A DNA stretch of 32,000 bases. It comes from Candidatus Methanoperedens sp. Its GTDB lineage: Archaea; Halobacteriota; Methanosarcinia; Methanosarcinales; Methanoperedenaceae. Below, piece by piece: positions 1 through 32,000 of the stretch. Position 1 is the first letter of the stretch, and every line of letters begins with the position of its first letter. The notes beneath the pieces are model-generated. The model saw only the letters and a program-made list of their open reading frames with translations, was not told the origin of the DNA and did not search any database. A program made the translations under genes and the position numbers. Location: positions 1-32,000 of the forward strand of contig JAPZAR010000014.1 of the NCBI GenBank assembly GCA_027460535.1, given 5' to 3'.

Positions 1-101
1 TAAAGCTCATAGTTGTCATGTATTATATGACAACAAAGCATATATATTTTTTGGTCGAAATTCTAATAAAAAGGTTACTGCCTTAGGAAAAATAATTTTT
101 C

Positions 102-980
102 TTAGATTTTGTTGTCAGAGGATAGGGGTAAAGTTGGGTCAATTGCTTTATTGACAGCATGATATTGATGATAGGCTGCCAATTTTTTATGAATGTCCTG
201 CCGTTCCTGTTCAAAAACTATGAAATGCCTTATCAGGTCAAGCAGTATTTTTTTATTAAACATCCCCTGGAACAGCACTTCCAGCTGAGGCATGGCTGAA
301 GGTTCGATTTCTTTTCCCTCGATCGTTTTCCAGGGCATGAACCTCTCTTTGTTGGAGGTTATTGTTCCTGCTCTTGCTTCTATTCCATCGCTGATGACCA
401 ATATCTCATTGTAAGAGAATAGCGAAGGAATCTGGGATTTGTAGGTTTCGAGTTGATTAAAAGCAGTCCAGATCGTTGCATTTTCATCAGCAGGATTTTT
501 TAATTCGATGACAACCAGAGGAAGACCGTTTATGAAAAGGATGATATCAGGTCGTCTGTTATTGTTGTTTTCAAGGATTGTGAACTGATTTACTGCAAGG
601 AACTCATTATTTTGTGGGTTTTTGAAATCGAAGAGCCAGACCTTATCATTCGTGAGCTTTCCGTCTTTTTTTCTATATTCGATATCAACGCCCTCAACCA
701 GCTTCTTATGGAAGTTCTGGTTGTTAATGATGAGCTGTGGGCTCTCTGTCCTTAATACTTTTTTTATTGCTTCTTCTCGTGCTTCTTCGGGTATGTTCGG
801 ATTAATCCTATCAACTGCATCTCTTAGCCTTTCAACCAGAACAGTATCAGAATAGCTTCGCCTTTCTGCGTTTATACCATCAGGCGCAATATCAAGACCA
901 TTTAGTATTTCATAGCCTAGTTCTGAGAGAATTTCAAGAACGCCTTCTTCAACCTCTGATTCTGTCATTCCAAAGGTCAT
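102..980 (-). CDS. hsdR: Type I restriction enzyme R subunit (HsdR), N-terminal nuclease-domain fragment; truncated before the helicase motifs
   Basis: 292-aa ORF. 'RRPDIILFINGLPLVVIELKNP' fits the HsdR N-terminal PD-(D/E)xK motif. 'AAYHQYHAVNKAI' is the segment that normally precedes the Walker A helicase motif, but a stop follows at 102-104 and no GSGKS/DEAH motifs are present. The ATG at 978-980 forms an ATGA overlap with the upstream HEPN stop; an alternative ATG lies at 966-968. Confidence 0.7.
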   Translation of the reverse strand: MTFGMTESEVEEGVLEILSELGYEILNGLDIAPDGINAERRSYSDTVLVERLRDAVDRINPNIPEEAREEAIKKVLRTESPQLIINNQNFHKKLVEGVDIEYRKKDGKLTNDKVWLFDFKNPQNNEFLAVNQFTILENNNNRRPDIILFINGLPLVVIELKNPADENATIWTAFNQLETYKSQIPSLFSYNEILVISDGIEARAGTITSNKERFMPWKTIEGKEIEPSAMPQLEVLFQGMFNKKILLDLIRHFIVFEQERQDIHKKLAAYHQYHAVNKAIDPTLPLSSDNKI

Positions 981-1414
981 ACGGTTGCTCCATATTCTTT
1001 TTCAGAAATGAAAATTCTTATTTTCTCAAGAAATTCTTTTGCAGAATCCAGGGCAGCCTTTGCCTCTTTCTCGTCAATAGCGAAATCAAGCCCATAGATT
1101 GCGTCGTGCCTGAATCTTCGGTATGAATCAAGAATATTTGCTAAGGTCTCCAATTGCGAATATTTTTCCTTTAGATAAACAGGGATACATTCATGACTCC
1201 GCTCTTTTATACCATCCCTGGAAAGGATGGCTCTTGCTGCATGAAACATGGCTGTATAACTCAAGATTGCCACGACCCTATAACGATGTATGGACATATT
1301 CTCAGCCGCATCCTCGATATTGCTCCTTGAAAGCTCAAGGGAACGAAGGGCATTTTCCATATCAGGTGTTGTTCTTTTCAGCAGACCCTTCTGGAAACAT
1401 TCTGCCATTTTCAT
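977..1414 (-). CDS. HEPN domain protein (putative toxin partner of the adjacent nucleotidyltransferase)
   Basis: 145 aa, all-helical. 'AILSYTAMFHAARAILSRDGIKERSHE' resembles classical HEPN-domain proteins paired with NTases. ATGA overlaps occur at both ends (1411-1414 with the NTase stop, 977-980 with the hsdR start). Confidence 0.7.
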   Translation of the reverse strand: MKMAECFQKGLLKRTTPDMENALRSLELSRSNIEDAAENMSIHRYRVVAILSYTAMFHAARAILSRDGIKERSHECIPVYLKEKYSQLETLANILDSYRRFRHDAIYGLDFAIDEKEAKAALDSAKEFLEKIRIFISEKEYGATV

Positions 1415-1983
1415 TTTAAACCGCTCCCATGGAGCAGGATGTGATTATCAACAATCCTTTTATAAAATGCATCACCCTTTTTTGCCATTTCTCTCCATTC
1501 TGATAATTTTAATACTGATAAGCTTACCTCTTTTTCAAGTTCATCCTCCAACCTTTTTGCTGCTTTTATGAAAATTTCTTTACTGGCGCTTGTAACTACC
1601 AGAAAATCTATGTCACTTTTTTCATCAAAATTACCTTCTGCATAGCTTCCAAAAAGGGCAAGAGAGATGATATTTGAATCAATTTCAAGGAATTTCTCTT
1701 TTGGTTTTGATGAAAGCACAAAAGCGATTCCATATGCCTTTTTCAGCGGCGCAACCATGCTATTATCAGAGTCCAGCCTGTAAATATGAGCCAGTCCTTT
1801 TTCTTCCTTCAAAAGAAGTCCGTCTTCCTCGAAGGATTTTACAGCACTGCTCACGCTTGCGGGACTGACGTTGAGCACCCTCGCAAGCTGTTTTATGTGG
1901 AAAGAGGTGTTTGGATTAGCCAGGAAATGAGCCAGGATTTTCCATTTTACATATGTTCTGAATAGTTCAATCAAATGAACCAC
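1411..1983 (-). CDS. Winged-helix-fused minimal nucleotidyltransferase (MntA-like antitoxin candidate)
   Basis: 190 aa. N-terminal wHTH-like segment 'FHIKQLARVLNVSPASVSSAVKSFEEDGLL'. C-terminal NTase signature 'LFGSYAEGNFDEKSDIDFLVV' (GS...DxD). The codon at 1981-1983 is GTG, so the start is uncertain. Confidence 0.7.
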   Translation of the reverse strand: MVHLIELFRTYVKWKILAHFLANPNTSFHIKQLARVLNVSPASVSSAVKSFEEDGLLLKEEKGLAHIYRLDSDNSMVAPLKKAYGIAFVLSSKPKEKFLEIDSNIISLALFGSYAEGNFDEKSDIDFLVVTSASKEIFIKAAKRLEDELEKEVSLSVLKLSEWREMAKKGDAFYKRIVDNHILLHGSGLK

Positions 1984-2040
1984 CGTTCATTATATTAAAC
2001 GCAAGTTCAGTATAAAAATCTATCTGCGATCATCGCAGGT

Positions 2041-2100
2041 TCAATTACCCGCCCGAATCTCGCCCGACATCAGCTTCGGGGCATCGCGGATTTGAGCAGA
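2041..2100 (-). pseudogene. Remnant of an hsdS 3' end
   Basis: The minus strand reads '...SAQIRDAPKLMSGEIRAGN*'. The intact hsdS end reads '...AALRDALLPKLMSGEIRV...'. Nucleotides 2055-2080 are identical to 2875-2900 and 2081-2090 to 2907-2916, with a 6-nt gap between the blocks. Confidence 0.65.
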
Positions 2101-2123
2101 ATTTTTCCTGTGAGGGATACAGC

Positions 2124-2519
2124 TCATAGCTCTAATAGTGTATCTTTAATCCATTTTCGCAACTGCTGGACCAGTTCCAACGCTTTCTGGCGATTGAATG
2201 GTTCTTCTTCTTCCATGGGAATGTAATCGTATCGGAATTCAACTGCAAAAGGAGAGAGGGTGCGTATTTCCATAAGCGATTCTGGAAATTTTATACCATT
2301 ATCTCTAATCAGGTCTATCAGTTCCCTCAGATCATGCGTCCTGCGGTAGGGGATATTCTTCGCCATAAGAAGGGCTTTTAGCAGCTTTTCAGCGGCTTGC
2401 TGGGCATGAAAACCAATGATCTCATCTCTGACTTTTTCGTTTGAGATGATTTCCTCAAGGAGAGTCTCATCATCTTTTGATTTCGCAAGGAGTAGCTCTG
2501 CTCTCTCAAGCGGCTCCAT
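2124..2519 (-). CDS. HEPN domain protein (partner of the upstream minimal nucleotidyltransferase)
   Basis: 'GFHAQQAAEKLLKALLMAKNIPYRRTHDLRELI' is a classical HEPN helix pair. I chose the internal ATG at 2517-2519 ('MEPLERAELL...'), which overlaps the NTase end by 14 nt, over the longer ORF start at 2612. Confidence 0.7.
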   Translation of the reverse strand: MEPLERAELLLAKSKDDETLLEEIISNEKVRDEIIGFHAQQAAEKLLKALLMAKNIPYRRTHDLRELIDLIRDNGIKFPESLMEIRTLSPFAVEFRYDYIPMEEEEPFNRQKALELVQQLRKWIKDTLLEL

Positions 2520-2823
2520 AAACCACCTTCCCTTCGACAGCTGCTTCGTAAATGACCGTTCCAGGCGCATCCTTCCATTCATTATATGATTTTTCACTGA
2601 CGACAAGCACATCTACAGGTATTCGAAGGGGACTTAACACATCCCTGAGGCGCACGGTCTCCATCCTTCGGGCTTTTATTTCTTTTTCAACAACAAGAAA
2701 ATCAAGGTCGCTGCTCTCTTTAATATCACCACGAGCATAAGAACCGAAAAGGATTATCTTGACGGGATTTGCAGCCTTTTTGAGTAGTTCGACAGCTTCC
2801 TGAATAGTTCTCTTGGATATCAT
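2506..2823 (-). CDS. Minimal nucleotidyltransferase (MNT/MntA-like)
   Basis: 105 aa. 'ILFGSYARGDIKESSDLDFLVV' is the GSxxRG...DxD polymerase-beta-type NTase signature. It starts 10 nt after the hsdS stop. Confidence 0.8.
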   Translation of the reverse strand: MISKRTIQEAVELLKKAANPVKIILFGSYARGDIKESSDLDFLVVEKEIKARRMETVRLRDVLSPLRIPVDVLVVSEKSYNEWKDAPGTVIYEAAVEGKVVYGAA

Positions 2824-2833
2824 ATTCTATCTT

Positions 2834-4129
2834 CTATTTATTTTCATTATTTAAATTACTATTTGTACTGACGCGAATCTCGCCCGACATCAGCTTCGGG
2901 AGGAGGGCATCGCGGAGCGCGGCGAGGGTGCGGGATTGTTCATCATTAGCTTGGATTTTGTTATAGATTTCCCGCATATGTTCATCGAAGACTTGCAATA
3001 TTTTAGGGGATGGAACTATCATTTTATTCATATAAACCACATTTCGATTCAATCCGGGTACAGCCGAATCTGCCCCTAATGATTGCAAATCCTGTAAGCG
3101 AAGAATATAAAAAAGATAGTATATGCTTCGAATCGCTTTGGGAACTACATAAAAAGTCGTGTCTATCGGGAAAAATGCTTTATGTGACCATGTGATTATC
3201 CCGGGATTTCCCTTTCGCCCAACCACGATCCCTGGTCCCTCAACCAATTTTTCATTATGCCAACCGATCTGACCATTTGAACCATAAACAGGTACATTTC
3301 CTTTAAGGCGATTTTCATCTTTAAGTGGTTTACCATAAGCGAGTTCTAATATCTCACCTACAGTCATAACCTTCCACCCCTTGGGCACCTCCCCAAGCTC
3401 CGTCTCCAGCATCTCCCCGCCGCTCGACCTGTAGGGTTTGCCCTCCTCATCCGGGAACTCAAAATCAACGAACCAGCGCCTGAAAAGAGCCTGCCCAATT
3501 TTTTCAAGCGTGATGTTCATATGACGGTTGAGGGCGATTTTATCGTCGAGAGAGACGAGGATTGAAGCGATGTGTTCTTGTTCTTCTAAATCTGGTAAAG
3601 GAATTGGAATTTTTTTCAATGATGTTAGCGGTTGCGCTATAGCCGGTACTCCTGTTGTGGATGTGTTCTGAAGTAACAGGTATTGTCCTTGAGATGACCT
3701 CAAAAAATAAAAAACAAAATCCGGATTAGCAATTGATTCATCGCAGCTTAGCTTCATCTGGCTTTGAGAAACAACATATCGATTATACTTACTATCAACA
3801 GGTATTATACCAACTTGTCCCAGAGTTCCTCTATGGGTGATTACAATATCTTTTGGGAAGGCATTGCTTGATTTTAAGCTATCTGCTTTTGCTTCGCTAA
3901 TAAAAACAAATTCCGCTTCATTGAATCTGTCAGAATTTAGGTTCGCTCCTCTAATAACTGGTACACCCGAAGGTAAAAAATTATTCTTTGTGATATTAGA
4001 CCCAAAAGGTCCCATAGCGATAGAATAAGGTTTTTTTCCTTTGATATCATCTATTGTTTTGACATTCCAATCTTCAGGAATCTTACCTATCTCAGTTTGT
4101 TTGAATTTGGTTTCCCTCATTTCCCTCAT
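2834..4129 (-). CDS. hsdS: Type I restriction-modification specificity subunit HsdS
   Basis: 431 aa with two variable halves. These are separated by the conserved central region 'LPDLEEQEHIASILVSLDDKIALNRHMNITLEKIGQALFRRWFVDFEFP'. The ORF ends with the conserved 'LRDALLPKLMSGEIRV'. Two in-frame ATGs (4129, 4120) arise from a 9-nt tandem duplication. Confidence 0.9.
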   Translation of the reverse strand: MREMRETKFKQTEIGKIPEDWNVKTIDDIKGKKPYSIAMGPFGSNITKNNFLPSGVPVIRGANLNSDRFNEAEFVFISEAKADSLKSSNAFPKDIVITHRGTLGQVGIIPVDSKYNRYVVSQSQMKLSCDESIANPDFVFYFLRSSQGQYLLLQNTSTTGVPAIAQPLTSLKKIPIPLPDLEEQEHIASILVSLDDKIALNRHMNITLEKIGQALFRRWFVDFEFPDEEGKPYRSSGGEMLETELGEVPKGWKVMTVGEILELAYGKPLKDENRLKGNVPVYGSNGQIGWHNEKLVEGPGIVVGRKGNPGIITWSHKAFFPIDTTFYVVPKAIRSIYYLFYILRLQDLQSLGADSAVPGLNRNVVYMNKMIVPSPKILQVFDEHMREIYNKIQANDEQSRTLAALRDALLPKLMSGEIRVSTNSNLNNENK

Positions 4130-5123
4130 TTCCGACTACTTCAAAATCTGTATAATCTATCCCTTTTGATTCGTCCAAATAAGTTTTTGCTTTAACTAAA
4201 ATTTCCCTATTGACACCCTCAACATCAATGTTACATTTAACTAATGAAATTATAGTAATTAGTTCTGCACCTGTTTCTTCCTCTTTGAAATAATCTACTG
4301 AATCTATATAATCAATAACACGTGCACTTTCAATACTGCAGTCTTTTTCATCAAATATAATTGAATTTAATTGAGATAATTCCTTAGCAATATGATCTTT
4401 AAAGTAATCATTATTTACAAAATCCAAAAATTTATTCTTTTGGATTATCGAATCATAGTCTTTATTTATTTCTTCTTTTACATAATCTACCGATGGAGTG
4501 AGGACAAAATATTTTTTGACTATAGATTCAAATTCAGAAATGCATTCATCAAAACCAGAGTCGTTAGATATCATAATTACTTTATTATAATTATCTAAGG
4601 CATTATAGTTTAATATTGACTCCCATATTAGAACATCTTTAAAACCGCTATCCGATGAATTTCCTTTTTGTTTGAAAGGAGATTTTTTATCGATTGCTCT
4701 TTTAATAATATTTTTGAAAATCTCGCTCAATTGGTCATCAGGAAATTCTATTATATTTATGTTGTTTTTTAAAATAAATTCATTTAACAATTGTTTTAAA
4801 TTCTCTGAGCAATTAAAATCGTTGCCTGGTAACGTCATTCCCACAAAAGAAGTATTTGGCAACATTGATAATCTTTCTTTAATTGAATGAAAGTCTTTAA
4901 GGTCGGTTTCATATTGTTCAATTTTTTGTTTCAATAGTTCTTCAACAACAATTCTTGGAATTGCCATTTTTACCAAATCTGCTAGCTTTACCTCTTTGAT
5001 AAAATTATTAACTTGCTCAAATTCTTCACTAAACTCAAAAGAACCATATGAAGGTTCACCTTTTACTACTGATCTTAATTTATTCGTATCAAAAACAATT
5101 AAAGTCCTTTTTTCAGAACCCAT
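4092..5123 (-). CDS. PIN-like domain protein with an uncharacterised C-terminal half, embedded in the type I R-M operon
   Basis: 343 aa. The putative PIN acidic residues occur in the expected order and context: 'LIVFDTNKL', '[11 protein letters not shown]', '[11 protein letters not shown]', '[12 protein letters not shown]'. It overlaps the hsdM stop by 11 nt and the hsdS start by 29-38 nt. It is visibly AT-rich relative to its neighbours. Confidence 0.55.
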
Positions 5124-6663
5124 ACCCTAACTCCGCAAGATTCTTCCTTATCTTTACCTCAAGCTCTCTTGACCTCTCAAACTGCCCCGCCAGTTCCACC
5201 GTCAGCCTCCGCATCTTCTCCTCAAAAGGCTCGCCATCCTCTTCAATTTCTTCAGCGCCCACATACCGCCCCGGAGTCAGGATATGTCCATGCTTCCTGA
5301 TTATATCCAGCTTAACTGCCATGCAGAATCCTGGCACATCCTCATATTTCCCGCCCTCCCCGCGCCAGGCATGATAGGTGGAAGCTATCTTCCCTACCTC
5401 TTCATCAGTAAGCTCCCTGTGCCTCCTGTCCACCATGACGCCCATCTTTCTGGCATCTATGAAAAGAACCTCTCCGCGCCTGTCCCTGAACTTGTGGTTT
5501 TTCTTATCCCGCGCAACGAACCACAGGCAGGCGGGTATCATTGTATTGTAGAACAACTGCGAAGGCAACGCCACCATGCAGTCAACAAGGTCAGCCTCGA
5601 TAATGTTCTTTCTTATCTCACCTTCACCCGAAGTATTGGAAGACATCGAGCCATTTGCCAGCACAAATCCTGCTATCCCTGTAGGAGATAAATGATGAAT
5701 GAAATGCTGCACCCATGCAAAGTTTGCATTGCCTGTGGGCGGAACTCCGAATTTCCATCTAATATCTCCCTTAAGAAGCTCGCCTTTCCAGTCGCTGTCA
5801 TTAAAAGGCGGATTGGCGATCACAAAATCCGCTTTCAGTTCCTTATGGGCGTCATTCAGGAAACTCCCTTCATTATTCCACTGGACATTAGCATCAATAC
5901 CACGAATAGCAAGGTTCATCTTGCACAGGCGCCAGGTGGTCTGATTGGATTCCTGCCCATAAACAGCGATATCTCCTATTCTTCCTTCGTGAGCCTTAAC
6001 GAATTTCTCACTCTGTACGAACATGCCGCCTGACCCGCAGCAAGGGTCATAGATACGTCCTTTGTAAGGTTCAAGCATCTCAACCAGGGTTTTGACTATT
6101 GACCTTGGTGTATAGAATTGTCCACCTTTCTTACCTTCTGCATCAGCGAACTGCCCTAAAAAGTATTCATATACTCGCCCCAGAATGTCTTTGGATCTGC
6201 TTTCATAATCCCCGAGACCTATCGTGCCTATAAGGTCTATCAGCTCCCCCAGCCTTTGCTTATCAAGAGCAGGCCGCGCATAATTCATGGAAGAAAGAAC
6301 ACCTTTCAGGGAAGGATTGTCTCTTTCGACAGCATCCATAGCTTCGTCTATAATTTTACCGATGGCTGGCTGCTTTGCATTTTTTTTAAGATGCTCCCAT
6401 CTCGCTTCTTTTGGAACCCAGAAAACATTTTCTGCCCGGTATTCATCCGGGTCTTCCGGGTCTGCGCCCAAATTAGATTCCTTGATTAAAAATTGGTTCC
6501 TCTCTTCGAAAGCATCGGAGATATATTTGAGGAATATCAATCCCAGAACGACATGCTTGTATTCGGCAGCATCCATATTATTTCTTAGTTTATCAGCTGC
6601 CTGCCAAAGTTTTTGTTCAAAACCCAGATTTGCCCCATTACCGTTAGGTTTGTTTGTTGCCAT
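5113..6663 (-). CDS. hsdM: Type I restriction-modification N6-adenine DNA methyltransferase HsdM
   Basis: 516 aa. HsdM N-terminal domain ('[32 protein letters not shown]'), SAM motif I '[12 protein letters not shown]' and catalytic motif IV 'FVIANPPFN'. Confidence 0.95.
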
Positions 6664-6806
6664 CTCACACCATACCCTTTTGTTTCTAATTCTCCTTCGG
6701 TGTATAATACAAAAATCACGTTGGAATAGAATTTTTCTTTATATATATTCTTCATATATCTAAAGTTTATTGGAAAATTTTAGCAACGGGAGGAGCAAGC
6801 ATAACC

Positions 6807-7004
6807 TCACCCGCCAAGACAACAGGCGAACTGATCAGACACCGCAACTAGCGCCCCCGACCAGAAGCGGCACGTCTTCAGCTCCTCAAGGAAAAAGCCC
6901 ATCTCATCAAAGTGGGCCTGGGGAGTTCGATCTCTAATGGAATATTGCAGCTCTCGGCGCGCCGGGGATTCAGATATAGCCTCATTTGTTTCATAAGGAT
7001 ACAT
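6807..7004 (-). CDS. Hypothetical protein (65 aa), weakly supported
   Basis: ORF only, in a locally GC-rich stretch 23 nt downstream of the membrane-protein gene. No recognisable motif. Confidence 0.25.
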   Translation of the reverse strand: MYPYETNEAISESPARRELQYSIRDRTPQAHFDEMGFFLEELKTCRFWSGALVAVSDQFACCLGG

Positions 7005-7027
7005 TCTGAAATCTCGATATAAAAGAC

Positions 7028-7417
7028 TTAGACTTTCTGTTTAGACTTCCAGGCGTACCAGACAATCAATGTTAGAGCCACAACTGTTGAAAGCGTCATT
7101 AGTATCTCCCCAGACAGTTTTGCCACAGTCGCAATCACGCCAATGAAAAGGACGGCAAAGACTGAGCCCACTATGATGTTTGCCCAGCGATTTATCGAAT
7201 CCTTCAAGATCAAGGACAGAAAAGCCATTATCAATGGGACTAAGAATAAGATTGCAAATAGCAGTATCAGTTCAGTTCCTATTTTCATGCCCTCTACTTC
7301 TCCAGCAATTATTCCCGCCATCACACCCGGCTCCAGAAGCGCCAATATCTGGTGAGCCAAGAAAGCCACTGCACTAAACAGCCACAGCACTGAAATCTTT
7401 ATCTTCCAATCTTCCAA
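7028..7417 (-). CDS. Small integral membrane protein (about four hydrophobic helices)
   Basis: 129 aa dominated by hydrophobic segments ('ISVLWLFSAVAFLAHQILALL', 'ELILLFAILFLVPLIMAFLSLIL', 'IIVGSVFAVLFIGVIATVA', 'TLSTVVALTLIVWYAW'). The start codon at 7415-7417 is TTG, so the start is uncertain. Confidence 0.5.
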   Translation of the reverse strand: MEDWKIKISVLWLFSAVAFLAHQILALLEPGVMAGIIAGEVEGMKIGTELILLFAILFLVPLIMAFLSLILKDSINRWANIIVGSVFAVLFIGVIATVAKLSGEILMTLSTVVALTLIVWYAWKSKQKV

Positions 7418-7728
7418 AAACCTATCACTTCTTTGAACAGTGTTTCATATGTTTGTGACATTAAGCGGTATAAGACTTTCGCGCTAAATCCATCGCTAAC
7501 GTGTATTATAAATGATTTTTCCCAAAATTACTCCTAACGACCATTATAAAAGTTCATGATATAATCGCTCAATTGGAGAAACAACAGAGAAAAGCGGTTG
7601 ATGAAGCGCAGGAAAAGATTGAACGGCTGAAGGAATTGGGGAAAGAGTGAACCTCCAGTGGTTCTTATTTCTTGCTATGCAGGATATTTAAAGCAATAAA
7701 TGAATTCTAAATAAGGAGTGATGAAATC

Positions 7729-8127
7729 ATGGCAAAAATAGAATCTAAAGCACATCCGCACGAGGAATTAATAAAAGGAGTCTATGAGCAACTGAAAATA
7801 GTACTCGAAGAATCAAAGCAAGCTATCTATGTATATCTCGATGACCACCATATGACATATAATCAAAGATTTGCATCTTTGTTAGGATACAAATCAGTCG
7901 AGGAATTGTCAAAAGTAAAAGAACCATTTATAGAAGCTTTTGTAATGGATAAAAGTCAAGAAATCCTTGTGCATGCTTACAGACATGCAATGGAAGATAA
8001 GATTGGTTCTTGTATTGAGATTTCATTAAAAAAGAAAACAGGAGAGTCAATAAATGTAAAGATAATCCTGGTGCCGATAAGTTATATGGGAGAACTGCTT
8101 GCTCTCCACTTTATATCAAAAATCTAA
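7729..8127 (+). CDS. Stand-alone PAS-like domain protein
   Basis: 132 aa. 'QAIYVYLDDHHMTYNQRFASLLGYKSVEEL' followed by '...KKKTGESINVKIILVPISYMGELLALHFI' fits the PAS alpha/beta layout. Confidence 0.5.
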   Translation: MAKIESKAHPHEELIKGVYEQLKIVLEESKQAIYVYLDDHHMTYNQRFASLLGYKSVEELSKVKEPFIEAFVMDKSQEILVHAYRHAMEDKIGSCIEISLKKKTGESINVKIILVPISYMGELLALHFISKI

Positions 8128-8179
8128 TTAAAAATTAATGGAGAAGGAATTGTGGCAGTTATATAAATTCCTTTTGAAA

Positions 8180-8315
8180 AAATCCGCCGTATCTCATAGA
8201 TCGTGAGGTTGCTCCGGGAACATATCGGCGCCGGAGTTTAATATGTATATTGTGATAAATATACCACTCGAATGTCCTGCTCCTCCGGACAACCAATGGA
8301 GCGCCGGCGGATTTA
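8180..8315. other. About 136-nt highly self-complementary intergenic element (candidate structured RNA or MITE-like element)
   Basis: A 10-bp closing inverted repeat, AAATCCGCCG (8180-8189) / CGGCGGATTT (8306-8315). It encloses local hairpins such as CTCCGG (8212-8217) / CCGGAG (8231-8236). It lies between the convergent PAS and purL genes. Confidence 0.3.
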
Positions 8316-8373
8316 ACGGAGAAATCTGGATACACAACCTGAAAAGGAAACTCTGAACCTGCAATAATTCACT

Positions 8374-11304
8374 CTACCACCGCAACGTCTTTTGCCACGC
8401 CTCCTTCAGCTCATCTATCCCCGCGCTCAGCACCACTTTCTCCCCGTCCATCACCGTGAAATTCTGCTGCGCTGTAACCACGCCCACATCCGCAAGCACG
8501 TTTCTTTTCATTATCTCTTCGAACCTCGCAACCTTATCCTGCGCCAGAGTCACCACGAACCTGCTCTGGGATTCTGAAAACAATATCGTATCCGCACGCT
8601 TGATATTCTCTACAGGTACCTTCGTCAATTCGATTGTCACACCAAGGCCGCCGGAGAAAGCACTCTCAGCCAGCGCCACACCCAGACCGCCGTCAGAGCA
8701 GTCATGGCATGAAGCTACCAGCCCTTCGCTGATGGCCTTTTCAAGTGCAGCGTAAAGCCGCTTTGCCAAAGTCGCATCCACTTTCGGCACATCGTTCCCG
8801 ATAAAACCAAGGGAGGCGTAATACTCTGAGGCTCCGAGTTCATCTTTTGTCATTCCGAGAACATAGACCCTGTCATCGGGTCTTTTAACGTCCATAGTAA
8901 CTGCCTTTCTGACATCCTCAATCTTGCCTATCGTCGAAAAAAGCACCGTGGGCGGGATGGAGATTTTCCTGTTTCCAATGATATAATCGTTCTTCATGCT
9001 GTCCTTTCCCGAGATGCAGGGAACCCCGTAAGCTTTTGTGTAATCGTATAAAGCCATATTCGCCCTCACAAGCTGGGCGAGTTTGAATTCACCATCCGGG
9101 TTCTTCACCGACTTAACAGGGTCGCACCAGCAGAAATTATCAAGACCGGCCACATGGTCAAGAGAGCCTCCAACAGCAATGTGGTTCCTGATAGCCTCAT
9201 CGATGGCACATGCGGTCATGTGGTAGGTATCTATATCGCCGTAGCGCGGGCATATGCCGTTCGCGACCACAACGCCTTCCATGCTGTCAAGCAGCGGGCG
9301 GACCACCGCGGCATCGCTCGGGCCGTCGCCCTGGAGGGGTTTTATCACCGAGCCGCCCTGCACCTCGTGGTCGTACTGCCGGATGACATATTCTTTCGAG
9401 CAGATATTGAGACGCGAGAGGAGGTTTTTCAATGCCGCTGCCAGGTCAACAATTCCAAGCACTGGCTCCTCGAATTTCCCGGGCACCCAGCGTGCATTCA
9501 GTTTCATAATGGGAAGTCCTTTGTGGAGAAAATCCATACCCAGATAAGCCACTGTGTTATCACCGTACTTTGCATGGAATTTCCCGCTGGCTGTGAATGT
9601 CCCTATGACAGTAGCTTCTACGTCCCTTGTTCTGGCAAATTGCAGGAACTCATCTATTTTATCAGGCGCCACTGCAAGGGTCATTCTTTCCTGGGATTCG
9701 GAAAGCAGTATTTCCCATGGGTCAAGCCCCGCGTATTTGAGAGGGCATTTCTCAAGCTCGATGAGGCATCCGCCGGAGAGCTGCGCCATCTCTCCCACAG
9801 AAGAGGACAATCCGCCTGCCCCGTTGTCAGTAATGGCGTCGTACAGTCCTTTATCCCTTGCCTCAAGCAGGAAATCGAGCATCTTCTTCTGGGTTATCGG
9901 GTCTCCTATCTGAACGGCGGTAACTGGGGAATTCTCATCGAGTTCAAGTGAGGAAAAAGTTGCTCCGTGTATGCCATCTTTCCCTATGCGTCCTCCTGTC
10001 ATCACTATGAGGTCGCCTTTCTGGATCTCTTTTATATGTGACGGCTTACCATTTATTGCAGAGGGCATTATCCCTCCTGTTCCGCAGTACACCAGGGGCT
10101 TTCCCAGGTACCTGTCATCAAAAACGATGCAGCCGTTCACCGTGGGGATACCGCTCTTATTTCCTCCGTGTTCCACGCCACGGCGCACGCCTTCGAATAT
10201 CCTTTTGGGATGAAAGAGGCGCGGTGGAAGTTCCATGTCATAGAACGGTGAGGCGAAGCAAAGAACATCAGTATTAAAGATCAACCGCGCACCCATACCC
10301 GTGCCCAGAGGGTCACGGTTCACTCCCACGATCCCCGTGATCGCACCGCCGTAAGGGTCAAGGGCAGAGGGTGTGTTATGCGTTTCAACCTTCATAACAA
10401 GGTTATGCTCATCGTTGAATTTTATAACACCTGCATTGTCGGTAAAAACCGATACAAGCCACGGCTTATTTATCTCCCTTGTTGAACGTTTAATAAAAGT
10501 ATCAAAAAGCGAATTTATGGTCTTTGTGATTTTTCCATCTGTATAAGTTATCTGGCTGTTGAATATCTTGTGTTTGCAGTGTTCCGACCATGTCTGCGCA
10601 AGCACTTCTATTTCCACATCGGTCGGCATGGAAAGGCCAATCTCTTCTCTTTCAGTTATGATTTCTTTATTATTGAAATATTTTTGTATCGTTCTCATCT
10701 CGGAAATGTTGAGGGCAAGAAGCCGCTGCCTGCTAATTTCCTTCAATTCATTTTCGCTTACATGCAGATTTATTGTCGAGACAGATGGTATGTGTTTTTC
10801 TTTGACTACAGGAAGAGGAAGCCGTACGCCCTTTTTTTTATCCCATTCTCTATTGCCGACAATTTCCCATTTCTCTATCAGGCCATTGGCGAGAAGACCG
10901 CCAGCGATCCTCTCCGCATTTTCTTTTGAAAGGTCCCCTTTCAGGAGATATTGCTTTGAAAAATAAACTCCATGCAGCGTTGTTCTCAATACATCCTCAG
11001 ATGCTTTTTTTGCAGTCGTTCCGACATTGTCTGTCACACCCGGCCTGAACCCGACTTCTATCAGCCAGGAAAAATCCCGGGCCAGGGGTTTTTCTGAAAA
11101 AACCTGTATCACGGGGTCTGCAAATAGTTTATCACCGAGGAGAGAAAGTTCTTCCTTTGTGAGTTCTGGATCGAACGTATAAACATCAATGGTCCTGACC
11201 GATTCCACATTAATATGAATATCATCAATAATTCTTTTTTTGATACTTTCCCCAAGAGCATCTCTCACACCTTTTTTAAAAGCGACTTCGATTCTGCTGG
11301 CCAT
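8374..11304 (-). CDS. purL: Phosphoribosylformylglycinamidine (FGAM) synthase PurL with a PurS-like N-terminal extension
   Basis: 976 aa. 'LAQTWSEHCKHKIF' is the PurL signature, but it sits near residue 240 instead of near the N-terminus. AIR-synthase-like repeats follow ('GGAITGIVGVNRDP', 'DNGAGGLSSSVGEMA', 'SGKDSMKND', 'HDCSDGGLGVALAE'). No glutaminase domain is present. Confidence 0.9.
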   Translation of the reverse strand: MASRIEVAFKKGVRDALGESIKKRIIDDIHINVESVRTIDVYTFDPELTKEELSLLGDKLFADPVIQVFSEKPLARDFSWLIEVGFRPGVTDNVGTTAKKASEDVLRTTLHGVYFSKQYLLKGDLSKENAERIAGGLLANGLIEKWEIVGNREWDKKKGVRLPLPVVKEKHIPSVSTINLHVSENELKEISRQRLLALNISEMRTIQKYFNNKEIITEREEIGLSMPTDVEIEVLAQTWSEHCKHKIFNSQITYTDGKITKTINSLFDTFIKRSTREINKPWLVSVFTDNAGVIKFNDEHNLVMKVETHNTPSALDPYGGAITGIVGVNRDPLGTGMGARLIFNTDVLCFASPFYDMELPPRLFHPKRIFEGVRRGVEHGGNKSGIPTVNGCIVFDDRYLGKPLVYCGTGGIMPSAINGKPSHIKEIQKGDLIVMTGGRIGKDGIHGATFSSLELDENSPVTAVQIGDPITQKKMLDFLLEARDKGLYDAITDNGAGGLSSSVGEMAQLSGGCLIELEKCPLKYAGLDPWEILLSESQERMTLAVAPDKIDEFLQFARTRDVEATVIGTFTASGKFHAKYGDNTVAYLGMDFLHKGLPIMKLNARWVPGKFEEPVLGIVDLAAALKNLLSRLNICSKEYVIRQYDHEVQGGSVIKPLQGDGPSDAAVVRPLLDSMEGVVVANGICPRYGDIDTYHMTACAIDEAIRNHIAVGGSLDHVAGLDNFCWCDPVKSVKNPDGEFKLAQLVRANMALYDYTKAYGVPCISGKDSMKNDYIIGNRKISIPPTVLFSTIGKIEDVRKAVTMDVKRPDDRVYVLGMTKDELGASEYYASLGFIGNDVPKVDATLAKRLYAALEKAISEGLVASCHDCSDGGLGVALAESAFSGGLGVTIELTKVPVENIKRADTILFSESQSRFVVTLAQDKVARFEEIMKRNVLADVGVVTAQQNFTVMDGEKVVLSAGIDELKEAWQKTLRW

Positions 11305-11575
11305 TATTCGTCCCTAGGAGTCTTATTACGAGCGGGAGACTATAAAATAATATGCAATTGACAGAACAAAATGGAAGCGTTTTTGTATAATGATGAACCC
11401 ACTCCCCAACCCCTCAATTCCACCTTAGTTCATCATCATGCAAATATATTGTTATAGTAGCACTATTAAATGTCCTGTTATCATCAAAGTAATACCAAAA
11501 TAGTGCCTTTGACAATTTTGATTTGAAAAGATTTATTAGGTATTAATCTAGTGTTATTTTGGTAGTAATGATATA

Positions 11576-12634
11576 ATGGTCGTCAGAAAAAACATATCAT
11601 TGGAAAATACCCATATTAAGAAGCTTGAGCCGATGGCCAAGAAGCACGAAGGGAACTTGAGTGCTGCAATCAGGGATGCCATAGATATAGCAGAGGCAGC
11701 ACTGCACCGTTACGGCACGGTCGAAAAAGCAATATCAAGCATTAGTGCAGAGAAAAAAGAATTGACAGCAAGGGAAAAATCCATAGAAGCAGGGAAAAGC
11801 GTGTTAGTCAGCAGCCCGATCTTCCTTTGGGCATTGAGATGGACGAAAGGGATTCCTCTTGATAAAGAAATAATAGATGAATTACTTGACCCTTTGAAAA
11901 TAAAGACCATGTCGGAACTGGATAAGCAAGTAAACAGCATGAGCAGGGAATCAGGTTGGAACTGTGAGGTATCCATATTCTGCATGGATGACATAGATCC
12001 TTCAACTGTGACAGTGGCGATATCGGGAGACAATGAATCTTACAGGGATTTCCTCGCCCAGCTGGTTGTGACGTTCCTGGTCAATAACAAATATCTTGAC
12101 ATCGACGTTATCCACAGAAGGGCCACGGCTGTTCGGATCGATTTAAAGAAAAGGGATGACGGGACCCTCCCGGTTGTCGCGAATAAATATTTCGGTGATC
12201 TGAAAACTGCAATTGACGAGTTCATATCCAGAAAAGATTTTTGGAGGGAACTTGTAGAGATATACAGTTCCGTAAATTACAATATGGTATCTTTACATAA
12301 GGACCACTATGAAGACCTGCTTGCCAGCAACACACCCCTGGATTCTGTTATTTTCGAATCCTTATCGGGAAAACACATATCAAGCATTCAGCATGCTGAT
12401 TTCCTGAAGATGTTAAAGAGAACGCACGAATCCCTGCTGTTAGTCGACAAAATAGAGATCGTTGAAAATGGAATCAATGTCTATCACCATTATAAAAACG
12501 ATAAAGCCCTGCAGAAAATCCGGGATTATTATATTTTGCTTCTCCGTGCAAACGGCCATGATTACGAGGCGAAATATTCTACAAGCCTGCTGGTCCTGAA
12601 TCATGTATGTTGCAGAAATCAAATAACTACCTAA
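11576..12634 (+). CDS. Ribbon-helix-helix (CopG-like) N-terminal domain protein, function unknown
   Basis: 352 aa. The N-terminus 'RKNISLENTHIKKLEPMAKKHEGNLSAAIRDAIDIAEAAL' has the beta-strand / helix / helix pattern of RHH DNA-binding domains. The remainder is unrecognised. Confidence 0.45.
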   Translation: MVVRKNISLENTHIKKLEPMAKKHEGNLSAAIRDAIDIAEAALHRYGTVEKAISSISAEKKELTAREKSIEAGKSVLVSSPIFLWALRWTKGIPLDKEIIDELLDPLKIKTMSELDKQVNSMSRESGWNCEVSIFCMDDIDPSTVTVAISGDNESYRDFLAQLVVTFLVNNKYLDIDVIHRRATAVRIDLKKRDDGTLPVVANKYFGDLKTAIDEFISRKDFWRELVEIYSSVNYNMVSLHKDHYEDLLASNTPLDSVIFESLSGKHISSIQHADFLKMLKRTHESLLLVDKIEIVENGINVYHHYKNDKALQKIRDYYILLLRANGHDYEAKYSTSLLVLNHVCCRNQITT

Positions 12635-13650
12635 ATAACTATCACTTTTTTTGCAATGTCTCTGCATGCAGGCATAAAATCAAAAGGATTCAAAGACGGA
12701 AAAGTATCTATTAAACAAATACTCCCATCTGTTACTGCTCTGCCAAGTTTCCTGATATCGCCATGATATACCATTATCTCTGTCGCACCACATGCTTTTG
12801 CAATGAGTACAGGTTCGTCGCCTATTAATTTATTTTTTTCATAATCCTGTTTTTGGAACTCAATTTTTACGCCGAGGATTTCTGAATTCGCCATGACGTT
12901 CAAAACAGCATTTTCGACAGCAGGAAGCCATGCATCGTTCAGTATCACCTTTTTTGCCCCTGCAAGTGCGCACAAAAGCCCAAGCGTTCCCGGGCCGCAA
13001 AAACCATCCACAACTACGGCATTGTTAAGTTCGCCTTTCAGGTATTGCTCCTCGATTTTTTTAATTTTGGTATTCGTGAACTCTATGTGTATCCTGGATT
13101 GATTCTTATAAACACATAACTCACCAAAAGATGAGGAAACAACATCACACCGCATATCGCAGCCTGAAAGTAATTCATAGGTATGTGGTTTTCTGTCGGT
13201 ATCCAGTATTCCCACGCTCCGGGATTGCGGGCCTGTTCTTTTGACCACCCCTTTAATTTCCGGTACATCAGCCATTATTTTATCTGCTACGTCCTTTGAA
13301 ACTGAATCCATGATAAGGACAAGATTCTTGCGATCAAGCCTTGGGGGGTATGGCACCTGAAAACCGAAAGCTATGAGAGGAGTTCCAACCTCTTTGAGTG
13401 CTGCATCTTCTGGAAAAATCCCATTTTCTTTGAGTATTGTAAGCACATGTCCGATCACAAGATCAAGATGTCTTTTGCCGCATTTTGTGCACCGTCCAGT
13501 GTTTTCGTCGATCTTTTCACGAAACGGCTTGTTCTTATTGAACTTGGGGTCGGGTGGGCATGAACTGCATGCCATGTACATGCCGTAGATCTCATCAAGC
13601 ACTTTTTCAGCAGGTAATACGCAATTCCCGCCGCAGGTGGGACATTTCAT
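12631..13650 (-). CDS. Zn-ribbon-containing Trm1-like class I SAM-dependent methyltransferase (putative)
   Basis: 339 aa. N-terminal CxxC pairs ('MKCPTCGGNC', 'CSSC', 'CTKCGKRH'). C-terminal 'VVDGFCGPGTLGLLCALAGAKKVILNDAWLPAVENAVLNVMAN' resembles the SAM-binding core of Trm1-type methyltransferases. Confidence 0.5.
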   Translation of the reverse strand: MKCPTCGGNCVLPAEKVLDEIYGMYMACSSCPPDPKFNKNKPFREKIDENTGRCTKCGKRHLDLVIGHVLTILKENGIFPEDAALKEVGTPLIAFGFQVPYPPRLDRKNLVLIMDSVSKDVADKIMADVPEIKGVVKRTGPQSRSVGILDTDRKPHTYELLSGCDMRCDVVSSSFGELCVYKNQSRIHIEFTNTKIKKIEEQYLKGELNNAVVVDGFCGPGTLGLLCALAGAKKVILNDAWLPAVENAVLNVMANSEILGVKIEFQKQDYEKNKLIGDEPVLIAKACGATEIMVYHGDIRKLGRAVTDGSICLIDTFPSLNPFDFMPACRDIAKKVIVI

Positions 13651-13811
13651 AATTGCATATTTTTGGTTAGAGTTAAATAGCTATCGTGAAGGTCTGGATT
13701 TTCTGTAAAATATATGCGGCAAACGGAATCCTTCACGGAACCGGGGAGAAGACGTAACTGGGGTTTCACCTGTAAATAGTTGCGTCAAATGACCACATGG
13801 ATTTTCAGCTT

Positions 13812-13946
13812 TTAATTTTTCGGGAACTCATGCCCGCAGTTGGGGCACTGTATCATGTCACATTTCATGAAAAACGGGCAGGATTTGCATGCCTGGCTTT
13901 CATCGGTATCAAATCTCGTTCCACATAGGGGGCATTGTGTTTTCAT
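13812..13946 (-). CDS. Small Cys-rich zinc-ribbon protein (44 aa), translationally coupled to feoB
   Basis: My own translation: MKTQCPLCGTRFDTDESQACKSCPFFMKCDMIQCPNCGHEFPKN*. It has three CxxC pairs plus one extra Cys. Its ATG (13946-13944) overlaps the feoB TGA (13945-13943) as ATGA. It falls below the ORF-track length cutoff. Confidence 0.5.
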   Translation of the reverse strand: MKTQCPLCGTRFDTDESQACKSCPFFMKCDMIQCPNCGHEFPKN

Positions 13947-15949
13947 AGGAGGTGGTAGTATTCAATAAACCTGTAAGCGATCCCCCCGATAACTACCGCA
14001 AGAGCTATCGTGAATGCCACAATGCCTCCTGCCCGCTTCCATCCAAGTTCGCGACCCAGGACAGCAATGGTTGCAACGCACGGGATGTAGATGGTATTCA
14101 CAAGCGCATAAACGAATAGCTGGGCCGGGGTCATGAAAAGGAGCAGGTTCTTTGCGCCCCCTCCATACATAACGATCGCAAGCGTGACGAGCAGCTGAAG
14201 GGCTAGTTCCTTCCGGAGAATAGCGAATATAAGGGTCAGCCCTGCTACAGCAGGAAGCCCGAGCCATCCTTCCACGATCGGTGATAGTGGCGATGAAAGT
14301 TTCCACAGATAACCTGTCTCATAAAGTGCCCCCAGCACAAGTGACCCTGCAAGCACTATGGGAAATGCCACGAACACGAAATCCTTGAACCTATGCCAAG
14401 TTTTCTTAATTATATTTGACATTAAAGGCGCCCTGAAAGGGAACATCTCCATAACAAGACCCGTGGAAGTACCGGGCATAACCTTGTTTAGCCCAACTCC
14501 TACCAGGAACACAAGAGCAAGTACTATGACGTATATGGCTACGGCTGGCTTCCAGCCCACGAAAAGGGAGACCGCGCCCAGGATCACAGCCGTCCGCGCG
14601 CTGCATGGGATAAGTGTGATCAGGGTACTGGCAATTGTGCGTTCTCGCATCGTAGTCAGTACGCGCGTACCTATTATAGCGGGCACATTACATCCTGCGC
14701 CTGCTACAAGTGGGATGATGGCCCGCCCGTGAAGCCCGAACTTGTGCATCAGCCTGTCTGTAAGAAAAGCGACGGAGTTCAAGTATCCCGTATCCTCAAG
14801 AAAAGCGAGCATGAAATAGAAGGTCAGTACATAGGGTATTCCTACTGCAAGCGCAGCCAGGATGCCTGCGTCAAAGCCCCAGACAAGCGTTTTTCCGATA
14901 TGTCCCTGTCCGAATATATAGAATATCGCACCGTCGATCACAGGCGACATGTACGAGGCCCATAAGCTGCTGAATAGTGTAGAAAGCCAGTTCCCACCGT
15001 AGAACATGAAAGCGAAAATTATCCCGAGAACACTGATAAGTAGAGGTATCCCGGTTATAGGCGAAGTGGTATATGCCCATATCTTATCGGATTTCGCAGG
15101 TGCAATATCCCCCTGTACCTGTGAGGCTATCGTTCCCGCAAGTCCGTGCCTTTCACGGGCGATCCTGAGCGGTGTTTTTTCACCGTGCTTTTTCTCTATC
15201 TCCCGACTTATCTTTCTGGTTTCTTCCAGTATGGATTTTCCATCCGGATGTTTTTTCACCAGTTCTACAAATTCCAGATCCTCTTCAAGAAGCAGTATTG
15301 CCAGTGCCCTGGGATTTATCCCGAAATCGTAAGCCTTGAGTAGATTTTCTATCTGTCGTATGTTCGATTCAATGTCATCCCCGTAATGTAGATCGTAATT
15401 GATTTGTGTTTTTTTTCTCGCGATATCGACGGCTTTCTGAATAAGCTCATCAAGGCCATGCCCGGTCGTGGCTATGGTCGGGACAACGGGAACACCGAGA
15501 AGCTCTGAAAGTTTTAGAGAGTCAATAATAATATTCCTTTTCTCTGCTTCATCTATGAGGTTCAAAGCAACGACGATCGGGATGCCAAGATCGATGAACT
15601 GGAGCGTCATATAGAGGTTCCTGGCAAGGTTAGTGGCGTCGAGTATCATTATCGCGGCGTCTGGCGTGCAGTCAAGTATGGCTCTTCGTGCTACCCACTG
15701 GTCTTCTGACACGGCCCCCAGTGCATAGCTGCCCGGAAGATCGATTATTCCTATCCTGAGATCTTTAAAAGACGTTGCAGCCATGTTCAATTCAACGGTT
15801 TTTCCAGGATAGTTGGCGGTCACCACGCCCATCCCCGTCAGACGGTTGAATATACTGGATTTTCCCACGTTTGGATTGCCTGCAAGTGCGAACGTAAAAT
15901 CTGTGCTGCCCTTTATGTCCCTTAGGGCACCGTGGCATGAGAGCGTCAT
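13943..15949 (-). CDS. feoB: Ferrous iron transport protein B (FeoB)
   Basis: 668 aa. N-terminal G-domain 'ALAGNPNVGKSSIFNRLTG...DLPGSYAL...ALNLIDEA' followed by a polytopic membrane domain. Confidence 0.95.
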   Translation of the reverse strand: MTLSCHGALRDIKGSTDFTFALAGNPNVGKSSIFNRLTGMGVVTANYPGKTVELNMAATSFKDLRIGIIDLPGSYALGAVSEDQWVARRAILDCTPDAAIMILDATNLARNLYMTLQFIDLGIPIVVALNLIDEAEKRNIIIDSLKLSELLGVPVVPTIATTGHGLDELIQKAVDIARKKTQINYDLHYGDDIESNIRQIENLLKAYDFGINPRALAILLLEEDLEFVELVKKHPDGKSILEETRKISREIEKKHGEKTPLRIARERHGLAGTIASQVQGDIAPAKSDKIWAYTTSPITGIPLLISVLGIIFAFMFYGGNWLSTLFSSLWASYMSPVIDGAIFYIFGQGHIGKTLVWGFDAGILAALAVGIPYVLTFYFMLAFLEDTGYLNSVAFLTDRLMHKFGLHGRAIIPLVAGAGCNVPAIIGTRVLTTMRERTIASTLITLIPCSARTAVILGAVSLFVGWKPAVAIYVIVLALVFLVGVGLNKVMPGTSTGLVMEMFPFRAPLMSNIIKKTWHRFKDFVFVAFPIVLAGSLVLGALYETGYLWKLSSPLSPIVEGWLGLPAVAGLTLIFAILRKELALQLLVTLAIVMYGGGAKNLLLFMTPAQLFVYALVNTIYIPCVATIAVLGRELGWKRAGGIVAFTIALAVVIGGIAYRFIEYYHLL

Positions 15950-16600
15950 TTATTTTACCTTGATCTTTGAAGCCACTTCTCTACCAAGAGCGTAGCGTGA
16001 GCCTCCAACACAAACAATTAGCGGACCACCGAATGGAGCAACTTCCTCCACCTTTACACATACATCAGGTATCAATCCAAGCGAAGCAAGGTACTGGAGC
16101 ATTTTTGGGTCTTCTTCAAAAACGCTGACTATAATCCCCTTCTCGGCGGCTCTTAATTCTGACAGCGGCTTAACTTTTTCCTTTGTTAACTTTCCGTTCT
16201 TGTCAGGGATAGGATGACCATGCGGGCATGTTCTGGGGTTCCCAAGGCTCTCTGCAATTCGGTCTTCCATCTCCGGGCTTATCGCATGTTCAAGCTTGCA
16301 CGCTTCGTCATGCACCTCATCCCATTTGAAGCCCAGGATATCGGTAAGCAGGCGCTCAGATAAGCGATGTCTCCGGATGACCTTTTTGGCTATTGTATTT
16401 CCTTCCTGGGTCAGGCATACACCCTTTTCTGAATGGCTGACCAGATCCTTGCTTGCAAGTTTTTTCACCATCTCTGAGACCGATGGGGGGGAAAGCTTCA
16501 GATGCTCAGCAAGGCGGGATGTGCTTACCGGGTGCTGCTCCTGCTGGAGTTTATAGATTGATTCAAGGTATTCTTCGATCCTCGGGGTATCAGTTCCCAT
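15950..16600 (-). CDS. DtxR/IdeR/MntR-family metal-dependent transcriptional repressor with C-terminal FeoA/SH3-like domain
   Basis: 216 aa. 'IEEYLESIYKL...SRLAEHLKLSPPSVSEMVKKL...RRHRLSERLLTDILGFKWDEVHDEACKLEHAIS...CPHGHPIP' matches the DtxR-family helix-turn-helix and metal-site layout. The C-terminal part 'GIIVSVFEEDPKMLQYLASLGLIPDVCVKVEEV' is FeoA/SH3-like. Its stop abuts the feoB ATG (TAAATG). Confidence 0.9.
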   Translation of the reverse strand: MGTDTPRIEEYLESIYKLQQEQHPVSTSRLAEHLKLSPPSVSEMVKKLASKDLVSHSEKGVCLTQEGNTIAKKVIRRHRLSERLLTDILGFKWDEVHDEACKLEHAISPEMEDRIAESLGNPRTCPHGHPIPDKNGKLTKEKVKPLSELRAAEKGIIVSVFEEDPKMLQYLASLGLIPDVCVKVEEVAPFGGPLIVCVGGSRYALGREVASKIKVK

Positions 16601-17453
16601 GTATATCCGCCTCCGATTTTTCTTTCCCGGTTACTTTAGATGTCCGCAGGACTGACCAGCCAATTATAGCCCAGTAACTAATGTACGCCACCACCTGGGT
16701 CAGCGACGGATCTGGATGGTAGCCAAAAAGTGATTTCAGGCTGCTCCCTATAAGGCCATTCTCATGAAGAAGAGGATACGAACCGTCCGGGTTCTGGGGA
16801 GGGTTCAGGTTCCATACATGGTCTATAACTGGAGGAATTATGCCTGCTTCGTTTAAATCATTAACAGCAGTGGCGATCAGGCCAGCAGAAAACAGTATCA
16901 GCAGTATGCTGGTATACATGAAGAATTTACTCAAATCAAGCCTGTGCATCCCTTTGAACATGAACAGTGAAAGAATGATCACAGCAGCTAGGCCGAGAGC
17001 GAAACCCAGGAATGTATCAGCCGGTGATTTTATCGCCAGACTACCCAGAAAAAGAACAGTCTCGACCCCTTCTCTGAAAACAGCAAAAAAAGACAGGGCT
17101 GCTATCCCTAGCATCTGGCCTTTTGTAATGGCCGCGTCGATCTTTTCCTGAAGTTCTGCTTTTATTTGCTTTGAGTAATGCGCCATCCAGAATATCATGT
17201 AAGTCAGGACGATGGCGGCCGTAAGTGCAGCCATTCCATCGAACAACGATTCAGCGATACCCCCAAGGTCGCCGAAGATCAGCTTGAATGCAAAGGCAAC
17301 TGCCGCGCTGGCAATGATTGCGCCGATTATTCCAGCCGCGAGGTAGCGGTAAAGATATTTCCGTCCAATCCTGGCTATATAAGCCGCGATGATGCCGATT
17401 ATCAGAGCCGCCTCGAGGGCTTCCCTGAATGTCACTATAAAGCTTGCTAGCAT
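16590..17453 (-). CDS. FTR1/EfeU-family high-affinity iron permease
   Basis: 287 aa, polytopic. It carries two REXXE motifs ('FREALEA' at the N-terminus and 'FREGVETV' mid-protein) characteristic of Ftr1/EfeU. It overlaps the repressor start by 11 nt. Confidence 0.85.
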   Translation of the reverse strand: MLASFIVTFREALEAALIIGIIAAYIARIGRKYLYRYLAAGIIGAIIASAAVAFAFKLIFGDLGGIAESLFDGMAALTAAIVLTYMIFWMAHYSKQIKAELQEKIDAAITKGQMLGIAALSFFAVFREGVETVLFLGSLAIKSPADTFLGFALGLAAVIILSLFMFKGMHRLDLSKFFMYTSILLILFSAGLIATAVNDLNEAGIIPPVIDHVWNLNPPQNPDGSYPLLHENGLIGSSLKSLFGYHPDPSLTQVVAYISYWAIIGWSVLRTSKVTGKEKSEADIHGN

Positions 17454-17469
17454 ATGTCCTTCTCCACTT

Positions 17470-17485
17470 GTTAGGTATACCTAAC
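17470..17485. promoter_or_regulatory. Perfect 16-bp palindrome GTTAGGTATACCTAAC; candidate DtxR-family operator
   Basis: It lies 17 nt upstream of the FTR1 ATG and 19-34 nt downstream of a TATA-like box, so it covers the expected transcription start. The TTAGG half-site resembles the DtxR/IdeR iron-box arms. Confidence 0.45.
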
Positions 17486-17503
17486 TGTTTTGTATTGGAT
17501 ACC

Positions 17504-17510
17504 TATATAA
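17504..17510 (-). promoter_or_regulatory. TATA box candidate (TTATATA on the minus strand) for the FTR1-dtxR-feoB operon
   Basis: The minus strand reads 'cgaaagTTATATAggtatcc'. A purine-rich BRE-like stretch lies immediately upstream, and the box is about 50 nt upstream of the FTR1 ATG. Confidence 0.4.
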
Positions 17511-17644
17511 CTTTCGGATGACCTGAAAAAGTTAGTAATGATAATTAAAATATGATTTCTTTAAGAGAAAAAAGAAAATTAAAAAATGATTTAATAGCAG
17601 CTTGCTATTATAGTGGATGCACAAAAAAAGTATGATATTAAGGT

Positions 17645-18019
17645 TTATTGCTGATGGGGTTTCAGCTTATCTTCACCCGTTTTAATATCCTTTAAAACCT
17701 GGTTGATCAACTTCTTGGCATTTTCAAGATGCTGGGTACCGCTGCTTGCTAATTGCGTGAAATTGTTCTGGACAAGAACTTCATTTTCCTGTAGCAGGTA
17801 GACGTAATAAATGAGGACACTCCAGTAGACCCCAATGCCTAAAAACACAGCTGCCCCAATCAGAATCAATTGGTTGAAGATCAGGTAGGTGGTCATTCCG
17901 AGAGGATACAATTTCATGATAGCGATCCAGAAGCTGTACATTATTCCCAAACCAAGGATTATTGGTACAATCCATATTATTAAAAGGTTATTTTTGCTTA
18001 GTCTCATCCGTACACCCAT
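17645..18019 (-). CDS. Small membrane protein (three hydrophobic helices plus a soluble C-terminal tail)
   Basis: 124 aa. 'LLIIWIVPIILGLGIMYSFWIAI', 'TTYLIFNQLILIGAAVFLGIGVYWSVLIYYVYLL', then a polar C-terminus. Confidence 0.5.
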   Translation of the reverse strand: MGVRMRLSKNNLLIIWIVPIILGLGIMYSFWIAIMKLYPLGMTTYLIFNQLILIGAAVFLGIGVYWSVLIYYVYLLQENEVLVQNNFTQLASSGTQHLENAKKLINQVLKDIKTGEDKLKPHQQ

Positions 18020-18156
18020 TCTTAATTAGCAAATTCACTATAAATATCTGTCGGATAAGGCCACAATACATTAATATACAGTCAGGTCTAATATCGTTTT
18101 ACAGATGTGGAGTTAGTATTTGTTGTGAAATAAATACGACCTGGAGGTCTTAAATC

Positions 18157-18615
18157 ATGAGCCTGGTTAAAACAGGAGACAAAGCGAAAGATTTCACTTT
18201 AAGCGACCATGACGGCAAAGAGATACAACTGTCAGCCCTGGAAGGCAAAAAAGTGCTTCTCTCTTTCCATCCTCTTGCATGGACGAGCGTGTGTGCAGAG
18301 CAGATGAAAGCACTTGAGAAGAACCGCAGCAGATTTGAAAAATTGAACGCAGTGGCACTTGGCATCAGTATAGATACAGTGCCTTCGAAAAAAGCATGGG
18401 CAAAAGAGCTTGGCATTAAGAAAACTAGTCTTCTATCTGATTTCTGGCCGCACGGTGAGGTTGCCGGGCTGTATGGCATATTCAGAGAGAAGGATGGGTT
18501 TTCCGAAAGAGCGAACATAATTGTTGACGAGAGCGGGCAGGTGAAATTCGTTAAGGTCTATCCTATCGCACAACTGCCGGATATCGAGGAGATCATCAGG
18601 GCTCTGGAAAAATGA
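18157..18615 (+). CDS. Peroxiredoxin (AhpC/TSA family, Bcp-like thiol peroxidase)
   Basis: 152 aa. 'KKVLLSFHPLAWTSVCAEQ' contains the PxxxTxxC peroxidatic-Cys motif. A GGAGGT Shine-Dalgarno-like sequence lies at 18143-18148. Confidence 0.85.
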   Translation: MSLVKTGDKAKDFTLSDHDGKEIQLSALEGKKVLLSFHPLAWTSVCAEQMKALEKNRSRFEKLNAVALGISIDTVPSKKAWAKELGIKKTSLLSDFWPHGEVAGLYGIFREKDGFSERANIIVDESGQVKFVKVYPIAQLPDIEEIIRALEK

Positions 18616-18650
18616 AAGAATTCATCTGAAGCTGTTAAAAAAATGAAATA

Positions 18651-18869
18651 ATGACCTGCTATACGCGCCATCTGACGAATGTGCTAAAAGAACTCCACAT
18701 GGAAGATACAAAAGAGAATCGAAGGATTCTGGATAATCAAATACGCGAAGTTCTCTGCCGGGAAAATGATGGTTGTCCGGTGGTGTGGAAGGACGTTAAG
18801 GTGCATATCCATGACCCGATGAAGAGAGAATTGTTGATAGAAGAACTCAGAAAGCAAAATAGTTTATGA
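18651..18869 (+). CDS. Hypothetical small protein (72 aa)
   Basis: ORF with plausible composition, co-directional with its neighbours. No motif recognised. Confidence 0.35.
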   Translation: MTCYTRHLTNVLKELHMEDTKENRRILDNQIREVLCRENDGCPVVWKDVKVHIHDPMKRELLIEELRKQNSL

Positions 18870-18945
18870 AAACTTAAGAAGCCAATCAAGCCTCTTTTCT
18901 GCACCAAGACAAACCTATAAGTCATCCCTCTCCATCATTGCCGCG

Positions 18946-19746
18946 ATGGACAAGATCGCCCTGAAAGTGAACCGGTTCTACGAGAGATATCCCTACCCAT
19001 GCCTTCCGATCCGCAATCATAAGGATCTCGTGAACAAGCTGCATGCCAACGTAATGTCCAGGATACTTGCTACTGCTAAATTGAACCCTGGCCTGCTAAA
19101 GGGAATGGAAATCCTGGACGCCGGATGCGGCACGGGAGAGAAGGCATGTTATTTTTCATATCACGGCGCCCATGTCACTGCAATTGACCTCTGCAAAGCA
19201 TCCCTTCAAAAAGCGCGAGAACTTGCGGATAAGTTCAATCTTGTCGTGGAGTTCCATCATTGCGATTTAGCTGAATTCAGAACTGAAAAAAGATTTGACC
19301 ATGTGTTTTGCCTCGGAGCACTGCACCACACTAAAAACCCATATGACAATTTCGCGGCGCTCGCAGACCTTTGCAAAGTGGGTGGAACAATAACAATAGG
19401 GCTTTATAACCTCTACGGGCGCCTCGGGCACAGGACGGTGAGGATGTGGGTCGGGCTGCGTGCGGGTGAGGATTTGGGACGAAGGATGGATTATGTTGAA
19501 AGGGCGATATACGGGCGGAAGCTGAGAAGCCTTCATGAGGTGGCGTATGTGGCTGACAAATATGTCCACCCCCATGAGAGCTATCATACTGTGGGAGAAG
19601 TGCTGGGGTGGTTTGAGAAGAAAGATATTTCATTCATTGGCGCGCATCCGCATACTGGTACTGGCTCAGCCTCGGCTCTTATGACGCAGTTGAAGTGGAT
19701 GTTCAGAGGGAACGGATTTTTTGTCATTTCGGGAAGGAAGAACTAA
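18946..19746 (+). CDS. Class I SAM-dependent methyltransferase
   Basis: 266 aa. Motif I 'ILDAGCGTGEKA', then 'VTAIDLC' and 'FDHVFCLGALHH' in the typical Rossmann-fold methyltransferase order. Confidence 0.8.
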   Translation: MDKIALKVNRFYERYPYPCLPIRNHKDLVNKLHANVMSRILATAKLNPGLLKGMEILDAGCGTGEKACYFSYHGAHVTAIDLCKASLQKARELADKFNLVVEFHHCDLAEFRTEKRFDHVFCLGALHHTKNPYDNFAALADLCKVGGTITIGLYNLYGRLGHRTVRMWVGLRAGEDLGRRMDYVERAIYGRKLRSLHEVAYVADKYVHPHESYHTVGEVLGWFEKKDISFIGAHPHTGTGSASALMTQLKWMFRGNGFFVISGRKN

Positions 19747-19772
19747 TAATTCATGGATGGAATAGAAGAAGC

Positions 19773-20021
19773 ATGAGTAAAAAACTGAAATTCTTTTTCG
19801 ACAGAAAAAGGGATGTATTAGATATCGCCATCGGCAAACCAAAGAAAGCAATTTCCAGAGAGATCGGCAATGATGTGGTCGTGCGAATCGACCCTAAAAC
19901 GAAAGAGATAGTGGGGTTCACCATTTTGAACTTTGAGAAGAGGTTTGAACATCAGGAGAAGGCAGAAACACTTCCGATAACTGCTGTTTTTGAGGAAGTA
20001 GAGGGGGCAGTTGATGCTTAA
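19773..20021 (+). CDS. DUF2283-like small protein
   Basis: 'KFFFDRKRDVLDIAIGKPKKAISREIGNDVVVRIDPKTKEIVGFTILNF' matches my memory of the DUF2283 pattern. I chose the internal ATG at 19773, because the longer ORF start overlaps the methyltransferase 3' end. Confidence 0.5.
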   Translation: MSKKLKFFFDRKRDVLDIAIGKPKKAISREIGNDVVVRIDPKTKEIVGFTILNFEKRFEHQEKAETLPITAVFEEVEGAVDA

Positions 20022-20099
20022 GAGAGAACTTGGGCATTGGAAGAAACCGAGTATTTCTTTCATGAATTAGCTGATCATAAGTCACTGTTAGCATATTAA

Positions 20100-21107
20100 T
20101 TATCTCACAATGGGTATCTTCTCCCCGCACTCCGGGCATTTCCCATTCTTTATCCTTATTGCACTCACCCTGAATCCCTCGCGGTCGATAAGCAGAGTAT
20201 TGCACGCCGGGCAATATGTATTCTCATACTTATGCCCCGGCACATTTCCTGTATAAACGAACCTCATACCTTCTTTCTTCGCGATATCATGCGCCATCTC
20301 AAGCGTTTCTGTTGGCGTTGGGACCAGGTCATCCATCTTATACATGGGGTGGAACCTTGTGAAGTGCATGGGCGTGTCGGGGCCAAGATTATCATGAACC
20401 CATCTCACGATCTGCGTTATCTCCTGCGGCGAATCGTTCTTCGTGGGAATTACCAGCGTTATCGTCTCAACATGCATGCCCAGCTCTTTAGCGAGTTTTG
20501 TGGATTCAAGCACGGGTGCAAGTCTTGCACCGCAGATCTTTCTGTAAAAATCCTCAGAGAAGGATTTGATATCCACGCGGTAGGCATCAAGATAAGGTGC
20601 GATGCGCTGCAGCGCCTCGGGGGTGATGTAGCCGTTGGTCACATAAACCGTCTTGAGCCCGGCTTTTTTCGCAAGCACTGCGCTGTCATAGGTATATTCA
20701 TGCCAAATTGCCGGTTCATTATACGTCCATGAGATCGACTTGCTTCCCGTGGCCAGGGCGCGTTTGATAGCCTCTTCGGGTGTGATCTCCCTTGTATAAG
20801 CTTCCTCAAGCGTTACCTGCGAAATATTCCAGTTCTGGCAATGCTCGCACCTGAAATTGCACCCGACAGTACCCAGTGAGTACGAAAGCGTCCCGGGCAA
20901 GAAATGGTAGAGAGGTTTTTTCTCTATAGGGTCAACAGCTTCACTGGATACCGTATTGTAGATCAATGAGAAAATTTTCCCATCTGTGTTCTTCCTGGTC
21001 CTGCATATCCCGAGTTTGCCTTCCCCTATCGTGCACCTGTGGGAACACACATGACATTTAGCCCTTTTATCAGGAAGCATGTCAAAAAGAACCCCTTCCT
21101 TGATCAT
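20100..21107 (-). CDS. amrS: AmmeMemoRadiSam-system radical SAM enzyme (PFL-activase-like)
   Basis: 335 aa. N-terminal Cys cluster 'KCHVCSHRCTIGEGKLGICRTR', radical SAM 'CNFRCEHCQNW' and a C-terminal Zn-ribbon 'CPACN...CPECG'. GGAGG lies upstream of the ATG. Confidence 0.8.
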   Translation of the reverse strand: MIKEGVLFDMLPDKRAKCHVCSHRCTIGEGKLGICRTRKNTDGKIFSLIYNTVSSEAVDPIEKKPLYHFLPGTLSYSLGTVGCNFRCEHCQNWNISQVTLEEAYTREITPEEAIKRALATGSKSISWTYNEPAIWHEYTYDSAVLAKKAGLKTVYVTNGYITPEALQRIAPYLDAYRVDIKSFSEDFYRKICGARLAPVLESTKLAKELGMHVETITLVIPTKNDSPQEITQIVRWVHDNLGPDTPMHFTRFHPMYKMDDLVPTPTETLEMAHDIAKKEGMRFVYTGNVPGHKYENTYCPACNTLLIDREGFRVSAIRIKNGKCPECGEKIPIVR

Positions 21108-21119
21108 TAACCTCCGCCG

Positions 21120-23381
21120 TCATGCATAGATATCCGGTCTGCTCTCTATCTGCTTTGAGCGCTTCTTTCGCAGTTCCTCTTTGATCTTATCGTAATAGTT
21201 CATTATATCAGGCGTTACCGAGGGTCCGGTTTCATCGATCGCAGCCAGGAAATGAGCCTGCCTGACCTTTTCCGCATTGATGTTCTCTCTCAATGCGAAC
21301 CGCCCTGCTTTCTTGCAGACAGCGGCAATATCAGCGCCCGTGAAATCCTCGGTTATCCTGACAAATTCCCCGAGATTCACATCCTCAGCAAGCGACATCT
21401 TCTTCGTATGCACCTTGAAGATTTCAGACCTGGTCTTCGCATCAGGCACAGGCACAAGTATCATTTCATCAAATCTGCCCGGACGCAAAAGGGCGGGGTC
21501 GATAATATCCGGCCTGTTAGTTGCCCCGATGACAACTACGCCGCGCAGTTCCTCGAGACCGTCAAGTTCCGAGAGCAATTGATTCACGATACGCTCCGTG
21601 GCATGGGGCTCTCCCTCCGCGGTTCCTCTCATGGGTGAAAGTGCATCAAGCTCATCAAGGAATATTATGGCTGGCGCTACCTGGCGTGCTTTTTTGAAGA
21701 TCTCTGCTATATGTTTCTCTGACTCACCATACCATTTTGATAATATATCGCTGCCCTTGACCGTTATGAAATTTGCCTCACTTTCACTGGCAATTGCTTT
21801 TGCCAGGAGGGTTTTTCCGGTACCCGGAGGGCCGTACAGGAGCACGCCTTTTGGTGCTTCCACACCTATCCGCCGGAAAGATTCGCCATACCTAAGCGGC
21901 CATTCCACAGCTTCTGAAAGCAATGCCTTCACATTTTCAAGCCCGCCGATATCCTCCCATGTAACATTGGGCACTTCAAATAATATCTCGCGGAGTGCAG
22001 AGGGCTGGATTTCCTTCATGACCTCCTCAAAATCGGAACGCATGACTATCAGTTTGTCCAGTGTTTCTTTCGGGATCTCTTTCAGCTCAAGGTCGATCTC
22101 AGGGAGAATCCGGCGAAGCGAGGTCATAGCTGCTTCCCGGCACATGGCGGCAATGTCGGCGCCAACGAAACCGTATGTCCGGTCAGCAAGATCATCAAGA
22201 TTGACATCTTCAGCCAGGGGCATCCCGCGTGTGTGGATCTGGAATATCTCCCGCCTTCCTTCGCGGTCGGGTACCCGCAGTTCGATCTCGCGGTCAAACC
22301 TGCCGGGGCGGCGAAGCGCCATATCAAGCGCTTCCGGGCGGTTTGTAGCCCCGATAACTATCACATTCTTCCTGGATTTCAGCCCGTCCATGAGAGAAAG
22401 AAGTTGCGCCACTACCCGCCTTTCCACCTCACCCGTGACCTCGGCTCTTTTCGGGGCAATGCTGTCGATCTCATCGATAAAGATGATAGCCGGGGTATTT
22501 TTTTCGGCTTCATCAAAAGCCTCGCGCAACTTGTGCTCGCTTTCCCCGTAATACTTTGACATGATCTCAGGGCCGTTGATCGTGATGAAATAGGCGTCGC
22601 TTTCATTGGCAACAGCCTTTGCCAGCATGGTTTTCCCCGTCCCGGGAGGCCCATGCAGGAGCACTCCCTTCGGCGCATCGATGCCCAGCCTGTTGAAAAG
22701 TTCAGGGTGTTTGAGCGGCAATTCGATGATTTCCCTTATCTTGCTGATTGCGGGTTTTATCCCGCCGAGGTCTTCATACATCACATCGGGTATTTCCTGC
22801 TCAAGCGCCACGGCTTCCGGCAGGAGCTCTATTTCAGTGATATCGGTTATCTTCACGATACCGGGGGGTGTGGTAGAAGCCACCTGGAGCTTTATCTCCC
22901 CTAGGCCGAACGAAGGGAACATTCCCTCGAACACATGCTCGAACATCACGTCGCTTCCATAAGATTCTCTTGGTTTGCGCACGCTTGTTGTTGAGATTAT
23001 ATCGCCTTTGGAAACAGTCCTGTTATGGAAAATGGCCCTCAGGCTTTCACTGGGGGCGTATATATGAATATTCTGTATCACAGGCGCAAGTAGAACTTTT
23101 TTTGCTTCCTTCCACTCGGCTTTCATGACCTCAACATACTCGCTAATGCTTGTTTTTGCATTTGTACGTATCAGCCCGTCCATCCTTATAACGTCCTGTC
23201 CCTCATCCTGGGGATACGACCTTCCTACCATTGCGGAGGTTGAGCGTTCCCCTTTCAATTCAACGACATCAAAGATATTCACCCCTATCATGTTGCGGAA
23301 TTTTTCATCTATTCGGACGATTCCCTTTCCGACATCTCGCTGATCGGCTTCTGCTACTTTAAGACGTACTGATTTTTCCAT
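21120..23381 (-). CDS. cdc48: CDC48/VCP-like AAA+ ATPase
   Basis: 753 aa. N-terminal double-psi barrel-type domain ('VGKGIVRIDEKFRNMIGV...'). Two AAA modules, each with 'GPPGTGKT' Walker A and 'IIFIDEIDS'/'IIFLDELDA' Walker B. Confidence 0.95.
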   Translation of the reverse strand: MEKSVRLKVAEADQRDVGKGIVRIDEKFRNMIGVNIFDVVELKGERSTSAMVGRSYPQDEGQDVIRMDGLIRTNAKTSISEYVEVMKAEWKEAKKVLLAPVIQNIHIYAPSESLRAIFHNRTVSKGDIISTTSVRKPRESYGSDVMFEHVFEGMFPSFGLGEIKLQVASTTPPGIVKITDITEIELLPEAVALEQEIPDVMYEDLGGIKPAISKIREIIELPLKHPELFNRLGIDAPKGVLLHGPPGTGKTMLAKAVANESDAYFITINGPEIMSKYYGESEHKLREAFDEAEKNTPAIIFIDEIDSIAPKRAEVTGEVERRVVAQLLSLMDGLKSRKNVIVIGATNRPEALDMALRRPGRFDREIELRVPDREGRREIFQIHTRGMPLAEDVNLDDLADRTYGFVGADIAAMCREAAMTSLRRILPEIDLELKEIPKETLDKLIVMRSDFEEVMKEIQPSALREILFEVPNVTWEDIGGLENVKALLSEAVEWPLRYGESFRRIGVEAPKGVLLYGPPGTGKTLLAKAIASESEANFITVKGSDILSKWYGESEKHIAEIFKKARQVAPAIIFLDELDALSPMRGTAEGEPHATERIVNQLLSELDGLEELRGVVVIGATNRPDIIDPALLRPGRFDEMILVPVPDAKTRSEIFKVHTKKMSLAEDVNLGEFVRITEDFTGADIAAVCKKAGRFALRENINAEKVRQAHFLAAIDETGPSVTPDIMNYYDKIKEELRKKRSKQIESRPDIYA

Positions 23382-23419
23382 GTTGCCCCGGGTTTATGCC
23401 CTTAATTATATTTCGTTTC

Positions 23420-24700
23420 TCATTTCATAAAAGTTTGCTTTCTTCCCGGCCCCACTGAAACATGATCTATATTCACACCCATTAATTCCTCAAGTAATTC
23501 AATATAGAGCCTGGCGTTTTCAGGAAGTTCAGGGAAACTCTCAATATTTGAGATATCTTCACGCCATCCGGGCAAGTCAATGTAGATCGGTTTGCATTTC
23601 AATATCTCATCAGAAAGTTCAGGCGGGTAATCAAGTGGTTTGCCCTCGATTTCATATTCCAGGCATAATTTCAATGGGTTAATCCCTGTCAAAACATCAA
23701 GCTTCGTGAGAGCCATGCTGGTATAGCCGTTGAGATTTATGGATTTTCTGGCAAGAGGAAGATCGAACCACCCGCATCTTCTCGGTCTCCCTGTGGTCGT
23801 ACCGAACTCTCCACCTTTTTCACGAAGATGTTCACCCACCTGGTTTTTCTGTTCAGTAGGAAGCGGTCCTTCTCCAACGCGCGTAATGTATGCTTTGATG
23901 ACCCCGATGACTTTATCCACTCTGGTCGGGCCAACGCCAAGACCGGCACATGCAGACCCTGCGACCGTGCTTGAAGACGTGACGAATTTTTGCGTGCCAT
24001 GAATAATATCGAGATGAGTACCCTGTGCACCTTCAGCAAGCACTTTTCTATCATGCTTTATTGCTTGATTTATTTCTCTTGATACATCGGTGATGTAGGG
24101 TTTCAATTTTTTGCCGATCTCAAGGTATTCATCAAGTCCGCTCTTTGCGATCCCAGGGTCGCCTCCAAGTTCTTTTATCGCTGTTTCTTTCTGTGGCGCT
24201 ATTTCCTCAATCTTTTTCAAGAACCTGCTCTTATCCGCCAGGTCTGCCATCTGTATCTCATCCCGCCCCACTTTATCGACATAAGCAAACCCTATCCCCC
24301 GGCTGGTAGTCCCGATCTTTACGGCGCGTCTTGATTCACGGAGGCCGTCGAGCGCTATGTGATAGGGCATTATTATGCTTGTTTTTGCATCGATCCCCAG
24401 CTTTTCGGGCGTCACCTCGACGCCATTCTCCCTGAGCATGGCCATTTCCTCCATCAGTATCTTCGGGTTCATGACAGTGCCCGGGCCTATGAGCAGGCGG
24501 ACATCAAAAAGCACACCAGAGGGAACAAGATGCAATTTGTAGGTTTTGCCCTCGGCGACAACGGTATGCCCCGCATTATCCCCGCCCTGGAATCGGGCAA
24601 CTATGTCATACTCGGATGCCATCATATCCACTATTTTACCTTTCCCTTCATCTCCGAACTGCGCGCCTGTGATTATTGTGAACATATCTGAATCTCTCAT
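23420..24700 (-). CDS. purA: Adenylosuccinate synthase
   Basis: 'GAQFGDEGKGKIVD' P-loop, 'GGDNAGHT', 'IGTTSRGIG', 'TTGRPRRCGW'. An alternative start ATG at 24685 ('MFTIITGAQFGDEGKGK') is at least as likely. Confidence 0.95.
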   Translation of the reverse strand: MRDSDMFTIITGAQFGDEGKGKIVDMMASEYDIVARFQGGDNAGHTVVAEGKTYKLHLVPSGVLFDVRLLIGPGTVMNPKILMEEMAMLRENGVEVTPEKLGIDAKTSIIMPYHIALDGLRESRRAVKIGTTSRGIGFAYVDKVGRDEIQMADLADKSRFLKKIEEIAPQKETAIKELGGDPGIAKSGLDEYLEIGKKLKPYITDVSREINQAIKHDRKVLAEGAQGTHLDIIHGTQKFVTSSSTVAGSACAGLGVGPTRVDKVIGVIKAYITRVGEGPLPTEQKNQVGEHLREKGGEFGTTTGRPRRCGWFDLPLARKSINLNGYTSMALTKLDVLTGINPLKLCLEYEIEGKPLDYPPELSDEILKCKPIYIDLPGWREDISNIESFPELPENARLYIELLEELMGVNIDHVSVGPGRKQTFMK

Positions 24701-24724
24701 TTTTTGACGGGAAAGATGATAAGT

Positions 24725-25993
24725 TTATTTCTTCATGTACTCCCGCAGAACAGTAGTCGCATAACCGCCTTTCTGCAGGGAGAATTCCAGTACGACCTTG
24801 GTCCTCCCTGAATTTATCTCATCTTCAGCAACACTGAATTCGGGCTTGAAAGACAAAATAATCTCCCTGCGCAGTCCTTTCGAGGACAATTCAGGCATGT
24901 CAGGGACTTTGAAACCTTCCATATCAATATTCAATTCCCTTACCACAGCCCGCTCAATCTCACCCGGCGCGCCTTCTGCGAACTGGGTTTCATACCCCAC
25001 AAGCGGCCCTGTGTCAAAAGCCCGTCCCCTGTTGATGAGATTATTTATCCCATCCAGATTATCCTTCGTGACCTTCTGCAAGCGTGATGCGTCAGGCATA
25101 GCCATTTCGTTCTTGAAACAAACGATGTCCCCGTCGTATGCCTCTTGTATCGACAGCCCGGATGCAATCCGGCGGCTCAGGATAATATTGAAAATATATG
25201 ATTGATACGCATGCAGGAACATCTTCTGCAAATTCGGGGATAGAACTTTGAATGCACCAGTGTAGTCATCCGGACAGGCGATCAGGTGGTTCATCATAGC
25301 CCTCTCGAACTGGAGCCGAAGAGGATATATCTTCAACCCTTCTTTGAAATCGCCTGTATCCCACACATACTGCCTTGCTTTCTTTATCTCATCGGGCTCG
25401 TCGGGAAATGCTTTTGCGATATACATCAAAGCCGCATTTTTGAAATCCCCTCTCACAATTGCCTCTCCGACCACATGCGTCACGGGTCGGATATCACCGA
25501 ACCTCTGTACCCCAAAGAAATTCGGGGCGCCCCGTTCAAGTTCAGAGGTTATTGCTTTTACTCTTGCGAGCGTTTCATCCTGAGGCAACCCGACATCCCT
25601 CACAGTTATTTTGAACCTGTTACCCCACAGGTCCCCCAGGCTGATCTTCTTGTTCGAGCGCCCTATCACTTTTAATTCCACGTCCTTCAGGCGCACCCTT
25701 TCCAACTCTTCCTCGCCTGTATCCCAGATGCTTATTTTCTGCCTGGTGAGGGCGCGTTTGTCCTTTGTACCTGCCCAGCCGAACCTGTCCTGGCTCACCC
25801 TGAATATACGGGAGAGCTCCCGTATCAGACGGTGCGTATCCCAGTTCCTTTTTGAAAGTTCGACAATGAGGTAATTACCGTTCCCGGTCTCGACCCTGTT
25901 CGTTAGCTCCTCGACAACAAAATCATCTATTTGCTGCCGTATGACGCCCCCAGTTCCAGGAGCGTTCGTATAATAAAGGCCAATCCCGATCAA
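24725..25993 (-). CDS. truD: tRNA pseudouridine synthase TruD/Pus7 family
   Basis: 422 aa. 'GGVIRQQIDDFVVEEL' N-terminal TruD signature, 'GWAGTKDKRALTRQ' (catalytic Asp context) and 'NFFGVQRFG'. The codon at 25991-25993 is TTG, so the start is uncertain. Confidence 0.85.
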   Translation of the reverse strand: MIGIGLYYTNAPGTGGVIRQQIDDFVVEELTNRVETGNGNYLIVELSKRNWDTHRLIRELSRIFRVSQDRFGWAGTKDKRALTRQKISIWDTGEEELERVRLKDVELKVIGRSNKKISLGDLWGNRFKITVRDVGLPQDETLARVKAITSELERGAPNFFGVQRFGDIRPVTHVVGEAIVRGDFKNAALMYIAKAFPDEPDEIKKARQYVWDTGDFKEGLKIYPLRLQFERAMMNHLIACPDDYTGAFKVLSPNLQKMFLHAYQSYIFNIILSRRIASGLSIQEAYDGDIVCFKNEMAMPDASRLQKVTKDNLDGINNLINRGRAFDTGPLVGYETQFAEGAPGEIERAVVRELNIDMEGFKVPDMPELSSKGLRREIILSFKPEFSVAEDEINSGRTKVVLEFSLQKGGYATTVLREYMKK

Positions 25994-26060
25994 GGAATCA
26001 TCGCTGATAATAAATACCTCCGGAAGTATATTCAGGCTCTATGCGCCTTTGGCTATTAAA

Positions 26061-26513
26061 ATGGTGACTTCATTGATTATCATCAGAAAATTCCAGCCTC
26101 AAGATTTTCCAGGTGTCATTGATATCGAAAAGAGGGTTTTCAATGAACATGACCCTTTTTTCTATATGCAGTTCTATGAGACCTGCTCTGAAGGTTTTAT
26201 CGTGGCTGAGATCAATGGGATCGTGGTTGGTTTCGTAGTGGGTTTCATGACATCGCAGGGCACTGGACGCATTTTTTCTCTGGCTATTGATCCAAAATAC
26301 CAGAATCGCAAGATAGGGAGTCTCCTTTTGAACGAGATAATCGATGTTATCAGGAAATTTGGGGCTATGGAAATCATACTGGAAGTCAGGGCCAATAACA
26401 TCAAGGCCAGGAGGTTCTATGAAAAGCACGGGTTTTTTCAGACCGGGATCGCTGAAAAATATTATAATGACGGGGAGAGCGCCTTTTTGATGAAATTGAA
26501 ACTGGGCTCATAA
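26061..26513 (+). CDS. rimI: GNAT family N-acetyltransferase, RimI-like
   Basis: 'IIRKFQPQDFPGVIDIEKRVF...RIFSLAIDPKYQNRKIGSLLLNE...LEVRANNIKARRFYEKHGF' is the GNAT acetyl-CoA-binding pattern. The track start at 26049 is TTG; the ATG at 26061 is preferred. Confidence 0.8.
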   Translation: MVTSLIIIRKFQPQDFPGVIDIEKRVFNEHDPFFYMQFYETCSEGFIVAEINGIVVGFVVGFMTSQGTGRIFSLAIDPKYQNRKIGSLLLNEIIDVIRKFGAMEIILEVRANNIKARRFYEKHGFFQTGIAEKYYNDGESAFLMKLKLGS

Positions 26514-26634
26514 TGCTGAAAGAATAAAGAATATTATTCAATTCGCAATAAGCTCACTTATGTTCAGAGCAATTTCTTCATTAGTCGAACGTTCATCTGA
26601 TACTCACCATTGCATGCGAGTAGAATCAGAGCGT

Positions 26635-27195
26635 TCAGTATTTTCTGCGATCTCTGTGTACCCTTGGATATGTCACCAGATTTTTAATCGTAATCTCTGG
26701 TATTTTTTCTTCTTCCTCGGCAATTTTAGCCACAATATCCAATAAACCTAATTCCTTATCAAGGTCTAAAATCAACATCTCAAGACAAATATTAGTTTGC
26801 TTTTCTTTTTCAAGTCTCTCAATTGCTTTCTGATACCTGTTATTGACCTCATCGAGTTTATCCTTAAAAGTCTTTGCTGATTCTTCATATTCGGTGATTA
26901 AGGATGTTTTCCTCTCAATCTCTTCCTTTAGCTTATCACTAATCCTTTGCTGTTTCCTGATCTCCCCTTCCAAACTTGAAGCCCTTTCCCGTTCTTTTTC
27001 AAGAATATTGTTGATTTCTCTGATCTCATTCTTGAATTTCTCTATAGTTTCCTCCTGTTTCTTGTTTGGAATGCCTATTTCTTTGCTGCTCTCCCCAAGC
27101 TCCTTAATGATTTGCTGTTGCTTCTCGATCAACTTTTCAAGTTCTGAAGTCTTTCTCCACCAAAAAATACCAGTAATCCATTTTTTAAAAGCCAT
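26635..27195 (-). CDS. Coiled-coil protein with an amphipathic, Trp-rich N-terminus
   Basis: 186 aa. 'MAFKKWITGIFWWRK' followed by about 130 aa of heptad-like E/K/L/I-rich sequence. It starts 11 nt after the upstream HEAT-like gene. Confidence 0.55.
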   Translation of the reverse strand: MAFKKWITGIFWWRKTSELEKLIEKQQQIIKELGESSKEIGIPNKKQEETIEKFKNEIREINNILEKERERASSLEGEIRKQQRISDKLKEEIERKTSLITEYEESAKTFKDKLDEVNNRYQKAIERLEKEKQTNICLEMLILDLDKELGLLDIVAKIAEEEEKIPEITIKNLVTYPRVHRDRRKY

Positions 27196-27205
27196 AAATT
27201 TGACT

Positions 27206-27814
27206 CTATACGTTATATTTCGATTTTATCTCCCTGAGGCTTTCTATATATTTTGGATTTTTCTTGAGGACATAAGAAATTCGACTCTGGAGATCCGCTC
27301 CCTTTTGCGTGAGTTGCTCCGTTTCCTTAATCTTCTGATCCTTCTCCTTAATTCTCCTGAGAAGGTCTATGGCCAAATGCGCAACAGTATCGCTTTCATG
27401 CAGCAATGCTTTCTGTAAGTTCCTGTAATCTCCCACAATTTCGTGATCAACTAAGACGTCAAGAATTTTTAATGAATCGATTGCAGCAGCAGGTGTGGAT
27501 AATGCCTGATTGCAAAAAAGGGGATACAGGGATTTCCATACATCAGCCTTTACATCAGCCTCTTTATTCACTACGTCAGGAGACATATCCCTAAGAATAT
27601 TTAACGAGTTGCGGGCAATATTGATATTTTTATGGCACAGGAGTCTCTGCATTTCCAGGAAGTTTTTCCTTTGAACGCCGAGATCTGCAAGAATCTTAAT
27701 ATAATTTAAAGTTTCGCGAACTACCGTCTCGTCCTCCGATTTTAGTAAGTCGTTCAGAAATGGATAGATTGTAGCATTAGCTACCGATTGAATGGATTTT
27801 CCTTCAAAAATCAT
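27206..27814 (-). CDS. HEAT/ARM-like repeat protein (two ~75-aa modules) with a C-terminal coiled-coil tail
   Basis: Both modules end in an 'LxH(K/E)xxxxAxxxLxxLRxI'-like signature ('LLCHKNINIARNSLNILRDM', 'LLHESDTVAHLAIDLLRRIK'). The ATG at 27814 is preferred over the GTG at 27820. It is a paralog of the N-terminus of the 28491-29714 gene. Confidence 0.6.
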   Translation of the reverse strand: MIFEGKSIQSVANATIYPFLNDLLKSEDETVVRETLNYIKILADLGVQRKNFLEMQRLLCHKNINIARNSLNILRDMSPDVVNKEADVKADVWKSLYPLFCNQALSTPAAAIDSLKILDVLVDHEIVGDYRNLQKALLHESDTVAHLAIDLLRRIKEKDQKIKETEQLTQKGADLQSRISYVLKKNPKYIESLREIKSKYNV

Positions 27815-27816
27815 AC

Positions 27817-28314
27817 TCACTCAAAAGCGTGAATCTCTCTTGCAATATTCATGCTTCTTATTATATCCAGTGCAAGATAGGCAATTTGCTTATTCTTGTG
27901 CAACATCATCTGCTCCACAGGATTAAATAGAATCTCGCTGTTTTCAGCTTCATTTGATAATGCACTCGTTGCGTTCATGGCATTAAGTACTATATCGTCA
28001 GAACCGGATTTGAAGCATGTGACCAGGAATGGGATTACTGCATCCATAAGAATTTTCCTATATTCACCTGGAGCAAGCGGTTTCACCTTGCCTTCTGCCT
28101 CACGTATCTGCCTCAGTACATCCAGGGATACATAGGCAACATCTTTGCTCTTATGCTGCAAAGCATTGTTAAGAACCGGGGTTAAGTCGCTTAGAGGACT
28201 ATAATAAACAAGCGCTTTTGCAGCCTTCAGAGATTCGAGTGCAAGTTCACTATCTGAAGAATTTATACAGTGTGCTAAAAGTGGCACTACATTTTTTTCG
28301 ATAACATTTTCCAT
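27817..28314 (-). CDS. HEAT/ARM-like repeat protein (two ~75-aa modules)
   Basis: 165 aa with an internal duplication. 'VVPLLAHCINSSDSELALESLKAAKAL...LQHKSKDVAYVSLDVLRQIREAEG' pairs with 'VIPFLVTCFKSGSDDIVLNAMNATSAL...MLHKNKQIAYLALDIIRSMNIARE'. GGAGG lies upstream of the ATG. Confidence 0.6.
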   Translation of the reverse strand: MENVIEKNVVPLLAHCINSSDSELALESLKAAKALVYYSPLSDLTPVLNNALQHKSKDVAYVSLDVLRQIREAEGKVKPLAPGEYRKILMDAVIPFLVTCFKSGSDDIVLNAMNATSALSNEAENSEILFNPVEQMMLHKNKQIAYLALDIIRSMNIAREIHAFE

Positions 28315-28356
28315 CAGTCATTCCTCCGAACTAATATGATAGATATTCTTTTTAAG

Positions 28357-28363
28357 ATATAAA
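28357..28363 (-). promoter_or_regulatory. TATA box candidate (TTTATAT on the minus strand) for the HEAT-like gene cluster
   Basis: The minus strand reads 'taacaTTTATATcttaaaaag', about 45-50 nt upstream of the ATG at 28314. A homologous block with TTTATAC occurs at 29914-29920. Confidence 0.4.
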
Positions 28364-28490
28364 TGTTATCATTAAAACAAGATAATTTAATGAAATTGCC
28401 AGAAAGGTGCAATTCATGTACCTGTGATGGTTGCACTGGGTTAATTCTAATCGGCGCCACTACTTAAGTGTAAGATCTGCAGCTCAGCTA

Positions 28491-29714
28491 CTATAAACCG
28501 TGGGCCTGAATAGTTGAACCTTGTTTGTATTTCAGGAGTGAAAAAACCTTTTTATCTTTTTTATGGCGTCTTAGCTGCTCTATAAACAACAATGACTTTG
28601 TGTGAACTTCAAGCAGATTCCATGTTGATTTTTCTACATAGTAATCTATTCCGTTCGCATAATCAGCCATCTTTGAGCTGACTTCTTCACTTATCCAGCC
28701 AATTTCAACATAATATTCAAGTATATCGGATAAGTTATTTCGCCCTACTCTTTCCATCAGGAATTTGACCCAGTTCAATAGAATGATGGAAGTCTCAGGC
28801 GTATTATCCAGAAAATGCAGCCTTACTTTTTGTTCTTCAATGTATTGGGAATCTTCTACCTTTTTTTGCGCGAGTTGGGGGATCGAAGAAATCTCGGACG
28901 TTGATATATGCCAGCTTGGTTTGACGCGTTCCAAAACCTCTCCTGCAGCTTTTTCAATCCGAGCAGTTTCATTTACAATATTTGAATTCACTAATTTTTT
29001 CAATTCTTCCATACTATCTTCAAGAGTTTTGAATTTATCGTCATGGTCCTCTGTCAGATTCGAAGGTACTTCTGGGGTCTTCCGACACAGATCTTCGACC
29101 TTTTCTTCAATATCTGCCAGCTTTTTAGATACAACTTTTTCAACCAGATCATTTTCATTTACAATATTTAAATTCACTAATTTTTTTAATTCTTCTATAC
29201 TATCTTCAAGAGCTTTGAATTTATTATCATAAGCCTGTGTCAGATTTGAAGGTACTTCTTGGGTCTTCCGACACAGCTCTTCGACCATTTCCTCGATATC
29301 TGACACCTTTTCCATGGAATCTTCTTTCTTTAGTAGATTATAAATCCGACTCTGAAGATCTTTTTCCATTTGTATGAGCTGCTCTGTTTTGTTAATTTGT
29401 TGATTTATTTTCAATGGAACTTTTTCTATGCCTTCATCACTGCCCTCACTGACACTTACTCCCTCTATTCTTGTGTCTGTGGTCAATCCTTTAATTTTCC
29501 TGAGAACATCCAATGCCAGATGCGCCACTTCATCGCTTTTATGCAGCAATACTTTTTCTAAATTTATATAATCTCCCACAACACCATAATCAATTAAAAC
29601 ATCAAGAATTTTTAATGATTCTTCTGCAACATCCGGTGTGGATAATGCCTGATTGCAAAAAAAAGGATACATGGATTTCCATACATCCGCCTTTACTTCA
29701 AACAACTGCCTCAT
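28491..29714 (-). CDS. HEAT-like module + duplicated coiled-coil + archaellum FlaD/E (ArlD/E)-type C-terminal domain protein
   Basis: 407 aa. The N-terminus is paralogous to the second module of the 27206-27814 gene. The middle holds a 62-aa tandem repeat. The C-terminus 'ILLNWVKFLMERVGRNNLSDILEYYVEIGWISEEVSSKMADYANGI' matches the conserved core of archaeal FlaD/FlaE proteins as I remember it. Confidence 0.65.
   Translation of the reverse strand: MRQLFEVKADVWKSMYPFFCNQALSTPDVAEESLKILDVLIDYGVVGDYINLEKVLLHKSDEVAHLALDVLRKIKGLTTDTRIEGVSVSEGSDEGIEKVPLKINQQINKTEQLIQMEKDLQSRIYNLLKKEDSMEKVSDIEEMVEELCRKTQEVPSNLTQAYDNKFKALEDSIEELKKLVNLNIVNENDLVEKVVSKKLADIEEKVEDLCRKTPEVPSNLTEDHDDKFKTLEDSMEELKKLVNSNIVNETARIEKAAGEVLERVKPSWHISTSEISSIPQLAQKKVEDSQYIEEQKVRLHFLDNTPETSIILLNWVKFLMERVGRNNLSDILEYYVEIGWISEEVSSKMADYANGIDYYVEKSTWNLLEVHTKSLLFIEQLRRHKKDKKVFSLLKYKQGSTIQAHGL
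28970..29341 (-). repeat. In-frame tandem duplication, two copies of 186 nt (62 aa), inside the ArlD/E-domain gene
   Basis: 'catttacaatattt(g/a)aattcactaattttt...' starts at 28970 and again at 29156. The first ~150 nt of each unit are highly similar. Protein units: 'SDIEEMVEELCRKTQEVPSNLTQAYDNKFKALEDSIEELKKLVNLNIVNE' and 'ADIEEKVEDLCRKTPEVPSNLTEDHDDKFKTLEDSMEELKKLVNSNIVNE'. Confidence 0.9.
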
Positions 29715-29786
29715 CCCTTGAGTGTAGTAACTTATTCGGAACCTTATTTGTTACAGATTTTATGGATTTTCCATTCAAAAGCATAC

Positions 29787-29877
29787 TCTCTTAAAACTGT
29801 GAACTCTTTTTACCAATACTTTCTATCATATTCCAGTGCAAGATAGGCAATTTCCTTATATTCTTGTGCAACACCGT
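29787..29877 (-). pseudogene. Deletion remnant of a second copy of the 165-aa HEAT-like gene
   Basis: 29787-29877 aligns with 27817-27905, the 3' end of the 165-aa gene (e.g. 'tccagtgcaagataggcaattt' is shared). 29878-29940 aligns with the 5' UTR/promoter at 28318-28380. The ~400 nt in between are missing. Confidence 0.6.
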
Positions 29878-29941
29878 TCAACCTCAAATTAATATTATAG
29901 ATATCCTTTTAAGGTATAAATTTTATCATTAAATTAATATC

Positions 29942-30061
29942 CTATTTATCATATTTCTCAACTTTTGTACTTAACACCTCTCCAAAATAAATAAAAAGAG
30001 CGCTTAATAGGATAACAATAATAGGTATATCTAAACTCGCCAACTGGTTTATTTCAAACAT
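29942..30061 (-). CDS. Possible 39-aa single-pass membrane micro-ORF
   Basis: My own translation: MFEINQLASLDIPIIVILLSALFIYFGEVLSTKVEKYDK*. It lies 57 nt downstream of the marker-7 gene on the same strand. The only support is the ORF and its hydrophobic core. Confidence 0.2.
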   Translation of the reverse strand: MFEINQLASLDIPIIVILLSALFIYFGEVLSTKVEKYDK

Positions 30062-30118
30062 CTTTTCAACACTATATTTTCATCATTACTATATATAAAG
30101 TGTTACATTCATGTAATC

Positions 30119-31045
30119 TCATATCACAAAACCCGTCTCTGACTTCGGCAGCGCCTTTATTAAAATAAAGTTCCTCATCTTCGAGGGAAGCACCTTCGCC
30201 ACCTCCTTCATGGTCACCCCTTCCACGAACCTGATATTCTCGACCTGTTCATGGTATTCTTCATAAGGTAATTTCACCCGTACGCCGTTCATCTGCAATG
30301 TAATAGGCAGGGGATGCAGGCTGTCGATGATCTCAGGTACCTGCTCCTCGATCTCTTTCTTGATGCGCTGCGGCGCTACGGAAGGAGGGTCCTTTGCAAG
30401 TTCCTTTCGCACATTATCGAATACTCCACCGATAACATCGGCAAGCTTATCCAGCGTCCGCAGTTCCTCGGCGTGGCGCATGTGATGCAGGATCCTCCCG
30501 AAGCTTCCCACATACGCAGTGGCGTTCGGGACATCCTCAGTTCGAAGTTCAGGCGCACCGGTGACTATGATCGGAATTTCTATCCCTTCATAAAGTCTCT
30601 TTGATTTTTCAATGATGCAATGTTCATAATTTCCAAGGATGAACACAGCAAGGTCATGCTCGTTAATGAGATCCCTCTCGTAAGCAGAAAGCTGGCATAT
30701 CCTCTTCCCCACTCCCCGCGCAAGCCCGACCATGTTTGTCTTGGCACCTTTCTTCCGCAGGAATTCCGCTACATCGCAGTCAAGGTGAGGCAGATGGTGA
30801 TATGCAAGTGTTGGCGCCACTGTTGCGATTTCAGTCCCTGTGAGAGGAGCACGCGATATCTTGCCCAGGAGCTCCTTTGCCTTTTTCTCAACAATGTCCA
30901 TGTCATTGATGGGGACAAGCATCAGCAGCACCACATCGGTCTGCATGATGTTCTTTTGAAGAATGTAACCCCCAAGATCTTCCACAAGCTCAATAATGTG
31001 ATTATGTTTGTACACGCCGCCCTCGTACATCACGGGTTCAAACAT
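30119..31045 (-). CDS. Methanogenesis marker protein 7 (putative)
   Basis: About 308-316 aa. It occupies the last position of a marker 15 - marker 17 - marker 7 gene string with overlapping junctions. The assignment rests on size, order and recalled family features, not on a search. An alternative start lies at 31069. Confidence 0.55.
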   Translation of the reverse strand: MFEPVMYEGGVYKHNHIIELVEDLGGYILQKNIMQTDVVLLMLVPINDMDIVEKKAKELLGKISRAPLTGTEIATVAPTLAYHHLPHLDCDVAEFLRKKGAKTNMVGLARGVGKRICQLSAYERDLINEHDLAVFILGNYEHCIIEKSKRLYEGIEIPIIVTGAPELRTEDVPNATAYVGSFGRILHHMRHAEELRTLDKLADVIGGVFDNVRKELAKDPPSVAPQRIKKEIEEQVPEIIDSLHPLPITLQMNGVRVKLPYEEYHEQVENIRFVEGVTMKEVAKVLPSKMRNFILIKALPKSETGFVI

Positions 31046-31640
31046 TTTCTGCACTCCTGAGGGATTCAAGCATCTCTCTTGCCTTTGCTATCCATTCGGG
31101 TTTAATCGTGTCCTCCGAGGCTACGAAAAGAACATGCGAGGTTGAAAGCTCATGTTTTCGCACCCTGAAACCTTCGGGTATAATGCGAAGAGCTATCGCA
31201 TCTATCAAACGGTCAAGCACTTCCTGCCGCGGCTCCTCGATAACGAATTCCTGCAGGAAATCAATTTCCTTCAAAGGGTCGGTCTTAACAATTATGATTT
31301 TCTTATCAGGCTGTACTATATTCTCCTTGCCATACCTTTCCCAGAGTTTATTGAGGAGTTTCACGGTGAAAGCTTCTCTTTGCAGTTCTATCTTCACTTC
31401 ATCCTTGCCAAGCGAACCCATCTCCACCTTGGCAAAATCTTTGAGCCGGATCGCAGGCGTACCGAGGCGCAGGATGGCAGTAAAAATAAAAACCGGCTCG
31501 ACGGGGTCAACGAATACTTTCATCCTCCCTATGACTCTATTAAGGGATAGGTCCGCCAGGGAATCCATTATGAGGATCTTGGTTGTCTTCGCTCCTACTG
31601 CATCAGGGGATTCTACCACATATGTTTCAAGCTGTTCCAT
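31038..31640 (-). CDS. Methanogenesis marker protein 17 (putative)
   Basis: 200 aa, located between the BadF/BcrA-like ATPase gene and the marker-7 candidate. Size and synteny match the conserved MCR-associated marker cluster. Confidence 0.5.
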   Translation of the reverse strand: MEQLETYVVESPDAVGAKTTKILIMDSLADLSLNRVIGRMKVFVDPVEPVFIFTAILRLGTPAIRLKDFAKVEMGSLGKDEVKIELQREAFTVKLLNKLWERYGKENIVQPDKKIIIVKTDPLKEIDFLQEFVIEEPRQEVLDRLIDAIALRIIPEGFRVRKHELSTSHVLFVASEDTIKPEWIAKAREMLESLRSAENV

Positions 31641-31647
31641 TACACCC

Positions 31648-32000
31648 TCATTTTGAAATGAATCCTGATACCAGCAAAGCCGCCCCGACCGCGCCTATGT
31701 ATTGTGCATTATCGGGAACTATGACCTTTACTTTGAGCAATTCCTCAACAGCTTTGGGAAGTCCCTCAATAAGTGACGTTCCACCCACCATTATTACAGG
31801 TTCTTTGACATCGATCTCCTGAAGCTGCTGCTCGAATAACTGTTCTGCCACGCTATGGCAGGCTGCGGCGGCAACATCCTCGGGTTTGCTCCCCGCTGCC
31901 AGTGAATTTACAAGGGACTGGATACCGAAAACTATACAGTAGCTATTCATTTTGACATTGTGGGCATTTCCTTTGACCGCGAGGGCGCCAAGCTCTGTGA
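31648..32000 (-). CDS. Methanogenesis marker protein 15 (BadF/BadG/BcrA/BcrD-type ATPase-like), C-terminal part; gene continues beyond the window
   Basis: '[42 protein letters not shown]' is the C-terminal acetate/sugar-kinase-fold pattern of BcrA/BadF-type ATPases. The reading frame stays open upstream of the first Met through position 32000. Confidence 0.6.

Follow-up and report, generated by a model that had tools for sequence, protein, structure and literature searches.

To our knowledge, PrrC is the sole well-understood accessory gene that is nearly confined to type I restriction-modification (R-M) operons. Its embedding is almost exclusive to type I R-M, and anti-restriction proteins release it (bioRxiv 10.1101/2024.01.29.577857; PMC12707154). 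That defence genes such as PrrC can be embedded in type I R-M is a published concept known as "guilt-by-embedding" (bioRxiv 10.1101/2024.01.29.577857), and of the candidates nested in type I R-M, BREX, DISARM or Hma operons, 7 of the 9 tested by Payne et al. were confirmed as defence genes (bioRxiv 10.1101/2024.01.29.577857). The same authors describe embedded systems, such as BrxU, that are independent of the surrounding system (bioRxiv 10.1101/2024.01.29.577857; PMC12707154). The PIN_12/DUF4935 family was classified in 2017 as PIN-like and as a member of the VapC group (Matelska et al., PMC5499597). In that classification DUF4935 genes were usually mono-cistronic, three PIN-HsdM-HsdS operons were reported to have no obvious restriction subunit, and the PIN-like superfamily was described as also containing DNA nucleases (PMC5499597). 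In addition, Cosus/Brc24, which has a reported 'PIN12' domain, protects E. coli from T7, and mutation of its predicted PIN residues T12, D14 and D96 weakens the defence (bioRxiv 10.1101/2024.07.02.601719). Our search of the literature on PIN_12/DUF4935, or on a PIN gene between hsdM and hsdS, returned only the 2017 classification and general papers on embedding; leads concerning H. parasuis and S. lugdunensis were irrelevant to such a gene.

Here we describe a PIN_12 gene placed between hsdM and hsdS in a Candidatus Methanoperedens sp. contig, of which a stretch of 32,000 nucleotides was analysed (hereafter the window). The author of an earlier note on this DNA knew of no characterisation of the family or the arrangement. 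The family is in fact known, as PIN_12/DUF4935 and as a PIN protein in the NCBI annotation, whereas the arrangement is described nowhere in the literature found. The features of the locus are as follows.

5113–6663, minus strand: hsdM, 516 aa, MCZ7356573.1 (PF02384 E = 9e-110, PF12161 E = 6e-29, PADLOC MTase_I E = 9e-225)
5113–5123, minus strand: hsdM 3′ end and PIN start codon overlapping by 11 nt (ATGGGTTCTGA)
4092–5123, minus strand: PIN_12-family gene, 343 aa, ATG start (NCBI MCZ7356572.1, 'PIN domain-containing protein')
4551–5099, minus strand: PIN domain, residues 9–191 (Pfam envelope, conserved columns, AF2, Foldseek)
4128–4514, minus strand: family-specific acidic alpha+beta domain, residues ~204–332
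4095–4127, minus strand: disordered C-terminal tail, residues 333–343 (pLDDT <50)
4092–4129, minus strand: PIN 3′ end and hsdS start overlapping by 29 or 38 nt
2834–4120, minus strand: hsdS, 428 aa, MCZ7356571.1 (PF01420, two TRDs; PADLOC Specificity_I E = 6e-110)
2506–2823, minus strand: minimal nucleotidyltransferase (MNT) of the first MNT-HEPN pair (PADLOC PDC-S09 E = 3e-12, PF01909)
2124–2519, minus strand: HEPN partner of the first pair, 131 aa (PF05168 E = 6e-18)
1411–1974, minus strand: wHTH-MNT fusion of the second pair, PDC-M05A-like (PF01909, MarR_2/HTH_24; PADLOC PDC-M05A E = 4e-26)
977–1414, minus strand: HEPN partner of the second pair, PDC-M05B-like (PF05168 E = 1e-12; PADLOC PDC-M05B E = 1e-4)
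102–980, minus strand: 5′ fragment of hsdR, 292 codons (PF04313 E = 9e-56)

Both MNT-HEPN pairs are embedded between hsdS and hsdR. Homology to intact hsdR stops near position 133, just short of the helicase motifs (blastn and translation against loci L015 and L001), and an independent ENA contig with this locus also ends, at about window position 1. Because the break is a contig end in an independent assembly as well, truncation of hsdR by mutation is only one possible reading. With hsdR broken or unassembled in the window, the local system may not restrict.

The ORF between hsdM and hsdS is a real gene under purifying selection. Its 1032 nt contain 343 stop-free codons, compared with a maximum of 163 over 2000 shuffles, an identical protein sequence is present in NCBI/ENA/Logan, and the dN/dS between the window and a Methanoperedens relative is 0.28 (0.25 in the PIN domain and 0.31 in the C-terminal domain, CTD). 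A chance ORF or a pseudogene is excluded by the shuffles, the conservation and the dN/dS. The PIN ATG (5123–5121) lies 11 nt inside hsdM, whose TGA occupies 5115–5113, and a GGAG is placed 9–12 nt 5′ of this ATG. At the opposite end, where the PIN TGA is found at 4094–4092, a tandem 9-nt duplication (ATGAGGGAA x2, 4112–4129) gives hsdS two in-frame ATGs (4129 and 4120), of which NCBI and the gene-caller annotation use the one at 4120; the DNA for the disordered PIN tail also contains this hsdS start. The earlier note had reported a 343-aa ORF overlapping hsdM by 11 nt and hsdS by 29–38 nt, and these coordinates match exactly. Since hsdM and hsdS both overlap the PIN ORF, there is no room for a VapB-type gene beside it, and no antitoxin gene adjoining PIN was found among the window ORFs and gene calls or in the homolog loci. 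The link between PIN, HsdM and HsdS is one of genetic coupling, and we suggest that PIN would be translationally coupled to hsdM on its upstream side and to hsdS on its downstream side, and so be co-expressed with the methyltransferase core.

In its N-terminal half the protein has a bona fide PIN_12 domain, in which an acidic tetrad is conserved. This half matches Pfam PIN_12 (PF16289, formerly DUF4935) with 62.9 bits (cutoff 32, E = 6.7e-17) and with the whole model covered (1–172 of 172), so that the profile bears out the PIN-family call of the earlier note. Of the 26 homolog clusters or members sampled for alignment and defence-model scans, 24 carry a precomputed PF16289 annotation. In the alignment of the 26 members, which reaches down to 24% identity, E62, D158, D163, D188 and E197 are invariant and D12-T13-N14 is near-invariant (D12 in at least 90%). 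Four acidic motifs that had been picked out from the sequence alone correspond to D12, E62, D163 and D188 and are thus invariant or nearly so across the family. In the AF2 model of the whole protein (pLDDT 86, pTM 0.78), the acidic residues lie where beta1 and beta4 end and where helices begin. We assign D12, E62, D163 (plus D158) and D188 as putative catalytic residues, on presumed equivalence with the canonical positions. Foldseek against the PDB matched VapC2 (3zvk_A, probability 0.99, target-normalised TM 0.49) and 1w8i (AF1683); with the two-domain query the whole-chain matches were weak, none reaching E ≤ 0.001. A 'PIN like domain' protein of BFVD matches the structure at E = 3e-14. Characterised members of the VapC group of PIN domains are RNases, while PIN-like enzymes of the FEN/5′-nuclease type act on DNA.

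The CTD consists, in the AF2 models (pLDDT 86 for the whole protein and 81 in a second model), of a helical segment and, after it, an antiparallel sheet of five strands. It has a pI of 4.3 and a net charge of -15, and the whole protein has a pI of 4.6. When modelled separately, the CTD gave no fold match in the PDB at E < 0.05; NTF2-like, BPI/SPLUNC and PARC6 folds were rejected, all having E ≥ 0.05 and TM < 0.35. The family profile against PDB sequences returned only spurious coiled-coil-like matches (E > 0.07). The earlier impression that the C-terminal half resembles nothing known therefore stands, as the fold and sequence-profile searches came back empty outside the family. Among 1.84e9 proteins, the CTD is confined to 59 representative clusters, and the architecture is identical in all of them.

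We found that the family is rare and that nearly every member checked, down to ~25–30% identity and in both archaea and bacteria, occupies the same slot. PIN lies between hsdM and hsdS in 6 of 7 protein-database lineages, and the order hsdM-PIN-hsdS is present in 13 of 18 genome loci. In a further locus, L015, the contig starts within PIN and hsdS comes next, so that hsdS is directly downstream in 14/18. PIN directly follows hsdR in one locus, and the three loci with the weakest partial matches have no R-M nearby. R-M genes are likewise missing beside one family member (P0020) and beside the most distant PIN_12 relatives. The archaeal hosts include Methanoperedens, Methanohalophilus and Woesearchaeota; the bacterial hosts include Omnitrophota, Syntrophaceae, Bdellovibrionales, Patescibacteria, Ruminococcus, Alistipes, Oscillospiraceae and B. 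thuringiensis BT62, whose plasmid pBT62A has the order MTase-PIN-S (homolog WP_141552299.1). The association of homologs with type I R-M operons had been proposed as a test in the earlier note, and the great majority of them are embedded there. The spacing is also tight: the hsdM-to-PIN gap is -14 to +17 nt in 17/19 loci, with overlaps of -4 to -14 nt in 12 loci besides the window, and the PIN-to-hsdS gap is -41 to +29 nt in 20/20. In viruses, tblastn of the PIN protein against 50,697 GenBank phage records gave no match, and IMG/VR contained nothing beyond 5 weak partial PIN matches.

This placement between two subunits of the DNA-recognition core could suggest that PIN is an extra DNA nuclease subunit, which would supplement or replace cleavage by HsdR after the methyltransferase core has recognised an unmodified site. 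DNA nucleases do exist in the PIN-like superfamily, three PIN-HsdM-HsdS operons lack an obvious restriction subunit (PMC5499597), and hsdR is not adjacent in the Firmicute loci. However, most PIN-containing loci keep a full-length HsdR with its own nuclease domain, the homology is to the VapC group (PF16289; PMC5499597), the characterised members of which are RNases, and a strongly acidic protein of pI 4.6 is poorly suited to non-specific DNA binding. We consider this reading highly improbable.

The earlier note had stated that type I operons normally have nothing between hsdM and hsdS, which does not hold, because the junction often contains other cargo in the same R-M family. None of the 62 evaluable loci with an HsdM at 66–81% identity carries the PIN gene, which rules out PIN as a core subunit of this R-M family, and in Methanoperedens genomes with HsdM at least 90% identical the slot is filled by unrelated cargo. 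The other cargo includes genes of defence type, namely TIR, YhcG PD-(D/E)xK (PDC-S02), DUF4062-ATPase and RhuM. The HsdMs that accompany PIN are scattered among those that do not. The junction between hsdM and hsdS is an exchangeable slot in one widespread type I R-M family and serves as a general hotspot for cargo, be it by insertion or by recombination, so position alone may reflect cargo movement and not function.

The base composition of the gene was also re-examined. The GC content is 0.272 for PIN, 0.471 for hsdM and 0.411 for hsdS, and the line counts given previously are right (16 G+C in 4141–4200 and 35 in 5161–5220). The suggestion drawn from them, that low GC marks a separate acquisition, did not survive the comparison among loci. 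In 20/20 loci PIN has a higher AT content than hsdM, and the PIN GC3 of ~0.2–0.27 is independent of the hsdM GC3 (0.24–0.89). In fact, the middle block of the operon has a GC3 of ~0.2 even where the flanking hsdM and hsdR are at 0.89. Moreover, PIN and hsdR are equally diverged in nucleotides between the window and the Methanoperedens relative L015, indicating that PIN was not swapped recently. The low GC is a family-wide trait with no evidence of a recent arrival in the window genome, and these three observations counter the view that the gene is AT-rich and hence recently acquired here.

The slot and the composition bear on a further explanation, in which PIN is an autonomous hitchhiker, that is, a self-contained toxin or defence nuclease with the CTD as its own sensor or cis-inhibitor, acting independently of HsdM/HsdS. 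Its location would then come from recombination in the conserved flanks of related operons, with co-transfer and the use of the promoter as added benefits. The many unrelated cargo genes among close HsdM relatives, swapped even at an HsdM identity of at least 90%, are consistent with this, as are the interspersed PIN-containing and PIN-free HsdMs, the member outside R-M (P0020) and the independence of embedded systems of the BrxU type (bioRxiv 10.1101/2024.01.29.577857; PMC12707154). A PIN GC3 that stays constant against that of hsdM is also to be expected if a low-GC middle block is imported repeatedly. On the other hand, generic hitchhikers occur outside their host systems and at varied positions, while the PIN family is nearly confined to one slot, where it stays adjacent to hsdS in 20/20 loci even when another gene lies between hsdM and PIN. 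PIN also co-diverges with HsdM (Mantel r = 0.82, p = 2e-4), and the equal divergence of PIN and hsdR between the window and L015 argues against a recent swap. We regard the hitchhiker explanation as possible, if on the whole unlikely. In this co-divergence the median pairwise identity is 27% for PIN and 62% for HsdM, and this fast evolution of PIN is typical of conflict genes.

A role internal to the operon was also weighed, in which the PIN RNase would regulate or stabilise the R-M locus. Cleavage of hsd mRNA might time restriction relative to modification on entry into a new host, or PIN might be an addiction toxin, masked while M and S are made, such that loss of the operon leads to post-segregational killing. 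Strict translational coupling to hsdM and hsdS and the lack of an antitoxin gene would fit, and the very AT-rich coding sequence could limit expression of a toxic product. Yet most operons of the same R-M family work without PIN, no cleavage target is marked in the hsd transcript, and a fast-evolving, acidic, family-specific CTD is more like a conflict interface than part of a housekeeping regulator. Such a role is improbable in either version.

The explanation that we favour, although tentatively, is that PIN is a VapC-like nuclease with an acidic CTD, carried as an optional cassette of the slot and acting as a second-line effector tied to R-M. The gene product would be an active, metal-dependent nuclease of the PIN family, most likely an RNase, and the fused CTD may be a sensor or regulatory module. 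Its most likely role would be that of an effector against phages or mobile elements with a functional tie to the type I system: like PrrC, the toxic PIN nuclease would act once restriction fails or is inhibited. We infer the nuclease activity, RNA as the substrate, the defence role and any control by HsdM/HsdS, and we consider the gene a good candidate for a new R-M-linked anti-virus gene. The PrrC-like latency that the earlier note had proposed is plausible by analogy. In its most specific form, this proposal would make PIN a second 'R-M guardian' besides PrrC and mechanistically distinct from it, a latent RNase held by its CTD and freed by anti-restriction in archaea and bacteria, which we find doubtful. 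In that case the acidic CTD might dock PIN onto the DNA-binding surface of the HsdM2-HsdS core, or mask the active site in cis; PIN might be displaced by DNA-mimic anti-restriction proteins of phages (Ocr/ArdA-type) or once the core complex is lost, and the freed RNase would abort infection. The acidity of the CTD is only suggestive of latency through binding to the R-M complex.

If PIN is a defence effector, an uncatalogued family would be added to the few accessory genes nearly confined to type I R-M, with a predicted nuclease fold different from that of PrrC and with a domain that no other family has shown. Part of Pfam PIN_12/DUF4935, a family whose entry still reads as unknown, would thereby gain a function. 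The span across archaea and bacteria could show whether the 'guarding' of restriction systems is a general strategy, and the GC3 pattern makes a clean case for studies of how the cargo slots of defence operons are refilled. The B. thuringiensis homolog on pBT62A offers a cultured entry point.

Compared with PIN_12/DUF4935 as described in 2017, the protein is alike in its length of ~350 aa, in a PIN-like N-terminus, where strand 2 is followed by a long helical insert, and in an alpha/beta C-terminal region without a known homolog (PMC5499597), and the subfamily here differs in lying nearly always within type I R-M operons. VapC toxins of type II VapBC systems have the PIN fold and the acidic active site that are predicted for our protein, VapC2 (3zvk) and AF1683 (1w8i) being the best structural matches. 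In contrast to our 343-aa protein with an extra domain in an hsd operon, they have ~130–150 aa, and the VapB-type antitoxin gene is absent here. Cosus, compared by its description only, is likewise a single-gene system and shows that a stand-alone PIN12-type protein can be an anti-phage effector; unlike our gene it resides in integron cassettes and not in R-M operons, and the spacing of its D96, again taken from the description only, implies a shorter PIN domain without the long inserts found here. The guilt-by-embedding candidates (HEC/PDC, PADLOC-DB v2) are also genes nested in type I R-M, BREX, DISARM and Hma operons, some with PIN/NYN/HEPN RNase domains; in HEC-03 a PIN protein is paired with an ABC ATPase, whereas here a single gene carries a fused novel domain. 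Against PADLOC-DB v2, with its known and candidate models including HEC/PDC, 0/26 family members match at E ≤ 0.1, while genes of the same operon and slot, used as positive controls, match PDC-M05A/B, PDC-S09 and PDC-S02; NCBIfam and PHROGs scans of the PIN protein and the 26 members gave no matches. PADLOC, Pfam and NCBIfam detected no PrrC/RloC homology in the PIN protein, the sole matches being to PIN families. In PrrC of the E. coli prr locus (EcoprrI, type IC), whose gene is found between hsdS and hsdR, an ABC-ATPase is fused to an anticodon-nuclease domain, whereas our protein, encoded between hsdM and hsdS, joins a PIN domain to an acidic domain that is novel. Only for PrrC has it been demonstrated that the R-M complex keeps it latent and that anti-restriction proteins release it. 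In other respects the two are alike: each is encoded by an optional gene in an hsd operon for a nuclease that is toxic in PrrC and, we propose, in PIN, each is restricted almost wholly to the type I hsd context without a separate antitoxin, and each would act, in the case of the PIN family as a proposal, as a second-line effector linked to the complex of the R-M proteins (PMC12707154; bioRxiv 10.1101/2024.01.29.577857).

The PIN gene lies in a type I restriction-modification (R-M) operon, where Pfam assigns its neighbours as a type I methyltransferase on one side and a specificity subunit on the other. Proteins of exactly matching sequence assign the window to a Candidatus Methanoperedens sp. 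MAG; their accessions are listed below. The features of the window, all on the minus strand and with the operon genes in order, are as follows.

3' end (TGA) 5115-5113, minus: hsdM, first gene of the operon (PF02384, E=9e-110; PF12161; MCZ7356573.1)
5123..4092, minus: PIN gene, second (MCZ7356572.1; NCBI 'PIN domain-containing protein')
start 4129 or 4120, minus: hsdS, third (PF01420; MCZ7356571.1)
2823-2506, minus: MNT of the first MNT-HEPN pair, fourth (PDC-S09-like)
2519-2124, minus: HEPN of the first pair, fifth
1974-1411, minus: wHTH-MNT of the second pair, sixth (PDC-M05A-like)
1414-977, minus: HEPN of the second pair, seventh (PDC-M05B-like)
102-980, minus: hsdR 5' fragment of 292 codons, last
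8374-11304, minus: FGAM synthase gene, 976 aa, PurL with an N-terminal fusion of PurS-like domains (NCBI PurL, MCZ7356576.1)

The reading frame and both overlaps described in the earlier note were recovered exactly. The frame runs for 343 codons from an ATG to a TGA at 4094-4092 (minus strand); its ATG lies inside hsdM (ATGGGTTCTGA), giving an overlap of 11 nt, and its end overlaps hsdS by 38 or 29 nt, depending on whether hsdS starts at 4129 or at 4120. These two in-frame hsdS ATGs result from a tandem 9-nt duplication (ATGAGGGAA x2, window 4112-4129, minus strand), and 4120 is the start in the public annotation as well as in an independent gene call. Read in the PIN frame, the duplication yields a repeated GNEGNEG tail; the PIN ORFs of two relatives, family member P0002 and the Methanoperedens locus L015, stop five codons sooner. 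The longest stop-free run in 2000 shuffles of the same composition was 163 codons, so the open run of 343 is well past chance for its composition. Between the window and the Methanoperedens relative, dN/dS was 0.25 and 0.31 for the two halves of the protein and 0.16 for hsdR, and both halves are thus under purifying selection.

Two toxin-antitoxin-like pairs, which resemble the PADLOC candidates PDC-S09 and PDC-M05A/B, fill the hsdS-hsdR gap (window 977-2823, minus strand), while in L015 this gap holds ORFs of 171, 320, 118 and 571 aa. The similarity of hsdR to intact relatives ends near window position 133, ahead of the helicase motifs. The identical locus is present on an independent ENA contig (k141_520811, 50.4 kb), which ends at about window position 1, so that the break falls at an assembly end; it may be due to a repeat or to insertion of a mobile element or IS.

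The PIN assignment, first made from short acidic motifs, is upheld by Pfam: residues 9-191 match PIN_12 (PF16289, the former DUF4935) over the whole model (1-172 of 172), scoring 62.9 bits where the cutoff is 32, and PIN_8 is a second, weaker match. In a family alignment of 26 clusters with identities down to 24%, E62, Q66, P149, F150, D158, G160, F161, K162, D163, W167, L171, D188 and E197 are invariant and D12-T13-N14 is nearly so; the four acidic motifs of the earlier note coincide with these conserved acidic positions. In the AlphaFold model (pLDDT 86, pTM 0.78), the conserved acidic residues occupy the places typical of a PIN domain: the end of beta1, helix N-termini and the position after beta4. 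Foldseek against the PDB returned VapC2 (3zvk_A, probability 0.99) and AF1683 (1w8i), but no PDB match was significant for this two-domain query. VapC-group PINs are RNases, and by analogy the protein would be an active nuclease, probably on RNA. That it is instead an accessory DNA nuclease would suit its place between the genes of the two DNA-recognition subunits, but runs against this analogy, and we regard it as very improbable.

A full two-domain Foldseek match (E=3e-14) was found in BFVD to A0A8S5M7Q9, a 'PIN like domain' protein of 366 aa encoded on a virome contig (Siphoviridae sp. ctPAi1), which may be a copy carried by a phage or may come from host DNA binned as viral; the homolog locus L005 also carries a vOTU label. 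Among 50,697 GenBank phage records, no homolog was found.

The C-terminal ~130 residues are predicted to begin with a helical segment and continue into an antiparallel sheet of five strands. They had been noted as matching nothing, and indeed we found no significant structural match (best E=0.05, TM<0.35) and no PDB sequence match. A profile of this domain retrieved only 59 representative clusters from 1.84 billion proteins, and essentially all full-length matches are ~320-345 aa long with the domain at ~200-330, indicating that it is confined to this PIN-plus-C-terminal-domain architecture. The domain is strongly acidic across the family (pI 4.1-4.6, net charge -9 to -28, Asp+Glu 21-26%), with milder values in P0015 (pI 5.0, net charge -6) and a net charge of -4 in P0026 and in P0020, which is not R-M-linked.

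Full-length members are rare, forming 26 clusters at 90% identity among 5.8 billion proteins. Six of the seven lineages inspected carry PIN between hsdM and hsdS, among them the Moraniibacteriota genome described below and a locus of Firmicute type whose hsdS genes are invertible, and P0020, located elsewhere, is the exception. When GTDB was scanned with one genome per species, 18 loci were recovered: 13 with hsdM-PIN-hsdS, L015 (where the contig starts within PIN and hsdS is next), one with PIN directly after hsdR, and three, the weakest and partial matches, with no R-M nearby. The hosts comprise Methanoperedens, Methanohalophilus, Methanosarcinales, Woesearchaeota, Omnitrophota, Syntrophaceae, Bdellovibrionales, Patescibacteria, Ruminococcus, Oscillospiraceae, Alistipes and Solibacillus. 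Among annotated plasmids, pBT62A of B. thuringiensis carries a methyltransferase, the PIN domain protein WP_141552299.1 and an S subunit in this order. Embedding in R-M operons, proposed in the earlier note as a check, thus holds for the great majority of homologs, and the association with R-M is confirmed and considerably strengthened.

The junction geometry is also conserved: between hsdM and PIN, 17 of 19 loci have gaps of -14 to +17 nt, the other two having an intervening gene, and the PIN-to-hsdS gap is -41 to +29 nt in all 20. The divergence of PIN parallels that of HsdM (Mantel r=0.82, p=2e-4), PIN evolving far faster (median pairwise identity 27% vs 62%). In a Moraniibacteriota genome (L007, JBSHXF010000001.1, 4739-15937) the order is hsdM, Schlafen/AlbA_2-HATPase_c_4, PIN, hsdS, a 225-aa unknown, SduA_C (Shedu-like) and hsdR, with an Mrr-like nuclease next. 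Another homolog locus, L003 (223-4034), is a dense island of defence and modification genes: upstream of hsdM-PIN-hsdS-hsdR lie a 7-deazaguanine-type cluster (QueF, TGT-like, QueC), SLATT and ThsB-TIR, and downstream a Lar-like restriction-alleviation gene.

The gene is nevertheless optional. Of the 80 metagenomic HsdMs nearest that of the window (66-81% identity), the 62 whose genes are followed by 900 nt or more of sequence all lack PIN, which rules it out as a core R-M subunit. In most of them hsdS abuts hsdM, and ~16 hold other cargo in this slot: TIR, YhcG-type PD-(D/E)xK (PDC-S02), DUF4062 with HATPase_c_4, RhuM, ORF6N, a four-helix-bundle protein and unknowns. HsdMs with PIN are scattered among similarly identical HsdMs without it. 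Even Methanoperedens genomes whose HsdM shares 90% identity or more with that of the window carry wholly different cargo, so the slot turns over very fast within one genus. In BLZ2 and its relatives (L123-L127), one version places a 98-aa ORF, a DUF1016_N fragment and ORFs of 483, 294 and 166 aa ahead of hsdS, and another places a HATPase_c_4/HTH protein, KilA-N and MNT ahead of hsdR. The PIN gene is therefore one cargo type of an exchangeable hsdM-hsdS slot, to which it is remarkably faithful.

The low G+C content had been read in the earlier note as a sign of separate acquisition. Its counts for two 60-nt lines (16 and 35) are exact, but the conclusion did not hold. The G+C content in the window is 0.272 for PIN, 0.471 for hsdM and 0.411 for hsdS; PIN lies below hsdM in 20 of 20 loci (mean difference 0.136). 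The GC3 of PIN lies between 0.16 and 0.27 in 15 of 19 loci, with no significant correlation to that of hsdM (range 0.24-0.89; rho 0.17). AT-richness is thus a family property, shared to a lesser degree by hsdS. PIN and hsdR are also equally diverged from L015 (88.5% and 88.4% nucleotide identity), and the AT-richness does not indicate recent acquisition. It may reflect a low-GC pool that repeatedly replaces the middle block, or selection for AT-rich coding, for example of a toxic product kept at low expression. The GC3 break within a single operon is extreme in two loci, where the middle block behaves as a separate compositional unit.

L028 (Alistipes, CASDSD010000007.1, 3082-10410): GC3 of hsdM 0.89, PIN 0.24, hsdS 0.39, hsdR 0.89
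L018 (Methanohalophilus sp. RSK): GC3 of hsdM 0.72, PIN 0.18, hsdS 0.30, hsdR 0.48

Functional coupling of PIN to R-M is favoured by the near-exclusive, position-specific embedding across very deep divergence, the universal hsdS adjacency, the overlapping junctions, the co-divergence and the absence of an antitoxin; the optional gene and the hotspot character of the slot argue against it. Our leading, still tentative reading is that the protein is a defence effector tied to restriction: the nuclease would be an optional cassette translated together with the methyltransferase core, with the acidic C-terminal domain as its putative sensor or regulator. An autonomous hitchhiker that gains mobility and expression from the slot would account for the optional gene and the hotspot, but less readily for the near-exclusive embedding and co-divergence, and seems to us rather unlikely. 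An operon-internal regulator or addiction toxin would fit such junctions and the absence of an antitoxin, but most operons of this R-M family lack the gene and we consider this improbable. The data are compatible with a putative PrrC-like latency of the protein on the R-M complex. Speculatively, the acidic domain might dock on the DNA-binding surface of M2S1 and be displaced by DNA-mimic anti-restriction proteins.

DUF4935 had been recognised as PIN-like, with function listed as unknown, an unassignable C-terminal region and usually mono-cistronic genes (Matelska et al. 2017, PMC5499597). The embedded-defence concept is itself established, with candidates numbering in hundreds; 'guilt-by-embedding' has been formalised and seven of nine embedded candidates validated (Payne et al. 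2024, bioRxiv 10.1101/2024.01.29.577857). Neither PIN_12 nor DUF4935 appears in the accessible part of the supplements to that study, and PADLOC-DB v2, which does recognise controls taken from this operon and slot, matched no family member. What is new here is an uncatalogued family of defence-type cargo within type I R-M operons, distinguished by its unusual slot fidelity, its novel domain and its occurrence in archaea and bacteria. Cosus/Brc24, an integron protein that protects against T7, resembles the family in the name of its 'PIN12' domain. Another parallel is PrrC, whose guard mechanism is summarised in PMC12707154 and which is embedded almost exclusively in type I R-M (Payne et al. 2024, bioRxiv 10.1101/2024.01.29.577857); the PIN family shares this exclusivity, and a cultured homolog exists for direct testing.

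Follow-up and report, generated by a model that had tools for sequence, protein, structure and literature searches.

The 407-aa protein P1, encoded in the 32,000-nt stretch of Candidatus Methanoperedens DNA analysed here (the window), is a lineage-specific chimera in which the 5' part of a duplicated copy of the neighbouring gene P3 was joined to the 3' two-thirds of arlC/D. The locus to which it belongs is a Methanoperedens-specific accessory cassette, whose conserved core is a tight P2-P3-P4 operon. Candidatus Methanoperedens is a methane-oxidising archaeon, and its archaella are suspected of contributing to attachment or to extracellular electron transfer. The cassette comprises four co-directional ORFs at positions 26635-29714, all on the minus strand and in the order P1, P2, P3 and P4; P1 and P2 are spaced by 176 nt, P2 and P3 share 4 nt, and a gap of 10 nt separates P3 from P4. 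The features of the locus are the following:

28491..29714, minus strand: P1, annotated ORF of 407 aa, chimeric ArlD/E paralogue
29481..29687, minus strand: HEAT/ARM-like four-helix module of P1 (residues ~10-78; AF2 pLDDT 83-93), alignable with the four remaining copies of the module
28949..29311, minus strand: tandem duplication of a 186-nt (62-aa) helical unit in P1 (TRF: period 186, 2.0 copies, 87% matches)
28569..28832, minus strand: Arch_fla_DE (FlaD/E) domain of P1, residues 295-382 (Pfam PF04659; AF2 pLDDT about 80-92)
27817..28314, minus strand: P2, 165 aa, two modules, predicted ARM/HEAT-like solenoid of 8 helices (ORF, profiles, AF2 and Foldseek)
27206..27820, minus strand: P3, 204 aa from GTG, two modules, linker and C-terminal tail (ORF and orthologue comparison)
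26635..27195, minus strand: P4, 186 aa, coiled-coil-like (ORF and orthologue comparison)
29698..29784, minus strand: original 5' end of P1, out of frame (MLLNGKSIKSVTNKVPNKLLHSRDEAVV*), with the N-terminus as in the orthologues
29746..29873, minus strand: decayed copy of the junction between the P2 3' end and the P3 5' start (blastn against the window's own P2/P3 junction)
29880..29934, minus strand: AT-rich non-coding element upstream of P1, conserved in the loci L011, L007 and L008

From the N- to the C-terminus, P1 consists of a P3-type module, a disordered linker, two 62-aa helical units, another disordered linker and the Arch_fla_DE domain. The P3-type module covers residues 1-130, of which residues 6-130 are 55% identical to residues 89-187 of P3 (E=4e-37). 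Residues 131-407 correspond to the C-terminal two-thirds of a canonical ArlC/D protein and, when compared with the canonical Methanoperedens FlaC+FlaD/E protein P0071, show 46% identity over the helical unit and 68% over the FlaD/E part. The FlaD/E-type C-terminus attributed to the 407-aa protein in a preliminary description of this DNA was confirmed by Pfam, since PF04659 matched residues 295-382 with 83.3 bits, the gathering score being 21 (E=1.2e-23). In addition, 25 invariant FlaD/E columns are common to P1-type and operon-encoded ArlC/D proteins (47 sequences of both kinds), and the domain of P1 is about 73% identical to that of the canonical protein of the same genome. A Foldseek search with this part of P1 yielded no structural match.

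The known system to which P1 is most directly related is the ArlC/D/E (FlaC/D/E) cytoplasmic ring, or switch complex, of euryarchaeal archaella, its nearest member being P0071, a FlaC_arch+Arch_fla_DE fusion encoded beside arlJ. P1 shares with these proteins the Arch_fla_DE domain, all 25 invariant core positions and the preceding 62-aa helical unit, whose consensus in P1 is DIEExVEEL..EVPSNL..YDNKFKxLEDSxEELKKLVN. However, the unit is present once in the canonical ArlC/D protein and in 1, 2, 3, 4 or 6 copies in P1 orthologues, the canonical C-terminal helix (SKLERDLDKIIRSSE) has been lost from P1, and its gene lies away from arl genes, usually 5' of P2-P3-P4. Furthermore, an ARM/HEAT-like module takes the place of FlaC_arch (PF05377), which profile searches found in the canonical proteins P0017-P0120 and neither in P1 nor in any of its orthologues P0002-P0016.

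In the tree, the P1 family formed a single clade whose sister group was the canonical ArlC/D proteins of Methanoperedens. The P3 copy behind P1 had its module 1 deleted, and FlaC_arch was replaced by the P3-type module. P1 retained the 62-aa helical unit, which was subsequently amplified (1-6 copies), together with an Arch_fla_DE domain in which every invariant residue is preserved. Traces of the donor persist upstream of P1, where the decayed junction copy is 77% identical over 133 nt to the window's own P2/P3 junction (blastn, E 4e-23) and contains the protein-level remnant HKNKEIAYLALEYDR...YAFE; a 76-aa P2 fragment is retained at the matching position of locus L011. The junction copy in the window is the remnant of the P2-P3 tandem copy that was the source of the P1 5' end.

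The length of 407 aa given for P1 in the preliminary description is that of the ORF as it stands, but comparison with the orthologues revealed that a +1 frameshift has cut this ORF short at its 5' end. The source of the shift is one inserted nucleotide within the T-run at 29700-29702, where the window reads GTTGTTTGAAG and the orthologues GTAG-TTGAAG. Further upstream, the AT-rich element is 93% and 88% identical to the regions preceding the P1 orthologues of L011 and L007, respectively, and is conserved in L008 too. It probably serves as a promoter region.

A four-helix module of ~70 aa occurs five times across P1-P3, with 6 invariant columns in the five-copy alignment. The four co-directional genes lie as the preliminary description had stated, the five module copies quoted in it were found verbatim, and the homology of the copies is beyond chance. 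The module pairs P1/P2 and P2/P3 gave E values of 1e-7 to 2e-8, and a P2-family profile retrieved members of the P3 family, with E values between 2e-14 and 8e-11, from a library of 1.84e9 proteins. A profile of the module family gave 19 matches among the 1.84e9 representative proteins, the 11 strong ones (E<=1e-10) being all Methanoperedens-type proteins and the remote ones generic HEAT/HEAT_2 proteins, some of which also score for HEAT_PBS. Neither Pfam nor NCBIfam holds a family covering the module, and among the 48 homologues of P2 (51-96% identity), all those with an organism name are from Ca. Methanoperedens. As judged from these searches, the module family is previously undescribed, as had been proposed, and confined to one genus.

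The designation of the module as HEAT-like is valid at the level of the predicted fold only. The AF2 model of P2 (pLDDT 88.7) shows 8 helices in a stacked antiparallel helical-hairpin solenoid, and the top Foldseek matches were designed armadillo-repeat proteins (E 1e-4, prob 1.0, TM about 0.4). At profile level, however, HEAT_PBS (PF03130) did not match any of P1-P4 up to E=1, the HEAT, HEAT_2 and Arm profiles did not match P1, and P2 remained under the cut-off for both HEAT (17.5 bits, cut-off 23.5) and HEAT_2 (17.5 bits, cut-off 27.7). P3 scored 13.8 with HEAT_2, and a single 26-residue stretch of P2 reached 26.0 bits with Arm (cut-off 20.6). P2 resembles armadillo/HEAT peptide-binding solenoids such as the designed armadillo repeat proteins 4dba and 5mfg in fold class, from which it differs by a TM of ~0.4, a sequence identity of 14-19% and four-helix modules of ~70 aa instead of 42-aa ARM repeats. 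The predicted armadillo-type fold suggests a protein- or peptide-binding role for P2.

P3 probably starts at the ATG at 27814, chosen by the gene callers, which gives a protein of 202 aa. Its conserved C-terminal tail has the consensus LQSRIxxVLKKNPKYIESLREIKSKYNV, and its linker is about 26 aa shorter in the window than in the orthologues. P4, whose orthologues are 116-268 aa long, has conserved ends, an aromatic/basic N-terminus (MAFKKWITGIFWWRK) and a C-terminal block (NRYQKAIERLEKEKQTNICLEMLILDLDKELGLLD), and in the window its stop is shifted and its C-terminus 13 aa longer than in the orthologues. As to the coiled coils announced earlier, a helical, coiled-coil-like character of P4 and of the middle of P1 has indirect support from weak matches to SMC/Rad50 coiled-coil segments and from long helices that AF2 predicted at low confidence; the AF2 model of full-length P1 was poor (pLDDT 58.8).

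P2-P3-P4 was present in all of the ~15 loci, P1 in six of them, and in five of these six P1 lies immediately 5' of the triplet. In one MAG, P1 (L007, where it stands alone) and the triplet (L017/L021) are on separate contigs. P1 is missing from most cassettes and unlinked in one MAG, so it could work independently of P2-P4. Natural fusions join parts of the cassette: P2 with the P3 tail, the N-terminal half of P4 with a module, and P3 with a TM coiled coil. In most genomes, and in 11 loci altogether, a giant surface-protein gene is found directly upstream of the cassette. Its product is a type-I membrane protein with a signal peptide, Ig-like repeats, a PGF-pre-PGF domain (136 bits with NCBIfam TIGR04213), one TM helix and a cytoplasmic tail of ~60 aa with a single TPR motif. 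Unlike in its PGF-pre-PGF relatives, the TM helix and the TPR tail replace the PGF-CTERM sorting signal. This adjacency is conserved within one genus only, and shared ancestry rather than function could account for it. Neither archaellin, arlF-J nor che genes were found within the window, in agreement with the preliminary description, and the MAG possesses a complete arl cluster, including a separate FlaC+FlaD/E gene, on another contig. That P1 combines a P3 copy with the canonical ArlC/D gene, that P2-P3-P4 is the conserved unit and that P1 is an optional addition had been missed in that description.

The best explanation of the whole, to which we assign a probability of about 45%, is that the chimeric P1 would act, within this cassette, as an adaptor between an ArlD/E docking site and a surface-protein assembly. 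The FlaD/E end of P1 would still dock where ArlD/E docks, candidate sites being ArlH and the cytoplasmic archaellum motor ring, or the polar factor of Haloferax ArlD/ArlCE; docking through ArlH is known only for the ArlD/ArlCE proteins of H. volcanii, which bind a still unknown factor at the pole as well (PMC7534055). The N-terminal module would bind the same target as module 2 of P3 inside an assembly of P2-P3-P4 and the surface-protein tail, and the amplified helical unit may fix the spacing between both ends. A more far-reaching version, which we hold to be rather improbable, would make the giant protein with its TPR tail and P2-P3-P4 a trans-envelope scaffold, tethered by the ArlD/E domain of P1 to the archaellum motor ring or the polar cap, with a spacer tuned by unit copy number. 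If true, this tether would be the first molecular candidate linking a surface adhesin or S-layer-type structure to the euryarchaeal polar organising centre.

An unlikely alternative is that P1 belongs to the cytoplasmic ring of the archaellum as a variant subunit, co-assembling with canonical ArlC/D and tuning motility, and that P2-P4 are unrelated neighbours which served only as domain donors. The 73% identity of the FlaD/E domain to the same-genome paralogue, with every invariant residue retained, the solitary occurrence of P1 in L007 and its own conserved upstream element agree with this. So does Haloferax volcanii ArlD2, a second ArlD encoded outside the arl operon yet close by and lacking a motility phenotype (PMC7534055). 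P1 resembles ArlD2 as an extra ArlD-type paralogue outside the core operon that is presumably dispensable for basic archaellation; compared by description only, ArlD2 is a second ArlD homologue for which no domain replacement is mentioned (PMC7534055), whereas P1 arose independently, as a chimera specific to one genus. However, the position of P1 directly 5' of the triplet at five of six loci argues against unrelated neighbours. In addition, the N-terminal module of P1 stays ~60-70% identical to module 2 of P3 across genomes, which suggests that a common partner was retained.

Full co-option of the FlaD/E domain, for oligomerisation or ring formation in a scaffold anchoring the surface protein (giant tail and P2-P4) and with no role in the archaellum, appears decidedly unlikely. 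The home context of the cassette beside the giant PGF-pre-PGF/TPR protein, the absence of arl neighbours at every cassette locus examined and the loss of FlaC_arch and of the canonical C-terminal helix would fit with it. Nevertheless, the strictly conserved FlaD/E core common to the canonical paralogue favours a conserved binding partner, and the window and L006 have P1 with no giant protein nearby.

Since the giant gene is missing from the window and the 5' end of P1 is frameshifted, the window copy may be a relocated, somewhat eroded version of the cassette. The frameshift, the P3 linker deletion, the shifted P4 stop and the missing giant gene are compatible with decay. The extreme case, in which the copy in the window no longer functions and is decaying, as what is left of an accessory or mobile cassette that evolves fast, is decidedly unlikely as well. 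The P2/P3 junction pseudogene relic also speaks for it, as do flanks that differ in every genome and a GC3 of 0.33-0.42 in the cassette vs 0.48-0.58 in the flanks. However, all four ORFs are intact and under purifying selection (dN/dS 0.21-0.40), the internal ATG of P1 keeps the entire module plus all downstream sequence, and low GC3 marks the cassette in every genome. Moreover, no integrase, viral or plasmid match was obtained, and the PADLOC defence-system models picked up nothing but weak coiled-coil background on segments of ZorA and JetC (E >= 6.6e-5).

The preliminary description had put first a Rosetta-stone reading of the fusion, in which the HEAT-like modules would be counterparts of a haloarchaeal HEAT_PBS protein said to interact with FlaCE/FlaD and the fusion would record a HEAT/ArlCDE contact in chemotactic switching. 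That protein, OE2401F of the Halobacterium salinarum che/fla regions, is like the modules a small all-helical HEAT-class repeat protein, and has been proposed to act near the archaellum base (PMC2666748). In the study of Schlesner 2009, however, its detected partners were CheD and CheF1, and the contacts with FlaCE/FlaD belonged to the CheF proteins (PMC2666748). Although the HEAT/ARM-class solenoid, the remote profile matches that also score for HEAT_PBS and the che genes carried by some Methanoperedens MAGs (PMC11264602) lend themselves to this reading, it is very improbable, because P1-P4 lack HEAT_PBS matches, no che or cheF (DUF439) neighbour occurs in the window or at any of the ~15 loci examined, and the module family is found in one genus while ArlCDE and CheF are widespread (10.64898/2026.04.22.720090). 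The home of the module is P2-P3-P4 behind a giant PGF-pre-PGF surface protein and not chemotaxis, and the other option offered in that description, a repurposed ArlD/E scaffold in another, uncharacterised complex, fits better.

The four genes of the locus at 26635-29714, P1 to P4, are arranged head to tail on the minus strand.

Genes of the locus
29714..28491, minus strand: P1, 407 aa
28314..27817, minus strand: P2, 165 aa
27820..27206, minus strand: P3, 204 aa (202 aa from the ATG at 27814 used by gene callers)
27195..26635, minus strand: P4, 186 aa

With a 4-nt overlap between P2 and P3 and only 10 nt between P3 and P4, these three genes constitute a tight operon, and P1 is set apart by a gap of 176 nt. 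The locus tag O8C66_04915 designates an identical protein in a Candidatus Methanoperedens sp. MAG. The neighbours on the P1 side are methanogenesis-marker genes (MCR_C/mmp7, DUF2113, a BadF-type ATPase and others), and those on the P4 side encode a RimI-type acetyltransferase, TruD, PurA, CDC48 and a radical-SAM protein. Genes for iron uptake (Feo/FTR1) and PurL are found further away, as is a type I restriction-modification operon. All the neighbours are housekeeping or defence genes, and the search of the window revealed none with archaellum, pilus or chemotaxis function. The restriction-modification operon (102-6663, minus strand) contains an N-terminal fragment of HsdR at the window edge, HsdS and HsdM, with two HEPN proteins, a MarR-HTH/nucleotidyltransferase (MNT-like) and a PIN_12 protein inserted between its genes; HsdR and HsdS have a low GC3 (0.38-0.40). 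Four other ORFs of 122-352 aa (11576-12634, plus strand; 12631-13650, 17645-18019 and 18150-18518, minus strand) gave no Pfam match at E<=1e-4.

The repeated module proposed in the preliminary description proved to be real. P1 residues 6-130 and P3 residues 89-187 share 55% identity (E 4e-37), the more distant pairs P1/P2 and P2/P3 gave E values of 1e-7 to 2e-8, and a P2-family profile retrieved P3-family proteins (E 2e-14 to 8e-11) among 1.84 billion representatives. Its designation as HEAT-like is correct as a fold class, as the AF2 model of P2 (pLDDT 88.7) consists of eight helices and its best structural matches were designed armadillo-repeat proteins (E 1e-4, TM about 0.4). However, in Pfam P2 remained below the HEAT and HEAT_2 cut-offs and reached that of Arm over one short stretch only. 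Few proteins outside Methanoperedens matched the P2 profile, those scanned with Pfam being mostly ordinary HEAT_2/HEAT/HEAT_PBS repeat proteins, and the module can still be regarded as undescribed.

P1 is a chimera. Its residues 295-382 match Arch_fla_DE with 83.3 bits (cut-off 21), in agreement with the FlaD/E domain initially recognized there. Database searches with P1 yielded two groups, namely about 16 close relatives (370-655 aa) with Arch_fla_DE only, and hundreds of Methanoperedens proteins of about 360 aa with FlaC_arch and Arch_fla_DE, the canonical ArlC/D arrangement. Sequence reading and BLAST mapping of the parts revealed that P1 131-407 corresponds to the C-terminal two-thirds of the canonical protein, comprising one 62-aa helical unit (consensus DIEKKVEEL...PSNL...DYDNKFK.LE..IEELKK.V), a disordered linker and the FlaD/E domain, with identities of 46% for the helical unit and 68% for the FlaD/E part. 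P1 1-130 corresponds to module 2 of P3 together with its linker and first tail helix, and FlaC_arch is absent. The helical unit, present once in canonical proteins, is duplicated in the window P1 (186 nt x 2.0 copies, 87% identity) and occurs in 1, 2, 3, 4 or 6 copies among P1 orthologues. In the AF2 model of P1, only the module (10-78) and the FlaD/E domain (300-390) are confident; the stretch between them consists of low-confidence long helices and two disordered linkers. A PDB sequence search with P1 found no solved FlaD/E relative, and Foldseek with the full-length model, too poor outside the two end domains, gave nothing significant.

The origin of the chimera can be followed in the DNA. 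P1 orthologues begin with MIFNGKSIKSVANKFLNKLL..DETVVEVKAD, which is the P3 N-terminus minus module 1, and just upstream of P1 (29746-29873) lies a 133-nt copy of the window's P2-3'/P3-5' junction with 77% identity. This P2 remnant is weak at the protein level (E about 0.01) and was settled by DNA-level comparison (E 4e-23). At the corresponding site of L011 (L numbers denote related loci of other genomes or metagenomes unless otherwise stated), a 76-aa P2 fragment persists. Tandem duplications of the type P2-P3-P2-P3-P4 were observed in L012 (4685-7902) and L013/L019 (5354-8570), where the conserved NPKY...KSKY tail is missing from the first P3 copy, and this arrangement of L012 and L013 is the likely precursor state. 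In a FlaD/E-domain tree the P1 family groups together as one clade, whose sister group comprises all canonical Methanoperedens proteins, a topology which indicates that the family arose once within the lineage.

The part of the locus that is conserved is the triplet P2-P3-P4. The database contains 48 P2 homologues, all the named ones from Ca. Methanoperedens (51-96% identity), and the cassette scan identified 10 loci in GTDB species genomes and 8 in JGI metagenomes. The order P2, P3, P4 is kept in every locus; P1 precedes it only in the window and in L006, L008, L011, L023 and L024, and in MAG STD1_6 P1 (L007) and the triplet (L017/L021) are on separate contigs. P4 has a conserved N-terminus (M[AS]F[KR]NWI.RIFWWKK; peptide MAFKKWITGIFWW), a variable middle giving total lengths of 116-268 aa, and a C-terminal block, LEMLILDLDKELGLMD. 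The conserved C-terminal tail of P3 is LQSRI..VLKKNPKYVESLKEIKSKY (peptide NPKYVESLKEIKSKY). Selection on all four genes is purifying, though fairly relaxed (dN/dS 0.21-0.40). Their GC3 is 0.29-0.43 in every genome, as compared in the window (26635-29714), L006, L019, L021 and L022, versus 0.45-0.58 in flanking housekeeping genes; low expression, a K/E/N-rich protein composition or foreign origin are candidate causes. An origin from a mobile element or virus was discarded, as neither IMG/VR contigs nor PLSDB plasmids contained the cassette or its relatives, no integrase is nearby and a low GC3 characterizes the cassette itself in all genomes. A defence system was also rejected, PADLOC being negative. 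Natural fusions join the N-terminal half of P4 to the P1/P3 module, P3 to a long coiled coil with a TM segment, and P2 to the P3 linker and tail (database homologues P0183, 233 aa; P0177, 449 aa; and P0147/P0148/P0155/P0168/P0170); some of these shuffled forms may be assembly chimeras.

The cassette flanks are different in every genome with a single recurrent exception, a large co-directional ORF which at 11 distinct loci stops about 100 nt upstream. The giant proteins that it encodes (966 to more than 3000 aa) share a signal peptide, Ig-like repeats that vary (PKD, Big_9, He_PIG), the conserved PGF-pre-PGF domain TIGR04213 (136 bits), a single TM helix and a cytoplasmic tail of ~60 aa, RYKK...DADAWYNRGFDLYEQGKYDEAIKAYDKAI. 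This tail contains a basic stretch and one TPR motif (L011 has two). The GC3 of their gene is host-like (about 0.45). By tblastn the gene was not found in the window, and it is likewise absent from L006 and L021. A query with the conserved C-terminal 268 aa retrieved only 27 proteins, none from this MAG, giant proteins being poorly recovered by search.

The reading that we favour, with a probability of about 0.45 as a whole, is that P1 is an adaptor. The ARM/HEAT-like modules would be protein- or peptide-binding surfaces, and the cassette proteins would form a cytoplasmic assembly on the tail of the surface protein, where P4 may contribute its aromatic/basic N-terminus either as a helix that binds the membrane or as a module ligand. 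P1 would retain the docking function of ArlD/E, which in Haloferax is exerted on ArlH and, besides it, on a further factor at the cell pole (PMC7534055). It would display a P3-type module at the tip of a spacer of adjustable length and couple to, or compete for, the partner of P3.

In the FlaD/E core, 25 positions are invariant in both the P1 family and the canonical proteins, and the same MAG encodes a canonical FlaC_arch plus Arch_fla_DE protein, P0071 (O8C66_13645), beside a complete archaellum cluster with ArlJ (607 bits), ArlH (249 bits), ArlG (127 bits), ArlF-like proteins and an archaellin. Because this cluster lies on a different contig and includes an ArlC/D gene of its own, the locus is not an ordinary part of an arl operon continuing just outside, as had been contemplated. 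The cluster (L003) also carries two tandem full-length ArlI (FlaI) paralogues (12965-16189; 737 and 718 bits against NF058587), three ArlF/G-like genes and an unannotated 296-aa gene. Fusions and fissions of ArlC/D/E are common (10.64898/2026.04.22.720090), and Haloferax ArlD2 is a known ArlD/E paralogue outside the operon, as P1 is. We consider it rather unlikely that P1 is instead a plain variant ring subunit, and improbable that its FlaD/E domain has been fully co-opted away from the archaellum.

With a similarly low probability, the locus would be a decaying remnant in this genome. A +1 frameshift at 29698-29784 (minus strand) removes the first 28 codons of P1 and leaves the orthologous N-terminus, MLLNGKSIKSVTNKVPNKLLHSRDEAVV*, out of frame; it is due to an extra T in the T-run 29700-29702 which orthologues lack. 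As the identical sequence was obtained in all three assemblies with the locus (ENA, Logan and NCBI, two of them from different accessions), the frameshift could be either real or a shared homopolymer error. Compared with orthologues, P3 (27206-27820) is about 26 residues shorter in the linker that joins module 2 to the tail, and P4 continues for 13 aa beyond the usual stop (26635-26676; …PEITIKNLVTYPRVHRDRRKY). The annotated P1 ORF restarts from an internal ATG and retains the whole module. The window copy looks relocated and slightly eroded, but it is intact enough to be functional. Finally, the initial idea that a HEAT-like/ArlD/E fusion records the HEAT_PBS-FlaCE/FlaD interaction of Halobacterium salinarum is very improbable, because no HEAT_PBS match and no che context at any locus were found, and OE2401F bound CheD and CheF1, the FlaCE/FlaD contacts being those of the CheF proteins (PMC2666748).

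The literature searched yielded no description of FlaC replacement by an ARM/HEAT-like module, of a spacer with variable copy number, or of a link to a surface-protein cassette. Among the components of the euryarchaeal archaellum motor, ArlC/D/E are, to our knowledge, understood least, and we know neither of partners besides ArlH and CheF nor of the composition of the polar cap. A natural, domain-swapped ArlD/E paralogue offers a handle on what the FlaD/E domain alone binds and on what else can attach at its site. The analysis also defines a previously undescribed, genus-restricted cassette of a TPR-tailed surface protein, two ARM/HEAT-like proteins and a coiled-coil protein. As a methanotroph, Methanoperedens is of environmental importance; its life cycle alternates between motile and aggregated forms, and a function in extracellular electron transfer has been proposed for its archaella. 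A narrow distribution, a host not in pure culture and a role inferred from sequence limit the significance.

Other genes were observed near some members of the family. The lone P1 orthologue of L007 (941-7743) is divergent from a PilB3-type T2SSE/T2SSF/Pilin_N cluster with a 544-aa coiled-coil protein. This link to type-IV-pilus-like genes was dismissed as a coincidence, pilus context occurring at no other locus; the 544-aa protein has no relationship to the 546-aa neighbour of the canonical ArlC/D gene, and the 246-aa neighbour of P1 is a secreted Gly-rich protein unrelated to P2-P4. A Roadblock/LC7 gene is near the triplet in L021 (7225-8840; directly upstream and divergent, accompanied by a YchF/OLA1-type GTPase) and L022 (18325-18498; about 8 kb away), which may be chance synteny. 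At three loci a small Thioredoxin_3/glutaredoxin-like gene follows shortly downstream of the cassette or the lone P1 orthologue (L020, 11342-11683; L022, 11436-11774; L007, 11116-11778).
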